Shown here: positions 1-64,000 of the stretch, one piece after another
Layout of the letters: each line of letters begins with the position of its first letter
Position numbering within the stretch: position 1 is the stretch's first letter
Assembly (NCBI GenBank): GCA_019310425.1
Contig: JAFDEI010000040.1
Span: forward strand, 108 to 64,107
Reading direction: 5' to 3'
Length of the DNA stretch: 64,000 nucleotides
DNA from: Deltaproteobacteria bacterium
GTDB taxonomy: Bacteria; Myxococcota_A; UBA9160; SMWR01
Notes under the pieces: model-generated
The model's input: the letters and a program-made list of their open reading frames with translations, nothing else
Told to the model about the DNA's origin: nothing
Databases searched by the model: none
Made by a program: the position numbers and the translations under genes

Positions 1-1182
1 GAGCTTCTGTCGCTCGCCGAGGTCGGCGGGCTCGGCAATGGGACGATCGAGTTCCGGGGAACTCTTCGCGACCGGGTCGACCGGGATGTCGACCACGGTG
101 TCGCCGTGCCATCGGATTCGCATACGGCCATCGTCCGTCACGACGCCCACCACCGCGAAGTCGAGATCCCAACGCTCGAAGATCTCACGCACCCGCTCTT
201 CCTGCCCGACGCGCGCAACCATGAGCATTCGCTCCTGGCTCTCCGAAAGGAGCAGCTCGTACGGCGTCATTCCCGTCTCGCGCTGCGGTACGCGATCGAG
301 GTCGAGCTCGATACCGGTCCCTGAGTTGCTCGCCATTTCGAACGACGAGCAGGTGAGCCCCGCGGCGCCCATGTCCTGGATGCCTACGATCGCGTCGGTG
401 GCCATCAGCTCGAGGCAGGCCTCGATCAGGCACTTCTCGGTGAACGGGTCACCGACCTGCACGGTCGGGCGTTTGGCCTCGCTGCTTTCGTCGAACTCGG
501 CCGAGGCCAGCAGGCTCGCACCGTGGATGCCGTCGCGGCCGGTCTTGCTGCCCGCGTAGATGACCGGGTTGCCGACACCCGTCGCGCTGGCGAGGAACAA
601 GCCGTCCGCGTCGATCACACCGAGGTTGAACGCGTTCACGAGAATGTTGCCGCGATAACAGTCATGGAACGCGGTCTCGCCGCCGACCGTCGCGACTCCG
701 ACCGGGTTGCCGTAGCCGCCGACTCCGTCGACGACGCCGTGCAACAGGTATTGATGCTTGGGGTCGTCGAGCGGCCCGAATCGCAATGAATCCATCGATG
801 CGATCGGCCGCGCACCCATCGTAAAAATGTCACGCAGAATGCCGCCGACGCCCGTGGCCGCACCCTGCTTCGGTTCGATGTACGAAGGGTGGTTGTGGCT
901 CTCGATCTTGAACACCGCCGCGAGTCCGTCGCCGATCGCGATCACACCGGCATTCTCGCCGGGGCCCTGGATCACGTGCTCCGCTTCGGTCGGCAGCTTC
1001 TTCAAGTACCGCTTGCTCGACTTGTAGGAGCAATGCTCGGCCCACATGACCGAGAAGATCCCGAGTTCGGAGAAGGAAGGCGTGCGACCGAGAATCCCGA
1101 GAATGTTGTCGTACTCTTCGTCCGTGAGACCGTGCTCATGCGCGAGCGCGAGATCGACCTTCGGCTCGACTTCGTCGCTCAT
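1..1182 (-). CDS. purL: phosphoribosylformylglycinamidine synthase subunit PurL (N-terminal 394 codons; 3' end runs off the window)
   Basis: Own translation of the minus strand from ATG at 1182: [57 protein letters not shown]...[31 protein letters not shown], a typical PurL N-terminus. The frame stays open to position 1. ATGA overlap with the purQ stop. Confidence 0.9.
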
Positions 1183-1880
1183 CGGCTACCCACCGCGAGC
1201 GCATCGACGAGCGAGCCCAGCAACACCAGGCCGTCCGTACCCCCGATCATGGCTTCGACAGCGTGCTCCGGATGCGGCATCAGGCCGAACACGTTGCCAC
1301 GCTCGTTCATCACACCGGCCACGTTCCCGACCGAACCGTTCGGGTTCACCGCTTCACTCACCTGTCCGTTCTCGTCGGAGTAGCGCAAGAAGATCTGCCC
1401 GCGCTCCTCGAGTTCGGCGAGTTGCTCGGGGGTCGCAAAGTAGGCGCCCTCGCCGTGCTTGATCGGGATCCGAAGCACCTGGCCCGCGCGCGCGCGCGAG
1501 GTGAACAAGGTATCGCCGCGCTCGACGCGCAGGCTCACGAAGTCGCATACGAAATGCAGGTGGTGGTTGCGGACCAGCGCGCCGGGCAGGAGACCGCTCT
1601 CACACAAGACCTGAAAGCCGTTGCAGACGCCGACCACCGGTCCCCCCGCGTCCGCAAATCGTTTGACCGCAGCCATGATGGGGGAGTATTGGGCCATCGC
1701 GCCGCAGCGCAGATAGTCGCCGTACGAAAAACCGCCCGGACACAGCACCGCGGTCGTTCCGGCCGGAAGCTCCGGGTCCTTGTGCCACGTGAGGTTCGTC
1801 TCTGCTCCCAGAATGGACTTCATCGCGAAACGCATGTCGCGATCGTCGTTCGAGCCCGGAAACTGGATCACCGAGAACAA
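1179..1880 (-). CDS. purQ: phosphoribosylformylglycinamidine synthase glutaminase subunit PurQ
   Basis: ORF 1179..1901 has PurQ hallmarks: [44 protein letters not shown] at 1880 ([15 protein letters not shown] upstream) fits family N-termini better than the GTG at 1901. Confidence 0.9.
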
Positions 1881-2125
1881 TGGGGGGACCTCGAAGAACA
1901 CGGGTGAGAATGCGTCCGGGGCACCGCCTCGAATCGCCTGGACTCACCTTCCTGCGATGGGGTCGAAGACAGTCTACCCGCGCAGACCCGCCCGAACAAG
2001 CGACCGGAGACGGCACCAAGAGCGGTCTTGCGGGCCTTTCGCAGCCACTCTTGGCAAGCTTGCGGGCAAGCGGGTATATCACACGGGAGACGTGCCACTC
2101 CCCCGCACCACCACCGAGGAAGCCC

Positions 2126-3088
2126 GTGCCGATCGAACGCGAACTACTCGAGCAGACCTGCCTGCAGACCCTCCGGGAAACCAACCTCAACGGCCTCGGC
2201 GAGCGGAGCATCGGCAAGGTGCGCGACAGCTACATCGCCGACGAACGTCGCTATATCGTCGTGAGCGACCGCGTGAGCTGCTTCGATGTCGTCGTCGGCA
2301 CGCTGCCCTTCAAGGGGCAGGTGCTGAACCAGATCGCCGCATTCTGGTTCGAAACCACCGCCGCCATAGCAAAGAACCACCTGATCGCCGTGCCCGACCC
2401 GAACGTCTCGATCGTGCAGGAATGCCGACCTCTGCCGGTGGAATTCATCTACCGGGGCTACCTTACCGGCTCGACCTCGACATCGATCTGGACCGCGTAC
2501 GACAAGGGTGAACGAAACTATTGCGGGCACACTCTGCCCGACGGCCTGCACCACCACGAGCAGCTTCCGATGCCGCTCCTCACACCGACCACCAAGGCTC
2601 CCATGGGCGAGCACGACCAGCTGACATCACGCGAGGCATTGATCTCGCAGGGAACAATCTCGGAGGAACGATACGACGAGGCCGCGACGCTGGTCGGCAA
2701 GCTGTTTACAGAAGGTCAGAGCTGGGCCGAGAGCCGCGGACTGGTCCTGGTCGACACGAAGTACGAACTCGGCCTCGATGCGGACGACCAGCTGATCGTG
2801 ATCGACGAGATCCACACGCCCGACTCCTCGCGCTACTGGTATCGCGACGCCTACGAGCGGGCGATGTCCGAAGGCAAGGACCCCCAGGCTCTCGACAAGG
2901 AATACGTACGCCACTGGCTCGGCGAACACGGCTACCGCGGCGAGGGACCCATCCCCGAGATCCCGATCGAGGTACGTTGCGAGGCCGCACGCCGCTACAT
3001 CGAAGCCTACGAGCAGATCAGCGGACGCAAATTCGAGCCGAACACCGAGGCGCCCGAGCCGCGTATCCGCAGGAATCTCGGGCTCTGA
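2126..3088 (+). CDS. purC: phosphoribosylaminoimidazole-succinocarboxamide synthase (SAICAR synthetase)
   Basis: ORF 1880..3088 contains GKVRDSY, YRGYLTGS, LVLVDTKYELG and IDEIHTPDSSRYW. GTG at 2126 is in frame and preceded by GAGGA; the sequence upstream of it is not PurC-like. Confidence 0.9.
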   Translation: MPIERELLEQTCLQTLRETNLNGLGERSIGKVRDSYIADERRYIVVSDRVSCFDVVVGTLPFKGQVLNQIAAFWFETTAAIAKNHLIAVPDPNVSIVQECRPLPVEFIYRGYLTGSTSTSIWTAYDKGERNYCGHTLPDGLHHHEQLPMPLLTPTTKAPMGEHDQLTSREALISQGTISEERYDEAATLVGKLFTEGQSWAESRGLVLVDTKYELGLDADDQLIVIDEIHTPDSSRYWYRDAYERAMSEGKDPQALDKEYVRHWLGEHGYRGEGPIPEIPIEVRCEAARRYIEAYEQISGRKFEPNTEAPEPRIRRNLGL

Positions 3089-3104
3089 GCGCTCTGCCCG
3101 TGCC

Positions 3105-4241
3105 GTGCCCGCAGCGTTGACCCGACGTACCCGATCGGGTGCACTCGCCGTCGCCGTTGCGAGCGGCTGGCTCGGAGCAGTCGGACTCGCCTGCGCGGGC
3201 GACGACGGCGCGGTGAGCCCCTGGCTCACGAGCGCTTCGCGAGCGGAGCTCGCTAGCGGGCGCGATCTGGCCGCGGGCTGGCGCGCCTTGCTCGCGATTC
3301 GTGGAGCAGCGCTCGGTGAGGAGATCGCGCTGCCGCGGGCCGACTACGCGAATGCGAAGCTCGCCGGCTCGATCGCGAGTCCGAAGCTCACGGAGACGAG
3401 CGGCCTCGCGATATCGCGACGCCGCGACGATCTGCTCTGGGCAATCAACGACAGCGGTACGCCTCCGCGCCTGCACGCCTTGGGGGTCGACGGTGCAGAT
3501 CTCGGCTTCGCAACGATCGAGGGTGTGGACGCGGTCGACTGGGAAGACCTCGCGTCGTTCGAACTCGATGGCCGCAGCTACCTGCTCATCGCGGACACGG
3601 GCGACAACCTGAGCTGGCGCAAGCGGTCCCTGCTACTCGTCGTCGAGGAGCCGGAACTCACGGGTGATGCGCTCCCTGCGGGCAGCGTCAGCAAGCCCGC
3701 CTGGCGGATCCCCTTCCGCTTCGAGGACGGACCGCGCGATTGCGAGGCGGTCGCCGTCGACAGCGAGCGCATGCGCGTGCTGCTCATCAGCAAGCGCACC
3801 GAACCGCCGGGCTTGTACCAGCTGCCACTGCTGCCGTCGGACCCGGCCATGGGGAACACCGCAGGCCTGGTGGCCCGACGCATCGGCGACGTACCCGGTA
3901 TCCCGCCGCCCACCCGTTCCGATGTCGAAGCCGCCCGCTGGCTCGGCCGCTACTTCGCGATGCCGACCGCCTTCGACATCAGCCCCGACGGTCGCCTCGC
4001 AGTCGTGCTGACCTACCGCGAGGCGTACCTCTACGCGCGCAGCGCGGACGAGCCTTGGGCGAAGGCTCTCGGCCGGCCGCCGCAGCGCATCGATCTACCC
4101 GCGTTGGCACAGGCCGAGGCGATCGCGTTCGCGCGCGATGGACGCACGATCTTCGTCACCAGTGAGGGCCTCGGCGCACCGCTGTTCAAGCTGGGGCGAC
4201 TCGGCGAGCGCGAGGGCGCGCTCAGTCTTCGACGCGAATGA
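3105..4241 (+). CDS. exported protein / probable lipoprotein of unknown function (beta-propeller-like)
   Basis: 378-aa ORF. The N-terminus RRTRSGALAVAVASGWLGAVGLAC looks like a signal peptide with a lipobox Cys; TTG at 3117 is an alternative start. Motifs TETSGLA...WAINDSG...ADTGDN recall SdiA-regulated/phytase-like propellers (weak, by eye). The 3' end overlaps convergent purS by 20 nt. Confidence 0.55.
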   Translation: MPAALTRRTRSGALAVAVASGWLGAVGLACAGDDGAVSPWLTSASRAELASGRDLAAGWRALLAIRGAALGEEIALPRADYANAKLAGSIASPKLTETSGLAISRRRDDLLWAINDSGTPPRLHALGVDGADLGFATIEGVDAVDWEDLASFELDGRSYLLIADTGDNLSWRKRSLLLVVEEPELTGDALPAGSVSKPAWRIPFRFEDGPRDCEAVAVDSERMRVLLISKRTEPPGLYQLPLLPSDPAMGNTAGLVARRIGDVPGIPPPTRSDVEAARWLGRYFAMPTAFDISPDGRLAVVLTYREAYLYARSADEPWAKALGRPPQRIDLPALAQAEAIAFARDGRTIFVTSEGLGAPLFKLGRLGEREGALSLRRE

Positions 4242-4467
4242 TCTCGTAGTCTTCGATGACGGGGTTCGCGAGCAGTTTCGCGCACAGATCGTCGAGCTGC
4301 GTCCGCGCCCGCTCGGTGTCGCTCGCGTCGAGCGACACCTCGAACAGCTTGCCCTGGCGAACCGACTGCACCGCGTCGTAGCCGAGCGAAGCGCTCGCGC
4401 GGGCAATCGCCTTGCCCTGCGGATCGAGAACGTCCGGCTTCAGCGTTACGTATACCAGTGCCTTCAA
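4222..4467 (-). CDS. purS: phosphoribosylformylglycinamidine synthase subunit PurS
   Basis: KALVYVTLKPDVLDPQGKAIARASASLGYDAVQSVRQGKLFEVSL is typical of PurS. TTG at 4467 is preceded by GAGGAGA; the longer ORF to 4509 adds a non-PurS extension. Confidence 0.85.
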   Translation of the reverse strand: MKALVYVTLKPDVLDPQGKAIARASASLGYDAVQSVRQGKLFEVSLDASDTERARTQLDDLCAKLLANPVIEDYEIIRVED

Positions 4468-4477
4468 GACTCTCTCC

Positions 4478-5773
4478 TCATTTCGCCAGCGATCGTTCGA
4501 AGATCGCATCGACGTGACGCAGCGACTCCTCGAGGCTGAACGCCTTGTCGATCTCTTCTTTCGTCAGGACTTCGGTGATCTTCGAATCGGCGAGGATGCG
4601 TTCCATATAGTCTCCGCCGTGCTTCCACGTGTCCATCGCGTGCCCCTGAACGAGTGCGTAGGCGTCTTCGCGTGTGAGGCCCTTGCGCGCGAGCGCGAGC
4701 AGCAGGGTGCCGCTGAAGACCAGCCCGCGAGTGAGTTCGAGGTTCTCGCGCATGCGATCGGCGTCGACCACGAGAGTTTCGACGAGGCCCGAGAAGCGCT
4801 GGAGCATGAAGTCGAGCGTCGCCATGCCGTCCGGGAAGATCATGCGTTCAGTCGACGAATTGCTGATGTCTCGTTCGTGCCACAACGCCTCGTTCTCGAG
4901 CGCAGCAACCGCATAGCCGCGCATCACACGCGCAAGGCCCGAGACATTCTCGAGCCGCCAGGGGTTGCGCTTGTGGGGCATCGCGGACGAGCCCTTCTGG
5001 CCCTTGCCGAACTCTTCCTCGACCTCGCGCACCTCGGTGCGCGCAAGGTGGCGGAACTCGATCGCAAACTTGTCGATCCCCGAAGCGACCAGCGCGAGTA
5101 CGGACATGAGCGCCGCGTGCCGATCGCGCTGCACCACCTGGGTCGCGGCGAGTTCACAGCCGATCGCAAGGCGCGCGCAGACCGCCTCTTCGACGTCGGG
5201 CGCGAGGTGGGCGAAGGTCCCGACCGCACCCGAGATCTTCCCCACGGCGGCGTCCGCGAGCGCGGTCACGAGCCGCGTGCGATTGCGCACCATTTCATTC
5301 CGGTAAACCAGGAGCTTCAAGCCGAAGGTCGTCGGCTCGGCGTGCACGCCGTGCGTCCGGCCCACGCAGGGCGTGTGCTTGAACTCGAGCGCGCGACCCT
5401 CGAGTGCGGCGATCAGACGATCGACTCCCGCGAGTAGCAGCTCGCCGGAGTCGCGGATCTGGAGTGCAAGCGCGGTGTCGAGGACGTCGCTCGAGGTCAT
5501 GCCGTAATGGACGTAGCGCGATGCAGGGCCGACGTTTTCGGCCACGTTGGTGAGAAACGCGATCACGTCGTGGCGCACCTCGGCTTCGATCTCGGCGACT
5601 CGTGCCGGATCGACTGCGGCCTTCTCGCGGATCTCCTCGAGAGCATCGGCCGGAATCACGCCGTGCTCGGCGTGAACTTCGCAGACCGCGATCTCGACAT
5701 CGAGCCAACGACGGTACTTGCCTTCTTCGGACCAGATTCCGGCCATTTCGGGCCGGCTGTAGCGCTCGATCAT
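4478..5773 (-). CDS. purB: adenylosuccinate lyase
   Basis: 431 aa, starting MIERYSRPEMAGIWSEE. Contains GMTSSDVLDT, the signature KGQKGSSAMPHKRNP, and a full-length C-terminal domain. Confidence 0.95.
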   Translation of the reverse strand: MIERYSRPEMAGIWSEEGKYRRWLDVEIAVCEVHAEHGVIPADALEEIREKAAVDPARVAEIEAEVRHDVIAFLTNVAENVGPASRYVHYGMTSSDVLDTALALQIRDSGELLLAGVDRLIAALEGRALEFKHTPCVGRTHGVHAEPTTFGLKLLVYRNEMVRNRTRLVTALADAAVGKISGAVGTFAHLAPDVEEAVCARLAIGCELAATQVVQRDRHAALMSVLALVASGIDKFAIEFRHLARTEVREVEEEFGKGQKGSSAMPHKRNPWRLENVSGLARVMRGYAVAALENEALWHERDISNSSTERMIFPDGMATLDFMLQRFSGLVETLVVDADRMRENLELTRGLVFSGTLLLALARKGLTREDAYALVQGHAMDTWKHGGDYMERILADSKITEVLTKEEIDKAFSLEESLRHVDAIFERSLAK

Positions 5774-5776
5774 GCC

Positions 5777-6790
5777 TCAACCCACTCGCAGATAAACGTA
5801 GAAGAGAAGCCCATAGTACATGACCGGAATGCCCAGGAGCGGCGAATCGATGCGGTCGAGCACGCCGCCGGTCCCTGGCAGCAATGCGCCGGTGTCCTTG
5901 ACCGAAGCATCGCGCTTGAGCAGCGACTCGATCAGATCACCGACGATCCCCGCGACAGAGATCATCACACCGAATCCCACAGCCGCCTCGAACGGGAATG
6001 CGCGTGAGAGATCGGGCCAGAAGAAATCGAACAGCCACTTGCCCACGAGCCCACCGATGGTTCCGGCCACGACTCCTGCAAGCGCGCCCTCGACACTCTT
6101 GCCCGGGCTGATCTTGCGGGCGAGCTTGTGCCGCCCCCAGGCGCGTCCGCCGAAGTACGCACCCGCGTCGCACCAGATCACACAGAACAGCGCGAAGAAG
6201 AAGAAGAAGATTCCGGAGTCGGGGACCAGGCCGATCGACTCGACCGCTGCGACGCCCTGGTGTGAGGCGGCGGCATCGTAGAAATTTCGCAGAACCACTG
6301 CATAGCTCATCAACCAACCGACATAGAAGACGCCGAAGAAGGTCCCCGAGATGCTCGCGAGCGCCTCGGTGATCTCACGCTTTCCGAGCTGCGCGACCAT
6401 CACTGCGAGCAGCGTGGCGGTCATCAGCACGGTCATGTGGACTTCAGTGCCGAGGTAGGCGACAACCGGCAACGCGGCACCCGCCGCCAGACCGAACGCC
6501 TGCAGCGGCCGGGCTCCCTTGTCCTCGATCAAGCGGTAGAACTCGCGCTGGCCGAGGAAGATCACGACCATCACGGTGCCGAGGAAGAGCAGCCCACCCT
6601 GCACGATCACGTAGCTGACGATCGGAATGAGTACGGCTGCGGTCAGCACTCGACCCGGCAGATCGCTGTTGGGCTTCTTCGGACCCCGCGGCTCCGTGGG
6701 CGTCGGCGGCTGCGGATGGATCGGCTCGTTCGGATCCGCGATGCTCGCGCGGTCCTCCCGGGATTCCCCGGGCTGCATCGGTTCGCTCAC
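5777..6790 (-). CDS. cdsA: phosphatidate cytidylyltransferase with Pro-rich N-terminal extension
   Basis: Multi-TM protein with the C-terminal CdsA signature [33 protein letters not shown]. The GTG start overlaps the dut stop (GTGA). Confidence 0.85.
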
Positions 6791-7320
6791 TTTCCGCCTC
6801 CGGGTTCCGAGTCGGCCGCACCGCGCCCGGTATGACCAAAGCCACCCGCGCCGCGCCCGGTGGGCGAAAGTTCAGCGACTTCGCACCACTCCGCGGCAGT
6901 GACGGGTGCAATCACGAGCTGCGCGATGCGGTCGCCGCGACGAATCACGAACGCCTTATCGCCCGCGTTCATCACGATGACCTTCAGCTCACCGCGATAG
7001 TCGGCGTCGATCGTGCCGGGCGCGTTCGGGAGCACGATGCCGTGCTTCAGCGCAAGGCCGCTACGCGGACGAATCTGCGCCTCATGACCGGACGGCACGG
7101 CGATCGAAAAGCCCGTTGCAATCAATACGCGTTCCCCGGCGGCGATCACCACGTCGCCTTCCACGGCTGCGTGAAGATCGTACCCCGACGAACCTGGTGT
7201 CGCCCGCGTGGGCAGCGGCAGGTCCTCGGCCCCGGGGTTGCGCGAAATCTCGACTCGCAGAGGCGCGCGCTCCGGAGCATCGCTCCGGAGCGCGTCGTTC
7301 TCTCTACGAGGATCCGTCAC
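6787..7320 (-). CDS. dut: dUTP diphosphatase
   Basis: Contains [29 protein letters not shown] and a C-terminal [11 protein letters not shown]. The ~20-aa N-terminal extension leaves the start uncertain. Confidence 0.9.
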
Positions 7321-7326
7321 AGAAAG

Positions 7327-9436
7327 TCACTCCGCGGCGGCGGCCTCGGCCAGGGCTTCCTTGCGCGAAAGCCGAATGCGACCCGCGGGGTCGATCTCGA
7401 TGCACTTCGCGAGCACCTCGTCGCCCTCGGCCACGACGTCGGTCACCTTGTCGACGCGACCTTCGGCGAGGTGGCTGATGTGGATCAGGCCGTCGGTGCC
7501 CGGGAAGATCTCGACGAATGCACCGAAGTCGGTGATCCGCTTGACCTTGCCCAGGTAGACGCGCTCGAGTTCGGCTTCCTGGGTGATCTCCTCCACCATC
7601 GCCTTCGCGCGTTCCAGCGCATCGGCGTCCGGCGAGAAAATCGTCACGGTACCCGAGTCATCGACGTCGACCTTGGTCTGCGTCGTCTCCTGGATCGCAC
7701 GGATCACCTTGCCGCCAGGCCCGATGATGTCGCGGATGCGATCCGGCTTGATCTCGATGGTCACCACCCGAGGCGCATAGCGCGACAGCTCGTCACGCGG
7801 TTCGAAGCCGATGAAGTCGTTCTGCGTCTCTCGCTCCATGCAGTCGAGAATGTGCAGTCGACCCGCTCGCGCCTGCGTGAGGGCGTCCTCCATCACCTTC
7901 CAGTCGACACTCTTGATCTTGATATCCATCTGGAGCGCAGTGATGCCGTCGCGTGTTCCGGCGACCTTGAAGTCCATGTCACCGAGATGGTCCTCATCGC
8001 CCAGGATGTCGGACAGGATTGCGACTTCGTCGCCGTCCTGGATCAGCCCCATCGCGATACCAGCCACCGGCGCCTTGATGGGCACACCCGCATCCATCAG
8101 CGACAGGATGCCGCCGCAGATCGTCGCCATCGAGGACGAGCCGTTCGACTCGAGCGTCTCCGCAACGATCCGGATGGTGTACGGGAAGTCCTCGTTGTCG
8201 GGCAGCACCGCCCTGATGGCGCGCTCCGCGAGATTGCCGTGACCGACTTCTCGGCGCCCCGGCCCGCGCATCATACGCGCCTCGCCCACCGAGAACGGCG
8301 GGAAGTTGTAGTGCAGATAGAACTTCTTCGAGGTGCGCTCGGTCAGCGTCTCGACCGTCTGCTCGTCGAACTTGCCGCCGAGCGTCGTGGTCACGAGCGC
8401 CTGGGTCTCGCCGCGCGTAAACAACGCCACGCCGTGCGGCCTCGGCACCACGCGAACCTCGGCAGCAATCTGACGGACGTCGGCCGGGCCGCGCCCGTCG
8501 ATCCGCACCTTTTCGTTCAGCACCCGCTTGCGGATGAGCTCGGAGCGCAGATCGTGGAGCACATCCTTGACCGCGCCCGAGAGCTTCGCGAGCCCGTCGC
8601 GACGCGATTCCACCGCATCGAGGGTCGACAGGTCGGCCTGCTCGGCCCGGTAGGCGTCGACGAACTCGGCGCGGACCTCCTTTTCGATCACCGAGATCGC
8701 GTCGTAGCGCTCGTGCTTGGCGCGAATCTGCACCGCCTCGTCGAGCCGGGCTTCGGCCTTCGCGCGCACCTGGGCCGCGATTTCCGAGTTGTCCGGCGCC
8801 GCCTTGACCTCCATCTTGGGCTTGCCCGCCTTCGCGACCAGCTCTTCCTGGAGGTCGATCAGCCGTACGACTTCGGAATGCCCGAACTTCAGCGCGTCGA
8901 GCATGTCGGCTTCCGCCATGCCGTCGGCACCGCCTTCGACCATCACCAGCGCGTTGCGGCTCGCACCGACGACAAGATCGAGATCGCTCGCATCGGCCTG
9001 CTCGGGCGTCGGGTTCACGACGAATTCGCCCTCGACCCGGCCGAGCCGAACCGCTGCGATCGGACCCTCGAAGGGCAGCTGTGAGATCGAGAGCGCCGCC
9101 GATGCGCCGACGAAGGCCGGCATGTCGGGGGCGTTCTCGCCGTCGGCCGAAAGCACCGTCGCGACGATCTGTGTCTCGTCGTTATAGGTCGACGGAAAGA
9201 GCGGCCGGATCGAGCGGTCGATGAAGCGGCAGACCAGCACTTCGCGATCCGAGAGGCGCGCCTCGCGCTTGAAGAAGCCGCCGGGAATCTTGCCCGCCGC
9301 CGAGGTCTTCTCGACGAAGTCGACGACCAGCGGGAAGAAGTCGATGCCGGGGCGTGGGTTGGCACGCCTCGAGGGTCATCGTGCGGCCGCCCACTTCGAG
9401 GCTGACCGTCTGGGGTTCGAACCAATAATTTGCCAT
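7327..9436 (-). pseudogene. pnp: polyribonucleotide nucleotidyltransferase (PNPase), reading frame interrupted near the 5' end (pseudogene or assembly artefact)
   Basis: The main frame (ORF 7327..9240, open up to 9375) carries DFFPLVVDFVEKTSAAGKIPGGFFKREARLSDREVLVCRFIDRSIRPLFP, both RNase PH domains, KH and S1. The PNPase-like N-terminus MANYWFEPQTVSLEVGGRTMTLE starts at ATG 9436 in a different frame. The roughly 30 residues normally lying between TLE and DFFPL are absent. Confidence 0.85.
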
Positions 9437-9448
9437 CTAGTATCTCCC

Positions 9449-9470
9449 CTCCGGTCTCTCTGGACCGGAG
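9449..9470 (-). promoter_or_regulatory. 8-bp stem-loop abutting the pnp Shine-Dalgarno sequence (pnp leader)
   Basis: CTCCGGTC-tctctg-GACCGGAG on the plus strand. On the mRNA strand the 3' arm runs straight into GGAGGGGAGA, 6 nt before ATG 9436. Confidence 0.4.
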
Positions 9471-9657
9471 CGTCATTGAACAACGCTGGAATAGTGGGGA
9501 GTGATTCGCAGTGGAATGCGGAATCAGTGATAGGCGAAGCGCACGCTTCGCGTATGACTAACTTCCGCACCCCGCACACGGGCACTCCGCGTTGCTCGGG
9601 TTGATTTCTATCGAGTTGCACCGCGGAACTCCCAACCGATGGGAGCCTGGAGAAGTT

Positions 9658-9924
9658 TCAGCGGCGAAGTCCCAGTCGTTTGATGAGTTCCTGGTACCGA
9701 CCGGGACCAGTCCTCCGTAGGTAACTGAGTAGACGCCGACGCTGGCTCACCAATTTGAGAAGCCCTCGGCGCGAGTGATGATCTTTCTTGTGCATATTGA
9801 AATGTTCGGAAAGCCCGTTGATCCGCTGCGTGAGCAACGCAACCTGTACTTCCGTCGAACCGGTATCGGACTCATGCGTCCGGTAGTCGGTCACCGTCGC
9901 AACCTTGGTCGCTTTCGAAATCAA
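9658..9924 (-). CDS. rpsO: 30S ribosomal protein S15
   Basis: 88 aa with [54 protein letters not shown]...LGLRR. TTG start preceded by GGGAG. Confidence 0.92.
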
Positions 9925-10077
9925 CTTTGCTCCCGTTATATCTTGCTATCGCGTCGGGGCGATGCGTAGCGCCAGCCTGACGCGTGGAATTCCACTGATG
10001 AAATCCCCGGACCGATCGTGCCGGGGGGGACGGGAACCCTGTGAGGAGGATCCCGATGGGCTGGTATTGTTGCAGAG

Positions 10078-11016
10078 TCACCCCTGAGGGGCAAGCGGAG
10101 GCAAAACCCGTACCGGATGGAGCCGCCGCCCAGGCCGGACCTCCATGACCGCGAGCAGCCGCCCCCCGGGTTCCAGCGCCGCGATACAGCTGCCCGGCCG
10201 CTGAGGCGGGCCCAGCGCGGCAATTTCACCCCCATGTCGTACCGTCGTCACATCCGATTCGTCGAGCTGAATGACCGGAAACCCCAAGACCTCGACCGGA
10301 GGAATGACGAATCGATCGACTTCGCCCATCTCGGCCGCGGCCGCGAGCTGCTTGTCGGTCACCGCGTCCTCCAACGTGAACGGTCCGCTGCGTGTTCGGC
10401 AGAGGTTCTTCAGGTGCCCGCCGCAGCCGAGCCTCACCCCCAGGTCCGATGCAATGACACGGACATAGGTTCCCGCCGAGCAGGCAACCTCGACATCGAC
10501 ATCCGGGGCCGAGAAGCTGCGCAGCTCGAGTCGGTCGATTCGAACCCGTTTCGGTGGTCGTTCGACCTCGCGCCCCTGCCGCGCGAGCTTGTGCAACGGC
10601 ACACCATCCTGCTTGACCGCGCTGTACATCGGTGGGACCTGGTCGATCTCGCCGAGAAAATGCCCGAGCGCATCGCGCACGGCCGCTTCCTCGGGCAACG
10701 GGCCTTCGTGCCGGCACAAGACCTCGCCGTCCGCATCGAGTGTGTCGGTCGTTTCGCCGAGCCGGATCGTCCCGACATAGCCTTTTTCACCGCCCTCGAG
10801 AAACGGCACGAGCTTGGTCGCGGATCGCAGTGCGAGCGGAAGCACGCCGGTCGCGAGCGGATCGAGCGTCCCGAGATGCCCGACCTGGCGAGTCCCGAAC
10901 CAGCGGCGGGCCGCATCGACCACGTCGTGCGAGGTCCAGCCCTGCGGCTTGTCGACCGCAACGAAGCCCGACGGCCCGCTCCGCTCCCAGCGGCGCGGCT
11001 TATGCTTCCTCGCCAT
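10078..11016 (-). CDS. truB: tRNA pseudouridine(55) synthase TruB
   Basis: GFVAVDKPQGWTSHDVV...VGHLGTLDPLATGVLPLAL...YVGTIRLGETTDTLDADGE. The ATG at 11016 (MARKHKP) gives a normal length; the ORF extension to 11160 is not TruB-like. Confidence 0.9.
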   Translation of the reverse strand: MARKHKPRRWERSGPSGFVAVDKPQGWTSHDVVDAARRWFGTRQVGHLGTLDPLATGVLPLALRSATKLVPFLEGGEKGYVGTIRLGETTDTLDADGEVLCRHEGPLPEEAAVRDALGHFLGEIDQVPPMYSAVKQDGVPLHKLARQGREVERPPKRVRIDRLELRSFSAPDVDVEVACSAGTYVRVIASDLGVRLGCGGHLKNLCRTRSGPFTLEDAVTDKQLAAAAEMGEVDRFVIPPVEVLGFPVIQLDESDVTTVRHGGEIAALGPPQRPGSCIAALEPGGRLLAVMEVRPGRRLHPVRVLPPLAPQG

Positions 11017-11356
11017 CGGCAATCTCCCGGAGCAATGACAGCGTCCTGTCTCCCTGTTCGAGCGTCGGGTCGAAGCGGAACTCGAGCCTCGGCACGCGTC
11101 GCAACGGCAACACCTTGGCGATTCGCCCACGGACGAACGCTGCGGCACTCTCGAGCCCATCTTCGACCGCAGCCAGCGTGTCTTTGGAATCGACTGCGAC
11201 CGAACTCCAATAGACGAGCGCGTTCGAAAGGTCGGGCGCGCAATCGATACGCGTCAACGTCACCATTCCGATCCGGGGATCACTCACATCCTCGTGCAGG
11301 ACGCGCGCAATCTCCTCCTTCAGCTGCTCGGCGATGCGTTCGGTTCGGCGGGACAT
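11000..11356 (-). CDS. rbfA: ribosome-binding factor A
   Basis: 118 aa: MSRRTERIAEQLKEEIARVLHEDVSDPRIGMVTLTRIDCAPDLSNALVYW...RVPRLEFRFD. Overlaps the truB start by 17 nt. Confidence 0.9.
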   Translation of the reverse strand: MSRRTERIAEQLKEEIARVLHEDVSDPRIGMVTLTRIDCAPDLSNALVYWSSVAVDSKDTLAAVEDGLESAAAFVRGRIAKVLPLRRVPRLEFRFDPTLEQGDRTLSLLREIADGEEA

Positions 11357-11359
11357 GGC

Positions 11360-11710
11360 TCATTCCACGGGGCTGGCCACGCCGAAGGGCGGCTCCCCAT
11401 CTTCGTATGAACCTTCGCGGTATGGAAGGTCGATCAACTCCACGTCGCTGTTCATCACCTCGGCCAGGTGCAGTTCCTCGACGAATGCCAGGGCCTGCTC
11501 CAGCACTTCGCGCACCCTGCGCCGGTCCGAACCAACGGTCGAAAACCCCAGCACGGCGAGCTGCCAGGTGCCCTGCCCCCCCACCTCGGCCACCGACAGA
11601 TTGAAGCGGTTGCGCACCCGCTGGGTGATGGAGCGCACCACGCCCCGCTTCGCCTTCAATGTTTGTGAGCCGTGGACGTGGATTTCGACCGCGGCCGTCC
11701 CGACGATCAT
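11360..11710 (-). CDS. DUF503 (YlxP-like) protein
   Basis: [56 protein letters not shown] matches the DUF503 pattern. It sits in the usual position between infB and rbfA, with an ATGA overlap on the infB stop. Confidence 0.75.
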   Translation of the reverse strand: MIVGTAAVEIHVHGSQTLKAKRGVVRSITQRVRNRFNLSVAEVGGQGTWQLAVLGFSTVGSDRRRVREVLEQALAFVEELHLAEVMNSDVELIDLPYREGSYEDGEPPFGVASPVE

Positions 11711-14154
11711 TCGAGAGTCGGGGGTTTCTCTGAGAGCTTGTAAGTCTCGATCACGTCGCCGATCTTGACGTCGTTGTAGCCGTCGATCCCGATGCCGCAC
11801 TCGAATCCGGTAGCGACATCGCGCGCATCGTCCTTGAATCGTTTGAGCGACCCCAGCTTGCCCTCGTAGACCTGAACGCCATCGCGCACCAGCCGGCACA
11901 GATCCGAGCGAGTCACCTTGCCCTCGGACACGTAGCAGCCCGCGATGGTGCCGATCTTCGGAACCGTAAACGTCTCGCGAACCTCCGCGCGGCCCTGGAA
12001 TTCCTCTGTCACGGTCGGCGGGAGCAATCCGACCATCGCGGCCCGGACTTCGTCGATGAGCTCGTAAATGACCTTGTACATCCGCACGTCGACGCCCTGG
12101 CCCTCAGCCTCCTTGCGAGCAGCCGGATCCGGGCGCACGTGGAAGCCGACGATGATCGCGCCACTCGCCTTCGCGAGCATGACGTCGGTCTCGGTGACCG
12201 CGCCGACACCGGAGTGTATGACGTTGACCTTGACGTCGTCGGTCGACTGCCGCAGCAGCGCGTCGCGGACAGCCTCGACCGAACCGTGCACATCGGCCTT
12301 GAGCACGATCGGCAGCTCCTTCACACCGCCGCCTCCGGCACGCAGGAAAAATTCGTCGAGGCTGAACGTCGGCCGAGCCTCGGCGGGTCGCTTGCGTATT
12401 TCGTCGAGGCGATGGTCGACGATCTCTTTGCCGATGCGTTCATTCTCGACGACGTGCACCGCCTGGCCGGCCTTGGGGACGCCGGAGAGGCCGGTCACCT
12501 GCACCGGTACCGACGGCCCGGCCTGCTTGATGCGTTTGTCGTTCTCGTCTTCCAGCGCACGAACCCGGCCCCATTCGGTGCCGACGACAATGACGTCACC
12601 ACGCTCGAGGGTGCCCTCCTGGATCAGCACCGACGCAACCGGGCCGCGCCCCTTGTCGAGGCGCGCCTCGAGCACGACGCCTTTCGCGCGCACGGTCGGA
12701 TCAGCCGCGAGCTCGAGCACCTCGGCCTGGAGCGCGAGCATCTCGAGCAGCTTGGGCAGGCCGGTCCCCTTCGTCGCGGATATGTCGACACAAATCACGT
12801 CGCCACCGAATTCCTCGGGGATGAGGTCGTGCTCCATCAGTCGCTGGCGGGTCTTCTGCGGGTCGGCGCCGGGCAAGTCGCACTTATTGACCGCGACGAC
12901 GATCGGCACTTCGGCTGCCTTCGAGTGAGCGATCGCCTCGATGGTCTGCGGCATGATGCCTTCGCTGGCCGCAACGACGAGAATCACCATGTCCGTCACC
13001 TGGGCGCCGCGGGCGCGCATGTCGGTGAAGGCCGCATGCCCCGGCGTATCGATGAAGGTGAGCAGCCTCCCGTCGACCGTCACCCGATAGGCGCCGATGT
13101 GCTGGGTGATACCGCCGGCTTCGCCCCCGACGACGTCTGTCTTTCGCAGCGCATCGAGGAGCGATGTCTTGCCGTGGTCGACGTGGCCCATCACTGTGAT
13201 GATCGGCGCGCGGCCTGTGCGGTTCTTCGGATCGGAGGATTCGACGGGTGCATCGAGATGACTCTGCTCGTCGAAACCGACGTCCTCGAGCTCTTGTCCG
13301 AACTCTCCTGCAACCTTGCGAGCCATATCGACATCGAGCAACTGATTGATCGACACCATCGTGCCGAACGCCATCAATTTCTTCTGGACTTCGGGAGCCT
13401 TCGCACCGAGCAGCCGCGCGAGTTCGCCGACCGAGACGCTGCCTTCGACACGAACGACCTTGGTGGTCTCTTTCGCCCCGGCGGCGGCCGGCTTCTGCGG
13501 CGCAGCATCGCGACGACGACGGCGAGGAGAGGTCATCGAACGCGGATCGACGGTGATCGGGCGCCGGCCCGTGCCGCGGGCTGTGGCTTGACGGGCCAGC
13601 GTCTCCTGCTCACGCAGGTTCACGACTTCGCGCACGAGCTTGCGCTGCTTGCCGTCCTTACCATCCTTGCTTTCGCGACGTTCCTGGGTACCAGCCGGCG
13701 TCGGCGGGGTCGCGGACGGCTTTGCCTCTTTCGCGGGCGACCGGCTCGGGGCGGCTTTCGTGTCCGCAGCGGCTGCAACGGCCGGCTCGGCTTCCGCCAC
13801 CGGCTCGGTCACGACCTCCGGCGTCGCTTCCGGTTCGGCGGCTACGACTGCGGGATCGGCCTCGGCCTCGGCCGCGATCGGTCTGGGCTCGGGCTCCGGC
13901 TCGGGCTCCGGCTCGACCTTCTTGCGCCGTCGAATGACCGCTGCACCACCGTCGCGGGTAACCCGCTTCTCGCTGACAACCTTCTTTTCACTGGAGACGC
14001 CGAACTTGGCGCGAATCTTCCCCGCGTCTTCCTCGTCGACCGAGGCCATGGCGCTCTTGAGCTCGACGCCCACCAAGGCCGCCTTCTCGACGATCTCGTT
14101 GCGCTCGATCCCCAGTTCTTCGGCCAGCTTGTATGCCCTGATCTTCGCCATCAA
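11707..14154 (-). CDS. infB: translation initiation factor IF-2
   Basis: 815 aa. The G domain has [22 protein letters not shown] and NKCD. The C-terminal domains are intact, and there is an acidic/Pro-rich (EP)n linker in the N-terminal part. Confidence 0.95.
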
Positions 14155-14214
14155 CTCTTCATCGCCTTTACGTCGTCAGCCCGCGCGCGCGCCGACCTGC
14201 GAGATTCCCTTGAA

Positions 14215-15563
14215 TCACCCGGTCGTCTCTTCACCCTCGGTTGTTTCTACCGGTTCCGTCTCCACTTCGACCGCTGCCGCCGCCTCGGCGGCCTTGGCTT
14301 CGGCCGCTGCCGCCGCTGCGGCAACCTGCTCGGCCTCGACACGCTCGGCTTCGAGACGCTCCGCCTCTTCCTCTTCGGCCTTCTTGCGTACGGCGAGCTC
14401 CGCGGCCTTTTCCTTGATCGACTGCGCGCCGGCTTCGTCGATGCCCGGTAGCGAAGTCAGTAGATCGCCCTCAAAGGCCGCGAGATCCTCGAGCGAGGTA
14501 ATGCCCTGCTGGAGCAGGAGTTCACCTTCGGGATCGCCGCAGCCCGGCACGACCGCCACCGCCTCGGAAAGCCAGGCGGCGAGTTCGCGAGGCGCACGTT
14601 CTGCCCCTTGCGGCCGATCGCGAGCGACAGCTGGTCGTCCGGCACGATCACATCCATCGACTTCTCGGCCTCGTCGATGATGACCTTCGAGACCTGCGCG
14701 GGCGAGAGTGACGAACAGACGTAACGGGCCGGATCCGGGCTCCAAGGCACGATGTCGATGCGCTCGCCGCGCAACTCCTGCACCACCGCCTGCACGCGGC
14801 TGCCCTTCATCCCCACGCACGCGCCGACCGGGTCGACGTCGCTGTCGCGGGAGACGACCGCAATCTTCGCGCGGCCGCCGGGCTCGCGCGCAGCCGACTC
14901 GATCCGAACGATACTTTCGTAGATCTCTGGCACTTCCTGCTCGAAGAGCTGCGTGAGAAATTCCAGACACGCGCGCGACAGTACGATCTGCGAGCCCTTC
15001 GCGGCCCTGTTCACGTCGATCATGTAGGCCCGAATCCGGTCGTTCGGCCGATAGCTCTCGCGCGGCACCTGCTCCTTCAAAGGCAGCACGGCCTCGGTCC
15101 GGCCAAGATCGACGACGATTGCGCCCTTCTCGAAACGGCGGACGATGCCGTTCACGATCTCGCCCTTGCGGTCCTTGTACTCCTCGTAGATCGTGTCGCG
15201 CTCCGCTTCGCGGATGCGCTGGATGATCACCTGCTTCGCGGCCTGCGCGAGGATCCGACCGAAGCCGGAGGTGTCGAGCTTCACCCCGATCTCGTCGCCC
15301 ACTTCGGCGTCGGAATCGAATTCGTGTGCGGCATCGAGCGCGATCTGGGTTTCCGGCGAAGTCACTTCTTCGACGACTTCTCTAAATTCGAACAGCTCGA
15401 TCTCACCGAGTTCGTCGTTGAATGTGGCTTCGATTTCCTTCTCCTGTCCTACCTCGCGGCGAGCAGCCTGTTTCATCGCCTCTTCGAGCGCGCCGATGAT
15501 TTCCTTCGCATCGATGCCCTTGTCCTTGGCGATCTGGTCGATTTCGCGTTTCAGGCCGATCAT
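14215..15563 (-). pseudogene. nusA: transcription termination/antitermination factor NusA, frame interrupted after the KH2 motif (pseudogene or assembly artefact)
   Basis: Frame 1 (from ATG 15563) reads a normal NusA through S1/KH1/KH2 to AIGRKGQNVRLA (Ala codon 14588-14586), then turns into nonsense (NSPPGFPRRW). From 14586 another frame reads ELAAWLSEAVAVVPGCGDPEGELLLQQGITSLEDLAAFEGDLLTSLPGIDEAGAQSIKEKAAE (HhH-like C-terminus) down to the stop at 14215. Confidence 0.85.
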
Positions 15564-16141
15564 GCACGCTCCATCGCAGATTTCTCATCCCTCAGCTTCA
15601 TTGCAGTCTCGCTACTTCCCGCGAAATCCTCGCGGGTGAATTCATAGATCGAACTCGCCGTAGCGACCTCGGAGAACGGAATTTCGAACTCGAGCCCATC
15701 GACTTCGACACGCGCGATGCCGCCATCGAATGCCGTGAGTCGACCGCGAAAGCGCCGACGGCCGTTCACGGGCTGACGTGTTTCGATTCGCACCTCGGAG
15801 CCGCAAGCCACGCTGAAGTCCTTCTCGCGCGCGAGCGGTCGATCGAGACCGGGCGACGAGACTTCGAGCCGGTAAGGCGCCGCAATCGCATCGGCCGCGT
15901 CGAGATGAGTTTCGATCTCGCGCGAAACCTCGGCGCAGCGCTCCACCGGCACCCGGCCGTCGCCGACCTTGGTGTCGATCACGGCACGCAGCAGCCACGG
16001 CTGCCGGCCGTGTTTTTGCACGATGTCGACGAGTTCGAAACCCGCGTCTTCGACGATCGGTTCGATCAGGATTTTCAGATCCTCCGGAATGTCTCGATAC
16101 ACGTCATTTCGACCTGCTGGTCTATTCGCATCCACAAACAA
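15560..16141 (-). CDS. rimP: ribosome maturation factor RimP
   Basis: IEPIVEDAGFELVDIV...YRLEVSSPGLDRPL...RFRGRL. ATGA overlap with the nusA start, in the canonical rimP-nusA-infB order. Confidence 0.85.
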   Translation of the reverse strand: MFVDANRPAGRNDVYRDIPEDLKILIEPIVEDAGFELVDIVQKHGRQPWLLRAVIDTKVGDGRVPVERCAEVSREIETHLDAADAIAAPYRLEVSSPGLDRPLAREKDFSVACGSEVRIETRQPVNGRRRFRGRLTAFDGGIARVEVDGLEFEIPFSEVATASSIYEFTREDFAGSSETAMKLRDEKSAMERA

Positions 16142-16328
16142 AAAAAGCGGACATCAGCCCACTTTCCCTTCCAGACGAAGCCGCCCGCCCGGAACCCAAC
16201 CAAGTGTCGCTTGCCCACATCTCGCAGCCGTCCTCGCACGGCCGCCCCTCAGCTTCGAGTACGGACGAACGATCGGCGGATGCTCATGTAAGCCCGCGTA
16301 ATCTATCCAAATTCCTGCCGGAAAGCAA

Positions 16329-17270
16329 TCAGGATCGACGGTCGGGGGGAATTTCCAACGCCCCTACCAGGTCCGAGACCCGTTCGATCCCGTGGCGCTT
16401 CAGATAGTCCTCGATGCCGTCGACGATCTCCCCCGCCACAGCCGGGTCGAGGTAGTTCGCCGTGCCGACCTGGACCGCTGTCGCTCCGCAGAGCAGGAAT
16501 TTGATGGCGTCGGCCGCCGTCGCGATCCCCCCGATTCCGCAGATCGGCAGGGTAACCGCCCGCGAAGCCTGCCAGACCATGCGCAGTGCAATCGGCCGGA
16601 TCGCGGGTCCCGAAAGACCGCCGAGCACATTCGAGAGCACCGGCCGGCGGGTCTCGGGGTCGACCTCGAGCCCCTGCACGGCGTTGATGAGCGAGATGCC
16701 GTCGGCTCCCTCGGCTTCGCAAACACGCGCCATCTCGCCGATGTCCGTGACGTTCGGCGAGAGCTTCACGAGCAGCGGCCGAGAAGTGGCGCGACGAACG
16801 CTGCGAACGAGCTCTGCGAGAACCTTCGGATTCTGCCCGAATTCGATCCCACCACTCTTCACGTGCGGGCAGGAGGCGTTGACTTCGAGCCCGGCAATGC
16901 GCGGTTCCTCGGACAGTCGCTCGGCGACGGCCGCGTAGCCCGCGATCTCGGTCTCGAAAAGGCTCGCGATCACCGTTACGCCGTCGGGGATCACCGGGAG
17001 CTTTTCATCGATGAACGCATCGACGCCGACATTCTCGAGACTGATCGCATTCAGCATCCCCGATGGGGCCTCGGAAATGCGCGGCGGCGGGTTCCCGAAA
17101 CGCGGCTTCAGCGTGAGGCTCTTGGCGACGAAGCCGCCGATTCGGCGCAGGTCGAGGAACGGCGCAAACTCGCTGCCGTAGCCAAAAGTCCCCGATGCCG
17201 TCAGAACCGGGTTGCGAAGCGGGATTCCAGCGAGGTCGACCCGGGTATCGGGAGCCTGAGAGGCGCTCAC
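16329..17270 (-). CDS. pyrD: dihydroorotate dehydrogenase, class 1B catalytic subunit
   Basis: NPVLTASGTFGYG, GMLNAISLENVG, EVNASCPHVK, GGLSGPAIRPIALRMV and GIGGIATAADAIKFLLCGATAVQVGTA. The GTG at 17270 overlaps the pyrK stop (GTGA); the longer ORF to 17417 is an artefactual extension. Confidence 0.9.
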   Translation of the reverse strand: MSASQAPDTRVDLAGIPLRNPVLTASGTFGYGSEFAPFLDLRRIGGFVAKSLTLKPRFGNPPPRISEAPSGMLNAISLENVGVDAFIDEKLPVIPDGVTVIASLFETEIAGYAAVAERLSEEPRIAGLEVNASCPHVKSGGIEFGQNPKVLAELVRSVRRATSRPLLVKLSPNVTDIGEMARVCEAEGADGISLINAVQGLEVDPETRRPVLSNVLGGLSGPAIRPIALRMVWQASRAVTLPICGIGGIATAADAIKFLLCGATAVQVGTANYLDPAVAGEIVDGIEDYLKRHGIERVSDLVGALEIPPDRRS

Positions 17271-18082
17271 GGCAGCCCCTCCCACGCGACCTGCTCGGCG
17301 TCGAACATCGGTCCGTCGCGACAAACGAGCGCATAACCTCCGGTCGCGAGCGGCGCCGCACAGCCGAGGCACACCCCGAATCCGCAGGCCATGGTGTTCT
17401 CGAGCGAGACCACACACGGACGGCCGCGCGCAGCCGAGATCTCCGCGCAGCGGCGCATCATCGGCGTCGGTCCGCAGACGTAGACGCGGGCCGTCCCATC
17501 CACCGCGAGCTCCGCCTCGAGCAGGGCCGTCACGAGGCCCTGCTCGCCCGCACTCCCATCCTCGGTCGCGAGTCGTAGAGCGACGCCGAGGGATTCGAAG
17601 TCCTCAACGCCCATCAGGTCATCACGCGTCCGGGCCCCGAGCAACACCGACACTTCGGTATTCGCCCGTGCGCGCGCCGCGAGTTCGTAGACAGAGGCAA
17701 TCCCGGTTCCGCCCGCGACCAGGATGGCTCGTTCCCCCGATTCCGGCAGGTCGAACGAGCGGCCGAGTGGCCCCACCAGCGCGACGCGCTGGCCCGGCAA
17801 CACGTCGGCGAGCAGGCCGGTTCCGCGGCCGCTTACTTTGAACAGAATCTCGACCACCGCGCCCGCGCCCGCGGGTGCCGCTCGGTACACCGCCATCGGG
17901 CGCGGCAACAGCGGGTCGCTGCGCACAACATCCGCGCGCGACCCCGGCGACAGCATCACGAATTGGCCGGGGCCGAATCCGCGCCAACCGTCGACCTGCA
18001 GACGCAGTCGCCGGTTCGCGCCACCCTCAGAACGATTCTCGACGACTACGGCGTCGGTCCGAATCGGCACCGGATCAGCCAC
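17267..18082 (-). CDS. pyrK: dihydroorotate dehydrogenase electron-transfer subunit
   Basis: 271 aa with an FNR-like fold (RPMAVY, GPLG, GGTGIA) and the C-terminal 2Fe-2S motif CGFGVCLGCA. Lies directly upstream of class-1B pyrD. Confidence 0.85.
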   Translation of the reverse strand: MADPVPIRTDAVVVENRSEGGANRRLRLQVDGWRGFGPGQFVMLSPGSRADVVRSDPLLPRPMAVYRAAPAGAGAVVEILFKVSGRGTGLLADVLPGQRVALVGPLGRSFDLPESGERAILVAGGTGIASVYELAARARANTEVSVLLGARTRDDLMGVEDFESLGVALRLATEDGSAGEQGLVTALLEAELAVDGTARVYVCGPTPMMRRCAEISAARGRPCVVSLENTMACGFGVCLGCAAPLATGGYALVCRDGPMFDAEQVAWEGLP

Positions 18083-19433
18083 GGTCCACCTCGATCTTCA
18101 GGCTCTTGATCTTGCGCGACAGACTCTCGCGAGCGATCCCGACCGACTCGGCGCTCCGCGAAATATTCCAGTCGTTCGCGCGCAACCGCGCGATCAGGAA
18201 TTCACGCTCGAAATTCCGACGCGCCTCACCGAGCGTTCCCGACTCGAGGCCGACGTTGCCGGGCGTCGGAACGGCGCGGGACGGGGTGGGCAGGTCGGAC
18301 GCACCGATCGTCTCCCCGGGCAGCATGATCACCAGGCGCTCCATCAAGTTCCTGAGCTCGCGCACGTTACCGGGCCAGGTCTGCTGCATCAGTCGTCGTT
18401 CCGCCTCCGGCGTGAGTTTCTTGCACTGAACGCCGGCCGCAGCGCAGAACTCCGCGATGAAAGCTCGGGCCAGGACCGGAATGTCTTCGGAGCGCTCCCG
18501 CAGGCTCGGCACCCGAAACGGAAGCACATTGAGACGGTAGTACAGATCTTCGCGGTAACGCCCCGCAGCAATCTCCTCCTCGAGGTTGCGGTTCGTCGCC
18601 GCGATCACGCGTACGCCGACCTGGATCGTCTCGGTTCCACCAACGCGCTCGAATTTCTGCTCTTGAAGCATCCGCAGCACCTTGGCCTGGGTCATCAAGC
18701 TCATGTCGGCGACTTCATCGAGAAAGATCGTGCCGCCGTCGGCGATTTCGAAGCGGCCGCGCTTGCGCGCCACCGCGCCCGTGAATGCGCCCTTCTCGTG
18801 TCCGAATAGTTCCGACTCGATCAGGTCCTCGGGAATCGCCGCGCAATTCATCTCCACGAACGGACCGTCGGCGAACTTGCTGCGCAGGTGAATCTGGCGG
18901 GCAACGAGTTCTTTGCCTGTACCGTTTTCCCCCGTGATCAAGACCCGGCCGTCGCTCGGGGCAACCGTGTCGATCTGCTGCTTGAGCCGCAAGATGGATT
19001 GGGAATCCCCGATGATTTCCCGCGCCTGCACGTTGTGCGCACGCAGGCGCGCATTCTCACATTCGAGCCGCGAACGTTCGAGTGCGTGCTCGATGGTGAG
19101 CAGCAGTTTGTCGATCGAAAGCGGCTTCTCGATGAAGTCGAACGCACCGAGCCGCGTGGTGCGTACCGCGGTCTCCACCGTCCCGTGCCCGCTCATCATC
19201 ACAACCGGCAGATCGGGCCAACGTCCGCGCACATCGGCGAGAATCTCGACACCATCACGCCCCGGCATCGCGATATCGAGCAACAGCAGCTCGGGCAAGC
19301 CGTCTTGCGCGAGAGACCGCAACGCCGCCTCGCCGTCTTCGCAGGTGGTGGTCTCGAAGCCCTCGTCGCCGAGGATGCCCGCAATCGAGCTGCGGATCCC
19401 CGCTTCGTCGTCGACTATGAGGACGCGTGCCAT
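18075..19433 (-). CDS. sigma-54-dependent response regulator (NtrC family; NtrX-like partner of the upstream kinase)
   Basis: Receiver domain (MARVLIVDDE...LLLLDIAMPG), AAA+ domain (GENGTGKE, ESELFGHEKGAFTGA) and a C-terminal Fis-type HTH (NISRSAESVGIARESLSRKIKSL). Confidence 0.88.
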   Translation of the reverse strand: MARVLIVDDEAGIRSSIAGILGDEGFETTTCEDGEAALRSLAQDGLPELLLLDIAMPGRDGVEILADVRGRWPDLPVVMMSGHGTVETAVRTTRLGAFDFIEKPLSIDKLLLTIEHALERSRLECENARLRAHNVQAREIIGDSQSILRLKQQIDTVAPSDGRVLITGENGTGKELVARQIHLRSKFADGPFVEMNCAAIPEDLIESELFGHEKGAFTGAVARKRGRFEIADGGTIFLDEVADMSLMTQAKVLRMLQEQKFERVGGTETIQVGVRVIAATNRNLEEEIAAGRYREDLYYRLNVLPFRVPSLRERSEDIPVLARAFIAEFCAAAGVQCKKLTPEAERRLMQQTWPGNVRELRNLMERLVIMLPGETIGASDLPTPSRAVPTPGNVGLESGTLGEARRNFEREFLIARLRANDWNISRSAESVGIARESLSRKIKSLKIEVDRG

Positions 19434-19438
19434 CCTCG

Positions 19439-21730
19439 TCAGGCTCCCCTCACCGGGAGTTCGACAACCACGCGGGTGCCGTGCGGTGCGACACCACGGG
19501 CACGCACGTAGCCACGGTGATCGGAGACGATGCGCGAGACGATTGCAAGCCCGAGGCCGGTACCCTGGCGCTTGGTCGAGAAGTACGGCTCGAATACCCG
19601 CCGGCGATCCTCGGGCGGGATCCCGACGCCGTCGTCGGCGATTTCCAGAAGCACGCTCTCGATTGCGGCATCGTGGCTCGTCCCGAGATGAATGCGGCCC
19701 GGAGCGTCGTTCTCCTCGCCGTGGCTGCGGACGGCTGCGACCGCGTTGTCGATCAGATTCGTGAGCATGCGTCGGATCTGATCGCGGTCGAGCTCGAGGG
19801 TGGGCAGATGGTCGTCGAGGTCGACGTCGAATTCGACACCTTCGGTTCCCTGATAGCTCGCGACCGCATCGCGTACGATCCGATTCAGGTCAGCGGGCTT
19901 CGGGTCGGCGGCGGGCAGGCGCGCGAAGTTCGAGAACTCGTCGACGAGCACCTTCAGGCTGTCGACGTGGTCCGAGATCGAATCCACGCACTCATCGAAG
20001 ACCCGCGCATCGTCGCTCTCGCCGAAGCGGCTGCGAAAACGCCTCCGGATCCGCTGCGCCGAGAGTTGGATCGGCGTCAGCGGATTCTTGATCTCGTGCG
20101 CGATCCGCCGCGCGACCTCACGCCACGCCTCCATCCGCTGCACCTTGACGAGCTGGCTGTAGTCGTCGAGTACGACGACGGTGCCGAGGCGCTCGCCGGA
20201 ATCGCCGTGCAGCACTTCGACCGTGACGAGCAACGCCGCGACATCGTCGACGATCGGAACCTGGACCTGTCGGCGGATCGGTCCTCGCGCGGCCGGCTGC
20301 AGATTCCCCGCGAGCAGCTCGAGCAGCTCTTTGCAGCGGGCAACCTCCGAAATCGTGCGACCAACGGCCGCCGTCCCGGGCGGAATGTCGAGATATCGCT
20401 CCGCCGCGGGGTTGATGGTGTGGATCCTGCCGGTCGCGTCGAGCGAGACGACTCCCGCACCGATGGTGCCCACGACGGCCTCCATATAGCGACGGCGACG
20501 CTCCAGTTCCTCATTGCTCTGCTCGATGCGCGTACGCGCATCGAGCAGATCGTGGGTCATGCGGTTGAATGACTGCACCAGAAAGCCCACCTCGTCGTCG
20601 GACGTGCGCTCGACTACGACATCGAGGTTGCCGCGCGCAACCTCGGCCGTGCCCTCCGCGAGCAATCGAATCGGCCCGGTCACACTCTTTGCGAGCCGCA
20701 GGCCCATCCACGAGGCGAGCATCAAGATCACTAGAAACGCGAGCAGCAATTCGAGCAGGTAGGCCGAGCGGATGTGGCCAGCGGTGGGCTGGAGTACCCG
20801 ATACTCGTCGAGTGTCGCGCGAATGCTCGCGACCTTGCGCGACTGCGAGAACGGAATGAACGAGTTCACCACCACCGCACCGAGCCGCTCCGCTGGGCGA
20901 CCGAGCCCGACGATCGGCACCACCGCACGAATCACGTCGCCACTGCCGACCTCCTGGGCCCGCCAGACGGACTCGCCCGCGAGACCATTGCGGACGAGTT
21001 CTCCACCGTGGCTCGAGAAATTCATCGCCGGGATCTCCGGGTTGATCGCGCTCACGAGTTCACGGCCGTCTGCGGCGAAGACCTCGACGACTCCGAGGTT
21101 GTATTCGCGCTGCCGCTCGAGCACATAGGCCTCGAGCGCCTCCGTGGCAGCGCCCAGCAGCAGTCGCTCGCCCGCGATCCCTTCCGCGATCCGCTCGCCA
21201 TAGAACAGCGCACTCTCAGCGGTCGACTCATAGTAGGCCTCGGCGACCTCGCCGCTCTGCTTGAGCGCGCGGTCGACCTGGACACTGAACCACTTGTCGA
21301 TCGACTGCGCGATGAAGAATGCAGACACGATGAATAGACCCGAGGTCGTCATCAGTGCGATCAGCACGAAAGCCACCGCGAATTTCAGGTTGAGCTTCGA
21401 TCCGAGGATGCCCTTGCGCCGCGCACTCACGAGCCGCCAGAAGTTCCGCGCGATCAGGAATCCCAGCAACAAGATCAGCATCACGGTGACGGCGTTCAGG
21501 AACAGGAACAGGCCGCTGTCACCGACGCCCTGCGTCAGCCCCGTGATGGGTGGCAGTAGCAACAACGCCCCCACCACAGCCGCGAGCACGAGGCTGATCC
21601 AGAACTCACGCAGACGGCGGCGGCTCTCGGCGGGCGGCGTCAGCTCCGGGGCCCGGGCTGCCGAGCCGCGGCGGGAAGGCCCGTCACTGGGGGGATGCGT
21701 CGCGGCCTTTGGCGACCGGGCCTCGGACAT
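19439..21730 (-). CDS. membrane sensor histidine kinase, NtrY-like (multi-TM, HAMP, PAS, HisKA, HATPase)
   Basis: 763 aa. N-terminal hydrophobic segments; H-box HEIKNPLTPIQLSAQRI (as in NtrY); N/G boxes NLIDNAVAAV, DDGVGIP, GTGLGLAIV. Ends 5 nt before the regulator gene. Confidence 0.85.
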   Translation of the reverse strand: MSEARSPKAATHPPSDGPSRRGSAARAPELTPPAESRRRLREFWISLVLAAVVGALLLLPPITGLTQGVGDSGLFLFLNAVTVMLILLLGFLIARNFWRLVSARRKGILGSKLNLKFAVAFVLIALMTTSGLFIVSAFFIAQSIDKWFSVQVDRALKQSGEVAEAYYESTAESALFYGERIAEGIAGERLLLGAATEALEAYVLERQREYNLGVVEVFAADGRELVSAINPEIPAMNFSSHGGELVRNGLAGESVWRAQEVGSGDVIRAVVPIVGLGRPAERLGAVVVNSFIPFSQSRKVASIRATLDEYRVLQPTAGHIRSAYLLELLLAFLVILMLASWMGLRLAKSVTGPIRLLAEGTAEVARGNLDVVVERTSDDEVGFLVQSFNRMTHDLLDARTRIEQSNEELERRRRYMEAVVGTIGAGVVSLDATGRIHTINPAAERYLDIPPGTAAVGRTISEVARCKELLELLAGNLQPAARGPIRRQVQVPIVDDVAALLVTVEVLHGDSGERLGTVVVLDDYSQLVKVQRMEAWREVARRIAHEIKNPLTPIQLSAQRIRRRFRSRFGESDDARVFDECVDSISDHVDSLKVLVDEFSNFARLPAADPKPADLNRIVRDAVASYQGTEGVEFDVDLDDHLPTLELDRDQIRRMLTNLIDNAVAAVRSHGEENDAPGRIHLGTSHDAAIESVLLEIADDGVGIPPEDRRRVFEPYFSTKRQGTGLGLAIVSRIVSDHRGYVRARGVAPHGTRVVVELPVRGA

Positions 21731-21929
21731 GGAATCGGCGGCCTCGCGATCGGCGGCCGGCCGCCCACGGGGGCGCCGACGGCGCTGGCTATGAGTTGCG
21801 CAAAAGCGTCTAAACCATCGAAAAAACTAATCAAATAGCTCCTACCATGCAAGCGATTCTGATCAAGAATGAGCATCAATTCGTCGATGAGACCAACGCC
21901 ACCGACCCTCTCGGACACCAGGAGAGCGC

Positions 21930-24900
21930 TTGACCTCGATTCTCGACCGCCACCACGAGCGCTTCCAGGCGACTCCGGGCGACAACCAGGCCTTCGAAGC
22001 CCTCGAGGAGCATTATTTCCTCGCCGGGGACTGGGGCAGAGTCATCGCGCTCTACGAGCACCGACTGACCGCGCCCGCACTCGGAGTGAATCGCAAGGAA
22101 CTTGCACAGGTCCGTTTCCGGATGGGTCAGGTCTACCAGGAGCGACTCGCGGACAGCGACCGCGCGATCGAGTGCTTCACCGCGGTGCTCCAGGACGACC
22201 CGGGCAATCGCCAGGCACTCACTCGGCTGCGCCGGGCCCACACCGAGCACGAACGCTGGGATGTTGCTCTCCAGATTGCCGAGGTCGAGTGCGAGTTGCC
22301 GATGCGGCCGAGTGAGCACGCAACACTGCTCGCCGAGATCGGCTCGATCTGGCTCGATCACCTCGGCGACGCCGAACAGTCGCTCACGCAGTTCGAATCT
22401 GCGCTCAGAGAGCAGCCCGAGCACCGCAGCGCGCTGGAGGGCACAGCGCGAGCCTACGAGAGCTGCGAGCGATTTCCGGAGGCTGCCGGCGCCTGGGAGC
22501 GGCTCGTCGGCCAGCTCAAAGGGTCCGACCGCGCGTCAGCACAGGTCGCTCTCGCCAGGCTGAACGCGGGCCCGCTGGAACAGGCAGAGCGTGCGCACGA
22601 CCTCTACCGCAGAGCACTCGGCGACGACCCGAACAACCTCGATGCGATCGTCGAAGTCGCGGCCCAGACGGAAGCGCGCGAGCAATGGCCTGCGCTCGCC
22701 GACCTGCTGGAACGCCGCTTCGAACTGGAGAACGGGAACAGCGAACGTGCGGAGATCGCTGCCCGAATCGGCCGACTCAACGTCGAACAGCTCGACAACC
22801 CCAGCGTGGCACGCATCTGGCTCGAGCGCGCTGCAGAACTCGGCAGCGACCAGCCGGACGTCTACGAGACACTGGCCGACTTCGCACGCGAACGCAGCGA
22901 CGATGACGCTCTGTTCGCGCACCTGCGACAAGCGCGATCGCTCATCGGAGAATCGGTGCCGGTCTCGATGCTGCTCGAGCTTGCAGCACTCCATTCCGAC
23001 CGCGGTGAGGATGAGAAAGCGATCGTCGAGATCGAGTGCGCACTGCAACGGACTCCCGACGACGCGCTCGCGATCGAATCTCTGTCCGATGCGCTCGCGC
23101 GACAGGGACGCGACGAGGAACTCATCGAGGTGCTGGAGCGGCGAGCGGCGCTCGCCGTGCTCGACCCGGAGGCGCGCGCATCGGCGCACGCCGAACTCGG
23201 CGCGCTGTTCGAAGACCGCCTCGGAGACGCTGAGGCGGCGAGGCGCGCATACGAGCAGGCCTTCGAAGCAGACCCCAGCACGCCGGGTATCGCGACCACG
23301 CTCGAGCGGCTGTACCGAAAGTCCGAAGACTGGGAATCGCTTCGCGACTTCCTCGAGGTCGCGGCGCGATTCGGACCCGAAGTCGAGCGAATCAAATCAC
23401 TGTGCTCGCTCGCCGCGCTCGAAAGCGACCATTTCAGCGATCTCACAGCTGCCGCCCGCACTCTCGAAGCGGCACTCGAACTCGACCCGATGAACCCGGT
23501 CGTGCATCGCGGGCTCCAACACATCGCCATCGAATCCGATGACGAGAACCTGCTGCTCACAGCGTATCGGCGCGAAGCCGACGTCAGCGGCGACAGCAGC
23601 GACCGGACCACCTTCTTGATCGGAGAAGTCACGCGAATCCTCGAGTCGCGCGGCGAAATCGACGAGGCGCTCGACTGGCTGCGCAGCCGAATCGCGACCC
23701 GCCCCGACGACCTCTTCAGCCTCTCGACCTGCGCGGATCTGGAGGAGAAGCTCGGGGATACCGAAGGCTTGATCGCCACCCTCGAGGCGCTCGAAGCCCT
23801 GCTGCATACCGATCTTCAGCTCGCAAACCTGCGTCGTCTCGCCGAGGCCTACGGCTCAATCGCGCGCACAGACGACGCACACGCCGCCTGGGAACGCGCG
23901 GTCGCGATCGACCCGACCGACGTCGAGTCGCTTCGAGCGCTCGCCGCTCACCTCGAGGCGGACGGCCGACTGAACGATCTCGCCGACATCCAGCGGCGCT
24001 TGGCCGACCTGCTGCCCGCGGAAGCGCGAGCAGAGTGCCTGGACGTACTCGCGACTCTGCTGGCGGACCGACTCGGCGATATCGATGGAGCGATCACCGT
24101 CCTCGCGCGGTTGAACCAGGAAGCGCACGCCCCCGACGATGCGCTCGAGCGCTACGAATTCCTGCTCGAGCGCGGTGAACGCTTCGAGGATCTCGTACGA
24201 CACCTCGCGCAGCGAGCCACCGAAGTCGGAGACGGTTCCGCGGTGCTCGACCTGCGCCGCGCCAGGCTTCTGATCGACTTCCTCGACCGGCCGCGCGATG
24301 CAGTCGACGCCTATCACGCCGCCCGGCAACAGGCACCCGAGTCGAGCGAGGCTGCCGAAGGGCTCGAACGCGCGTTGCGGTCGGCGGGCGACATGGCCGG
24401 CCTCGCAACGTTCCTGGCCGAGCAGATGGAGGCGGAGGAGGAGCCGAACGCACGGGATGCCCTCGCGTTCGAACACGCGCAGCTACTCGAGGACGAACTC
24501 GACGATGTCCAGGGTGCCACCGACAGCTACCGACATCTGGCGGAATCCGCCGACAGCCCGGCACTGCGCCTACGCGCGACCGAACGCTTCGAGGCACTGT
24601 TGCTGCGATCTGAAGATTGGGCGGGTCTGCGCAACCACCTCGAAAACACACTCGCAGCCGCAGCCGAAGACACGCGGCCGGAATTGCACGAACGGCTCGC
24701 GAAATTGTGCGCGGACCAGCTCGATGACCCGGACAGCGCCCTCGAACACTTCGAGCAGGCCGCCGCTCTGGACCCGTCGCTGGCCGCGGTCTGGCGAGAA
24801 CTCGCGCATCGCTACGAAGCTTCCGGACGAAACGCCGACCTGCTGGCCGCCTTAAAGGCCGAGCTCGCGACGAGCCCGGACCGCGACAGCGAACTAGCAC

Positions 24901-27900
24901 TCCAGAGCCGCGCCGCGCAGCTGTGTGCTTTCGAGCTCGATGACCAGGAAGCTGCGCTCGCGCACTTCGAGCGCGTGCTCGAGATCGACCCCTCGCACCC
25001 GGCGGCCTCCGAGTTCGTGATCGATCGCTGCGAACGCGCAGGCGACTTCGACCGGGTGGTCGAGCTGCTCGAGATCCGCCTGTCTCGGCTGGATGCCGAA
25101 CCACGAGACAGCCACGGCCCGTGGAGCGCGCAACGCTGCTCGCTGCGCGTGCGCATCGCCAAGATCCGCGCGAACGAGATCGACGACCTCGACGGCGCGA
25201 TCGTCGTGCTCGAACCCGCTCTCAGCGAGATCGGCCCGACGGCAACAGTCGCAGAAGCGCTCGCAGAACTCTACCAGCGTGCCGAATTCACGGAAGACCT
25301 GATCGAACTCTGTCGCAGCGCTGCGACGGCCTGCGAAGTCGAAGCCGAGCGCGCGAACTGGTTCGTGCGCCTCGGCGACGTCCTGCGCGGCGAAGGTCGC
25401 GACCCCGACGCAGCCACAGCTTACCGGCAGGCACTGACAGACCGTCCCAATGACCGGGAGGTCCAGGCATCGCTGCGCGAGATCTACCGACGACTGCGAG
25501 AAGACGAACCACTGGTGCGACTGCTCGAGGTCGAACTCTCGCACCTCGCGGGTGCGGACGAGGTGCCGACGCGACTCGAAATTGCCGAAGTCTTGAGGCG
25601 AAGCCACGACCGCGGTGCGGAAGCACTGCTGCACCTGCGGAGGATTCTCGAGCTCGATCCCGGGCATCACGAAGCACTCGACCAGGCCCTCGAACTCGCG
25701 CCGAAGCTCGGCGCGAGTGATGCTCTCCTCGAGCTGCTCGACCAGGCACTCGGCCGCCCGTGTTCCGACACCGAGCGGGCCGCGTTGCTCGCACAGCGCG
25801 CCCAGCTCCTCGGCGACTCGCTGGATCGCCCCGCTCTCGCGATCGATGACTACCGCGAGGCGATCTCGCTCGACCCAACCCGCTCGGACGGCCGAATCGC
25901 GCTGAGGGCACTGCTCGTGGCGCGTTCCGACTGGGTCGCGGTGCTCGACTCGCTGTTCGAGGAAGCGAGCCGCGAGCGCGGCGAGGCCCGTGGCGCGCTG
26001 TTCGCGCAAGCGGCCGAACTCGCTTGGGAGCAGCTCGAGCCCGACGCGGCGTTGCCGTGGCTGATGCGACTGCGGGAAGAACGGCCACGAGACGCCGAGA
26101 ACCTCGCACGCATCAGCGAAGTCCACCGCAGCGCGCGGCGCGCGGAGCCATTGCTGCGTGCACTCGCGGCTGAGATCCCGACTGCAGAGGCGCCGCTCGA
26201 ACTCCATCGAGAACGCGCACGGATCTTCGAGAACGAACTCGGCTCGCTCGAGCGGGCGCTCGTCGCCCTCGAAGAAGCGCGTGCAGTGGATCTCGACAAC
26301 GTCGAAACACTCCAGGATCTCGAGCGACTCTACCGGCTCACGGAACGTCACAGTGACCGGGCCGTGGTGTTGGAACAGCTGCTCGTGGGAGCGGGCGGCG
26401 ACCGGCGCATCACTCTTCTCTGCGACGCTTCGGCATTGTACGAAAACCACCTTGGAGATCCCGAGCGAGCCGCAGCGCACCTGCTCACCGCAGTGGACAT
26501 GTCGCGTGGCAGTACCCTCTACCCCAACCTGCTGAGTGCACTGGGGAGCGCCTTGCACGACACCGGACGCACCGACGCGTGGGCTCGTTGTGCCGAAGCG
26601 GAGCTGCACGCGCTCGACCCGGAGGCGCCGGTATTCTCCGACCGCCGGCGTGAGCTGCGACGCGAACTCGCAACCGCATATGAGCTGCGACTGGGCCGAC
26701 CCGGCGCGGCGCTGTGTCACTTACGCGAGCTCGCCGATCTGAAATGGACCGAGACTCACGGGGCGGGAACCGGAGAACTCGATGCGATCGAATCCGCGTT
26801 ACTGCGTTTACTGCGTGCCGAGGGTAGCTGGATCGAGTTCGAGACCCGGCTCGGCACACACGTCGAGCGGCATCCGGACGAGGTCGAAGCATGGCGAGAA
26901 CTCGCGCGTGTGCGCGAGGAGCGCCTGCGCACGCCGGTTGCAGCAAATGAGGCCTATCGCGCCGTGCTCGCGCTGCGGCCGGACGACGTCGAATCCATCC
27001 GCGGTCTGCGGCGTTGCTCGGAGCTGGTCGGCGATTGGGAAGTCGTCGCCGAAGCGCTGCGTCTCGAGCTCGACCACGCAGACGACCTCTCCATGCGCGA
27101 GCGCACTGCGCTGCTCCGGCGCCTCGGGGACGTCAGCTGGGAGCGACTCGGGTCGACGACGCGCGCGAGCCGCGCATATGCGTCGGCACTCGAATGCAGC
27201 CCCGCCGACTTCGAAGCGCTGCGGTCCCACCAACGCCTGCTCGAAGCGATGGAGGACTGGTCCGGCGCGATCGACCTGTACGAGAGCGAAATCGAAATGC
27301 TCGGGAACGCCGAACCAGTTCGGCGCCGTGAAGCGTCGCTGCGCGCCGGCGAAATCGCACGGGATCACACCGGAGAAATCGAGCGCGCGCTGCGCAGATA
27401 CCTATGCGCGGCGGAACTCGCCGCACTGTCCGTCGATCGGCGCGCCGAACTCGCAGAGCTGCATCGGCGCAACGGCGACCTCGAAGCCTACGCAGAGGTC
27501 TTCGATGACTGGTGCAACGACTCCGAAGCGCGAGCGGGTGCGGGGGACCACCGGCGGCTGTCGGAAGTCCTCGAACAACTCGGTCGTACTCCGAAAGCCC
27601 TCGCGAGCATCGAACGCGCGGCAGAACTCGAGGCGGAATCAGCCGAGGTCTGGGACTCCGTGGCGCGACTGCGAAATCAATGCGACGACCCGGACGGGGC
27701 CGCGGATGCCCTCGAACTCGCGGCGGAAAGGCTCCCTGATGCCGAGGCCTGCGCCCGGCTGCATCTCGCGGCCGCGTTGACCGAACCTCGGGATGCGGAG
27801 AAAGCACTCGATCGCTACCGCGCGGCGGCACGACGCGACTCGGCCGACGCAATGACCGCGGCTGCGCTCGCGCGCCTCTCTTCTGAACTCGGCGACTTCG

Positions 27901-29798
27901 CCGAGGCCGTCGAAATGGCCGAGCGCGCGCTCGACCTCGGCGAATCCGGAGGAAACCTCGACCCGGAGCTGCTGCGTGACACCGCGCTCGTCGGTGCTCG
28001 CGCAGCCCGCGAGCGCGGCAACGACGAAACCGCGGCACGCTTGTATTCGCGGGTGCTCGCCGACGCCCCGACGCACGCGGACGCACTGGCCGAATACGGC
28101 GAGACGCTCGCGGGACTCGGAGACCTGCTGGGCGCTCAGGCCGCGCTCGAAGCGCGCCTGGAGCGGGGAGAGTCCGACGACGCGCGCGCGCTGCACCTCT
28201 CGATGCTCGGCGCAGCACTCTGCGCGTCCGAAGATTTCGAGACCGCGCGAGTACGGCTCGAAGAGGCGGTCGAAATCGACCCCGAACTCGATCGCGCCCA
28301 CCACGACCTGATTGCCGTCTACGAACGACTGGACCGCATCGACGATGGCATCGGGGCTCTCGAGCGCTGGGCCGACCTCGCCGAGGCCGCTCCGGATCGC
28401 GCCGCGCGCCTGCTGCGCGCGGCCGAATGGGAGCTTCGCTGCGACCATCGCGCCGAATCTGCCGAGCGGCATCTGCGCGACGCGATCGAAGCCGACACCG
28501 GAATCACACACGCCCAGGTGCTGCTCGCGGACCACCTATGGGATCAGGGCCGCGGCGACGAAGCCCTCGAAGTCACTTCACTCGCGCTCGAGGCCGTGCA
28601 GGATTCTGAAGCGCGCGGGAGCCTCACGCTGGTCCAGGGGCGCGCCTACGAAAAGCGTGGCGACCGCCGCGAAGCCGCCGAGGCATTCGGGATCGCGGCC
28701 CGCGAAAACCCGCGCAATATCGAAGCCGCACTTTCGAGCGCGCGCCTGCTACGCGGCCTCGGAGAATGGCAGCCGGCCGCCGACACCCTCGACGCATTCG
28801 CGATGAACCACCCGGGCGACGACGCAGGCGGCCAGGCCGACGTGCTGCAACAGCTCGGACGGCTCATGGCCGGGCCACTCGAAGATGTCGACGGCGCGAT
28901 CTCGGCCTACCGGCGCGCCCTCGAACTCGAACCGGGGCGCATCGACACGCGCGCCGCACTGGCCGAGTTCCTGAGTCACCGTCCCGAAGACCGCGACGAA
29001 GCACTCGACCACCACGAGGCACTGCTCGCGGAGGACCCGACTCACGCGTCGTCGCTGCGCGTCCTGCTTCGGATCGCGCGCGAACAGCGGAACGAAGCGG
29101 CGATCGCGACCGGCCTCGGCGTGCTGCGCGCACTCGGCATCGCATCACCGCGCGAACTCGAGGAAGAGACACCGAGCACGACCTTGCACTGTGCCGGCAA
29201 GCGCGAGCTGGCCGACCCGCTCTGGGAGAAACTACGACGAATCGCGTCCGAAGCGTCGCGAGAAATCGCGCAAGCGCTCGAGGCCTCTCCGAGCCCGTCG
29301 GTCGACGGTCACGCCGACCCGGCCTCGACGTTCCGCGCCGCCGCAATCGCGGCGGAGGGCGAGATCAGCGCCGCGGCGCTGATTCCACTGACCGAACAGG
29401 AACTCGGCGAGGCGTTGACCGTCACCGCAGCCATCGCGCTCGACCCGGAACATATCCACGGCGATGGGCGACTCCTGAACGCGATGTCGAGTGCGATCCG
29501 ACGACGACTGCGGCGACGAATTCGCAGGATCCTCGCAAACGAATCGCTCGAGCGGATCGCCGCGGTCGACTTCGGCGCCTGGCGCACCGAGGTCCGCGCA
29601 CTCGCGAGCGCGATCGCACTCGACCAGACAGATGGCGACCTGCGGACGGCGCTCGCGGTGCTGATCTCCGAGGAATCGGATCGCCCCGTCCTCGATCTGC
29701 CCGCGGACGCAGACCTCACGCCGTACGTCGCGGCCTACCCGCTCGCGCAATCGCTGATGCGGCGCATCGTGCACACCTGGCTCGCGAGCCTCAAGTGA
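21930..29798 (+). CDS. giant tetratricopeptide-repeat (TPR) protein, 2,622 aa, no visible signal peptide or TM segment
   Basis: Single 7,869-nt ORF (TTG start with GGAGAG just upstream). A/L/E/R/D-rich helical repeats carry many TPR-turn signatures, e.g. ALGDDPNNLDA, ALELDPMNPVV, AVAIDPTDVES, VLEIDPSHPAA, ILELDPGHHEA, AISLDPTRSDG, ALELEPGRIDT. The last ~330 aa are non-repeat and include IRRRLRRRIRRIL. Confidence 0.85.
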   Translation: MTSILDRHHERFQATPGDNQAFEALEEHYFLAGDWGRVIALYEHRLTAPALGVNRKELAQVRFRMGQVYQERLADSDRAIECFTAVLQDDPGNRQALTRLRRAHTEHERWDVALQIAEVECELPMRPSEHATLLAEIGSIWLDHLGDAEQSLTQFESALREQPEHRSALEGTARAYESCERFPEAAGAWERLVGQLKGSDRASAQVALARLNAGPLEQAERAHDLYRRALGDDPNNLDAIVEVAAQTEAREQWPALADLLERRFELENGNSERAEIAARIGRLNVEQLDNPSVARIWLERAAELGSDQPDVYETLADFARERSDDDALFAHLRQARSLIGESVPVSMLLELAALHSDRGEDEKAIVEIECALQRTPDDALAIESLSDALARQGRDEELIEVLERRAALAVLDPEARASAHAELGALFEDRLGDAEAARRAYEQAFEADPSTPGIATTLERLYRKSEDWESLRDFLEVAARFGPEVERIKSLCSLAALESDHFSDLTAAARTLEAALELDPMNPVVHRGLQHIAIESDDENLLLTAYRREADVSGDSSDRTTFLIGEVTRILESRGEIDEALDWLRSRIATRPDDLFSLSTCADLEEKLGDTEGLIATLEALEALLHTDLQLANLRRLAEAYGSIARTDDAHAAWERAVAIDPTDVESLRALAAHLEADGRLNDLADIQRRLADLLPAEARAECLDVLATLLADRLGDIDGAITVLARLNQEAHAPDDALERYEFLLERGERFEDLVRHLAQRATEVGDGSAVLDLRRARLLIDFLDRPRDAVDAYHAARQQAPESSEAAEGLERALRSAGDMAGLATFLAEQMEAEEEPNARDALAFEHAQLLEDELDDVQGATDSYRHLAESADSPALRLRATERFEALLLRSEDWAGLRNHLENTLAAAAEDTRPELHERLAKLCADQLDDPDSALEHFEQAAALDPSLAAVWRELAHRYEASGRNADLLAALKAELATSPDRDSELALQSRAAQLCAFELDDQEAALAHFERVLEIDPSHPAASEFVIDRCERAGDFDRVVELLEIRLSRLDAEPRDSHGPWSAQRCSLRVRIAKIRANEIDDLDGAIVVLEPALSEIGPTATVAEALAELYQRAEFTEDLIELCRSAATACEVEAERANWFVRLGDVLRGEGRDPDAATAYRQALTDRPNDREVQASLREIYRRLREDEPLVRLLEVELSHLAGADEVPTRLEIAEVLRRSHDRGAEALLHLRRILELDPGHHEALDQALELAPKLGASDALLELLDQALGRPCSDTERAALLAQRAQLLGDSLDRPALAIDDYREAISLDPTRSDGRIALRALLVARSDWVAVLDSLFEEASRERGEARGALFAQAAELAWEQLEPDAALPWLMRLREERPRDAENLARISEVHRSARRAEPLLRALAAEIPTAEAPLELHRERARIFENELGSLERALVALEEARAVDLDNVETLQDLERLYRLTERHSDRAVVLEQLLVGAGGDRRITLLCDASALYENHLGDPERAAAHLLTAVDMSRGSTLYPNLLSALGSALHDTGRTDAWARCAEAELHALDPEAPVFSDRRRELRRELATAYELRLGRPGAALCHLRELADLKWTETHGAGTGELDAIESALLRLLRAEGSWIEFETRLGTHVERHPDEVEAWRELARVREERLRTPVAANEAYRAVLALRPDDVESIRGLRRCSELVGDWEVVAEALRLELDHADDLSMRERTALLRRLGDVSWERLGSTTRASRAYASALECSPADFEALRSHQRLLEAMEDWSGAIDLYESEIEMLGNAEPVRRREASLRAGEIARDHTGEIERALRRYLCAAELAALSVDRRAELAELHRRNGDLEAYAEVFDDWCNDSEARAGAGDHRRLSEVLEQLGRTPKALASIERAAELEAESAEVWDSVARLRNQCDDPDGAADALELAAERLPDAEACARLHLAAALTEPRDAEKALDRYRAAARRDSADAMTAAALARLSSELGDFAEAVEMAERALDLGESGGNLDPELLRDTALVGARAARERGNDETAARLYSRVLADAPTHADALAEYGETLAGLGDLLGAQAALEARLERGESDDARALHLSMLGAALCASEDFETARVRLEEAVEIDPELDRAHHDLIAVYERLDRIDDGIGALERWADLAEAAPDRAARLLRAAEWELRCDHRAESAERHLRDAIEADTGITHAQVLLADHLWDQGRGDEALEVTSLALEAVQDSEARGSLTLVQGRAYEKRGDRREAAEAFGIAARENPRNIEAALSSARLLRGLGEWQPAADTLDAFAMNHPGDDAGGQADVLQQLGRLMAGPLEDVDGAISAYRRALELEPGRIDTRAALAEFLSHRPEDRDEALDHHEALLAEDPTHASSLRVLLRIAREQRNEAAIATGLGVLRALGIASPRELEEETPSTTLHCAGKRELADPLWEKLRRIASEASREIAQALEASPSPSVDGHADPASTFRAAAIAAEGEISAAALIPLTEQELGEALTVTAAIALDPEHIHGDGRLLNAMSSAIRRRLRRRIRRILANESLERIAAVDFGAWRTEVRALASAIALDQTDGDLRTALAVLISEESDRPVLDLPADADLTPYVAAYPLAQSLMRRIVHTWLASLK

Positions 29799-29808
29799 GA
29801 CACGCGGC

Positions 29809-30168
29809 ATGACGACGTCCGAAACAGAACGGCGGCGCCGCTACCGCAGACAGACCGTGCGCGTGCTGGTGGAGTATCTCTCCGACGCGGGGGTGTCGTG
29901 CGATACCGCGATCACGCTGGGAGCGGGTGGAATGTTCATCCAGACCGATGCTCCGCTACCGATCGACTCGATGATCAAACTGTCTTTCCAGCTCCCCGGC
30001 GGCTCGCTGCTGCACGAATTCGAAGGGCGCGTCGTATGGGCGAACCGCCCCTCCCGGGGTGCCTCCGGCGCACTCGGCATGGGGATCGGCTGGAGCGACC
30101 CACGCGCATCCCAACGCCTGGCCAACGAGATCGAGCACCTGGTAGGAATCGAAGACGCTCCAGCCTGA
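29809..30168 (+). CDS. PilZ-domain-like protein (119 aa)
   Basis: N-terminal ERRRRYRRQTVRV carries the RxxxR motif. About 20 aa later comes AITLGAGGMFI, a non-canonical version of D/NxSxxG, followed by a beta-barrel-like sequence (LSFQLPGG...FEGRVVW). Starts 10 nt after the TPR gene stop. Confidence 0.7.
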   Translation: MTTSETERRRRYRRQTVRVLVEYLSDAGVSCDTAITLGAGGMFIQTDAPLPIDSMIKLSFQLPGGSLLHEFEGRVVWANRPSRGASGALGMGIGWSDPRASQRLANEIEHLVGIEDAPA

Positions 30169-30175
30169 TCGCCCG

Positions 30176-31081
30176 TCAGGCGGGAGCGGGGGCGGGCAAG
30201 AAGTCGAGGCCACGCGGCTCGCGTGAATCCGGGTCCTCGATCGACCATGCCTCGGGATGATCGACGATCGCCTCAACGAGTCTGTGGTGCAGCGCGTGGC
30301 CACCGCGCTCGACCTTGATGCGGGCTTGGATCGGCAGACCGAGCACCGCAAGGTCACCGTACAGATCGAGAACCTTATGGCGCACGAATTCGTCGGGCCA
30401 GCGCAACCCCTCGGCGTTCACGACCTGCTTCTCGTCGAGCACTACCGTGTTGGCGAGCGAGCCACCGCGTGCAAACCCCGCCTTCCGAAGCGACTGGACC
30501 TCGCGCAAAAAGCCGAAGGTCCTGGCCGCGGAGAGTTCGCGCTCGAAGTGCTCCTTGTCGGGCGCGTCCACGCGAAAGACCTGGCGGCCGATCGCGGGGT
30601 GATCGAACTCGACCGCGTACTTGACACGAAACGCGCGCGCGGGCTCGATGCGAATGCTGCGATCACCTTCGCGGATTTCGAGCGGCCGCCGAATTCGCAG
30701 CACCCGGCGTGCCGCGGATTGTTTGACCAGGCCCGCGGACCGCAGCAAGTAGACGAACGGCGCCGCGCTGCCGTCCATGATCGGCAACTCCGGCCCGTCG
30801 ACATCGGCCCGGACATTGTCGATGCCGAGCCCGAACAACGCCGAGCAGAGATGCTCCACGGTGCTGACGGTGACTTCGCCATAGCCGAGCGTGGTCGATC
30901 GGCGAGTGGACTGCACGGCGGAGGGGCTCATGCGAATCAGCGTGTGATGTGCTCGATCCGTACGCGTGAACACCACGCCGGTATCGACCGGAGCCGGGCG
31001 CAGAGTCAACTGAACCGGTTGCCCACTGTGCAGCCCCGTGCCAATGCACGAAACCGTCTCTGCGATCGTCCTCTGTTTCAC
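30176..31081 (-). CDS. lpxC: UDP-3-O-acyl-N-acetylglucosamine deacetylase
   Basis: VKQRTIAETVSCIGTGLHSGQPVQLTLRPAPVDTGVVF, TVEHLCSALFGLGIDN, PIMDGSAAPFV and HKVLDLYGDL. GTG at 31081 is preceded by GGAGGGG; the ORF extension to 31252 is not LpxC-like. Confidence 0.92.
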   Translation of the reverse strand: MKQRTIAETVSCIGTGLHSGQPVQLTLRPAPVDTGVVFTRTDRAHHTLIRMSPSAVQSTRRSTTLGYGEVTVSTVEHLCSALFGLGIDNVRADVDGPELPIMDGSAAPFVYLLRSAGLVKQSAARRVLRIRRPLEIREGDRSIRIEPARAFRVKYAVEFDHPAIGRQVFRVDAPDKEHFERELSAARTFGFLREVQSLRKAGFARGGSLANTVVLDEKQVVNAEGLRWPDEFVRHKVLDLYGDLAVLGLPIQARIKVERGGHALHHRLVEAIVDHPEAWSIEDPDSREPRGLDFLPAPAPA

Positions 31082-31330
31082 CGCGTCCCCCCTCCAAGGA
31101 ACCGCGCGAACCGGTTCTGTCCCGACAAGCGCGACGGTCGGCTCGATGAATAGCAAGCATCGTGCCGTTCGGTGACGGGTCGAGAAACTTCTGGATCCGG
31201 CGGTTTTCCGTTCGAAAACCGGAAGTTCGGTATCTGACAGCGGAAACACCAATGGGGGCCTTTGGACACATCGAGCCCTGGATCGTGATCATTTAGTCAC
31301 GATCGTGACGGTTTGGTCACACCGAACCCC

Positions 31331-33892
31331 TCAACCGGCCAGCGCCGCCTTGAGTTGGGTGAGGATCTCTCGCGCCGACTGGAAGCGCTCGGACGGATCC
31401 TTCTTCATGCAGCGCATGATGATGTCCACCAGCAGCTCCGGCACATTGGGTTCGATCTCGCGCGGGTCGGGCGGCGGTGTGTGGACGTGGTGGTACGGCA
31501 GGTTGCCCTCGATGAACGGCAGCCTGCCGGTCGCCATCTCGAATACCGAGACCCCCAGCGAGTAGATGTCGGTGCGGTGGTCGACGTTCTTCCCGAGTGT
31601 CTGCTCGGGGCTCATGTAGTAGGGCGTGCCCGACACCACGGTCGTGTGGTTGCGCACCTCCTCGATCACCTTCGCGAGGCCGAAATCCATGATCTTCGCC
31701 TTGCGATCACGCGCCCACATCGTATTCGCGGTCTTGATATCGCGATGAACGATCTTGTTGTCGTGCGCATATGCGAGGGCCTCGCTCATCTGGGCGAGTA
31801 CGTGAACGATGCCGCCGGCCGAGATCTTGCCGCGGTGCTTCACGATTTCCTTCAGTGTATTGCCGTCGACGTATTCCATCGCGATGTAGTAGACGCCGTC
31901 CTGTTCGCCAGCGTCGAAGACGGTCACGATGTTCGGGTGGTTGAGTGAAGCCGCGCTCTTGGCTTCGCGCAGGAAGTTCTTCAGCGCCTGCGGATTCTCC
32001 TGCAGGCTGTCGGGCAGCACCTTGAACGCCACCACTCGGTCCAGCACGGTGTCCTGCGCCTTGTAGACCACCCCCATGCCGCCGCGGCCGAGAGTTCCGA
32101 GGATCTTGTAGCGACCCTCCCGCCCCGAGGTGCCGAGCCGCGGCTCATCGGTCGCGGCCATCTGGGCCTCGGCCTGCTTCCGGGTCTCTTCGAGCCGGGT
32201 CGTGACGTCCTCGTAGTTGAAGTCGAATGCGAGGATCTTCTCGTAGAGGTCGGTCGCCTGGCGCGCCTCGTCGTTCGACTCGTAGCAACGCGCGAGAGCG
32301 TAGAAGGCCTTGACGTTGCTGCGCGCAATCTCCTGGGATTCAGTCGCCTGGGTGAGCTTCTTCAACGCGAGCGGAAGCATTCCCCGCTCGCGGAAGATCT
32401 CGCCGAGCAGAGCCGAGGCTGCGACGAAATCGGCATGCTCGGGAGCAACCTCCTGGAGCGCGGTAATGGCTTCGTCGATGCGACCGCCGGCAATTTCGAT
32501 CTCGCCAGCGCGCAGGAATTCGCCCGCCTTGAGGAGCATCTCGGACTCGCGCTCGACGTTGCCCGATAACGCGAAGTTCTCCGCGGCCTCTGCGTAGAGT
32601 CCCGCGCGTTCGTAGCTCTCGGCCGCGAGCGTCCGCTCACCTGCGACGGTGTACATCTCGGCTGCCTGAGCGCTGTCACCGAAGCGCTGGTATACCTCGG
32701 CCGCCTTCAGGTACTGCTCGAGCAGCCGGTAGAGATCCGCGGCCGCGAGCAGATCACCCGCCTCGATGAAGTGCTCGGCAGCAAGCTCCTCCTCGTTGCG
32801 GTCACGGTGGTATTCGGCGAGGTATCGGGCGGCCTCTTCCGTGCGACCGACCTTGCGCAGCTGCTCGGCTGCGCGCGTTACGTTCTTCGCCTTCAGGAAC
32901 AGTTCAGCGGATTCTTCGTTCTGGCCGCGACGCAATGCGATCTCCGCAGCCTCTGCAAAGCAGCCGCCCCGCTGATAAACCGCCTGGGCGCGCTCATCGA
33001 GCTGGGCGCGTTCGAATAGACTGCCGGCCATGCTCACGAGCTTGCGGAGGTCCGCGGCCTTGCGCACATCGCCGCCGACGCCGACCGATTCGTCACGAAT
33101 GACTTCCTCGAGGGACTCGGCCGCCTTCTCCCACTGCTCACACTTGACGAAGGCCTTGGCCGCGTGCCGCGCAAAGCCCGAAACCGAATAGGCGCGCGCA
33201 GCGTTCCGGAAATCCTTGGCCTTCTCGTACATCTCCGCGGCGACACTCAGGTCGCCGGCCTCTTCGTACGCCTCGGCGGAGCGACGCCATTCCTCCTGTT
33301 GAGCGAAGATCGTAGCGGCGCTCTCGTACAACCCCGCCTGGATATAGAGCTCCGCCGATTCGATGAAGCGATTCTGATCATGCCGGATCTCAGCAGCATG
33401 CTCGAAGCTTTCGCCATCGATGAAGTACTGCGCGGCTTCCTCGAACAGCCCGTGATTGAAGCAATGCTCGGCAGCCTCGAGTGGCCTACCCGACTTCGCC
33501 ATCGACGCAGCAGCCTTGACGGCCCTCTTCTTTTCCTTTGGATCGACGTAGGCGGTCGTCTGCGGTTCCAGCGTCGACTCATCACCCTCATCGGGAACAG
33601 CCTTCCGCTTCCCGGGAAGCAGCATCGTGATCGTGAGCACCAGACCGAGCGGCGCGAAGCCGTAGAGCACGAGTGCGTGCGAAAGGAACGGGTCCATCCG
33701 GTTGACGAGATCCGCGGGCAGGAATTCGAGCAGACCGGAGCCGGCAGCCAGCAGACCACTCTCCACGAGTGAGCGCACCTGCATGACCGCGGTGTGGTCC
33801 GCCATGTACGCGCTCGCGAGCGCGAGGGCCCCCACCGCAACCAGTGCGAGCCCGATGCCGAGAGTCAGAATCCGAATCAACCGCTTCACCAC
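31331..33892 (-). CDS. membrane-anchored TPR-repeat protein with C-terminal Hanks-type Ser/Thr kinase domain
   Basis: 853 aa. Two N-terminal hydrophobic segments, then ~450 aa of TPR-like repeats (AAE.Y...G....A). The C-terminal kinase has [31 protein letters not shown] and GTPYYMSPE. Confidence 0.88.
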
Positions 33893-34030
33893 CGCGACAT
33901 CCTTCCCAGACCAGCGCGAATGCGCCGTCTACCCCAGTTTCTATCGGTCGGAAGGAGCAGCCCGTTGAGTCGCGGCCGGGCCGCAGACCGCTCGGCGAAT
34001 GCGCACGGAACGGGATTCTCCGACTTTTCT

Positions 34031-34077
34031 GGAATTGGGAGCTCTGGCCGCACCACGGCCGACACGCGGCTAACGCC
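34031..34077. repeat. intergenic repeat family, copy D
   Basis: GAGCTCTGGCCGCACCACGGCCGACACGCGGCTAA matches copy A at 26 of 35 positions by hand. Its CTA (34070-34072) is the ruvB stop codon. Confidence 0.5.
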
Positions 34078-35084
34078 GACTGGCGAGGTGTTCGTGGGCG
34101 ATGCGGGTGGCGACGCGGCCACGCGGGGTGCGGTCGAGGAAGCCCTGGTAGATCAGATACGGCTCGACGACGTCTTCCAGGGTGCCCTTGTCCTCGCCCG
34201 ACCGCAGCCGCGAGCGTCTCGAGCCCGACCGGACCGCCGTCGAATTTTTCGATGAGCGTGTGGAGCAGTTTTCGGTCGAGCCGATCAAAGCCGGCCTCGT
34301 CGACCTCGAGCCGCTCCAGCGAGAAGCACGCGATCTCGTGCGAGATTTCGCCGCCGGGGCCACCGCGTACCTCGGCGAAGTCGCGCACGCGTCGCAACAG
34401 CCGGTTCGCGACCCGGGGCGTACCCCGCGACCGGCGCGAGATCTCGCATTGCGCCTCCGGCGCGATCTGGGCCCCCATCACCCGTGCGGCACGCTCGAGG
34501 ATGCGTTCGAGATCGGCGGGGGGGTAGTACTCGAGCCGGGTCACCCAACCAAAGCGATCGCGCAGGGGCGAAGTGAGCATGCCCGCGCGCGTCGTCGCGC
34601 CGATCAGGGTGAAGCGCGGCAGATCGAGCCGGATCGACGAGGCGCCCGGGCCCTGGCCGATCACGATGTCGAGCTGAAAATCTTCCATCGCGGGGTAGAG
34701 GATCTCCTCGACTGCAGGCGATAGACGGTGGATCTCGTCGATGAAGAGCACGTCGCCGGGCTCGAGATTCGAGAGCAGCGCCGCCAGATCACCTGGGCGC
34801 TCGACCGCCGGGCCGCTCGTCACCCGCAGCTGAGCACCCATCTCCGTCGCGACGACGTGCGCGAGGGAGGTCTTGCCGAGCCCGGGCGGGCCGTGGAACA
34901 GCAGATGATCGAGCGACTCCTTGCGCTCGCGCGCCGCACGAATGAAGACACCGAGGTTCTCGCGCAGGCGGTCCTGACCGATCATCTCATTGAGCGAACG
35001 CGGGCGCAGACGCTCCTCGATACTCGCCTCGCCCGGCTTCACGGCGGCCTCGATATCCCCTCGCGCGTCCTGCTCCACGCTCAC
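34070..35084 (-). pseudogene. ruvB: Holliday junction helicase RuvB with a 1-nt frameshift near the 3' end (likely homopolymer sequencing error)
   Basis: Normal RuvB from GTG 35084 ([33 protein letters not shown]) to [10 protein letters not shown], then nonsense. The correct C-terminus [30 protein letters not shown]...HL is in another frame ending at 34070. The locus is 1,015 nt (3n+1). An extra G in a GGG run (plus-strand CCC 34197-34199) explains it. Confidence 0.88.
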
Positions 35085-35701
35085 GACTTCACCAGCATCT
35101 TGAGTGAGCCACGTACCAGGTCCTCCAGCGTTGGCGCGTCACCCGAGGCATCCACTGCACCGGCGAGCGCACGCTCGGCCTGGGACTTCGGATAGCCGAG
35201 ATTGACGAGCGCCGACAGCGTCTGCTCCTGGAGCGCTTCCGCGACCTCGGCCGCGGGCGCGGACGCCCCGGCACTCACACCGCCGACCGCGGCCGCGAGT
35301 TCGGCGGTGCGGTCGCGGAGGTCGACCAGGATACGTTCGGCGAGCTTGCTCCCCACACCGGGCGCCGACCGAAGCACGGCGACATCGCTCCGGTGGATCG
35401 CGGCCAGCAGATCCGGCGGGGAGATTCCCGAGAGAATCGTCTGCGCGAGCCGCGGACCGACCCGATTCGCGCGCAACAGCAGGTCGAACGCGACCCGCTC
35501 GCCGCGCGACGCGAAGCCGAAGAGCTGGAGCGACCCCTCGGGCGCGTGGGTGTAGATGTGGAGCACGACGGTCTTTCCGAGGTTGGGCAGCTGCGTAAAC
35601 GTCGACAGCGGAATCAGCACCTCGTAACCAACGCCGCGAACATCGACCACCACGCGTGTCGGCGAGAGTTCCAGGAGCACTCCCTCGAGGCGCGCGATCA
35701 C
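35081..35701 (-). CDS. ruvA: Holliday junction DNA helicase RuvA
   Basis: [35 protein letters not shown]...LFGF...[18 protein letters not shown]...[16 protein letters not shown] overlap with ruvB. Confidence 0.92.
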
Positions 35702-36249
35702 CGCGCACGCCTGGCGTTGAACGTGACGGCCTTCGCGCGCGGCCCGCGGCGCCTGGAGCCGACACCCACGCCCAGCGCTTCGAGCCGCCCCGCGTTCGCA
35801 TACGCGATCGCCGCGGCAAGCGCGTCGGCGGCATCACTCGCGGGCACCCGGTCGAGCAACAACAGCCGCTTTACCATCGACTTCACCTGCTGCTTCGTCG
35901 CCCGCCCATTGCCGGTCACGGACCGTTTGATACGGGCCGGGGTGTATTCGTTGACCGGCACGCCCGCCCGCGCCACTGCGGCGAGAATCGCGCCGCGCGC
36001 CTGGCCGAGCACGAGCGCCGAACGCGGGCTTGCAGCGACGAACACCTCTTCGACCACGCTGGAGTCCGGCAGATGCTGTGCGATCACATCCGAGAGGGTG
36101 GTGTAGAGCTGGTCGAGCCGCGACGCCAGCGGAGCGCCTGCGACCGGCCGAATGACGCCGTGCGCGATGTGGACGAGCTTACCCTCCCGACGCTCGATGA
36201 CGCCGTAACCGGTCGCCGAAGAGCCGGGGTCGATCCCAAGGATCCGCAT
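35698..36249 (-). CDS. ruvC: crossover junction endodeoxyribonuclease RuvC
   Basis: MRILGIDPGSSATGYGVIERREGKLVHIAHGVIRP...EEVFVAASPRSALVLGQARG...DAADALAAAI. 4-nt overlap with ruvA. Confidence 0.92.
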   Translation of the reverse strand: MRILGIDPGSSATGYGVIERREGKLVHIAHGVIRPVAGAPLASRLDQLYTTLSDVIAQHLPDSSVVEEVFVAASPRSALVLGQARGAILAAVARAGVPVNEYTPARIKRSVTGNGRATKQQVKSMVKRLLLLDRVPASDAADALAAAIAYANAGRLEALGVGVGSRRRGPRAKAVTFNARRAR

Positions 36250-36327
36250 GCGCTTCTCCTCGGAGGAACATCAGCCGTTTCACCGCGTCAACGCCACAGC
36301 ACGTGGGAAGGAAGGCCGTGCCGGCCG

Positions 36328-37077
36328 CTAACCCGCGAGCCGCGCCATCTCCTCATTGGAGATGTCGAAGTTCGCGTACACATTCTGTACATCATCCAGA
36401 TCGTCGAGTGCGTCGGAGAGCCGGAGCATCCGCTCCGCCTCGTCGCCCTCGATCTTCACCTGGGTCGTGGGCTCCATCGTGATCTCGGCTGCAACCGACA
36501 CGAATCCCGCCTCCTCGAGCGCGCGCTTGACGGACTCGAAATTCGGCACGGTCGTCGCCACCTCGAGTGTGCCGTCCGACTCGACGACGTCCTCGGCACC
36601 CGCGTCGAGTGCGGCCTCCATCAACGCGTCGGAATCGATGCCCGACAGCTCGAAAGTAATCATGCCCTGCTTCTTGAACAGGTAGCCCACGCAGCCGCTC
36701 GAGCCGAGGTTACCGCCATGCTTGGTCAGCACGTGGCGTACCTCGCCGACGGTGCGGTTCTTGTTGTCGGTCAGGACTTCGACATAGACCGCCGTGCCGC
36801 CGGGCCCGTAGCCCTCGTAGACCCCCTCGTCGTAGGTCTCGGAGGCGTCGCCCCCCATGCCCTTCTTGATGCCCCGGGTGATGTTGTCCTTCGGCATGTT
36901 GGCCTGGCGGGCCTTCTCGACCGCGAGCCGCAGCCGCGGGTTGGAGTCGACCTCGCCGCCGCCGATGCGAGCAGCCGTCGCGATTTCACGAATCAGCTTC
37001 GTGAAGATCTTGCCGCGCTTCGCGTCCGCGGCGCCCTTCTTGCGCTTGATGGTGGACCACTTGGAGTGACCGGACAT
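36328..37077 (-). CDS. yebC: YebC/PmpR family DNA-binding transcriptional regulator
   Basis: [41 protein letters not shown]...[14 protein letters not shown], 249 aa from ATG 37077. The ORF extension to 37365 is not family-like. Confidence 0.9.
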
Positions 37078-37349
37078 GGCAAACCCTGGAGATTGCAGGG
37101 TAAATAGCACTCGCGAGCGACCGGGCCAAGGTCGTGGGGATACCAAGCTACAGATCCACGCCCGGCTTCGACCCATCCGGCTCGAGCTGCCGTACCGGAA
37201 CGCCCCCCTCGCCGCCGCGGGGCTCAGGATGGGCCGCGATTTGCCGATGAATGAAGGAGGAAGGCGTGGGGAGCGCGAGCCGCCCCAGGCACTGTGGGAG
37301 GAGTGCGCCCCCCATGGGAGATTGATGGCCGCATCGGGGTGACGTCGCC

Positions 37350-39521
37350 ATGTCCGAGATCGCAATCGGAATCGACCTGGGAACCAGCAACTCGTGCGTC
37401 GCCGTGATGCAGAACGGCAAAGTGGAAGTCCTCCCCAACGCCTACGGCGAAGCCACGACCGCCAGCGTCGTGGCCTTTCGCGAGGACGGCGGGATCAACG
37501 TCGGGAACGCCGCCAAGGCGAACATCATCCATTGCCCCGATCGGACGGTGCACTCCTCGAAGCGCCTGATCGGACGCTACTTCTTCTCGCAAGAGGTGAA
37601 GAAGGCTCAGGCCATCTGCTCGTATCAGATCATCGAGGCAGAGAACCACGGGCTGCGAATCCAGGTCGGCGAAGAGTGCTTCTCGCTGCCCGAGATCGCA
37701 GCGATGATCCTGTCAGAAATGAAATCCATCGCGGAGGCCCGGATCGGCCAACCCGTCACCAAGGCTGTGATTGCCGTCCCCGCGTACTTCAACGACAACC
37801 AGCGCCAGGCCACCAAGGATGCGGGACGCATCGCGGGGCTCGAAGTGCTGCGGATCCTGAACGAGCCGACCGCCGCGGCGCTGTCGTACGGCTTCGGCCG
37901 TGGCCTGTCGCAGCGCGTCGCGGTTTGGGACCTCGGTGGCGGCACCTTCGACATCTCGGTGCTCGAAATCGGCGACGACGTCTTCGAGGTGCTCTCCACC
38001 GCGGGAGACACCTTCCTCGGTGGCGAGGATTTCGACGACCGCCTCATCGACCTGCTCGCCGACGAGTTTGCCGTTCGCACGGGCATCAACCTGCGCAACG
38101 ACCCGTTCGCCCTCGAGAAGCTCAAAGTCGCCGCCGAGGGCGCCAAGAAGGGATTATCACTGGAGTCAGAAGTCGAGATTCGCATCCCGGACGTGATTAC
38201 GGACGAGAACGGCGAGAGCCACTCGATCGAGCGCAGCCTCACGTCAATCGAATACGCGGCGCTCGTAAACGACCTGGTCCAGACCACTTTCAAGGTCTGC
38301 GACGAAGCGCTCCAGCAAGCCGGCGTCGTCGCGCGCGACCTGGATGGCGTGATGCTGGTAGGCGGCCCGACGCGACTGCCGCTGATCCGCGACACCGTCC
38401 GGGAGTACTTCCAGCAGGAGCCGCGCGAGGGCATCGACCCCGACCGGGTCGTCGCAATGGGAGCCGCGATCCACGCCGCCTCGCTCGTGAGCCCGGATCA
38501 GGAAGCCTACCTGCTCGACGTCACACCGCTGTCGTTGCGAATCGGCATCGTGGGTGGGCTCGCCGAGAAGGTGATCGAACGCAACACCCCGGTCCCGATC
38601 GAGCAGACCCGCACCTTCACGACCTTCAAGGACGGGCAGGAGTCCGTCGAGATCAAGGTCTTCCAGGGCGAGTCCCAGGAGGCTGAGGATAACGAGTTGC
38701 TCGGGCAGTTCTCGTTCGCGGATTTCGACAAGGGAGCCCGCGGCGAAGTCGAAATCGACGTCACCTTCGAGATCAACACCGACGGCATCGTGAGCGTGAC
38801 GGCGACCGATCGGGCGACCGGTCGGGCCGCCTCCACGCGCATCACCCTCTCGTCGGGCCTGTCGGAGGACGAACTCGATGACATCATCGATCAGGGTCGC
38901 ACCGATCGAATCGAGCAGACCCCGGTCCTGGACGAAAATGACCATGTGATCGGCGCGATCCCACTGAAGAGCATCCCTGCAGATACGCCGGTGATCTTCG
39001 AAGAAACCCGCGCGTCGAAGACCAAGCTGCTCGACGACGACAGCGATCTGATCGAAGAAGGCGATATCTTGCCGCTCGACGAAGCGCCCGCAGTCCCGGA
39101 AGCGGCACCGGTGACGGCCGCCCCTGCCGAAGGACCGACGGGAGAAAGCGGTGAAGCGCCCCAGCTGAAGTCCGAGCCATCAGCATTCGACCTGAGCGAG
39201 AAGACCGCTCAGGTGAACTCCAGCGACCCCGACGAGATCGCGGCCTTTTCGGGCAACTTCGCCGAGAAAGCCGTCGACCCGATCGCGATCAGCACCGAGG
39301 ATGAAGGCGACGAACTCGACCTGATCGATCTCGACGACGACGCCGAGGATCTGGACCTGCTCGGGGGAGACGATGAGGACGACCTCGGCGGACCGATCCT
39401 CGAACTCGGTCGCGACGCCGAACTCGCCGACACCGAGCCGGTGATGACGAAGGACGAGTTGTTCGAGACGCCTGGTACCGACCTGTCGGCGCTCGACGAC
39501 GACTCCGAGGAGCCTCGCTAG
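37350..39521 (+). CDS. atypical Hsp70 family protein (NBD and beta-sandwich SBD; helical lid replaced by a long acidic tail)
   Basis: [64 protein letters not shown] and [10 protein letters not shown]...[15 protein letters not shown]. The last ~190 aa are low-complexity and D/E/L-rich ([28 protein letters not shown]). Confidence 0.88.
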
Positions 39522-39524
39522 CCC

Positions 39525-40037
39525 GTGCCCGAGATGGCCCCGACCGAGATCAAAGCGCTCGCCCGTATCATCGATGAGCTCGACTATTACCAGCTGCTCC
39601 ACCTCAAGCCAAACGCGAGTCCGCGAGACGTCAAGCTCGCCTTCCACTCGACGTCCCGGGTCTTCCACCCGGACGCGAACCGGCATCTCGACAGCGACCT
39701 CCGGTCGGCCGTGGGCGACATCGCAAAGCGAGTCACCGAGGCGTATCAGGTGCTGCGGGACGCGCGACGCAGGGGCGCCTACGACGACCAGCTCGGATCG
39801 GGCGGCGGCTCGCGCATCCGCCTTGCCGAAGCTCTGACAGCGGGCAGCCGACAGGACACCGAAACACGCCAGGGCCGAACGCCCCAGGGCCGCCAGTACT
39901 TCAATCTGGCGAACCTGGATGCGAAGCGGGGCGACTGGGCCGCCGCCGCTCGGCAGTTGCAGACAGCGCTCACCTTCGAGCCGGACAACGAGTTCTTCAA
40001 GTCCGAGCTGAAAGCCGCCCGCGAAAAAGCCCGCTAG
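39525..40037 (+). CDS. J-domain protein with C-terminal TPR motif
   Basis: YYQLLHLKPNASPRDVKLAFHSTSRVFHPDAN carries the HPD motif; the C-terminus GRQYFNLANLDAKRGDWAAAARQLQTALTFEPDN is TPR-like. GTG 39525 is 3 nt after the Hsp70 stop; ATG 39534 is an alternative start. Confidence 0.8.
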   Translation: MPEMAPTEIKALARIIDELDYYQLLHLKPNASPRDVKLAFHSTSRVFHPDANRHLDSDLRSAVGDIAKRVTEAYQVLRDARRRGAYDDQLGSGGGSRIRLAEALTAGSRQDTETRQGRTPQGRQYFNLANLDAKRGDWAAAARQLQTALTFEPDNEFFKSELKAAREKAR

Positions 40038-40116
40038 CCAAGAGTCCCGAGGACACCTCGCCCGAGACACGCCCGGCACGTCCCCGAATCCGATATTCGC
40101 GAGCTCGAGCAGGAAC

Positions 40117-40190
40117 GCGGATCGGCTCGGGGGGCCCTTCCGCGCCCTTCAAACGGTTGCGAAAGGGCCCCCCGAGCCGATCCGCTTTTG
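40117..40190 (+). terminator. intrinsic terminator candidate: perfect 23-bp stem followed by TTTT
   Basis: GCGGATCGGCTCGGGGGGCCCTT (40117-40139) pairs perfectly with AAGGGCCCCCCGAGCCGATCCGC (40163-40185). The loop is ~23 nt, followed by CTTTTG. It lies 80 nt after the J-protein stop. Confidence 0.65.
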
Positions 40191-40225
40191 CAGGAGCCCC
40201 CGATAAGTCAACTGAGGGGTAGCGC

Positions 40226-40281
40226 GAGGCGGGGGGTGCCTTTCGCGGCGTTCAAAAGGGCGCGGAAGGCACCCCCGCCTC
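40226..40281. repeat. second, imperfect G-rich palindromic hairpin related to the 40117-40185 element
   Basis: GAGGCGGGGGGTGCCTTTCGCG ... CGCGGAAGGCACCCCCGCCTC (one bulge, one mismatch). Both loops contain TTCAAA and both stems contain GGGGGG..CC.TT.CGCG. Confidence 0.55.
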
Positions 40282-40400
40282 GTGCGGGTCTCGATTCGTC
40301 GTCGTATTTGACAGCCGTATGGGTCCGCTGGCATGCTCCGGATCCGGTTGACACGAATGTCAATCGTCTCAACGCGACGGCGATAAGGAATCAGTGGATC

Positions 40401-40829
40401 ATGGCGGATGATGCTGCGGCGAAGGCGCCGCTCCCGGTCGTACCTTACTTGAAGATCCCCGCGGACGGGGCGCCCTTCCTCGAAGCGCGGCAATGCAGTG
40501 GTTGTGGGAAGATCTTCCTTACCGAGCGGAACACCTGCGCGCACTGCGGCGAGAGCGGCCTGATGCAGGCAAAGCCGCTCGCCGACACCGGTTCGCTCTA
40601 CGTCTACTCAATCGTCCACCGTTCGTTCCCGGGCGTTGCGGTCCCCTATGTGTCGGCAATCGTCGATCTCGACGGCGGAGGAACGGTGAAGGGCAACCTG
40701 ATCAACATCGACCCCGATCCCGAGAAGATCCGCATGGGGATGCCGGTCGAGGTGGTCTACCAGATCGCGCCGACGAAGGACGCCGACGGCAACGAGTACC
40801 TGACCTACTACTTCCAGCCGGCTGCTTGA
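40401..40829 (+). CDS. Zn-ribbon/OB-fold protein (DUF35 family, acyl-CoA-associated)
   Basis: Four-Cys ribbon CSGCGKIFLTERNTCAHCG, then YVYSIVHRSFPGVAVPYVSAIVDLDGGGTVKGNLI...GMPVEVV. ATG 40401 is preceded by AAGGAA. Partner thiolase-like gene lies downstream. Confidence 0.8.
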   Translation: MADDAAAKAPLPVVPYLKIPADGAPFLEARQCSGCGKIFLTERNTCAHCGESGLMQAKPLADTGSLYVYSIVHRSFPGVAVPYVSAIVDLDGGGTVKGNLINIDPDPEKIRMGMPVEVVYQIAPTKDADGNEYLTYYFQPAA

Positions 40830-40857
40830 GCGGGCGGAGACAACGGGAGCAACAGCA

Positions 40858-42000
40858 ATGAGCGACGTCTACGTCCTCGGTATCGACATGATCAAGTTCG
40901 GGCGTTACCCGGAGAAGAATGTCCGCCAGCTCGGCGCCGAAGCGGCGCAGCTCGCGCTCGCCGACGCGAATCTGACGATCCACGACATGGAGGCCCTCTA
41001 CTCGGGCAATCTGATGCAGGCCGGCGCGATGGTCGGTCAGGGAATCCTCCAGGAGATCGGCCAGACCGGCATTGCAGTCACGAATTCCGCGAATGCGTGC
41101 GCAACCGGCGCAACCGCGTTCCGCGAGGGCTGGACAGCGATCAAGGCCGGCCTCTACGACCTCGTCCTGGTGGTCGGTTCGGAGCAGCTCGGAAAGATGG
41201 GGCTCCTCGGGGGCGGGGGCAGCCGCAAGGGAATCCCCAAGGAAGGCCTGCTCGGATCGCAGACGATGCCTGCAGTCTTCGCCGAAGCCGGGCAGGAGCA
41301 CGCGCGCAAGTACGGCACGACGTTCGAGCAGTTCGCCAAGGTATCGGTGAAGAACCACCAGCATTCGGTCAAGAACCCGAAGTCGATGTACCAGAAGGAA
41401 ACGCCGCTCGAGATGGTGATGGGCGCGGAGATGATCGCGTACCCGAATACGAAATTGATGTGTTCGGTCAACGTCGACGGCGCTGCGGCAGCAGTGCTCG
41501 CCTCGGAGAAGAAGGCGCGCGAGCTCGGCATGGGGCGCGCGGTGCGGGTGAAGGCCTCGGTACTCACGAGCGACCCGTTCACCGACCGCGACCTGGTGAT
41601 GCCCGACGTCAATACCTGCACTCGCCTCGCAGCCAAGCAGGCCTATGAAACCGCCGGCGTCGGCCCCGAAGACATCGACCTCGTCGAACTGCACGACTGC
41701 TTCGCCACCGCCGAGATCCTCCACTACGAGAACCTCGGCCTGTGCGGCGACGGTGAGGCCGGCAAGTTGATCGACGAAGGCGTCACCTGGCACGGTGGCC
41801 AGACCCCAGTGAACGTGTCGGGCGGATTGCTGTCGAAGGGGCACCCGCTCGGAGCCACGGGTGTCGCGAATATCTACGAAGTCTCGACGCACCTCCGGGG
41901 CGAGGCGGGTGCGCGCCAGGTCGAAAACGCGAAGGTCGGTCTGACCCACGTCATCGGACTCGGGAGCGCCTGCGGAATCCACATCCTCGAGAAGGCCTAG
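40858..42000 (+). CDS. thiolase-like protein (SCP-x / lipid-transfer type acetyl-CoA acetyltransferase family)
   Basis: 380 aa: VYVLGIDMIKFGR, active-site region NSANACATGATAF, VLVVGSEQL and C-terminal NVSGGLLSKGHPLGATG. Shows the typical DUF35-thiolase pairing. Confidence 0.85.
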   Translation: MSDVYVLGIDMIKFGRYPEKNVRQLGAEAAQLALADANLTIHDMEALYSGNLMQAGAMVGQGILQEIGQTGIAVTNSANACATGATAFREGWTAIKAGLYDLVLVVGSEQLGKMGLLGGGGSRKGIPKEGLLGSQTMPAVFAEAGQEHARKYGTTFEQFAKVSVKNHQHSVKNPKSMYQKETPLEMVMGAEMIAYPNTKLMCSVNVDGAAAAVLASEKKARELGMGRAVRVKASVLTSDPFTDRDLVMPDVNTCTRLAAKQAYETAGVGPEDIDLVELHDCFATAEILHYENLGLCGDGEAGKLIDEGVTWHGGQTPVNVSGGLLSKGHPLGATGVANIYEVSTHLRGEAGARQVENAKVGLTHVIGLGSACGIHILEKA

Positions 42001-42007
42001 GAGAGAG

Positions 42008-42072
42008 CAACGCGAAGCGTTGGTCTCGACGACGCGGAAGCTCTGGCCGCAAAGCGGCCAGAACGCAGCTAG
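42008..42072. repeat. intergenic repeat family, copy A (GAA-loop hairpin plus GAAGCTCTGGCCGC...CGCAGCTAG core)
   Basis: CAACGC-GAA-GCGTTG hairpin, then ACGCGGAAGCTCTGGCCGCAAAGCGGCCAGAACGCAGCTAG. The 41-nt core matches copy B at 34 of 41 ungapped positions (hand count). Confidence 0.6.
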
Positions 42073-42186
42073 GCGCATTCCTCACCCGAGTACGACCTGG
42101 GACGAGAACTCTGCTCGTTGCGGAATCGAGCCGTCAACCCCAGGGTCCGCTTGCCCCCGGGTGGACGGCCTCTTATTCTGCCGGGC

Positions 42187-44118
42187 GTGAACTACCGGTT
42201 TCTGATCTCTGCACTCCTGGTTGCCAATCTCATCGCCTGCGATCGACCGAACGCCGACGCCGACGCCGCAGAGGGCGAAACGCCCAATGCAACCGTAAAG
42301 CTCGCAGCCGCGGAATCACCGCCCCCGGCGAAGAAAGCGGCCAAGAGGCCCGCAGCAAAGCCCGTTCGAAAAGAGCGGCCCTTGCCGGCATTCTCGGGCT
42401 TCACACTCGACCGCAAGAAGATCTCGGTCTCCGAACTGCTCGGCAAGCGGCTCATGATCTTCTTCTTCAACCCGGAAGTGAAGAACGCCGAGATCGTCGC
42501 GACCGCGAAGCACGGATTCGACTTCCCAATCATCGACGATCCGAGCGCGAAGATCGCGCGGCAGTTGGGCCTGCAGGTACCGATTGCGATCATCGGCGCG
42601 GATTCCGAGGGCTACGTCACGTTCGGCATGGGGCAGTTCCCGAGCGATGGCCCCGACGACACCCGGGTGATCGAGAACATGCTGCGCGCGTCGCTTCGAT
42701 TACCGGAGCTCGCAAGCAACTCGGAGCCCGAGCTCGGCACACGGCCGGAAGCCCCGAATTTCGAGATCGAGATCCTCGACAGCGACGAAGGCTTCGAACT
42801 CGCCGCGCAACGCGGCAAGCCGGTGATGCTGATCTTCTTCCTCCACACCTGCCCTCACTGCCACGATGCGATGGCCGCGATGAAGCAGGCCATCAACGAG
42901 ATGCCCGAGGCGAATCGGCCCGCGATGATCGGCATCGAGGTGACCGGGCGGACCGCAGCCGTGCGCGCAAAGCTCTCCGAGCTCTCGCTCGATTTCTTCC
43001 CGACCGGCTTCGACCATGACGGCAGCATCCGGGCCGCTTTCGGCGTATTCGGCGGCGTACCCGACACCTTCCTGATCGATGCGCAGGGCCGCATCGCCGC
43101 ACACATCCAGGGCTGGCGAGACGAATCGGACTCGCCGCTGCTGCGCATGCGGTTGGCGCAGCTCGGGGGAGCGCCGGTGCCGATGCTGCTGCGCTCGAAG
43201 GGCTACAGTGGAAACGAAGCGTGCGGTGTCTGTCACGAAAGCGAGCACGCCACCTGGATGCTGACCGAGCACGCGCGCGCGTTCGACACGCTGGTGAAGC
43301 ACGGCAAGACAAACGACGCCGAGTGCGTGAGCTGCCACGTCGTAGGCTACGACGAGCTCGGCGGCTTCGAGGGGCAGGACACGCCGCAGCTGGAGAACGT
43401 CGGCTGCGAGACGTGCCACGGTCGCGGCGGCGGCCATCTCTCGCCGGAGTTCGTCAAGATCCTCGACTACACCAGCATCTGCGTGACCTGCCACGACACC
43501 AAGCATTCGCTCGGTTTCGAATACGCCACCTTCCTGCCGAAGATCTCGCATGCAGCCAACAAGCACGTGCTCGCTCTGCCGCTCGAGGAGAAGCGCAAGA
43601 TCCTGGCCGAGCGCGGTCTGCGGCGCAGCAATCTGCTTCCGACGGCTGCGAAGATCGTGGGCTCCGACGCCTGCCAGAGCTGCCACCAGACCGAGTACGA
43701 GATCTGGCGGAAGAGCGGCCACGCCCGTGCGGGTGAGTCGCTCACGAAAAAGGGCTCCGAAGGCGACCAGAACTGCCTCGCTTGCCACACGACCGGATAC
43801 GGGCTCGACGGCGGCTTCGCAAAAGGGGCTGAACTGGCTGCACACGCGGACCGCGGACGGGTCGGCTGCGAATCGTGCCACGGGCCGGGCGGCGACCACA
43901 TCGGTGAGGAGACGCCGAAGTTCGGCAGCATCGTCGCACTCGGCGACAAGTGCGACTCCTGCGTGATTCTCCAGATCTGCGGCAGCTGCCACGACGACGC
44001 CAACGATCCGGGCTTCGAATTCGAGGTGGAGGCGAAGATCGAACAGGAGCGCCACGGCACGACCGAGCCCGGCACCGGCACACCCAAGCTCGCCAACGAG
44101 AAATTCGAGGGAAGCTGA
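42187..44118 (+). CDS. lipoprotein fusing two thioredoxin-like (redoxin) domains to an octahaem c-type cytochrome domain
   Basis: GTG 42187 gives VNYRFLISALLVANLIAC (signal peptide and lipobox). The first redoxin-like domain is Cys-less (LMIFFFNPEVKNAE); the second has GKPVMLIFFLHTCPHCHD. Eight CXXCH motifs follow: CGVCH, CVSCH, CETCH, CVTCH, CQSCH, CLACH, CESCH, CGSCH. They form two similar tetrahaem halves (C..CH...Y/H..W....HA.A). Confidence 0.85.
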   Translation: MNYRFLISALLVANLIACDRPNADADAAEGETPNATVKLAAAESPPPAKKAAKRPAAKPVRKERPLPAFSGFTLDRKKISVSELLGKRLMIFFFNPEVKNAEIVATAKHGFDFPIIDDPSAKIARQLGLQVPIAIIGADSEGYVTFGMGQFPSDGPDDTRVIENMLRASLRLPELASNSEPELGTRPEAPNFEIEILDSDEGFELAAQRGKPVMLIFFLHTCPHCHDAMAAMKQAINEMPEANRPAMIGIEVTGRTAAVRAKLSELSLDFFPTGFDHDGSIRAAFGVFGGVPDTFLIDAQGRIAAHIQGWRDESDSPLLRMRLAQLGGAPVPMLLRSKGYSGNEACGVCHESEHATWMLTEHARAFDTLVKHGKTNDAECVSCHVVGYDELGGFEGQDTPQLENVGCETCHGRGGGHLSPEFVKILDYTSICVTCHDTKHSLGFEYATFLPKISHAANKHVLALPLEEKRKILAERGLRRSNLLPTAAKIVGSDACQSCHQTEYEIWRKSGHARAGESLTKKGSEGDQNCLACHTTGYGLDGGFAKGAELAAHADRGRVGCESCHGPGGDHIGEETPKFGSIVALGDKCDSCVILQICGSCHDDANDPGFEFEVEAKIEQERHGTTEPGTGTPKLANEKFEGS

Positions 44119-44123
44119 GCGCG

Positions 44124-44942
44124 ATGGAGCGGCCGCTGGCAGACGAAGCACGAGCCTTGATCGCGTCGGCCCGCCTGCTGCTGGAAGACTTCATCGAAGA
44201 GGGTGTCCACAGCTTCGAGCGCGCCGTACCCACCGCAGATACCACGGCCATGCACGCCGAGCGCGCGCGATCGAAGCCACTCGAAACCGCGCGAGAGCCG
44301 GTTCGCACTGCCGCTCCGCCGGCGTCGGGCATTGCGAGCGCAACACCTTCGGTCGAACTCCCGGACGAGATCGTGTGGAGCGCGCAGCCGACGCTCGAAG
44401 AAGTACGGAACGAACTCGGCGAATGCACCCGCTGCGGCCTCGCGGTGGGACGCAACCGGATCGTCTTTGGCGACGGCAACCCCGAGGCCGACCTGATGTT
44501 CGTCGGCGAAGGCCCGGGCCAGGAAGAAGATCGCCGCGGCCTGCCGTTCGTAGGCAAGGCAGGCGAACTTCTCACACAGATGATCGAGAAGGGCCTCGAA
44601 ACCCCGCGCAGCGACGTCTACATCTGCAATATCGTGAAGTGCCGACCGCCAAACAACCGCACGCCCCTCGAAGCTGAGATCGCAAGCTGCCGTCCGTTCC
44701 TCGACGCCCAGATCGCCGCGGTGAAGCCGAAGGTAATCGTCGCGCTCGGAAAACCCGCGTCCAGCCTGCTCTTGGGCCGCGACGTCGCGATCACCCGCAT
44801 CCGCGGCAACTGGTTCGAATATCGCGGCATCCCCCTGATGCCGACGCTGCACCCGGCGTACATCCTGCGCCAGTACACGCCCGAAAACCGCCGCCACGTC
44901 TGGGAAGACTTGAAGGCCGCGCTCGCCAGGAGCCGAGAATGA
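44124..44942 (+). CDS. uracil-DNA glycosylase, family 4 (4Fe-4S type) with ~100-aa N-terminal extension
   Basis: GECTRCGLAVGRNRIVFGDGNPEADLMFVGEGPGQEEDRRGLPFVGKAGELL...NIVKCRPPNNR...HPAYILR. ATG at 44124 lies 3 nt after the upstream stop. Confidence 0.88.
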   Translation: MERPLADEARALIASARLLLEDFIEEGVHSFERAVPTADTTAMHAERARSKPLETAREPVRTAAPPASGIASATPSVELPDEIVWSAQPTLEEVRNELGECTRCGLAVGRNRIVFGDGNPEADLMFVGEGPGQEEDRRGLPFVGKAGELLTQMIEKGLETPRSDVYICNIVKCRPPNNRTPLEAEIASCRPFLDAQIAAVKPKVIVALGKPASSLLLGRDVAITRIRGNWFEYRGIPLMPTLHPAYILRQYTPENRRHVWEDLKAALARSRE

Positions 44943-44970
44943 CGAACAGTCCGCGAAGAACGGCGAGCGG

Positions 44971-45453
44971 CTAGAACGGGCGCTCGGGCACCGCCGCGCT
45001 CTGGTCTTCGCGAAATTTCTCGAGCTTGGCGCGTACCTCGGCGTCGCCGCGCGCGATGATCGCGCCCGCGAACAGGCCCGCGTTCTTCGCGCCCGCCTTG
45101 CCGATCGCAAACGTCGCCACCGGGATCCCACCGGGCATCTGTACCGTGGCGAGCAGCGCATCGAGCCCCTGCAATGCCGAGCTGTCGATCGGAACGCCGA
45201 GCACCGGCAGCAGCGTGTGGGCCGCGGTCACGCCCGCGAGGTGGGCCGCCGCGCCCGCCCCGCAGATCACCACCTCGATGCCATCCGCCTCGGCGGCCGC
45301 CAAGAACTTCGTGAGGCGGTCGGGCGTGCGGTGTGCGGAGATCACACGCACGTCGCACGCGACTCCGAGCCCCTCGAGGGCCTCTTCCGCGGGGCGCATC
45401 GTGTCCCAGTCGTTCTTGCTGCCCATGATGATCGCAACCCTGGCGTTGGCCAC
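44971..45453 (-). CDS. purE: 5-(carboxyamino)imidazole ribonucleotide mutase
   Basis: VAIIMGSKNDWDTM, VISAHRTPDRL, GAGAAAHLAGVTAAHTLLPVLGVP and VQMPGGIPVATFAIG. GTG 45453 is preceded by GGAAGGGGA; the longer ORF extension is not PurE-like. Confidence 0.9.
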   Translation of the reverse strand: MANARVAIIMGSKNDWDTMRPAEEALEGLGVACDVRVISAHRTPDRLTKFLAAAEADGIEVVICGAGAAAHLAGVTAAHTLLPVLGVPIDSSALQGLDALLATVQMPGGIPVATFAIGKAGAKNAGLFAGAIIARGDAEVRAKLEKFREDQSAAVPERPF

Positions 45454-45552
45454 ACGACTCCCCTTCCACTCTCGGTTGATCGGGACCAGAGTGTAGGGGC
45501 CGCGTGGACGAAATGGGATAGGCTCGGGACCGCTGGGAGGAAGACGCCGGAA

Positions 45553-46395
45553 ATGGCCCGTCCGAAACAGGAAGTGCGGCGGATCTCGGCCCGGACGGAG
45601 CTGTGCGGGATCGTGCTCCACCCCGCCGGCCACACGCGCTCGCCGGCGATGCACAACGCCGCGTTCGCAGAAGCCGGGATCGACGCGGTCTACCTTGCCT
45701 TCGACGTCCACCCGGATCAGCTCGAAGACGCGCTGGTGGCTGCGCGCGCGCTCGGTGTACGCCAGCTGGCCGTGTCGCTACCCCACAAGGAGGCCGTGCT
45801 CGCCCATCTCGACGAGGTCGAAACCTGCGCACGCGCAATCGGCGCGGTCAACACCGTCACGCTGCGCGACGGGCGACTCGTCGGAACGAATACCGACTGG
45901 ATCGGCGCCGTGCACGCACTCGAGCGCAACGTCGAGCTCGCGGGAGCCAGGGTGATCGTACTCGGCGCAGGCGGGACTGCGCGCGCACTGGTGTACGGGC
46001 TGGTCGAGCGCGGAGCCCTCGTGACCGTGCTGAACCGGACACCGGAACGTGCGCAGGTGCTCGCCGACGATCTCGGCGCCGTGGGCGCGGGACCGCTCCG
46101 AGATCTCGCGCAGACCCCGCACGAGGTACTCGTCAACACGACTTCGGTCGGCCTGCGCACGGACGACTCACCCGTGCCGGCTGCAGATCTGCTTGCGGAG
46201 TCGCTCGTGATGGACGTCGTCTACGACCCCGAAGAGACGCGCCTGCTGCGCGACGCGCGGACTCGCGGAGCCAGCACGATCACGGGCAAATGGATGCTCG
46301 TCTACCAGGCGGCCGAGCAGTTCCGCGATTGGACCGGGCGCGAAGCGCCCTTGGACGTGATGGCCAGTGCCTTCGATGAAGCGGGGGGGAGCTGA
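45553..46395 (+). CDS. aroE: shikimate dehydrogenase
   Basis: HTRSPAMHNAAF, AVSLPHKEAV, GAVNTV, GTNTDWIG and VLGAGGTARA. ATG at 45553; the ORF-track extension from 45217 overlaps purE antisense. Confidence 0.88.
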   Translation: MARPKQEVRRISARTELCGIVLHPAGHTRSPAMHNAAFAEAGIDAVYLAFDVHPDQLEDALVAARALGVRQLAVSLPHKEAVLAHLDEVETCARAIGAVNTVTLRDGRLVGTNTDWIGAVHALERNVELAGARVIVLGAGGTARALVYGLVERGALVTVLNRTPERAQVLADDLGAVGAGPLRDLAQTPHEVLVNTTSVGLRTDDSPVPAADLLAESLVMDVVYDPEETRLLRDARTRGASTITGKWMLVYQAAEQFRDWTGREAPLDVMASAFDEAGGS

Positions 46396-46433
46396 GCGAC
46401 ACCGAAGCAGACGCCAAGCCGGCGGAGGCGCCA

Positions 46434-46481
46434 GCCGCTATTCGGCCAGAGCTTCTGCGTCGTTGCGCGAAACGCTTCTAG
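46434..46481. repeat. intergenic repeat family, copy C (inverted orientation)
   Basis: The reverse complement reads CTAGAAGCGTTTCGCGCAACGACGCAGAAGCTCTGGCCGAATAGCGGC. It matches copy A (CGACGACGCGGAAGCTCTGGCCGCAAAGCGGC) at 28 of 32 positions by hand. Lies between the convergent aroE and ferredoxin stops. Confidence 0.55.
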
Positions 46482-46831
46482 TCCACGAAGCTCCACTTCG
46501 CCTTGTTCTCTTTGACCTGCTCCGGACTCGGCTTGTCCAACTCGACCACTTCGGGAACCGAGAAGTCATCCTTGACGTCGATCATCTTCGCATTCAGATC
46601 GGTGTCGTCACCAAAGACGGTCGGTACCTGCTCGTCCTCGAAGATCGCTTCCCAGGGGCACTCCGGCTCGCAGACGCCGCAGTTGATGCACTCCTCGGGA
46701 TCGATGTACAGCTGGTTCGGGAAGGCCGCGGAGTCATCCCCGTCATAACCGTAGATACAGTCAACAGGGCAGACCTCCACACAAGACTGGTCGACACAAT
46801 CTCGGCAGAGCCGCGTAATTACCCAGGCCAT
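46478..46831 (-). CDS. fdxA: ferredoxin (7Fe-type, 3Fe-4S plus 4Fe-4S pattern)
   Basis: [27 protein letters not shown]...[23 protein letters not shown], with cysteine spacing typical of FdxA-type ferredoxins. Confidence 0.85.
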
Positions 46832-46893
46832 GAATTCCTCTCAGGATTTCGGGACCGCGAGCCAGGCACCCCCGCCCGGCTCCGTAGTCACCG

Positions 46894-47064
46894 CTATTTC
46901 AGCTTTGTCTCTTTGTAGACGACGTGCTTTCGAACGACGGGATCATACTTCTTGAGTTCGAGTTTTCCCGGCGTATTCGTCTTGTTCTTGATCGTCGTGT
47001 AGAAATGCCCGGTACCGGCACTCGACTCGAGCTTGATCTTCTCGCGCTTGCCTTTCTTGGCCAT
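46894..47064 (-). CDS. rpmG: 50S ribosomal protein L33 (Cys-free form)
   Basis: Not in the ORF track (56 aa). Own translation: [56 protein letters not shown]. Confidence 0.88.
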
Positions 47065-47095
47065 CGCCTGCTTCCTCGACCCCGCTGGGGGATCT

Positions 47096-47425
47096 CTAGC
47101 TGGTGGGATCCGGAACGGTCTCGCCGCTCTTCGCGAACACGCGGATGCGGCGGTCTCCGTCCCGCTGGATACGCACTCGGGAGGGGCCTCCGGCTCCTGT
47201 GTCGACGAGCATCACATTCGATGCATCGATCGAACCTTCCTGCTCCACGATCCCACCGGCACGGGCGCCTGAGCGCCCGGGCTTGAGGTGCCGCTTCTGC
47301 ATTCGGACCTTCTCGACGCGGACCTTGCCGGCCTTCACGTTCACACTGAGAACGCGGCCCTGCTTGCCGCGATCCGCGCCCGCGATCACCTGGACCAGGT
47401 CGCCTTCTCGAATTCGACGAATCAT
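47096..47425 (-). CDS. rplX: 50S ribosomal protein L24 (KOW domain)
   Basis: [49 protein letters not shown]...[18 protein letters not shown]...[19 protein letters not shown] is collinear with L24. The location outside an rplN-rplX-rplE context is unusual. Confidence 0.8.
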
Positions 47426-47580
47426 CTTTGAACTGCCTCCGGAGAACGCTTATGGATGCGTCAGCCGGGGCCTCCAGTCAACCCCTCCCCGGGGGAAATT
47501 GTAATAAAGGAAGGTTTTTCGCCAGCTTCTGGCAAAACCCTTCCGCCCGAGGGATATTCCGCGCCGATGAGGATGCGGCG

Positions 47581-48783
47581 GTGAGAAAATTCGCGCTGGC
47601 CCTGACGACCGGGGTCGCGATGCTCGCCGCCTGCGTCGCGTACCTGCCGGAGCGCTACGCGGTCAACCTTCCGCTGCGCAGCCTTTTCGGGGGCGCCGGG
47701 GTGCCGCCCGAGGACGAATTCCGAAGCCGGATCGAGGTCCCGCCAGGTTTCGAGATCGGCATCTGGGCCTCCGACATCGCGGGCGCGCGCGGGCTGCGCT
47801 TCACCGAATTCGGCGAACTGCTCGTGAGCACCCCGAGCCGCGGCGAAATCCTGCGCCTCGACCGCGACGACGACGGCGACGGGCGATCGGACGGCCGGGA
47901 GGTGCTGCTGGCCGACCTCGATAGGCCCCACGGCATGGATCTGCGCGACGGTTGGCTCTATGTCGCCGAAACCGGTGCCGTCGGCCGGGTGCAGCTCGAC
48001 ACCACCCAGCGTGTCGCAATGGGCGAATACGAGCGCGTGGTCAGCGACCTCCCGAGCGGAGGCGCGCATTGGACCCGCACGATCCGCTTCGGGCCCGACG
48101 GCTGGATGTACCTCTCGATCGGCTCGAGCTGCAACGCCTGCATCGAAGACGACCCACGGCGTGCAGCGATCGTGCGTTACCGACCCGACGGCAGCGGCGA
48201 GCAGATCTTCGCCACTGGACTGCGCAACTCGGTCGGCTTCGACTGGCACCCGGTCACGGGCGCTCTCTACGCAAACGATAACGGCCGCGACCTGCTGGGC
48301 GATGACTTTCCGCCTTGTGAGCTCAACCAGGCAGTCGAAGGCGGCTTCTACGGATGGCCGTTCGCCAACGGTGCCAACATCCCCGACCCCGACCTCGGCG
48401 AGGGGAAGGCGGCGCGGATCGCCGAGGCGATCCCGCCGGTTCACGACTACCCCGCCCACAACGCCCCGCTCGGACTCACGTTCCTGCGCGGCGCCAAGCT
48501 GCCGCTGGCGTACCGCAACACGGCGCTATCGGCGCTGCACGGGTCGTGGAACCGCTCGAGCAAGGATGGTTACAAGGTGGTGTCGCTGCACTGGCACGAG
48601 GGCGGCGCAATCGAACAGCGGGACTTCGTGACCGGCTTCGAACGCGACGAGAACGTCATCGGCCGGCCGGTCGACATCGCCGAAGGTCCGGATGGCGCGA
48701 TCTACATCTCGGATGACTACGCCGGCGCAATCTACCGGGTCGTTCACCTGGGTTCGCGGCGAACGTTCGCGGTCGCGCGCTGA
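47581..48783 (+). CDS. PQQ-dependent sugar (glucose/sorbosone) dehydrogenase family beta-propeller protein, membrane-anchored or secreted
   Basis: GTG 47581 gives VRKFALALTTGVAMLAACVAY (signal/anchor). Then RPHGMDL, RFGPDGWMYLSIGSSCNAC, GLRNSVGFDWHP, GRDLLGDDFPPCELN, GGFYGWP and GRPVDIAEGPDGAIYISDD. Confidence 0.75.
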   Translation: MRKFALALTTGVAMLAACVAYLPERYAVNLPLRSLFGGAGVPPEDEFRSRIEVPPGFEIGIWASDIAGARGLRFTEFGELLVSTPSRGEILRLDRDDDGDGRSDGREVLLADLDRPHGMDLRDGWLYVAETGAVGRVQLDTTQRVAMGEYERVVSDLPSGGAHWTRTIRFGPDGWMYLSIGSSCNACIEDDPRRAAIVRYRPDGSGEQIFATGLRNSVGFDWHPVTGALYANDNGRDLLGDDFPPCELNQAVEGGFYGWPFANGANIPDPDLGEGKAARIAEAIPPVHDYPAHNAPLGLTFLRGAKLPLAYRNTALSALHGSWNRSSKDGYKVVSLHWHEGGAIEQRDFVTGFERDENVIGRPVDIAEGPDGAIYISDDYAGAIYRVVHLGSRRTFAVAR

Positions 48784-48826
48784 TGACGACTCTCCGGACG
48801 AATCGGGAATCGAGCGAGGACACTTA

Positions 48827-49633
48827 ATGCCGAAGACCGCGCTGATCCTGTCCTCGGGCCGGACCGGAACGCAGTTCCTGGCCCACTACTTCGACGCCAA
48901 CTATCACGACGTCGTCGCACTCCACGAACCGCCGCCCGCACGCTGGCTCCGCTTCGCGTCGCACGCCCACCTGCGTGGCTCGTTGTCCGACGACCGGATA
49001 CGCTCTCTGCTCGCGTGGAAACGCCGGCATTACGACGACCGACTCGACACGGACTTCTACATCGAGTCGAACCCGTTCCTGTCCGGACTCATCGACGTCA
49101 TCGGCAACGTCTGGGACGCGCCGATCGTGATCCACGTCGTGCGTGATCCGCGCGACGCCGTGCGTTCGTCGCTCAATCACGGGACGGGCAGCGGCTTCAA
49201 GGGCATCGCGAACCGGCTGATCCCGTTCTGGTATCCGGACGTTCGGCGGATCCTCGCACTCGACCACGCTCCCAGCTGGATCGAACACGCTGCGGGCGTC
49301 TGGGCGATCATGAACCAACGGCTCTGTGACGCGGCGCCGCGCTACCCCCACTACCACCGATTGCGTTACGAGGATCTCTTCGACGATTCACACTCGGGCC
49401 TGCGTGCGCTGTGCACGATCCTCGGGCTTCCGTATCGCGAGCGTGGAACCGCGGTGACTCCGGGGGCGCGCATGAACCAGAGCCGGCTTGCGGTGCTACC
49501 GGACTGGCGCGAATGGAACCAACAGCAGTGCCTTTCCCTCGACCGGATCTGCGCGCCGCTGATGCGCGAGTTCGGCTACGGCGACGAACCCGAATGGCGG
49601 GAACGCATCGCGCGAGGGACCGCCGATGGCTGA
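48827..49633 (+). CDS. sulfotransferase family protein
   Basis: ATG 48827 is preceded by GAGGA. LILSSGRTGTQFL is a 5'-phosphosulfate-binding P-loop-like motif, and HVVRDPRDAVRSSL is like the 3'-phosphate-binding motif RDPxDxxxS. Confidence 0.7.
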   Translation: MPKTALILSSGRTGTQFLAHYFDANYHDVVALHEPPPARWLRFASHAHLRGSLSDDRIRSLLAWKRRHYDDRLDTDFYIESNPFLSGLIDVIGNVWDAPIVIHVVRDPRDAVRSSLNHGTGSGFKGIANRLIPFWYPDVRRILALDHAPSWIEHAAGVWAIMNQRLCDAAPRYPHYHRLRYEDLFDDSHSGLRALCTILGLPYRERGTAVTPGARMNQSRLAVLPDWREWNQQQCLSLDRICAPLMREFGYGDEPEWRERIARGTADG

Positions 49634-50588
49634 CTCCGTCGCCGCCCCCCCGGCTGTGCCGACCGGCTGGCGTCGCTGGCTCGTCGCGGGGCTCACGATT
49701 GCGGCGCTGGTCGTGCTCGTGGCCTTCCTTGCCCGCAATCACCGCTACATCGCGGAGCATTGGGCGCTGCGCCCCGATGCCATCCTCGCGATCGCGCTGC
49801 TGACGGTTGCCACACTCGCACTGCGCGGTCTGGCAAACCGCGAGTTGTTCTCACGACTCGGGATCATCGCCTCGGCGAGCGACTGGTTCCAACTCGTCAC
49901 CGTAAGCTCATTTACCAACTACCTGCCGTTGTCCGCGGGCATGCTGGCCAAAGCCATCTTCCTGAAGCGCGTCCACCTACTGCCCTACGGCACGTTCGCA
50001 CTCGGGCAGCTCGCGCTGCTGGTCGTGATCATGTCGACCAACGGTGCAGTCGGACTCGCGACGCTGGGCCTTGCGTTTCCCGAACAACTCACGGGAATCG
50101 TCGGCACAGGCTTCGTGGTGATGATCGCTGCAGGCACGCTGATGTTCCTGCCCGAACCACTGCTGCGCCGAATCCCCGAGCGCTTATACGCCGCCACGAA
50201 AGACGGTGTGCCGCAGCTTCGCCGCGCGTGGCCGACAGTCGCCTTGCTCCAGTTCGGGATCCTGATGGCGTCCTCGGCGGGACTCGCGATCGCGTTCGAC
50301 ATGGGCGCCTCCGACATCGGTTTCGCGCCGTGCGTCATCTTCACCGCGGCATCGATGCTGACCCGTCTGTTTTCGATCACGCCGGGGGCGATCGGGATTC
50401 GCGAATTCCTGATCGGCGGCCTCGCCTATCTGACCGGATTCGAGTTGCGCGACGCCGTGATCGCGGCGACGGCGACGCGCACCGTCGAAGTCGCCGTCGT
50501 CTTCGTCCTCGGCGGTCTCTTCACGCGTCGCCTGTCCAGCCAGGTGGTCTCCTCGTACGACGAGCGAGAACCAGGTGGTGACTGTTAG
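49626..50588 (+). CDS. polytopic membrane protein, flippase-like / lysyl-PG-synthase-TM-region family (tentative)
   Basis: 320 aa with about 8 hydrophobic segments. 8-nt overlap with the sulfotransferase gene. Family assignment is by general resemblance only. Confidence 0.5.
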   Translation: MADSVAAPPAVPTGWRRWLVAGLTIAALVVLVAFLARNHRYIAEHWALRPDAILAIALLTVATLALRGLANRELFSRLGIIASASDWFQLVTVSSFTNYLPLSAGMLAKAIFLKRVHLLPYGTFALGQLALLVVIMSTNGAVGLATLGLAFPEQLTGIVGTGFVVMIAAGTLMFLPEPLLRRIPERLYAATKDGVPQLRRAWPTVALLQFGILMASSAGLAIAFDMGASDIGFAPCVIFTAASMLTRLFSITPGAIGIREFLIGGLAYLTGFELRDAVIAATATRTVEVAVVFVLGGLFTRRLSSQVVSSYDEREPGGDC

Positions 50589-50594
50589 GAGCCC

Positions 50595-50661
50595 GGAAAC
50601 ACCAAGTGTTCCCCGCAACAACGCGGAAGCCTTGGCCGCGCAGCAGCCGAAACGCAGCTAG
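50595..50661. repeat. intergenic repeat family, copy B (GGAAACAC-CAA-GTGTTCC hairpin plus core)
   Basis: Hairpin at 50595-50612, then ACGCGGAAGCCTTGGCCGCGCAGCAGCCGAAACGCAGCTAG (50621-50661). The terminal CTA is the stop codon of the minus-strand methyltransferase gene. Confidence 0.6.
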
Positions 50662-51491
50662 CGCTCGCGGCGAAGCACCAGGCCAACCACCGCAAGGTCG
50701 AAGAACGGTCGACCTATTCTTCCACGCAAGAGGTTGTGCAGCCCCGCGCGAGAGAAGAAGCGCCAGGGCAACGCTTCGGGCTGATTGCGCCGGAACCATT
50801 GGGTGCGCAGCACTTCGTCGGATCCGGAAAGAACCACTGGATCGAGGTACTTCGGGTTCGCGAACGCCGTCAGCGGAGTGAATTCCTCTTCGAGCAGCGC
50901 AATCATCCGCTTGGCTGATTCGACCGGGATGTCGCGGTCACCCGCGACCGAAACGTCGAAGGTGAGCAACAACGAGCCACCGATCTTCAGGCAGCGCCGA
51001 AACTCGCGCACGATTTCTGCCGGAGACTTCGTGTGCTCGAGCACGCTGATGCAGCAGAGGTAGTCGAAGGTCTCGTCCGCATAGGTCATCTTCGACAGGT
51101 CCTGCTCGGTAAACTCGATCGCTAGGTCGTGCTGCGCCGCGATTTCGTCGTATTTCGGCCCGATCGAAGCATCGAGATCACAGGCATCGACCTCGAAACC
51201 GCGCTGCGCAAGCAGCGGCGCGAAGAAACGGAAGCCGCTGCCCGCGTCGAGGATCCGTTTCCCCGAGGCCTGCGTCGGCAGATTCGCGAGTACGAACGGG
51301 TACTCCCACTGGCGGCTCCAATCGAAGCGTGCCTCACCCGTGAAAGTTTCGTTCTCCTGGAGGCAGATCCGCAGCATTCGCCGGAGTTCGGAACTCTCGA
51401 GATCGGCGTGCAGCGCAAAGCCGTTGCGGTTCGGAAATCCGGGATCGCCGCTGGACATGAGGGCTTCAGTTCTCCACGCCGTCGCGGACAT
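50658..51491 (-). CDS. class I SAM-dependent methyltransferase
   Basis: ILDAGSGFRFFAPLLAQRGFEVDACDLD (motif I and the acidic loop) and GGSLLLTFD. Alternative ATG at 51458 avoids the 26-nt overlap with the upstream gene. Confidence 0.75.
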   Translation of the reverse strand: MSATAWRTEALMSSGDPGFPNRNGFALHADLESSELRRMLRICLQENETFTGEARFDWSRQWEYPFVLANLPTQASGKRILDAGSGFRFFAPLLAQRGFEVDACDLDASIGPKYDEIAAQHDLAIEFTEQDLSKMTYADETFDYLCCISVLEHTKSPAEIVREFRRCLKIGGSLLLTFDVSVAGDRDIPVESAKRMIALLEEEFTPLTAFANPKYLDPVVLSGSDEVLRTQWFRRNQPEALPWRFFSRAGLHNLLRGRIGRPFFDLAVVGLVLRRER

Positions 51492-52563
51492 ACGCTAGAG
51501 CGGAATCGATGATGATGTCCGAAGGACGGTTCGGGTTCCCCGTCGGTGTCTGCCGATGGGCGTCGAAATGTAGCGTGAAGTCGCGGATTACACGCCGATC
51601 GTAATTCGACAGTACAACGTTCGCCCCCAGGCCCTCCTCGCGCTCGGTGGCCTTGCGCAGCAGAAGGCACGGTACGCCGAGATATGAGCTCTCCTCCTGG
51701 ATACTGCCGCCGTCCGTGACGACGAAGTCGGCGCGCTGAAGCAGCGCGAAGAAGTCGAAATAGGTGTAGCGGGGACGCAGTTCGATGCTCGGATTCTCGG
51801 CCAATCGCGCGCGCAGCCCGAAACGCTGGAGCTGAGCGTCTGTCGGCGGGTGCAGGATGAACAGACAGGGCTTCGTCTCGGCGATCTCTTCGAGGATCTC
51901 GATCAGCCGCACGAAACGGTCACGCCGGAAGATGTTTTCATAACGGTGGAGGCTCACGAGGGCGAACGGCTCGCTGGGCAGATGGTCACTGCGCAGCGGC
52001 ACACGCGCCGCGAGCGCGACGGTATCGGCGAGGGTGTTCGCGAAGGTATTCACTTTTTCGCGGCGGTAGGCTGCGACGTTGTCGATCGCCCACTGCCCCG
52101 GGCAATAGAGAACGTGGCTCAGACGAAATGTGAGAAGCCGCGTGATCTCCTCCGGGAACGGGTGGAAGATGTCGAACGATCGCAGCCCGGACTCGACATG
52201 TCCGACTCGCAGGCGGGCCACGCGACCCATCAATGCACCGAGAAGCGTCGAGAAGGTGTCGCCGTGCACGAGCACGATACCCCGTGCATCATCTCCGAAG
52301 ATCCTCTTTCGCGCGACCAGGCACTGGAACAGGATCCGAAGCAGCCACAGCGCCATCTGCGGCAGCGAAACGATGTCGCGACCCGAATGCAATACGATAT
52401 CCGGCTGTTCGAGCCCGAATTCCTCGAGCATCTCCGACATCGTGGCCTGATGCTGGCCGGTGTGAATGAAGCGGTACGGGACGTCGCGCTCCATCAGGCG
52501 CACCATTACCGGCGCCATCTTCACCAACTGAGCCTTCGTCCCCAGGACGATGTGAATCGTCAT
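51466..52563 (-). CDS. UDP-N-acetylglucosamine 2-epimerase-like protein
   Basis: MTIHIVLGTKAQLVKMAPVM, LVHGDTFSTLLGAL, GHVESGLRSFDIFHPFPEE and DGGSIQEESSYLGVPCLLLR, collinear with WecB/MnaA-type epimerases. Confidence 0.75.
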   Translation of the reverse strand: MTIHIVLGTKAQLVKMAPVMVRLMERDVPYRFIHTGQHQATMSEMLEEFGLEQPDIVLHSGRDIVSLPQMALWLLRILFQCLVARKRIFGDDARGIVLVHGDTFSTLLGALMGRVARLRVGHVESGLRSFDIFHPFPEEITRLLTFRLSHVLYCPGQWAIDNVAAYRREKVNTFANTLADTVALAARVPLRSDHLPSEPFALVSLHRYENIFRRDRFVRLIEILEEIAETKPCLFILHPPTDAQLQRFGLRARLAENPSIELRPRYTYFDFFALLQRADFVVTDGGSIQEESSYLGVPCLLLRKATEREEGLGANVVLSNYDRRVIRDFTLHFDAHRQTPTGNPNRPSDIIIDSALAYVRDGVEN

Positions 52564-52596
52564 CGTAGGCGCACGGACTCCGGCATTGCGACGAGT

Positions 52597-53622
52597 TCAA
52601 TCCCTCCGCGTCGTACGGCGGGCTCCGCGCTCGCGCTCGCGGTAGAGGAGTTCTTCCAGGTAGATCCGGTGCCGGTTCAGCATGTCGCCGATCAGCCCCG
52701 TGACGAAGACCAGCAACGCGAGCATGAGCCCGGCGGCGCCGGAGAAACCCGCCCACTTGTGAGGCGAGAACTGCCCGCTACCGAGATAGTGGATTCCGAG
52801 AAACGCGAGCAACCCGAGAGCGATGATCGCGAGCGAACCGGCAACCGAACCGAAGAAGAGCATCGGCCGATAGTCGCGGTAGCAGCGAAAGATGATGCCG
52901 CTGGTGTTGAGGGCGTAGCGCCAGAGGTTGTTCGCCACTCGACTCTCGCCGAATTCTCGCTCACCCCGCACGGCGACCGGCACCTCGACGATCCGCATCC
53001 GCTTGAACGCGAGATTCAGGAATACCTCCTGCGTATAGGTGAAGCGTCCGATCGGATTCAAGTTCAACGCGGCACGGCGGCTATAACATCGCATCCCGCA
53101 CGACACGTCGTAGAAAGTCTGGCCGGCGAGCCGCGACACGAGACGCGCCACGACGCCGTTGCCCCAGCGTTTCATGAACGGCATCTCGGGGATCAGCGCC
53201 GGGTCGCTGAAGCGCGAAGCACTCGCGAAATCGGCGCGCCCGCTCTGTACGGGTTCGACGAGCAACGGGATGTCTGCCGGGTCGAATTGGCCATCGGCAT
53301 CGATGGTCACCATGAAATCAGCGGCGACATCGATCGCATGGCGCAGTGCGGTGCCGAACGCAGCGCCGACGCCCTGGGGCGTCTCGTGGCGCAGTACCGT
53401 CGCCCCGGCGGCCTCGGCTTCCGCACCGGTACGATCACGGCTGCCGTCGTCGACGACCAGTATGTCGACGCGCGATATGCCCGGCAGATCTCGTGGGATC
53501 GCGCGAATCACCCCACCGACGGTCTTCTCCTCATCGAGGGCAGGCAGGACGACGAGCAGCACCAACCCCGGAGAGGCCGAAGGAGCGCGCGCGTCGGTCG
53601 GATCCGCGGGAGTGGCCATCAA
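52597..53622 (-). CDS. family 2 glycosyltransferase with C-terminal TM segments (polyprenyl-phosphate glycosyltransferase-like)
   Basis: LVVLPALDEEKTVGGVI, VVDDGSRDRT and TIDADGQFD (DxD). Two C-terminal hydrophobic helices, as in GtrB/ArnC/DPM-type enzymes. Confidence 0.8.
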   Translation of the reverse strand: MMATPADPTDARAPSASPGLVLLVVLPALDEEKTVGGVIRAIPRDLPGISRVDILVVDDGSRDRTGAEAEAAGATVLRHETPQGVGAAFGTALRHAIDVAADFMVTIDADGQFDPADIPLLVEPVQSGRADFASASRFSDPALIPEMPFMKRWGNGVVARLVSRLAGQTFYDVSCGMRCYSRRAALNLNPIGRFTYTQEVFLNLAFKRMRIVEVPVAVRGEREFGESRVANNLWRYALNTSGIIFRCYRDYRPMLFFGSVAGSLAIIALGLLAFLGIHYLGSGQFSPHKWAGFSGAAGLMLALLVFVTGLIGDMLNRHRIYLEELLYRERERGARRTTRRD

Positions 53623-53699
53623 TAGTGAGTATCGCGGGGAAAAGCGTTCATCGCATCCGGCAGGCCACCGGCAAGTCAGACGAGTCGGGCTCGGCAGGC

Positions 53700-54779
53700 T
53701 CAGAGCTCGAGCATCTGGGCGACCCGTTCACGCTGCCGGGTTGCGTCTCCGAGCCATGACTCGTCACTCTTTGCCCGCTTGAAGTACAGGTGGCAGTCGT
53801 ATTCCCAGGTAAAGCCGACTCCCCCGTGGATCTGGATGTTCTCCGCGGAGGCGTGGCGGTAGACATCATTCACGTAGGCTTTTGCCATCGCAGCCGTCAT
53901 CGGCGCCTCGTCGTTGGCTTCGGACGCCGCCCAGGCGGCGTAATAGGTGAGCGACTTCGCCGACTCGACCTCCAGCAGCATGTCGGCGCACTTGTGCTTG
54001 ATCGCCTGGTTGGTCTCCAGGCACTTCTCGGCGCCGCCGGTCATCTCGGCCGAGATCATCACGCGACCGCGATCCAGCACCCGCGCGATGGTCGAACCGG
54101 CGTCCGTATCGCCGCCCAGCAACGCCTCGGCAGGTAACGCAACGCCGTCGAACGACACGGCGTAGAGCGGGCGCAACAGGTCCATCGACGCCATCTCTTC
54201 GATCTCGACGCCGTCACTCGTGCGCGGCACCAGGAACAGTCCGAGGCCTTCCTCGTCCGGCGCACCGGTCTTCGCGACCACCACGAGCAGGTCTACGCTC
54301 GCGGCGTCCGGAACGAAGAGCTTGCGCCCATCGAGCCGCCAGCGGTCGCCGTCCATGCAAGCACGCAGGTTCAGGTCGGCAGACTCCTCGCTGCCGCGTT
54401 CTTCGGTGATCGCCAGCGTTCCCGTCACCCGGCCATCACAGATCTGCGACAGCCAGGCCTGCTGCTGCGCCTCGTCCCCGGCCTCGAGAATCGCGACCCC
54501 CGCGAGTACGGTCGGGATGAAAGGAACCGGCGCGAGTGAGCGGCCGAGTTCCTCCAGCACGACACAGAGTTCGACCATGCCCATCCCGGCGCCACCGACA
54601 CCCTCGGGGAATGCGAGACCGGGCCACCCCAGTTCAGCCATCCGCCGCCAGATCTCGAGCGCGGTATGCTCATCGCCTTCCATCACTTCGCGAACTCGCG
54701 TCATCGGCGCGCAGTCCACGAGGAAGTCGCGGGCGGTCTTGCGCAGCAGCTCCTGCTCTTCGCTGAAACCAAAGTTCAT
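53700..54779 (-). CDS. acyl-CoA dehydrogenase family protein (apparently lacking ~18-20 conserved residues in the C-terminal domain)
   Basis: MNFGFSEEQELLRKTARDFL, WRRMAELGWPGL, QAIKHKCADMLLEVESAKSL and IHGGVGFTWEYDCHLYFKRA. Between GGAEKCLE and QAIKHK the usual ...Y.K.R.QFG.PIG.F segment is missing. Confidence 0.8.
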   Translation of the reverse strand: MNFGFSEEQELLRKTARDFLVDCAPMTRVREVMEGDEHTALEIWRRMAELGWPGLAFPEGVGGAGMGMVELCVVLEELGRSLAPVPFIPTVLAGVAILEAGDEAQQQAWLSQICDGRVTGTLAITEERGSEESADLNLRACMDGDRWRLDGRKLFVPDAASVDLLVVVAKTGAPDEEGLGLFLVPRTSDGVEIEEMASMDLLRPLYAVSFDGVALPAEALLGGDTDAGSTIARVLDRGRVMISAEMTGGAEKCLETNQAIKHKCADMLLEVESAKSLTYYAAWAASEANDEAPMTAAMAKAYVNDVYRHASAENIQIHGGVGFTWEYDCHLYFKRAKSDESWLGDATRQRERVAQMLEL

Positions 54780-54881
54780 CGAACCCTCAGGGGCACATTC
54801 ATGGTTTCTGACACTCTATCAGATTCTCGAATCCCGGGTCAATCTAGCGGAGCCGAATTCGATGCCTGCTACAGTGCCGCC

Positions 54882-55694
54882 ATGCGCCCGCTGCGAACAA
54901 GAAAGATGCCGTGGTGGACGGTGGTATTAGCAGTGTGGTTGCTCGTGGCCGGAACCGCCGCAGCCGAATCGGCACTACGCCTGCCTTACCCCGACAAATT
55001 CGGACTCATTCCCGCGTCGACCTACGACACGAACTACAACCGTGTCGGCGACGCGCATCTCGTGCTGGAAAACCTGAGCGAGAACCGGGTTCGTATCGTC
55101 GTCGAGAGCGGAATCGACGGCGGCGCACGCACGATCGCGACGGCAGAACTCGAGCCGATCGAAGACGGCCGCTTCCTCCGACTGCTCAGGCAGGAGTCGC
55201 GTTCGATCGACGCCGAAGGCGTCCCCCTCGGCGTGTTGACGATCGATCATCAGAATGGCGTTGCCAGCTGCGAGAAGGGTGGAAGCGGAGACGTGAAGAC
55301 CCAACGGCTGACGCTTCCCGATCAAGATCGGGTCGCGAATGTCCCACTGAACCTGCTCTTCCAACCGCTGGTCGATGGCAGCACGGATCGATTGAATTTC
55401 CAGCTGCTGCTGTGCCGCTTCGGAGCCCGCCTGATCGACATCGACGCGCGCGTCGTGTCGAAGGAAGGCGATTCGCCAAACATGAGGCGATTCATCGAGG
55501 TCGAGTACCAGCCGAATTTCGGGAAATTCGTATCCCTCATCGCGCAGAACCTGATGCCACGACTGTCGGTCTGGTTCGACCCACGCACGTCCAACTCGTG
55601 GATCGCGCACCGCGTGCCGCTCTACTCGAAAGGCCCCGAGGTGCTCGTGATCCGCGACGCCATCGCGGACGCCTGGCTCGCGCAGCGCAATTAG
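54882..55694 (+). CDS. secreted protein of unknown function
   Basis: ATG 54882 gives MRPLRTRKMPWWTVVLAVWLLVAGTAAAES (signal peptide). No family recognised by eye. Confidence 0.55.
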   Translation: MRPLRTRKMPWWTVVLAVWLLVAGTAAAESALRLPYPDKFGLIPASTYDTNYNRVGDAHLVLENLSENRVRIVVESGIDGGARTIATAELEPIEDGRFLRLLRQESRSIDAEGVPLGVLTIDHQNGVASCEKGGSGDVKTQRLTLPDQDRVANVPLNLLFQPLVDGSTDRLNFQLLLCRFGARLIDIDARVVSKEGDSPNMRRFIEVEYQPNFGKFVSLIAQNLMPRLSVWFDPRTSNSWIAHRVPLYSKGPEVLVIRDAIADAWLAQRN

Positions 55695-55714
55695 CCGCTC
55701 ACGAGGCTAGAACG

Positions 55715-55738
55715 CCGGAAACACGAAGTGTTTCCCGG
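55715..55738. repeat. GGAAACAC-GAA-GTGTTTCC hairpin (same module as 50595-50612); terminator candidate between convergent genes
   Basis: Perfect 8-bp stem with a GAA loop at 55717-55735, extendable by flanking CC/GG with one bulge. Lies 21 nt after the plus-strand stop at 55694. Confidence 0.55.
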
Positions 55739-55774
55739 GGACGGACGCGCCGGATACCGCTGCCCTGCGCGCCA

Positions 55775-57610
55775 TCAGCGTGGCGTATTGGCGGGGCTGC
55801 TTCCGGCCGTGAAGGGCGTGGTGTCCACGACCTGCAGGCTGGTGCCTCCGACCATCACGAGATGACGCCCGGCGAAGGACATCCGGTTCAACGCCTCGAG
55901 GCCGACCATGTCAATAGTGTGAGCATCGGCCACGTTCGAGACCAGCAGGCCGCGATCACTCAGCAGGTAGAGTCGCCCGCGCAGAACGATCGCGTCACGG
56001 ATTTCACCACGGTCGACCCTCGTAATGCGTGATCGGATCCGCGGTGCCATCGGCCGGGAGACATCGACGAGCAGAACGTCCTCGTCCCCCATCACGACCA
56101 GCGTGGTTCCCCAGACCCGAATCCGCCCGGGGCCAAAGCCACTGCTGATCCGCAGTTCGTTCTCGGCCTTCTTTCGCATCAGCATTGGCAGGGACGATGT
56201 AAAGAGAGATGAGCCGACGACGAAGTAGACACGTCCGCCGTGCATGGCCGCGCCCAGAACGGCCTGGTCGACGAGCTGCTGCGGCTGATTCGAGCCGGAT
56301 TCGAGCAGCATCAGGCCGCGGCTGCCCGCGAGCAGGATTCCGTCTCCGGTGCTTTCGACCGCGACGATGCTGCCGATCGTGGCGCGGTCGAGACTCAGGA
56401 TCCGCTTTGGGCCGCCAGCGGTCAGCTCGACGAGTTCGAATCCGTCCCCACCGAAAATCGCGATCCGACCGTTGATGCTCCGTACGCCCTCCCATCTCGT
56501 GAGATCTCTCGGACGTACATAGCGCGAGATCACCTGGGGCTCCGCGGGGTCGCTGAGGTCGACGAGTTCGAAGCTCCCGTCCTCGAACAGTACCGCGGCG
56601 TGGTAATCGATCATCTCGACTGCGACGCCGGACTTCTTCACGTCGAACTCGGTGTGTGTCGCGAGGTGATTGCTCCAGGTCGCGTCCGCGAAGAAGAACG
56701 AATTCCAGTAGCTGTGGCCCGAGGCGCCGAGTGCAATGGACTGGTCGTCCTTGTAGTCGGAAAGCGCCACTTTGTGGCTGAACTCATCGCTGCGAATCGG
56801 ATCCGTGTCGCCCGGCCGTGTGAGCGTGACTTTCGTAGTCGCAACGATGCCAGCGGAGGACGACAGCCCTTCGCTCATCTCGGCGCGGACCTTGGCCTCG
56901 TGGTGCTCGATCGTGAGCAGCGCGTCGACCTCCGCTGCACGGGGATCGGTTGCACCCTCGAGGCGGATGAGCCTGACCTGCGATTTCGCGTAGTGAGCCC
57001 CTGCCCGCTCCGCGAAAGTTCTCGTCAGCTGTGGCGCACCCGGCGTGCCGGGATCGACCACCAGAATCAGGCCGATGCTTCGGATCTGGCGCTGGCGCCG
57101 CGTCTGGATCAGCGACACGCTGCGAAGAGCCTCGTCGGCGAAATCACTCGTCGGATGGCGATCGGCGAAGGCCGCCAGCTCGGACGGATCACCCGAGAAT
57201 CCGCGCTCGACAAGGTACTCGGCGTTGCCCCTTGCGCGATCGACGTGCGTGCTGTCGGGAAAATCAGCGAGAAATTCGCGGTAGGCTTCGACCGTTCCAC
57301 GGGCCCGGACCTGCTCGAAGACCCGATCTTCGACGATCGGCCGAAGTTCCTGGTTGAGCGGGCTATTCGGGTACTTCGCGCGCCACTCCGCGTAGCTTTC
57401 GGCAGTCGGGTGCTTCTTGAGCCGGGAAAACGCGAGCCGCTCCTTCGCCTCGTCAGCATGCGGCGAACGTGGATTCTCGCGCAGAAAGCGGTGATAACCA
57501 CCCGGCGAGTCCTTTTTCAGCGCCCGGTCCCAATGCTTGCTGCTCGACGCGCAGCCAAAAGCAAGCAGGACAACGATGACCATGACGGCAGGGCGACGGA
57601 TCGATCTCAC
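55775..57610 (-). CDS. lipoprotein with N-terminal short helical repeats and a C-terminal LVIVD-like beta-propeller region
   Basis: MRSIRRPAVMVIVVLLAFGC (lipobox). Four copies of Y-x-x-F/W-(L/R)-x-x-x-P-x-S (YHRFLRENPRSPH, YAEWRAKYPNSPL, YREFLADFPDSTH, LAAFADRHPTSDF). C-terminal repeats resemble LLVDVSRPMAP, LLVSNVADA and LQVVDTTPF. Confidence 0.6.
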   Translation of the reverse strand: MRSIRRPAVMVIVVLLAFGCASSSKHWDRALKKDSPGGYHRFLRENPRSPHADEAKERLAFSRLKKHPTAESYAEWRAKYPNSPLNQELRPIVEDRVFEQVRARGTVEAYREFLADFPDSTHVDRARGNAEYLVERGFSGDPSELAAFADRHPTSDFADEALRSVSLIQTRRQRQIRSIGLILVVDPGTPGAPQLTRTFAERAGAHYAKSQVRLIRLEGATDPRAAEVDALLTIEHHEAKVRAEMSEGLSSSAGIVATTKVTLTRPGDTDPIRSDEFSHKVALSDYKDDQSIALGASGHSYWNSFFFADATWSNHLATHTEFDVKKSGVAVEMIDYHAAVLFEDGSFELVDLSDPAEPQVISRYVRPRDLTRWEGVRSINGRIAIFGGDGFELVELTAGGPKRILSLDRATIGSIVAVESTGDGILLAGSRGLMLLESGSNQPQQLVDQAVLGAAMHGGRVYFVVGSSLFTSSLPMLMRKKAENELRISSGFGPGRIRVWGTTLVVMGDEDVLLVDVSRPMAPRIRSRITRVDRGEIRDAIVLRGRLYLLSDRGLLVSNVADAHTIDMVGLEALNRMSFAGRHLVMVGGTSLQVVDTTPFTAGSSPANTPR

Positions 57611-57936
57611 GGCGAATTCCTCCGGCTATTGGATCGGGTCCTCAGGCGGGACTCTTGAGCCGCGCCGCCATCGCCAAGAGCCGTCCCAACGCTGTTCCGA
57701 GGCTTCGAACCTGCATGGAATCTTCCTGGATCACGAGACACCGGACTGCAGCGATTTCGCGAAGCGTCGGCGTCGGCGTCGGCATCGCATCCGCCGGCAG
57801 CCGCCTCGCCCTATCGTGCTTCACAAGCGGTGCAGCGCACCTGCTCACGCCGCCCCTGGGCCTCCTGGAGCTCCCATCCACTCATCGTGACGTGGTAGCC
57901 TGAGCGGGCGAGCCCCGACGAAGAAGGGAGAACAAG

Positions 57937-58746
57937 ATGGGCGAACGATTTCTCGATCGAACGGTCTTGGTCACCGGAGCGTCCTCCGGAGTCGGTGAAG
58001 CCGCCGCTCGGCAGTTTGCCGCCGAAGGCGCGCGGGTATTGCTCGTCGCGCGGACCGCATCGGCGCTCGACGCAATCGCCAAGGAGATCGGCGAGCGAGC
58101 GATCGCAATTCCGACCGACGTTTCCGATGGCGAACAGGTCCAAGCACTGGTCGACCGCGTGCTGTATGACGTCGGCGACCTCCACGTGTTGGTCAACAAC
58201 GCGGGATTCAACCACCGCGGTGAACTCCTCGATACCGATCCGGCCGCGCTCTCACACATCATCGACGTCAACCTGAAGGCGCCGATCCTGCTGACACGGG
58301 CGTTTCTCCCCCACCTCGTAAAGCACGCGAAGGCGAACGTGGTGAACGTCGCATCGATCGCGGGCCAGGTTCCGCTGCCCGGCGAGGCCACCTATTGCGC
58401 GTCGAAGTTCGGGCTGCGCGGGTTCAGCATGTCGATCGCAGAAGAGCTGCGCAAAACGTCGGTTCGGGTCTCGCTGGTCTCGCCCGGCCCGATCGACACC
58501 GGTTTCCTGACCGACGACATCGACGCGGTACCCGACCTGGTCTTCTCACAGCCGATGAGCACTGCCGAGGAAGTTGCGCGGGCGGTACTGGACTGCGCCC
58601 ACGACGGGCGGCTGGAACGCACATTGCCCCGGCTATCCGGAACGTTGGCGACTGCGGGCTATCTGATGCCCGACTTGCCGCGCCTGCTGCGACCGATCCT
58701 GGAATCGCAGGGTCGCCGCGCCAAGGCGAAGTACCGGAAGGACTGA
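57937..58746 (+). CDS. SDR family oxidoreductase
   Basis: VLVTGASSGVGEA (TGxxxGxG), NNAG and YCASK (YxxxK). RBS AAGGGAG. Confidence 0.88.
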   Translation: MGERFLDRTVLVTGASSGVGEAAARQFAAEGARVLLVARTASALDAIAKEIGERAIAIPTDVSDGEQVQALVDRVLYDVGDLHVLVNNAGFNHRGELLDTDPAALSHIIDVNLKAPILLTRAFLPHLVKHAKANVVNVASIAGQVPLPGEATYCASKFGLRGFSMSIAEELRKTSVRVSLVSPGPIDTGFLTDDIDAVPDLVFSQPMSTAEEVARAVLDCAHDGRLERTLPRLSGTLATAGYLMPDLPRLLRPILESQGRRAKAKYRKD

Positions 58747-60449
58747 TGTACGAGCAGCTACGAGAAGTCTGGCAAGAGCTGACCGCGCCCGGCGCCCTCT
58801 TCGAGGTCCACCAGGTCGTAACACACGGCGTTCCGGTTCGGGCCTATGCATCGGCGCCGTCCTCGCTTCGCGAGGTGTGGCTGGGCTCCGCCGGCCACGA
58901 CGACAAGGAATACCTCGTCTACCAAGACGAGCGATGGACCTTCAGCAAGGCGCACCGCGACGTGACGTCGATCGCCTCGTGGCTGGTAGAGCGCGGCATC
59001 GGGCCCGGCGATCGCGTTGCGATCGCGATGCGCAACTACCCCGAATGGATGCTCGCCTATTGGGCGACGATCTCGATCGGGGCGACCTGCGTGGGAATGA
59101 ACGCGTGGTGGACCGGGCCCGAACTGGCATACGGGCTCACCGACGCCGACCCGAAGGTCCTGATCTGCGACGGTGAACGCCTCGAGCGCATACTGCCGCA
59201 TGCTGCAGAGCTCGGTTCCCGCGAGCTGATTGCGGTGCGCGCCGCCGAGCCGCTTCCCGACCGCGCGATCGCATGGTCGGAACTCCTCGGGCACGATGCC
59301 TCTCTCCCCGACCTGACCATCGACCCGGACTCGGACGCGTGCATCTTCTACACCTCGGGTACTACCGGACGACCCAAGGGCGCACAGCTCACGCACCGCG
59401 GCTGCGTGAACAACCTCTACAGCCTGATGTTCTGGAACATGGCCGCAGCCGCGGCGAGTGCTCGTGCGAAGGGTCCGAGCAGCAGTTCCGACGATCCCAC
59501 TCCCCTGAAAATAGTCTCGTTGGTCTGCACGCCGCTCTTCCACGTGACTGCGAACAACTGTGTGGCGCATTCAGCGACGCTCGCAGGCGGCAAGCTGATT
59601 TTCATGTACAAGTGGAACGCAGGCCACGCGCTCGAATTGATCGAACGCGAGCGCGTCACGCATCTGAGCGGCGTTCCGACGATGTCGCGCGAACTGCTCG
59701 CCCACTCCGATTTCGAAAAGACCGACACCTCGAGCCTGAAATCACTTGGTGGCGGCGGCGCCCAGATCCAGCCGGATCTCGTCGACAAGATCGACCGCTT
59801 CGTCGCGACGGCGCGGCCGACGACCGGTTACGGGATGACGGAGACATGCGGAATCATCACTGCAAACTCTGCAGACTACTTCGTCGACAAGCCCGCGAGC
59901 GCGGGGCCCGCCATGCCCGTCTTCGAAACGAAGTGCGTCGACCAGGACGGCAAGGATGTCGGACCGGGCGAGATCGGCGAGCTGTGCGTTCGCGGCGCAC
60001 AGGTCATTCGCGGATACCTCAATCGCCCGGAAGCGACCGCCGAGGCAATCCAAGACGGCTGGCTCCGAACCGGGGATGTCGCGCGGATCGACGAAGACGG
60101 ATTCATCTTCATCGTCGACCGCGCCAAGGACATGGTGCTGCGCGGCGGTGAGAACGTCTACTGCGCAGACGTCGAAGCGACCATTGCAAGCCACGTCGCG
60201 GTGCTCGAGTGCGCGGTATTCGGTGTCGAGGATGAACGCCTCGGAGAAGAGGTTGCGGCCGCGGTCCACGCCGACCCGAAATCCGGGCTCAACGCCGAAG
60301 CACTGCGTGCATTCTGTGCGGAAAATCTCGCGAATTACAAGATCCCGCGATACCTGTGGCTACTCGACGAGCCGCTGCCGCGAAATGCGAGCGGGAAATT
60401 CCTGAAGAAGCAGCTGCGAGCCGACCTCGACCCGGCCGACGCGCAATAG
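58746..60449 (+). CDS. AMP-dependent acyl-CoA synthetase/ligase
   Basis: ATG 58746 overlaps the SDR stop (TGATG). IFYTSGTTGRPKGAQLTH (AMP-binding P-loop), TGYGMTETCG, GWLRTGDVARIDEDGFIFIVDRAKD and PRNASGKFLKK. Confidence 0.88.
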   Translation: MYEQLREVWQELTAPGALFEVHQVVTHGVPVRAYASAPSSLREVWLGSAGHDDKEYLVYQDERWTFSKAHRDVTSIASWLVERGIGPGDRVAIAMRNYPEWMLAYWATISIGATCVGMNAWWTGPELAYGLTDADPKVLICDGERLERILPHAAELGSRELIAVRAAEPLPDRAIAWSELLGHDASLPDLTIDPDSDACIFYTSGTTGRPKGAQLTHRGCVNNLYSLMFWNMAAAAASARAKGPSSSSDDPTPLKIVSLVCTPLFHVTANNCVAHSATLAGGKLIFMYKWNAGHALELIERERVTHLSGVPTMSRELLAHSDFEKTDTSSLKSLGGGGAQIQPDLVDKIDRFVATARPTTGYGMTETCGIITANSADYFVDKPASAGPAMPVFETKCVDQDGKDVGPGEIGELCVRGAQVIRGYLNRPEATAEAIQDGWLRTGDVARIDEDGFIFIVDRAKDMVLRGGENVYCADVEATIASHVAVLECAVFGVEDERLGEEVAAAVHADPKSGLNAEALRAFCAENLANYKIPRYLWLLDEPLPRNASGKFLKKQLRADLDPADAQ

Positions 60450-60568
60450 CGAAAACTGGCTCCGCTTCGGACGCGGTACCGCGAACTTCACGATGCTCTC
60501 GCGTGTCGACCCCACGTAGTGGCGGGGCGTACGGATACACCAACGTGCGAAGAGAACTGGAGATCCCC

Positions 60569-61288
60569 ATGATGAAGAACCGGCAGAGTTTCGCCTTCTC
60601 GTTCCTGATCACCTTCTGGCTGATCGCTTGTGGCAGCGGAGACACCGAGACGCCGGCAGCCGCACAATCGGCCTCCGCTCCGAACGAGGCCGCCGCCGTA
60701 CAGAGTGACCCGGCCGCAGCCGACGAAGCGACTCCGGCGCCCGCGGCGCAAGACGAGGCCGCTGAAGAGACGACCGCCGCCGAAGGCGAGGAACCGGATC
60801 TCGACGAGAGCGACCTCACACACGGTGGAAGCATCGAGATCAAAGAGTATTCGGTGGCGTTCATCGGCAGCGCCAGCCTCGGCAAGGGAACGCTGCGCGT
60901 GGGCGGTGCAGCGCACCCCTTCCGGATCGGCGGCCTCGGCCTTGGTGGCATCGGAATCGCGTCGATCGACGCGCGCGGGAACGTCTACAACCTCCACGAC
61001 CTCGGCGATTTCCCAGGCGCGTTCGGAAAAGCCCGAGTCGGGGCCACGGCGGCAGACAAGGGCAAGGGCAAGTTGTGGCTCAAGAACACCAAGGGCGTGG
61101 TGATCGAGCTCTGGTCCGAGATGGAGGGCCTCGCGCTCACGCTCGGCGTTGACGGCATCGTGGTGCAATGGGAGGCCGACTACCAGAGCGGCCTACAGGA
61201 CGTGCAAGATGGAACGCAGAAGGCCTGGGACGACACCAAGACGGGAACCCGCAAGGCGATCGATGCCATGAAGAAGCCTTTCGAGTAG
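60569..61288 (+). CDS. lipoprotein of unknown function
   Basis: MMKNRQSFAFSFLITFWLIAC (lipobox), an Ala/Glu/Pro-rich linker, then a Gly-rich beta-type domain (FRIGGLGLGGIGIASIDARGNVYNL). RBS GGAGA. Confidence 0.6.
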   Translation: MMKNRQSFAFSFLITFWLIACGSGDTETPAAAQSASAPNEAAAVQSDPAAADEATPAPAAQDEAAEETTAAEGEEPDLDESDLTHGGSIEIKEYSVAFIGSASLGKGTLRVGGAAHPFRIGGLGLGGIGIASIDARGNVYNLHDLGDFPGAFGKARVGATAADKGKGKLWLKNTKGVVIELWSEMEGLALTLGVDGIVVQWEADYQSGLQDVQDGTQKAWDDTKTGTRKAIDAMKKPFE

Positions 61289-61327
61289 AGCGGTCGGGCT
61301 TCACGTCGTTCTGCGAACCGCCCGCTC
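61288..61327. terminator. hairpin between convergent genes (bidirectional terminator candidate)
   Basis: GAGCGGTCGG (61288-61297) pairs with CCGCCCGCTC (61318-61327) with one mismatch. The loop contains CGTCGTTCTGCG, resembling the repeat family. Confidence 0.45.
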
Positions 61328-61328
61328 T

Positions 61329-63305
61329 TCATTGAACCGGGTAGCGGTAGAGCCCGATGTTGACGAGTGCGAGGCCGACGAGAACGCAATCTCCCGCAAT
61401 CCGAACGGGAACCGAGCTTGCGCCGACGAGGTTCCGGCCGCGCGCGAGATGCACGCCGAAGATTGGCACCAGCGACAGTACGAAGAAGGCCTTCACCGTG
61501 CTGTAGAACGGAACTTCGAGTGAGAACAAGAGCAGCGCCGTGAGGCTCCATGCGGGGACCGCGACCAACAGGAAGTCGACACTCTGAAAAGGCCGCGCGA
61601 TTGTGCGGCGGGTCGACTCGACGAATCCGACCACGATCAGGATCGTGGGCCAGAGTGCAAGCAACAGCGCGAACGCACTCCAGATCGGCAATCGGACGTC
61701 GCCCGGGTTCAGGAAACTCTGGAAGGGGTCGCTCCACATCGATACGTAGATACCATCCGGCCACGACAGCCACGGCGCGTGTTCGATCGGTTGTAGGAAG
61801 AGTCGACCGAAGGCGAAGTAGTAGCTCGGCGTCCGGTAACCCGGGTCCTGCTCGTACGCAAAGCCGGTGGCGGTGTCCCAGTTCCCGACGAACGGATCCC
61901 CGAACTGCGTCAGATTGCGCAGGTACAACCAGCCCGACAAGGCGAGGACCGGGATGAGGAAGGCTAGAATCGGGCGCCACTCGAGACGAGACTCGCCTCC
62001 GAACAGACTCCGACTCGCCAACAGGAGCACCGCACTTGCGACGGTGAAGAGTGCGGTGTACTTCGACAAAAGCGCGAGCGCGCAGAGCAGACCCGCCAGG
62101 ATGGCAATGCGCGGAACGCGGATGTCACGCACGGTAGCGACGAAGCAAAACGCGAGTGCGATTGCGAACGCGGAAAAAGTCTCGTTGCTGATCATCGGGC
62201 TGCAATAGAGCAGCATCGGGAGGAATGCCGCGAACGCAGTCGCGACCACGCGAGATGCTTCGTCTTCGAACAGGTGACGGGAAAGCCACCACGTGAGAAG
62301 TACGAGCCCGAAGCCCGCGGCAGCCCCTAGAAACTGGACTGCCTTGAGTGCTGCTTCGCGGTTCTCCGCCCCACCCGCGCTGCTGTACACCGCGGCCGCG
62401 AGAAAATAGTAACCGGGCGGCTGATACATCTGGAAACCATCCCGGGGGTCGGGTACGCGCCAGCCGTCCGCCACCGCTTCGACATACTCGATGTGGTTCT
62501 CGCCATCGAAGTATGTGCGCTGGTGCGGATAGTGGATGGCATTCCAGGCGTGACAGCCGAACGCGACCACGAGAACGACAGTCGATGCGATGCGTCTGGG
62601 CGACGTACGGGCTGCCGACCGATCGATTCCCGGACGAGTACTGGCCGGTCGGCGAATCAACGCCCAGGCGACAGCGCCAATCAGCAACACCATCCAGGCG
62701 AACACCACGACCGCAGCACCCCCTTGCCCCGCCCATTGCACGAGCGCACCCGGTTCGTGTCGGCGAAACTCGAAATCCCTGGGCACTTCGGCCATCGGCG
62801 GCACAGCAGGCCGCGCGCGAAGCGGGTCGGAGGCCGATGTCGCCTGCCATGCACCGGGCGTACGCAACGCTTCTGGCGCGGTCACCATCAATGCTGCAAC
62901 GCTGCCCGGATTGTGGACCCGGACGACGAGTTCATTACGCCCGCGTCGAAGGTGCGGTGCAAGGTCGACCCGAATCGCGTGCTTCCAGTGGTCGGGCGCC
63001 GTCAGAGCGACATTGACCCCGTTCACCTTCAGCACCGCGTCGGTGAACGCCAAATACACGATCTCGAGTCGTTTCGGCGGGACCGACATCTCGAATTCGA
63101 GCGAGAACGAAATATCGTCGGAAACCGGCCCACCGCGCATATTGCGAACGTGGTGATCGGGTGCAAGCACCCAATTCGCACCAGCCCGCGGCGTCAGGAA
63201 TTCAATTCGGGGGTTCCAGAGCGCCTGTGCGGCGAGATAGAACAGCGGTAGAATGAAGACAACGATGACGAACAATACTCGGCCGTGTGATTCGCTTCGC
63301 TCCAC
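61329..63305 (-). CDS. GT-C fold membrane glycosyltransferase (ArnT / PMT, GT39/GT83-like) with an extra N-terminal periplasmic domain
   Basis: 658 aa with many TM helices. FDGENHIEYVEAV...YQPPGYYFLAA is typical of the first periplasmic loop of ArnT/PMT-like enzymes. GTG start lies 3 nt after the sulfatase stop. Confidence 0.7.
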   Translation of the reverse strand: MERSESHGRVLFVIVVFILPLFYLAAQALWNPRIEFLTPRAGANWVLAPDHHVRNMRGGPVSDDISFSLEFEMSVPPKRLEIVYLAFTDAVLKVNGVNVALTAPDHWKHAIRVDLAPHLRRGRNELVVRVHNPGSVAALMVTAPEALRTPGAWQATSASDPLRARPAVPPMAEVPRDFEFRRHEPGALVQWAGQGGAAVVVFAWMVLLIGAVAWALIRRPASTRPGIDRSAARTSPRRIASTVVLVVAFGCHAWNAIHYPHQRTYFDGENHIEYVEAVADGWRVPDPRDGFQMYQPPGYYFLAAAVYSSAGGAENREAALKAVQFLGAAAGFGLVLLTWWLSRHLFEDEASRVVATAFAAFLPMLLYCSPMISNETFSAFAIALAFCFVATVRDIRVPRIAILAGLLCALALLSKYTALFTVASAVLLLASRSLFGGESRLEWRPILAFLIPVLALSGWLYLRNLTQFGDPFVGNWDTATGFAYEQDPGYRTPSYYFAFGRLFLQPIEHAPWLSWPDGIYVSMWSDPFQSFLNPGDVRLPIWSAFALLLALWPTILIVVGFVESTRRTIARPFQSVDFLLVAVPAWSLTALLLFSLEVPFYSTVKAFFVLSLVPIFGVHLARGRNLVGASSVPVRIAGDCVLVGLALVNIGLYRYPVQ

Positions 63306-63308
63306 CGG

Positions 63309-64000
63309 TCAGTCGCTGTAGCCCAACGCGCGCAGCCCAGACCTCTGCTCGTCACTGAGGTCGCCGTCGGGCCGCTCATCCCACACGGTCAACGGGTGCG
63401 CGCGGAGCAGGCCGTCGAGGCGCTCGCGCACATCGCGTTCGGTTGCAGAACGGTCGATCTGCTGCTGCTCGTCGGTGGCGGATTCGTAGAGTTCGAGGAC
63501 GTCGCGTCGATCACCCGCCAGCAGCGTCCACCCCTGGGTCGTCATCGCGGCGTGGTGCCGCTTTCGCCGCCAGACCGAGGTGACGAGCGGGTCGCCGTGC
63601 AGCTCACTCAGCGCAGCGTCGCCCTCCGCGGAGACGGCCGCCACAGGCGGCCCCATGCTCCGGGCGTGCGATGCCCCCGAAATCTCACGCGCGTCATCGA
63701 TTCCCGCTAGTTCGAGGACCGTCGGGCCGACATCGACGAGCTCGATGATCGACGCGACACGTGTGCCGCCCCCCAACCCGCCGGGCTTCCGCAAGATCAA
63801 CGGCACGTGGATCTGTTCGCGATAGAGCGTGAACATATGAAATAAACTGCCATGATCCATGAATTCTTCGCCGTGATCCGACAGCAACACCACGATCGAA
63901 TCCTCGTACGCGCCGATCGCACGCAGATGGTCGAGCAACCGACCGACCTCCGCATCCGCGGTCGCGACTTCGGCGTCGTAGAGCGACTGCAGGTGCTCGA
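63309..64000 (-). CDS. sulfatase family protein (C-terminal part; 5' end beyond the window)
   Basis: The frame is open to position 64000: ...LYDAEVATADAEVGRLLDHLRAIGAYEDSIVVLLSDHGEEF...HVPLILRKPG...DVGPTVLELAG, typical of the alkaline-phosphatase-superfamily sulfatase C-terminal half. Confidence 0.8.
   Translation of the reverse strand, partial: EHLQSLYDAEVATADAEVGRLLDHLRAIGAYEDSIVVLLSDHGEEFMDHGSLFHMFTLYREQIHVPLILRKPGGLGGGTRVASIIELVDVGPTVLELAGIDDAREISGASHARSMGPPVAAVSAEGDAALSELHGDPLVTSVWRRKRHHAAMTTQGWTLLAGDRRDVLELYESATDEQQQIDRSATERDVRERLDGLLRAHPLTVWDERPDGDLSDEQRSGLRALGYSD

Follow-up and report, generated by a model that had tools for sequence, protein, structure and literature searches.

A giant tetratricopeptide-repeat protein and a single-domain PilZ protein form a conserved gene pair in an uncultured Myxococcota lineage

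The window, by which we mean the whole 64,000-nucleotide stretch of DNA analysed here, contains an open reading frame (ORF) for a protein of 2,622 amino acids, hereafter the giant, which we confirmed to be uninterrupted, as a preliminary description of the sequence had claimed. A PilZ ORF begins 10 nt after its stop codon, with no intervening signal. The features of the giant gene are as follows.

21920–21924, + strand: Shine–Dalgarno-like AGGAG, 5 nt upstream of the TTG codon of the giant, read from the sequence
21930–29798, + strand: giant ORF, 2,622 aa, strongly acidic and predicted to be cytoplasmic
21930–29108, + strand: array of tetratricopeptide repeats (TPRs), aa 1 to about 2393, from Pfam and NCBIfam matches, an iterated repeat HMM and autocorrelation
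23991–24272, + strand: aa 688–781, putative PilZ-related site, from a deletion in giants that lack an adjacent PilZ
28857–28886, + strand: motif GRL(L/M)AGPLED, aa 2310–2319, from two family alignments
29109–29795, + strand: family-specific C-terminal domain, aa 2394–2622 (about 230 aa), all helical in the AF2 model
29496–29534, + strand: Arg-rich helix IRRRLRRRIRRIL, aa 2523–2535, family consensus LGRRxRRRLRRxL

The start codon is TTG, and the consensus N terminus of the giant family, MxxxLxRHRERF, starts exactly at this codon. An identical protein occurs in an NCBI metagenome-assembled genome (MAG; P0001), and the reading of the giant as one product is supported by 107 full-length homologs of near-identical length, each encoded as a single ORF. 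The protein carries a net charge of -211 and has a lysine content of 0.6%; acidity is common to the family, in which net charge ranges from -59 to -226 (median -142). There is no transmembrane segment (maximum Kyte–Doolittle 19-residue mean, 1.32) and no signal-peptide-like region in the conserved N terminus of the giant, as had been proposed at the outset, and from this absence of export signals the protein is predicted to be cytoplasmic. Antisense ORFs within the gene, such as one of 608 aa at 24894–26720, are shadow ORFs, because GC1 (0.785) is close to GC3 (0.771) in this gene, which is rich in Ala, Glu, Asp and Arg.

All Pfam and NCBIfam matches of the giant are to TPR-class models. With an iterated repeat profile, about 57 TPR-like units can be detected at a period of about 36 aa (up to about 66 units by length), and autocorrelation peaks at 71, 143, 213 and 286 aa mark a di-TPR super-period of about 71.5 aa. 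The initial impression of a protein made of almost nothing but TPR-like repeats therefore holds, but the accompanying count of at least 15 turn signatures does not: a strict regular expression gives 11, compared with 2.8 ± 1.6 (maximum 8) in shuffled sequences. No tandem repeats are present in the array at the DNA level. The 107 homologs span 2,603–2,693 aa and share 38–87% identity with about 0% gaps over about 2,620 residues; across the orthologs, which number more than 100 and have about 2,600–2,690 aa, identity runs from 32 to 87%. Each repeat is orthologously kept across the family and indels are almost absent. Because gaps are so nearly lacking, each repeat may have its own conserved role, as in a multi-site platform. 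The most conserved motif of the giant is GRL(L/M)AGPLED, in which neither alignment shows any variation at L2312, G2315, P2316, L2317 or E2318; picked automatically, it served as a family-specific search pattern.

The C terminus is distinct, as first described, although shorter than the approximately 330 residues then assigned to it: TPR-like helices run to about residue 2393, which leaves a domain of about 230 aa. The AF2 model of aa 2283–2622 is all helical (pLDDT 93.2, pTM 0.89), and when it was compared with the PDB by Foldseek only its TPR part was matched, with nothing at E ≤ 1e-3. The domain has no sequence relative in the PDB and no Pfam match, rubredoxin included, in any of 33 family members. 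An exhaustive phmmer search of 1.84 billion protein representatives returned 173 matches, always C-terminal, all of them family members of about 2,400–2,650 aa or their fragments, the longest not exceeding 2,642 aa, and a profile search agrees. On the evidence of the model, the domain is a predicted new fold, with no detectable sequence relative beyond the family of the giant. Within it, the Arg-rich string noted in the preliminary description (IRRRLRRRIRRIL) is present, is modelled as helical with high pLDDT (H243–252 of the AF2 model) and gives an otherwise acidic protein a basic patch. In a 28-sequence full-length alignment, R2525 never varies and at least 90% of the sequences keep R2528; the equivalent positions are at or above 90%, or lower, in a broader set of 33 sequences.

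Giant cytoplasmic TPR proteins are, to our knowledge, rare in bacteria, and we know of only one that has been studied, GltI (AgmK, MXAN_4863) of the Agl–Glt gliding and focal-adhesion machinery of Myxococcus xanthus. Understanding of GltI as the multivalent organiser of a motility machine is still at an early stage. It has been modelled as a cytoplasmic TPR scaffold of about 1,100 Å, with multiple sites for partners and a C-terminal domain that is helical, and a function as a long, multivalent scaffold has been proposed for it (PMC11761067). Its choice as the nearest analogy was fair on architecture: both proteins are giant cytoplasmic TPR arrays with a helical C-terminal domain, and both belong to the phylum Myxococcota (PMC11761067). 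We nevertheless consider it very improbable that the giant is the GltI/AgmK ortholog of its lineage and part of an Agl–Glt gliding machine. GltI has 3,822–4,132 aa, and among the 1.84 billion representatives no protein of about 3,800–4,100 aa matched the C-terminal domain of the giant, which has no sequence relative outside its own family (GltI being compared here by size and description). The gltI gene lies in the G1 cluster with gltD–J (PMC3169522), none of which is near the giant in any locus; the giant is outside a glt cluster, with no gltG, gltH or gltJ beside it, and the window contains no glt or agl genes, as had been stated. A PilZ pairing has not been reported for GltI. Relatives of the giant all come from MAGs of uncultured Myxococcota or ‘Deltaproteobacteria’, and none from a cultured, gliding genus, in a species-level genome scan that was limited by the search pattern.

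The second gene encodes a small protein with the following features.

29809–30168, + strand: single-domain PilZ protein, 119 aa, from Pfam (PF07238), AF2 and Foldseek
29833–29853, + strand: RRRYRRQ, aa 9–15, with the RxxxR motif at R10...R14, from family column counts
29908–29931, + strand: A-(T/I)-T-L-G-A-G-G, aa 34–41, in place of (D/N)xSxxG

The ORF had been called PilZ-like, an identity that is borne out by its match to PF07238 (42.3 bits; cutoff, 22.5), by an AF2 model with six strands and a C-terminal helix (pLDDT 82) and by Foldseek, for which the best matches are the PilZ domains of Alg44, CeSA, PA0012, MotI and XAC1133. It scores 52.2 bits against TIGR02266, a Myxococcus-type PilZ paralog family, below the cutoff of 68.7, and the subfamily is related to TIGR02266 but distinct from it.

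Both strings reported earlier for the small ORF, RRRYRR and AITLGAGG, are present, the first as an intact RxxxR and the second as a non-canonical motif. The arginines are conserved in 52/53 (R10), 53/53 (R13) and 53/53 (R14) sequences and are invariant in a second alignment (A2); the RRRYRRQ arm is disordered in the apo model (pLDDT <50 for residues 1–12). In the second motif, A34 takes the D/N position and T36 the Ser position, and A34, T36, L37, G38, A39, G40 and G41 are each found in 55 of the 55 subfamily sequences. Compared with canonical c-di-GMP binders (the Alg44 PilZ domain, PA0012, MapZ and MotI), the subfamily has the same β-barrel fold and the same disordered, Arg-rich N-terminal arm with RxxxR, but the (D/N)xSxxG motif is replaced by the invariant A-T-T-L-G-A-G-G and the β2–β3 turn is two residues longer (modelled strands, E28–36 and E41–45). 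Rather than having decayed, the motif has been exchanged for a family-specific ATTLGAGG loop.

The pairing of the giant and the PilZ protein is reciprocal and near-obligate. A co-oriented PilZ gene lies directly downstream in 58 of 63 giant loci, separated by -53 to +58 nt and with stop/start overlap in several of the loci, and the C terminus of the giant lies directly upstream in 67 of the 68 metagenome loci that carry the PilZ subfamily. Loss of synteny between the TPR giant and the PilZ gene, and lack of a PilZ fold, had been set beforehand as grounds for rejecting the idea, and neither is what we find. No description of a module that combines a TPR giant with PilZ was found in the literature, in agreement with the earlier remark that none had been described.

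The pair sits in a larger block that is syntenic in the lineage (pyrD-(HK/RR)-giant-PilZ-lpxC-kinase-ruvBAC-yebC-dnaK); its neighbours, both in the window and at over 60 loci, are an HK, an NtrC-type RR, pyrD/K, lpxC, a Ser/Thr kinase and ruvBAC. Because the whole neighbourhood from pyrD to ruvB is syntenic, adjacency is weaker evidence than it would be in a shuffled context. The two genes could thus be adjacent without a functional link, in a gene order that is frozen in the lineage, as the syntenic pyrD-to-dnaK block would allow. Three giants without an adjacent PilZ (L064–L066) fit the same explanation, and their existence also indicates that the PilZ protein is dispensable to the giant. 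However, the shared strand, the short gaps and the frequent stop/start overlap argue against mere freezing, as does the survival of the pair at loci without the HK/RR pair or without lpxC, and the PilZ subfamily essentially never occurs without the giant; we regard this explanation as quite improbable. A covariation scan between the giant and PilZ was non-specific, with LpxC and RuvB controls giving the same profile. In the two full-length giants that lack PilZ (L064 and L065), about 72 residues of aa 688–781, equivalent to one TPR pair, are deleted, and over aa 701–800 these PilZ-less giants keep 23% of the family-conserved positions, compared with 77% in equally divergent controls with PilZ. 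As the PilZ-less giants are effectively one lineage, a PilZ-related site at aa 688–781 is a weak lead from sequence comparison.

Among the genes of the window we found no partner machinery near the pair; nor did the genes and RNAs that were scanned there include a riboswitch for c-di-GMP, a cyclase or a phosphodiesterase. A defence system was rejected as an assignment: PADLOC returned 0 families for the giant or the PilZ protein, and the context is housekeeping and vertically inherited.

The neighbouring lpxC gene is convergent, lies 7 nt from the PilZ stop codon and is present in most loci, which could point to a role in the envelope, with the giant either as a LapB/YciM-like regulator of LpxC or as an export scaffold of the BcsC/PelB/AlgK kind with a PilZ receptor. 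TPR and PilZ combinations do occur in alginate and cellulose systems, the PilZ domains of Alg44 and BcsA are structural matches, and the giant has weak NCBIfam TPR matches to LapB and PrsT. Yet the LapB profile scores only 68 bits on the giant (cutoff, 363), lpxC is missing from about six loci that retain the pair, no glycosyltransferase is encoded in the operon and the PilZ protein is a soluble single domain. LapB/YciM has an N-terminal membrane anchor and a C-terminal rubredoxin; BcsC, PelB, PgaA and AlgK have a signal peptide or lipobox, and the first three also a C-terminal β-barrel porin. As the giant has no N-terminal transmembrane segment or signal peptide and its C-terminal domain is all helical, with no β-barrel and no Pfam domain, identity with LapB/YciM and with the periplasmic export scaffolds (BcsC/PelB/PgaA/AlgK) was rejected in both cases, and an envelope role of either kind is extremely improbable.

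By sequence, the closest solved relatives of the PilZ protein are those of the PA2960/XAC1133/XC1028 group (E about 1e-8 over residues 39–111, the best PDB matches being the Xanthomonas proteins), which have the same size (about 117 aa), the same barrel and C-terminal helix, and a shared G-x-G-(I/V)-x-F-x-D block. The Xanthomonas proteins are protein–protein adaptors that bridge PilB and FimX (PMC8389850), and W69 of XAC1133, a residue that contacts PilB and that PilB binding requires, aligns with the invariant W77 of our subfamily. Such likeness raises the possibility that the PilZ protein is a ligand-independent structural adaptor that has lost c-di-GMP binding, as in XAC1133/PA2960 or FlgX, with its invariant arginines contacting the acidic surface of the giant or another partner and not a nucleotide. 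For XC1028, the entry title (3DSG) describes c-di-GMP binding as no more than trivial, an invariant Ala stands here at the D/N position of motif 2 in a loop that is longer by two residues, and a polyanionic giant (-211) would be a natural partner for an RRRYRRR arm.

Other observations count against a pure adaptor. PA2960/XAC1133 have been placed among clusters with defective motifs, and a defective RxxxR is typical of PilZ clusters that do not bind (bioRxiv 10.1101/2020.02.11.943704), whereas R10, R13 and R14 are (near-)invariant here; RxxxR is intact in the subfamily and absent from XAC1133 by our reading of its sequence. The partner-binding features of XAC1133 are not conserved either: F49 and L51 of its FimX interface align with K57 (Lys in 53/55) and S59 (Ser, Ala or Arg), and its C-terminal motif V, which ends in Met117 and is essential for PilB binding (PMC8389850), falls at positions 112–119, which in our subfamily are variable and often absent after the helix. 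The genomic partner is also different, a TPR giant here versus pilB/fimX for the Xanthomonas group. Motif content is in any case an unreliable predictor of binding, because two M. xanthus proteins fail it in both directions: PlpA has canonical motifs yet fails to bind c-di-GMP, a point in favour of the adaptor, and PixB binds it without the Ser of motif 2 (PMC8316039). Taking both sides together, we consider a ligand-independent adaptor somewhat unlikely. The chances are about even that the ligand is c-di-GMP, bound in a non-canonical mode, and a response of the PilZ protein to c-di-GMP is possible at slightly less than an even chance.

The kinship with the Xanthomonas group and the retention of the key Trp also bear on type IV pili, which the pair might regulate if the giant were an enlarged TPR regulator of the SgmX kind and the PilZ protein an adaptor like XAC1133 for recruiting or activating the extension ATPase PilB. 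In M. xanthus, SgmX, which has 14 TPRs and binds MglA-GTP and FrzS, promotes the formation of type IV pili through PilB, which it directs to the pole by an unknown mechanism (PMC11580455), and the Xanthomonas PilZ protein binds the N terminus of PilB (PMC8389850). SgmX and the giant would both be cytoplasmic TPR regulators or scaffolds in Myxococcota, SgmX acting through protein recruitment (PMC11580455). However, pil genes are absent from both the 64-kb window and the conserved neighbourhood, and the PilB-binding motif V/M117 is not conserved in the subfamily. The giant, with about 60 TPRs, is 2.5 times as long as SgmX, which we take to have about 1,060 aa, and its C-terminal domain is unrelated; no PilZ partner has been described for SgmX, with which the comparison is by description. 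A role in type IV pili is therefore distinctly unlikely.

The reading we prefer, tentatively and at a little under an even chance for the whole, is a lineage-specific giant scaffold with a dedicated PilZ adaptor encoded in one operon. The two genes would form a vertically inherited, co-translated operon of one uncultured Myxococcota lineage. The giant would serve in the cytoplasm as a rod-like scaffold without enzymatic activity, a fixed array of about 60 TPRs, each conserved individually, with a strongly acidic surface, capped by the unique helical domain of about 230 aa and its conserved poly-arginine helix; by proportion to the published GltI model, its length would be about 60–70 nm. That it is a scaffold is quite probable, and the scaffolding would be multivalent. 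The PilZ protein would be its dedicated subunit, and physical binding to the giant is slightly favoured. Adaptor roles in trans are known for single-domain PilZ proteins (PMC8389850, PMC11250160, PMC11725899); as such an adaptor, the PilZ protein would couple the platform to a partner, a small ligand or both, by means of two invariant elements, the Arg-rich arm at its N terminus (RxxxR) and the ATTLGAGG loop.

A bolder form of this scaffold–adaptor reading is a mega-scaffold that is switched by a second messenger. The invariant, disordered RRRYRRR arm would dock, as a poly-Arg peptide ligand, into the acidic groove that the superhelix of about 60 TPRs forms, and c-di-GMP or another nucleotide, on wrapping around the arm at the non-canonical ATTLGAGG site, would release or reposition it and so change the assembly state or partner loading; a platform of about 60–70 nm would in this way organise a cell-scale process in the lineage. 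We think this unlikely.

The giant family would represent a second family of giant cytoplasmic TPR proteins, unrelated to GltI. What is new here is a strictly fixed architecture of about 60 repeats, a predicted new C-terminal fold and a near-obligate PilZ partner with an invariantly altered ligand site. If the PilZ protein binds c-di-GMP through ATTLGAGG, the sequence rules for predicting PilZ receptors widen; if it does not, it would be one more PilZ that has become an adaptor for proteins alone with RxxxR retained. In both cases, the two genes offer a clean, compact system in which to ask how a scaffold that extends over tens of nanometres is addressed by a small adaptor, and they are a conserved trait, present in single copy, of a Myxococcota lineage that is uncultured but widespread. 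At present, the giants are annotated merely as ‘tetratricopeptide repeat protein’.

The gene for a very long tetratricopeptide repeat (TPR) protein, hereafter the giant, and that for a small PilZ protein form a solidly real and conserved pair. Re-checking the window returned exactly the coordinates, sizes and 10-nt stop-to-start gap that the preliminary description had given for these two open reading frames (ORFs). The features that bear on the pair are as follows.

18075-21730, minus strand: histidine kinase (HAMP-PAS) and NtrC-type sigma-54 activator, divergent from the giant
21920-21924, plus strand: Shine–Dalgarno-like AGGAG 5′ of the giant, read from the sequence
21930-29798, plus strand: giant ORF, 2,622 aa, TTG start
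29809-30168, plus strand: PilZ ORF, 119 aa, starting 10 nt after the giant's stop
22536-23189, 23856-24476, 24894-26720 and 27639-28535, all minus strand: antisense shadow ORFs within the giant, at most 608 aa, with gene-like GC3

Among the 63 loci that reach beyond the giant's stop, 58 have a co-oriented PilZ ORF at -53 to +58 nt (56 of 61 after dropping two loci fetched twice), and several pairs show a stop/start overlap of 1 or 4 nt. In the reverse direction, the PilZ alignment was used to scan metagenomes, which gave 68 loci with 200 nt or more of sequence upstream of PilZ; 67 of these have the C-terminal region of the giant directly before PilZ, and the single exception has just 261 nt upstream. 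Because PilZ follows the giant in the first set and the giant precedes PilZ in the second, the pairing is reciprocal and near-obligate; the synteny proposed earlier as a check in related genomes is thus conserved. One giant locus has a lower-scoring PilZ, inverted and 1.2 kb away. Four have no PilZ nearby, among them the three giants that diverge most (32-35% identity), in which lpxC directly follows the giant:

L064, 5324-12919: PilZ-less divergent giant
L065, 9857-17497: PilZ-less divergent giant
L066, 2-5029: PilZ-less divergent giant

The wider block of pyrD/pyrK, giant, PilZ, lpxC, TPR-Ser/Thr kinase, ruvBAC, yebC and dnaK is syntenic across the lineage, a 5.8-Mb chromosome included, so general gene-order conservation contributes to the giant–PilZ adjacency. 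The histidine kinase/NtrC-type pair, which about two thirds of loci have, is gone from roughly 15 in which PilZ is retained, and PilZ still stands beside the giant in the approximately 6 that lack lpxC. A faint NtrY_N match was seen for the HAMP-PAS kinase of a relative.

Promoter and terminator scans gave no excess over shuffle expectation. The PilZ stop (30166-30168) and the convergent lpxC stop (minus strand, from 30176) are 7 nt apart, which leaves neither gene room for a terminator, and no terminator-like site lies within the gap; the one minus-strand terminator-like match in the PilZ gene (29847-29832) is no more than shuffles predict (4 found versus 5.1 expected). An apparent sigma-54 promoter, TGGC-N6-TTGC at 21786-21799, seemed to tie the operon to the divergent NtrC-type activator, and was rejected because its spacing is 1 nt below canonical and, among 52 upstream regions, the motif occurs in the window and its closest relative only. 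No riboswitch, for c-di-GMP or otherwise, and no other Rfam family was found in the window.

The giant's frame is the genuine one despite the long antisense ORFs inside it. These are shadow ORFs, since GC1 (0.785) about equals GC3 (0.771) in a gene whose product is rich in Ala, Leu, Glu, Arg and Asp, and they are a pitfall for composition-based gene callers. Matches of the giant to Pfam and NCBIfam are of the TPR class only, every one under its equivalog cutoff. An iterated repeat profile resolves about 57 TPR-like units of ~36-aa period, extending to about residue 2370; the repeat character previously described therefore stands, whereas the count of at least 15 turn signatures (hydrophobic-x-x-(D/R/E)-P-x-x-x-x-(A/S)) does not, a strict regular expression finding 11 (shuffles, 2.8 ± 1.6). 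The spacing of DP-turn signatures had suggested a five-TPR super-repeat of ~179 aa. In autocorrelation the main higher-order period is instead the TPR pair, ~71.5 aa: the peaks at 107, 180 and 252 aa are lower than those at 71, 143, 213 and 286 aa. No TPR-period tandem repeats are present in the giant's DNA at the nucleotide level, so the repeats are ancient. The absence of a signal peptide or transmembrane segment was upheld, the highest Kyte–Doolittle mean over 19-residue windows being 1.32 and the conserved N-terminus having no signal sequence. The giant carries a net charge of -211 with 0.6% Lys; acidity (median charge -142) and Lys depletion are traits of the whole family.

A word-indexed search recovered an identical protein in an NCBI metagenome-assembled genome (MAG) labelled 'Deltaproteobacteria bacterium' and more than 100 full-length homologs (38-87% identity, 2,603-2,693 aa) that align colinearly from end to end, essentially without gaps. 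Each repeat thus has its own ortholog, and the array is neither fluid nor evolving in concert. The best-conserved stretches include aa ~1550-1600, ~1700-1800 and GRL(L/M)AGPLED at 2310-2319. When one genome for each GTDB species was scanned by pattern, 101 relatives came up in 71 loci, all from uncultured MAGs labelled mostly Myxococcota, Myxococcales or Deltaproteobacteria, with a few bins evidently mislabelled; the databases name them only 'tetratricopeptide repeat protein' or 'hypothetical protein'. The giant also occurs in MAG records titled Gammaproteobacteria, Spirochaetales, Spirochaetaceae, Opitutales or Acidobacteriota (loci L003, L008, L017, L022, L026, L027, L042, L049, L050, L058, L062 and L064). 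These show the same syntenic block wherever their flanks are long enough, and the titles are probably binning or labelling errors.

The TPR-like helices end at about residue 2393, and beyond them the final ~230 residues make up an all-helical domain of their own; the C-terminal region is distinct, as first described, although smaller than the ~330 aa then assigned to it. An AlphaFold2 model of aa 2283-2622 is confident (pLDDT 93.2, pTM 0.89). Foldseek matches of this model in the PDB are confined to its ~100-residue TPR part, with none at E <= 1e-3; no family member matches Pfam in this domain, and a profile search found no sequence relatives in the PDB. Exhaustive phmmer of 1.84 billion representatives retrieved only 173 proteins, in agreement with the profile search, and in all of them the domain is at the extreme C-terminus of a giant or a contig-truncated fragment. 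The Arg-rich helix noted at the outset is present at aa 2523-2535 (IRRRLRRRIRRIL) and conserved in the family (consensus LGRRxRRRLRRxL).

Short matches resembling stand-alone C-terminal-domain genes had raised the possibility that this domain and PilZ are the conserved core, an idea we withdrew. In two such loci, L077 and L078, the reading frame runs off the contig, so these are truncated giants. Two others, L074 and L076, lie in assemblies riddled with frameshifts; there the giant and its neighbours are broken up or fused (for example, a 1,217-aa kinase–LpxC 'fusion' and a YebC–RuvC 'fusion'), which points to indel errors rather than biology. One metagenome contig (L075, 9952-10768) lacks the entire TPR array through a ~7-kb deletion: the first 20 codons of the giant run out of frame into the region of the C-terminal domain, and PilZ, lpxC and the kinase follow intact. 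It may be a deletion allele, a pseudogene or an artefact of assembly.

The assignment of the small ORF to PilZ is borne out by Pfam (42.3 bits; cutoff, 22.5) and by an AF2 model (pLDDT 82) with a six-stranded barrel, a C-terminal helix and a disordered N-terminal arm, the best structural matches of which are the PilZ domains of Alg44, CeSA, PA0012, MotI and XAC1133. It scores below the cutoff of TIGR02266 (52.2 versus 68.7 bits), a family on which our literature search found no publication. The arm RR(R)(Y/F)RR does not vary among the 55 family members, so the RxxxR motif recognized earlier is retained. The second motif is confirmed as non-canonical: equally invariant A34-T35-T36-L37-G38-A39-G40-G41 replaces (D/N)xSxxG, and in the model (strands 28-36 and 41-45) A34 corresponds to the D/N and T36 to the Ser of that motif, with a turn two residues longer. 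Single-domain PilZ clusters with defective motifs are common (bioRxiv 10.1101/2020.02.11.943704), and motif content is insufficient to settle whether this protein would bind a ligand.

The nearest solved proteins by sequence are the Xanthomonas PilZ orthologs 3CNR, 3DSG, 4F48 and 7LKQ (E about 1e-8), which are adaptors between PilB and FimX (PMC8389850). Their W69, required for PilB binding, aligns with invariant W77 here, whereas K57 and S59 stand where that group has its FimX-interface residues F49 and L51, and conservation does not extend to the essential C-terminal motif V/M117. The family is thus a relative of the Xanthomonas group, not a member.

The analogy drawn earlier was to GltI (AgmK) of the Myxococcus gliding machinery. 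This cytoplasmic TPR protein has 3,822 aa and, in a published model, measures ~1,100 Å; its C-terminal domain is helical and it carries several GltG-FHA sites (PMC11761067), and its gene is in the glt G1 cluster (PMC3169522). The architecture is indeed analogous. Identity with GltI was rejected, as no locus has a glt or agl gene near the giant and its C-terminal domain matches no GltI-sized protein. LapB was likewise rejected (68 bits versus a cutoff of 363, no membrane anchor, and an all-helical C-terminal part without any Pfam domain), as was a periplasmic export scaffold, there being no signal peptide or beta-barrel. A defence-system reading was dropped as well, since PADLOC gave no matches to known systems.

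The giant is a very long, acidic TPR protein of the cytoplasm whose repeat array is fixed and whose C-terminal domain, which bears a basic patch, is unique; its PilZ-fold partner is dedicated, belongs to the same operon and has both ligand-site regions invariant. That the two are functionally coupled is highly likely. We hypothesize that the giant is a multivalent scaffold, a role that we consider probable, with a TPR part that would be ~60-70 nm long when scaled from the GltI model. PilZ would be an adaptor subunit bound to the giant, its Arg arm and ATTLGAGG loop perhaps contacting a nucleotide or an acidic protein surface; the odds that c-di-GMP is its ligand are about even. The reading as a whole, scaffold plus adaptor acting through arm and loop, is tentative, and we place it slightly short of an even chance. 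Client machinery is not encoded near the pair. Giant TPR scaffolds and single-domain PilZ adaptors are known kinds; what is new is that the pairing is obligate, the architecture of ~60 repeats fixed, the C-terminal domain unmatched and the non-canonical PilZ site invariant. Our search found no publication on the giant family or on a giant-TPR/PilZ operon, in keeping with the earlier view that this is not a described module.

Judged against equally divergent PilZ-containing controls, the two full-length PilZ-less giants preferentially lose family-conserved positions at aa ~200-400 and ~700-800, with no specific relaxation of the C-terminal domain; both also lack the same ~72 aa, one TPR pair, within aa 688-781. 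These regions are candidates for a PilZ docking site, only a lead as the PilZ-less giants are effectively one lineage. PilZ distances were also compared with those of 150-aa windows of the giant in a partial Mantel-type scan for covariation; its peaks, at aa 1-150 and 226-375, were rejected as non-specific because LpxC and RuvB controls peak identically.

Beyond lpxC, an 853-aa protein (31331-33892, minus strand) combines an N-terminal TPR/SNAP-like region with a C-terminal Ser/Thr kinase domain. In nearly every locus its gene keeps this place, one gene removed from the pair, and in loci without lpxC it converges directly on PilZ. Myxococcus xanthus Pkn1 is a Ser/Thr kinase–PilZ fusion (PMC8316039), a possible Rosetta-stone hint, by analogy, that this kinase may belong with the giant–PilZ module. 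PilZ proteins fused to DnaK/DnaJ domains also occur in M. xanthus (PMC8316039). The window encodes an extremely acidic 723-aa Hsp70/DnaK-like protein (37350-39521, plus strand; net charge -87) and, 3 nt after it, a small DnaJ-domain protein with TPR (39525-40037, plus strand); an HSP70 gene ends the conserved synteny block in other loci too. Two sizeable ORFs have no Pfam match, 3105-4241 (plus strand, 378 aa) and 55775-57610 (minus strand, 611 aa), of which just the former cleared a coding-like GC3 filter. A 666-aa protein (42118-44118, plus strand) joins AhpC/TSA-redoxin and multihaem cytochrome domains (c554, MtrC-like and c7) in an unusual fusion.

What the first reader, a model, noticed from the sequence alone, without database searches (positions are those of the whole stretch)
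42187..44118. Lipoprotein fusing two thioredoxin-like domains (one Cys-less, one CPHC) to two tandem tetrahaem cytochrome c modules
After a lipoprotein signal (LVANLIAC) and an Ala/Pro/Lys linker come two redoxin-like domains. The first lacks the CxxC (LMIFFFNPEVKNAE). Compared with the second domain of the same protein it is about 30 residues shorter between that position and the HGFDFPII strand. The second domain carries a DsbA-like CPHC active site (42850-42861). The C-terminal ~260 aa hold eight CXXCH motifs (about 43222-43992) in two similar halves (NEACGVCHESEHATWMLTEHARAF versus SDACQSCHQTEYEIWRKSGHARAG), indicating an internal duplication. Linking a thiol-disulfide oxidoreductase covalently to an eight-haem wire suggests direct coupling of periplasmic disulfide chemistry to a respiratory or extracellular electron-transfer chain. 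I do not know a characterised example.
Basis: partly seen in the sequence, partly recalled or inferred. Interest (0 to 1): 0.65.

Follow-up and report, generated by a model that had tools for sequence, protein, structure and literature searches.

The report
Thioredoxin-fold lipoprotein fused to octahaem cytochrome
This is a real, widely conserved but uncharacterised lipoprotein of uncultured Myxococcota that joins a thioredoxin-fold domain with a DsbA-type CPHC site to an eight-haem electron wire, probably so that disulfide chemistry can trade electrons directly with cytochromes; this copy also has a 32-residue deletion in its cysteine-free first domain.

Summary
ORF 42187-44118 (+) encodes a 643-aa lipoprotein: lipobox LIAC, a disordered Ala/Pro/Lys tether, a Cys-less TlpA-like domain, a TlpA/ResA-like domain with CPHC, and two c554-like tetrahaem modules (8 CXXCH; the halves are 37% identical, E=5e-24).

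It is not a misassembly chimera. At least 120 full-length protein clusters and relatives in 98 species-level genomes, almost all labelled Myxococcota or Deltaproteobacteria MAGs, share the architecture in a conserved housekeeping neighbourhood.

The "30 residues shorter" first domain is not a family trait. It is a 96-nt in-frame deletion found only in this contig. A 99.9%-identical sister contig and all 120 homologues are intact.

New points:
- An extra CxxC (CDSC, aa 589-592) sits 9 residues before the last haem motif. It was present together with a CxHC thioredoxin motif in 238 of 238 fusion proteins checked, across two paralogous families.
- The haem module's closest curated relative is the C-terminus of UshA/SoxB-like (seleno)proteins.

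No characterised member was found, and gene context names no partner. Best reading: a haem-wired periplasmic thiol:disulfide oxidoreductase. The coupling is inferred, and the electron direction is unresolved (I lean reductive). It is a new variant of known kinds, of moderate to high interest.

The parts
42187..44118 (+). Whole gene (GTG start, 643 aa plus stop): redoxin-redoxin-octahaem lipoprotein
   Evidence: ORF list. Product identical to NCBI MBW2287451.1. At least 120 full-length homologues at 53-95% identity.
42187..42240 (+). Lipoprotein signal peptide, MNYRFLISALLVANLIA|C (lipobox L-I-A-C, Cys18)
   Evidence: Read directly from the sequence. A17 and C18 are at least 90% conserved. No SignalP or LipoP was available.
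42241..42366 (+). Ala/Pro/Lys-rich disordered tether (aa 19-60)
   Evidence: pLDDT below 50 for aa 1-55. Poorly conserved in alignment A1.
42367..42711 (+). Domain 1: Cys-less TlpA/peroxiredoxin-like thioredoxin fold (FFFNPEV in place of CxxC). It is truncated here.
   Evidence: Intact relative P0001: Pfam Redoxin at aa 64-163 and a second AhpC-TSA stretch. AF2 pLDDT is 92-98 with the same topology as domain 2. In the window copy pLDDT falls to 63-89 and there is no Pfam hit.
42503..42504 (+). Junction of a 96-nt (32-aa) in-frame deletion. The missing residues are AIARVAVFRGNHNFQIVGVSQGSNTSTTRSFV.
   Evidence: Window versus the 99.9%-identical contig JAFCZS010000001.1. The segment is present in all 120 aligned homologues and in P0287.
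42739..43191 (+). Domain 2: redox-active TlpA/ResA-like thioredoxin fold (aa 185-335)
   Evidence: Pfam AhpC-TSA 6e-19 and Redoxin 4e-11. AF2 pLDDT above 90. Foldseek top hits are ResA, CcmG, TlpA and DsbF, TM-target 0.8-0.89. The cis-Pro loop V291-P292 is invariant.
42850..42861 (+). C222-P-H-C225 active site within the invariant LHTCPHCH
   Evidence: CxHC in 238/238 fusion proteins, CPHC in 228.
43204..43626 (+). Tetrahaem module 1 (c554-like). CXXCH start at nt 43222, 43324, 43405 and 43480.
   Evidence: Pfam Cytochrome_C554. Cytochrome c554 (1bvb) E=7e-10. H362, H417 and H455 are conserved distal His across the superfamily.
43642..44061 (+). Tetrahaem module 2 (c554-like). CXXCH start at nt 43672, 43774, 43867 and 43978.
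   Evidence: Module 1 versus module 2: 37% identity, E=5e-24. c554 E=3e-10. H512, H571 and H623 conserved.
43951..43962 (+). Extra haem-proximal C589-D-S-C592, 9 residues upstream of the last CXXCH. It lies inside the most conserved stretch of the protein (GDKCDSCVILQICGSCHDDANDPGFEFEV).
   Evidence: Invariant in the family. Cys at 82% and 91% at the two positions in 55 diverse octahaem relatives. Present in 238/238 members of the two fusion families.

Best explanation
The gene encodes a membrane-tethered periplasmic thiol:disulfide oxidoreductase whose electron partner is built into the same polypeptide.

**Layout.** A lipid anchor and a roughly 45-residue flexible tether hold four folded units:
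- a redox-dead thioredoxin-fold domain, probably a substrate-binding or scaffolding module comparable to the b-type domains of protein disulfide isomerase;
- a ResA/TlpA-fold domain with a DsbA-type CPHC site;
- two c554-like tetrahaem modules that form an eight-haem wire.

**Proposed mechanism.** Electrons from the periplasmic or respiratory cytochrome pool run along the haems. They are converted from one-electron to two-electron currency at the conserved CxxC next to the last haem motif, possibly through a Cys-haem interaction at the one haem per module that lacks a conserved sixth ligand. They then pass by thiol-disulfide exchange to CPHC, and from there to oxidised periplasmic targets. This would be a route for reducing power that does not depend on DsbD or CcdA.

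**Shown.** The domain anatomy, the motifs, their conservation, and the reality and breadth of the fusion.

**Inferred.** Haem occupancy, haem-to-Cys coupling, the role of the CDSC pair, the direction of electron flow and the identity of the targets.

**This copy.** The 32-aa deletion removes a core strand and one to two helices of domain 1. That domain is probably misfolded, unless the deletion is an assembly error.

**Likelihood.** I put about 0.6 on haem-Cys coupling in either direction. Within that I split about 55:45 in favour of the reductive direction.
For: - **Anatomy and invariance.** All 8 CXXCH, LHTCPHCH, C589/C592 and the lipobox are conserved.
- **Domain 2 fold.** It is a ResA/CcmG/TlpA fold with an intact cis-Pro loop.
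- **Cytochrome modules.** They are c554-like. Across 55 diverse relatives there are three conserved distal His per module, as I recall for c554, where one haem is five-coordinate.
- **Persistence of the fusion.**
  - At least 120 full-length clusters and relatives in 98 species genomes.
  - A paralogous single-Trx family with at least 858 clusters.
  - A TPR-redoxin-octahaem form in Planctomycetes MAGs.
- **Conserved junction.** The Trx-to-cytochrome junction is conserved and confidently modelled, with pLDDT 84-96. This argues for a fixed geometry rather than a loose tether.
- **Co-occurrence of the two Cys pairs.** CxHC and the haem-proximal CxxC occur together in 238/238 fusion proteins. In contrast, 9 of 23 relatives in which my local HMMs found no Trx domain lack the proximal CxxC; that HMM missed some divergent Trx domains.
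- **Related sulfur/selenium context.** The same haem module is fused to UshA/SoxB-like Cys/Sec proteins, NF041198.
- **Chemical precedent.** MccSep shows haem-driven S-S cleavage using a haem-ligating Cys (PMC13510729).
- **Housekeeping character.** The gene sits in a conserved housekeeping neighbourhood in every locus recovered. This fits an envelope-maintenance role better than an accessory respiratory module.
Against: - No biochemical data exist for any member.
- No coordinates were available to me, so I could not measure distances between CPHC, CDSC and the haem sites. AF2 confidence around C589-C592 is low (pLDDT below 50).
- The conserved junction places domain 2 next to haem 1 in sequence, while CDSC is next to haem 8. 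The two Cys pairs may therefore not be neighbours.
- Outer-sphere electron transfer between bis-His haems and a disulfide is chemically unfavourable, so the model depends on an unproven Cys-haem interaction.
- A CxHC motif is typical of oxidising enzymes (DsbA, PDI), which favours the opposite direction.
- Gene context names no donor, acceptor or target.
- The co-occurrence statistics are not phylogenetically independent.
- This particular copy may be impaired by the deletion.
Confidence: 0.35

Rival explanations
1. Same hardware, opposite direction. The protein would be a DsbA-like periplasmic thiol oxidase or isomerase. CPHC takes electrons from substrate cysteines, and it is re-oxidised through the CDSC pair and the eight haems. 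These discharge into the cytochrome pool or a terminal oxidase. This would be a DsbB/VKOR-independent route, analogous in logic to mitochondrial Mia40-Erv1-cytochrome c.
For: - The CxHC motif (CPHC in 228 of 238) is the DsbA/PDI-type oxidising motif.
- His220, His224 and His226 flank the cysteines.
- A redox-dead Trx domain next to an active one resembles the b'-a' pair of PDI.
- From my own knowledge, the TlpA-fold proteins DsbE and DsbF of mycobacteria act as oxidants; DsbF and MPT53 appear among the hits.
- TsdA and SoxAX form S-S bonds and pass the electrons to haems (cited in PMC13510729).
- Housekeeping synteny.
Against: - The closest sequence and structure relatives are mostly reductases: ResA, CcmG, TlpA, Etrx.
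- c554-, c3- and c7-like bis-His haems are usually low-potential, a poor sink unless coupled onward.
- No oxidase or partner cytochrome is encoded nearby.
- Eight haems seem excessive for re-oxidising one disulfide.
Confidence: 0.25
2. A sulfur or selenium compound enzyme. The haem-proximal CxxC and a Cys-ligated or open-coordination haem would form a catalytic site for S-S or Se chemistry (polysulfide, thiosulfate or tetrathionate, low-molecular-weight thiols, selenite). The thioredoxin domains would act as a resolving or carrier module, comparable to SoxS/SoxW or SoxY-type partners.
For: - The tetrahaem module's best curated match is the C-terminus of the UshA-like (seleno)protein NF041198 (193.7 bits). 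Its members have SoxB/UshA-like N-termini.
- The proximal CxxC also occurs in a genuine Trx-less octahaem protein, P0134.
- Only three conserved distal His per module, which leaves one haem per module without a conserved sixth ligand.
- MccSep precedent.
Against: - No sox, dsr, psr or ttr genes are nearby in any locus inspected.
- The conserved housekeeping synteny is atypical for dissimilatory sulfur modules.
- In the window's own family, H372 and H440 are invariant and could complete bis-His ligation in module 1.
- The match to the ExtKL model is insignificant (E=0.014).
Confidence: 0.15
3. A ResA/CcmG-type apocytochrome reductase that became fused to a cytochrome. The CPHC domain would keep CXXCH cysteines reduced for haem attachment, either for its own eight sites or for other cytochromes. 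It would receive electrons from CcdA or DsbD in the usual way, and the haems would be cargo rather than partner.
For: - ResA is the best PDB match for the thioredoxin domain by sequence (3c71, E=3e-13) and by structure (1su9).
- NCBIfam ResA, DsbE and TlpA models give weak hits.
- The organism must mature an eight-haem protein.
Against: - Scores are far below the family cut-offs (ResA 50.5 versus 170; DsbE 31.6 versus 359).
- The motif is CPHC, not the CxPC or CPxC typical of ResA and CcmG. The acidic residue three positions after the second Cys in ResA (Glu80) is not conserved (consensus CPHCHExL).
- This does not explain the invariant second CxxC, the Cys-less domain, or the persistence of the fusion in two paralogous families and two phyla.
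- Homologous octahaem proteins exist without a fused Trx domain.
Confidence: 0.1
4. A peroxiredoxin or thiol peroxidase fed by haems. "Peroxiredoxin" is the JGI label for many homologues.
For: - AhpC-TSA is the top thioredoxin-type Pfam hit.
- Many homologues carry the name "peroxiredoxin".
- Domain 1 weakly resembles BCP and 2-Cys peroxiredoxins.
Against: - The peroxidatic-Cys motif Pxxx(T/S)xxC is absent. The sequence is FFLHTCPHC, with Thr at -1 rather than -3 and no Pro at -7.
- The NCBIfam thiol peroxidase hit is E=0.034, 14 bits against a cut-off of 140.
- The best structural matches are TlpA, ResA and CcmG, not peroxiredoxins.
- Domain 1 has no Cys at all.
Confidence: 0.03
5. An artefact: a chimeric ORF from misassembly, or a decaying pseudogene in this genome.
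For: - This contig alone carries a 96-nt deletion that removes core secondary structure of domain 1.
- Near-repeats GTCGCGA(C/A) lie at both edges.
Against: - The fusion is present in relatives in 98 species genomes with the same neighbours.
- The junction region is conserved.
- The deletion is in frame, and the rest of the gene differs from the sister contig at 1 of 1932 positions with every motif intact.
- GC3 is 0.84, typical of real genes here.
Confidence: 0.02

Closest known systems
TlpA-like periplasmic thiol:disulfide oxidoreductases (ResA, CcmG/DsbE, TlpA, StoA, Etrx, mycobacterial DsbE/DsbF)
   Same: Domain 2, and domain 1 in intact relatives, have this fold. They show the N-terminal beta-hairpin, CxxC at the N-terminus of the first helix, and the cis-Pro loop. 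Like TlpA, ResA and Etrx, the protein is extracytoplasmic and membrane-tethered.
   Different: - Scores are far below every curated family cut-off.
- The motif is CPHC.
- The known proteins are single-domain and are recharged by CcdA or DsbD.
- Here the domain is preceded by a Cys-less copy and covalently followed by eight haem sites.
Cytochrome c554 of Nitrosomonas europaea (PDB 1bvb/1ft5) and the Pfam Cytochrome_C554 family
   Same: Each module aligns with c554 over its first three haem motifs and two distal His (E=7e-10 and 3e-10). There are four CXXCH per module and three conserved distal His per module.
   Different: - The module is duplicated in tandem to give eight haems.
- The fourth-haem region diverges. 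In module 2 it carries an extra conserved CxxC.
- There is no link to hydroxylamine oxidation. The NCBIfam c554 model scores 63.9 against a cut-off of 400.
UshA-like (seleno)protein, NCBIfam NF041198
   Same: Its C-terminal roughly 150 positions are the closest curated match to both haem modules (193.7 bits, two stretches). A redox-active chalcogen motif (Cys/Sec) is fused to the same kind of tetrahaem module.
   Different: - The N-terminus is a SoxB/UshA-type metallophosphoesterase, not a thioredoxin fold.
- It has one module, not two.
- The window protein is below the cut-off (275) and is not a member.
- That family is itself functionally uncharacterised, as far as I could find.
MccSep / ExtKL multihaem selenoenzyme of Geobacter sulfurreducens (PMC13510729)
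   Same: A periplasmic multihaem c-type cytochrome that cleaves S-S bonds using a haem-ligating Cys plus a second chalcogen residue. It shows that haems can drive disulfide-type chemistry.
   Different: - Five haems, a tetramer, Sec-dependent, no thioredoxin domain.
- Sequence similarity to the window protein is insignificant (E=0.014).
- The substrate is polysulfide.
Sco-cytochrome c fusion proteins (for example in Pseudomonas putida; Banci et al., J Biol Inorg Chem 2011, 'Sco proteins are involved in electron transfer processes'). The content is recalled from memory; only the title was seen, in reference lists.
   Same: A thioredoxin-fold Cys-pair domain covalently linked to a c-type cytochrome, with proposed electron transfer from the haem domain to the Trx-fold domain.
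   Different: - Monohaem class I cytochrome.
- Sco uses CxxxC plus His to bind copper.
- Here there is CxxC, no Sco signature, and no Pfam SCO1-SenC hit.
DsbA and protein disulfide isomerase
   Same: The CPHC (DsbA) or CxHC (PDI) active-site motif. A redox-dead thioredoxin-fold domain sits beside an active one, as in the b and a domains of PDI.
   Different: - There is no DsbA helical insertion; the fold is TlpA-like.
- No DsbB or quinone partner is evident.
- Not homologous beyond the thioredoxin superfamily.
Ferredoxin:thioredoxin reductase (conceptual analogue; my own knowledge)
   Same: It solves the same problem: feeding single electrons from a metal cofactor into a disulfide that then reduces a thioredoxin. 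It does so with a disulfide placed directly beside the cofactor.
   Different: It uses a 4Fe-4S cluster, not haem. The fold is unrelated. The analogy is an inference, not a finding.

Membership tests
Bacterial lipoprotein | N-terminal signal peptide ending in a lipobox [LVI][ASTVI][GAS]C | tested here: met
   MNYRFLISALLVANL-I-A-C18. A17 and C18 are at least 90% conserved. A lipobox regex matched 90 of 120 family members. SignalP or LipoP and lipidation itself were not testable.
Thioredoxin-fold, TlpA-like subfamily (domain 2) | Thioredoxin fold with an N-terminal hairpin, CxxC at the helix N-terminus, and a cis-Pro loop | tested here: met
   Foldseek TM-target 0.8-0.89 to ResA, CcmG and DsbE. 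C222/C225 and V291-P292 are invariant. pLDDT above 90.
ResA / CcmG (DsbE) / TlpA equivalogs | Score above the curated NCBIfam cut-off | tested here: not met
   ResA 50.5 versus 170; DsbE 31.6 versus 359; dsbE subfamily 29.7 versus 123; TlpA 14.3 versus 230.
ResA / CcmG (DsbE) / TlpA equivalogs | Reducing-type CxxC (CEPC, CPTC, CVPC) with a conserved Glu three residues after the second Cys | tested here: not met
   The motif is CPHC, followed by H-(E/D)-x. The comparison motifs are from my own knowledge and from the ResA alignment.
Peroxiredoxin (AhpC/TSA, BCP) | Peroxidatic Cys in Pxxx(T/S)xxC, and a family-level score | tested here: not met
   The sequence is FFLHTCPHC. The thiol peroxidase model scores 14.1 versus 140. 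Domain 1 has no Cys.
DsbA | CPHC motif | tested here: met
   aa 222-225.
DsbA | Alpha-helical insertion domain in the thioredoxin fold, and a DsbA-family profile match | tested here: not met
   There is no DsbA Pfam or NCBIfam hit. The secondary structure and the fold matches are TlpA-like.
Sco/SenC copper chaperone | CxxxC plus a distal His, and a SCO1-SenC profile match | tested here: not met
   CxxC only, and no SCO1-SenC hit.
Multihaem c-type cytochrome, c554-like module | Four CXXCH per module with c554-like spacing and distal His; Pfam PF13435 above cut-off | tested here: met
   PF13435 scores 92.9 versus 20.8, in two stretches. 1bvb alignments. Conserved His.
Multihaem c-type cytochrome, c554-like module | Covalently bound haem actually present | not testable with these tools
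   Needs haem staining or mass spectrometry of expressed protein.
Cytochrome c554 (CycA) equivalog of nitrifiers | NCBIfam NF043010 above cut-off | tested here: not met
   63.9 versus 400.
UshA-like (seleno)protein NF041198 | Full-length match above cut-off, including the metallophosphoesterase N-terminus | tested here: not met
   193.7 versus 275. Only model positions 369-519 are matched.
Redoxin-octahaem fusion superfamily (unnamed; defined here) | One active CxHC thioredoxin-fold domain, two c554-like modules and a CxxC 9 residues before the last CXXCH | tested here: met
   All features are present. They are shared by 238/238 checked members of the double-Trx and single-Trx families.

The most novel reading that the evidence does not exclude
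The redoxin-octahaem proteins would be a previously unrecognised class of haem-dependent thioredoxin reductase or oxidase. A CxxC disulfide placed beside a haem, possibly ligating it, would convert single electrons from a multihaem wire into dithiol/disulfide currency, a haem counterpart of ferredoxin:thioredoxin reductase. This would give Myxococcota, and some Planctomycetes, a way to link envelope thiol-disulfide chemistry directly to the respiratory cytochrome pool without DsbD/CcdA or DsbB/VKOR.
Probability: 0.3. Interest if true: 0.8.

Novelty: new variant of a known kind. Interest (0 to 1): 0.57.

Why it matters
- **A possible third electron route.** Periplasmic thiol-disulfide systems are thought to get or lose electrons through two kinds of membrane machine. 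DsbD/CcdA import electrons from cytoplasmic thioredoxin, and DsbB/VKOR export them to quinones. A thioredoxin-fold domain hard-wired to an eight-haem chain would be a third solution.
- **Scale.** The fusion is conserved across about 1,800 90%-identity protein clusters in two paralogous families.
- **A chemical question.** It would show how haems, which carry one electron, can service a two-electron disulfide.
- **A concrete handle.** The invariant haem-proximal CxxC is a residue-level target for testing this.
- **Uncultured bacteria.** The proteins occur in abundant uncultured marine and sediment Myxococcota, so they could matter for how these bacteria fold envelope proteins or cope with oxidative or sulfidic stress.
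- **Annotation.** The "peroxiredoxin" label on many homologues is probably wrong, and this specific copy carries a domain-1 deletion.

Tried and rejected
- **CPHCH as a ninth haem site.** Rejected. His226 is invariant only in the window's own family, and other fusion proteins have Q, R, K, I or D at that position. The motif also sits at the canonical thioredoxin active site.
- **Domain 1 versus domain 2 by BLASTP in the window copy.** Not significant (E=0.32). The deletion explains this, and the intact relative resolves it.
- **Gene-context inference.**
  - The window has no other CXXCH protein and no ccm, ccs, dsb or porin-cytochrome genes.
  - Neighbours conserved across the 80 loci are housekeeping genes.
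  - Contexts of distant fusion proteins share nothing.
- **"Octahaem-only" relatives as evidence for a stand-alone module.** Several are N-terminally truncated genes at contig edges. Only P0134/P0281 and a few others with signal peptides are genuine.
- **Literature searches** for a characterised thioredoxin-multihaem fusion found none. The Sco-cytochrome c paper was seen only as a cited title.
- **Promoter and terminator scan** of 39400-45200 gave nothing above the shuffled expectation.


Full report

Yes. The mechanical ORF is 42118-44118 (+), starting at a TTG. The GTG at 42187 gives MNYRFLISALLVANLIAC... and a 643-aa product. That product is identical to the NCBI gene call MBW2287451.1, [quoted passage not shown], on a 65,000-nt MAG contig.

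A motif scan gives:
- the lipobox Cys at residue 18;
- CPHC at aa 222-225 (nt 42850-42861);
- eight CXXCH starting at aa 346, 380, 407, 432, 496, 530, 561 and 598 (nt 43222-43992);

The two cytochrome halves align at 37% identity over 121 columns (E=5e-24), so the internal duplication is real.

Pfam finds Cytochrome_C554 twice (2.4e-26), and AhpC-TSA (6e-19) and Redoxin over aa 188-311. It finds nothing in aa 1-185.

**2. It is not a chimera.**

A search of 5.8 billion proteins returned 919 hits. The best 120 are all full-length (658-730 aa, 53-95% identity) with the same Pfam set. Their names are only generic: redoxin domain-containing protein, multiheme c-type cytochrome, peroxiredoxin.

A scan of one genome per GTDB species found relatives in 98 genomes, of which 80 were kept. 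All are uncultured, and almost all are labelled Myxococcota, Myxococcales or Deltaproteobacteria.

In alignment A1:
- all eight CXXCH, LHTCPHCH and C589/C592 are invariant;
- the lipobox A17-C18 is at least 90% conserved;
- the segment joining the thioredoxin domain to the first haem motif is among the most conserved parts. M321, R322, P332, L334, G339 and G342 are invariant there.

The segment is also modelled confidently, with pLDDT 84-96.

**3. The "short" first domain is a contig-specific deletion.**

Every one of the 120 homologues has about 32 more residues after FFFNPEV...VAT.

The window is 99.8-99.9% identical in DNA to contig JAFCZS010000001.1 (GCA_019314225.1) over 32186-47218. The one exception is a 96-nt in-frame gap immediately after nt 42503. 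The gene otherwise differs at 1 of 1932 positions. A second close relative, P0287, is also intact.

The missing peptide is AIARVAVFRGNHNFQIVGVSQGSNTSTTRSFV. In the AlphaFold model of the intact relative P0001, domain 1 (aa 60-205) has pLDDT 92-98 and the same strand and helix order as domain 2. Pfam recognises it as Redoxin and AhpC-TSA.

The deletion removes the second half of the first helix, the next central strand and the following helix. In the window's own model, domain 1 drops to pLDDT 63-89.

I cannot tell whether this is a true strain variant or an assembly error. Near-repeats GTCGCGA(C/A) lie at both edges.

**4. What the parts are.**

*Domain 2.* It is a TlpA-like thioredoxin fold. 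The top Foldseek hits are ResA, an engineered CPHC variant of ResA, CcmG/DsbE, TlpA, DsbF and the pneumococcal Etrx lipoproteins, with TM-target 0.8-0.89. A family profile finds ResA at E=3e-13.

It is not a member of any curated family:
- ResA 50.5 bits against a cut-off of 170;
- DsbE 31.6 against 359;
- TlpA 14.3 against 230;
- thiol peroxidase 14.1 against 140.

It also lacks the peroxiredoxin Pxxx(T/S)xxC motif, so the "peroxiredoxin" label is unsupported.

*The cytochrome modules.* Each matches Nitrosomonas cytochrome c554 (1bvb) over the first three haem motifs and two distal histidines.

Across 55 diverse octahaem relatives, the conserved non-motif histidines are H362, H417 and H455 in module 1, and H512, H571 and H623 in module 2. 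That is three per module. As I recall, c554 itself has three bis-His haems and one five-coordinate haem.

In the window's own family, H372 and H440 are additionally invariant.

**5. The wider superfamily.**

A full HMMER scan of 1.84 billion cluster representatives with module 2 gave 5410 hits at E≤1e-3 and 51 at E≤1e-30. Pfam, NCBIfam and motif analysis of the hits show five architectures:

| Architecture | Size | Notes |
|---|---|---|
| Cys-less redoxin + active redoxin + octahaem | about 620-720 aa | the window's type; also found at about 40% identity |
| One active redoxin + octahaem | about 440-515 aa | |
| TPR + redoxin + octahaem | 1082 aa | Planctomycetes MAGs |
| Octahaem alone | about 290-370 aa | some are contig-edge fragments; P0134/P0281 has its own signal peptide |
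| SoxB/UshA-like domain + one tetrahaem module | about 420-560 aa | NCBIfam NF041198 "UshA-like (seleno)protein"; P0215 scores 294.8 against a cut-off of 275 |

NF041198 is also the best NCBIfam match of the window protein, but only over the model's C-terminal 150 positions (193.7 bits, below the cut-off).

The single-redoxin form is a large family of its own, with at least 858 clusters, again mostly Myxococcota MAGs with generic names.

**6. Two cysteine pairs travel together.**

| Family | Proteins checked | CxHC thioredoxin motif | Commonest form | CxxC 9 residues before the last CXXCH | Commonest form |
|---|---|---|---|---|---|
| Double-redoxin | 120 | 120 | CPHC in 115 | 120 | CDSC in 117 |
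| Single-redoxin | 118 | 118 | CPHC in 113 | 118 | CPVC in 117 |

By contrast, 9 of the 23 relatives in which my local HMMs found no thioredoxin domain lack the proximal CxxC. That HMM missed some divergent domains. These counts are not phylogenetically independent.

The proximal CxxC lies in the longest run of invariant residues in the protein, GDKCDSCVILQICGSCHDDANDPGFEFEV. In the models it sits at the start of the helix that carries the last haem motif, although local confidence there is low.

The His after CPHC, which formally makes a ninth CXXCH, is specific to the window's family. I do not regard it as a haem site.

**7. Context.**

The target is the only ORF in the window with any CXXCH. 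Its neighbours are:
- upstream: RuvC and YebC (divergent), an Hsp70-like protein, a J-domain/TPR protein, an OB-fold (ChsH2-type) protein and a thiolase;
- downstream: a UDG-family glycosylase that starts 5 nt after the stop;
- then PurE, a ferredoxin and ribosomal protein genes.

This order is kept in most of the 80 loci. For example, the J-domain gene is present in 53 loci and UDG in 69, and many loci are cut by contig ends.

That pattern indicates a vertically inherited core gene of the lineage. It names no redox partner. The contexts of distant fusion proteins have nothing in common. The consensus promoter and terminator scan was uninformative.

**8. Mechanism.**

*Shown:* the anatomy, the conservation and the persistence of the fusion.

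*Inferred:* the haem chain and the cysteine pairs exchange electrons. Single-electron chemistry on a free disulfide is very unfavourable (my own knowledge). A metal-assisted step is therefore needed, and the conserved haem-proximal CxxC is the obvious candidate. It may work with the haem in each module that lacks a conserved sixth ligand.

Precedents for haem-linked S-S chemistry:
- MccSep, which uses a haem-ligating Cys plus Sec (PMC13510729);
- TsdA and SoxAX, cited in that paper.

Sco-cytochrome c fusions (recalled from memory) and ferredoxin:thioredoxin reductase are conceptual analogues.

*Direction cannot be settled here.*
- For the reductive direction: ResA-like relatives and low-potential-type haem modules.
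- For the oxidative direction: the CxHC motif and the PDI-like pairing of a dead and an active domain.

I put about 0.6 on haem-Cys coupling of some kind and lean 55:45 towards the reductive direction.

Lower-ranked rivals are a sulfur or selenium enzyme (0.15), a ResA-type cytochrome maturation factor (0.1), a peroxiredoxin (0.03) and an artefact (0.02).

**9. Novelty.**

No characterised member turned up in the searchable literature or in curated families.

The building blocks are well known, and the sequences already sit in databases under generic names. I therefore rate this as a new variant of known kinds. There is a roughly 30% chance that it represents a truly new way of powering periplasmic thiol-disulfide chemistry.

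**Limits.**
- There is no experimental evidence.
- I had no access to model coordinates.
- Two structure libraries were unavailable.
- I made no whole-genome check for Dsb or Ccd genes.

Noticed in passing
window 42503/42504 (inside the target gene): There is a 96-nt in-frame deletion relative to a 99.9%-identical sister MAG contig (JAFCZS010000001.1). All 120 homologues have the segment. The deletion removes a core strand and flanking helices of domain 1. Near-repeats GTCGCGA(C/A) lie at both edges. It is either a real variant or an assembly error.
   Followed up: yes
window 37350-40037 (+): An Hsp70-like protein (723 aa, with a long acidic, apparently disordered C-terminal tail) is immediately followed by a small J-domain/TPR protein (170 aa). 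The pair lies upstream of the target in about 50 of 80 related loci. In many loci the J-domain gene directly abuts the target gene. No functional link is evident.
   Followed up: partly
window 40188-42000 (+): A ChsH2-type OB-fold/zinc-ribbon protein and an SCP-x-type thiolase pair sit between the J-domain gene and the target. The pair is present in only about 33 of 80 related loci. It behaves like an insertion into an otherwise conserved gene order.
   Followed up: partly
window 44124-44942 (+): A UDG-superfamily glycosylase gene starts 5 nt after the target's stop and is probably co-transcribed. It is present in this position in 69 of 80 loci. Its first roughly 110 residues have no Pfam match.
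   Followed up: no
proteins P0203, P0215, P0244 (hits): The tetrahaem module's nearest curated relative is the C-terminus of NF041198 'UshA-like (seleno)protein'. Members combine a SoxB/UshA-like metallophosphoesterase with one c554-like module. This second fusion is uncharacterised as far as I could find, and it hints at sulfur or selenium chemistry.
   Followed up: partly
L082-L083 and proteins P0291-P0408: There is a paralogous family of about 465 aa with one CPHC redoxin domain plus an octahaem region, and CPVC before the last haem motif. It has at least 858 clusters, mostly from Myxococcota MAGs. It generally lacks a lipobox (2 of 118 by regex).
   Followed up: partly
L087-L088 (P0272, Planctomycetes/Phycisphaerae MAGs): A 1082-aa protein with N-terminal TPR repeats, a redoxin domain (CPRC) and the same octahaem region. 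This shows that the fusion also occurs outside Myxococcota.
   Followed up: no
window 21930-29798 (+): A giant 2622-aa ORF built almost entirely of TPR repeats.
   Followed up: no
window 55775-57610 (-) and 61329-63305 (-): Two large ORFs (about 611 and 658 aa, with high GC3) have no Pfam match at E≤1e-5.
   Followed up: no
window 18075-21730 (-) and 31331-33892 (-): A sigma-54 activator (NtrC-type) lies next to a HAMP histidine kinase. Separately, there is a TPR-containing Ser/Thr protein kinase. I would expect this regulatory mix in Myxococcota, and it fits the taxonomic labels of the related MAGs.
   Followed up: no
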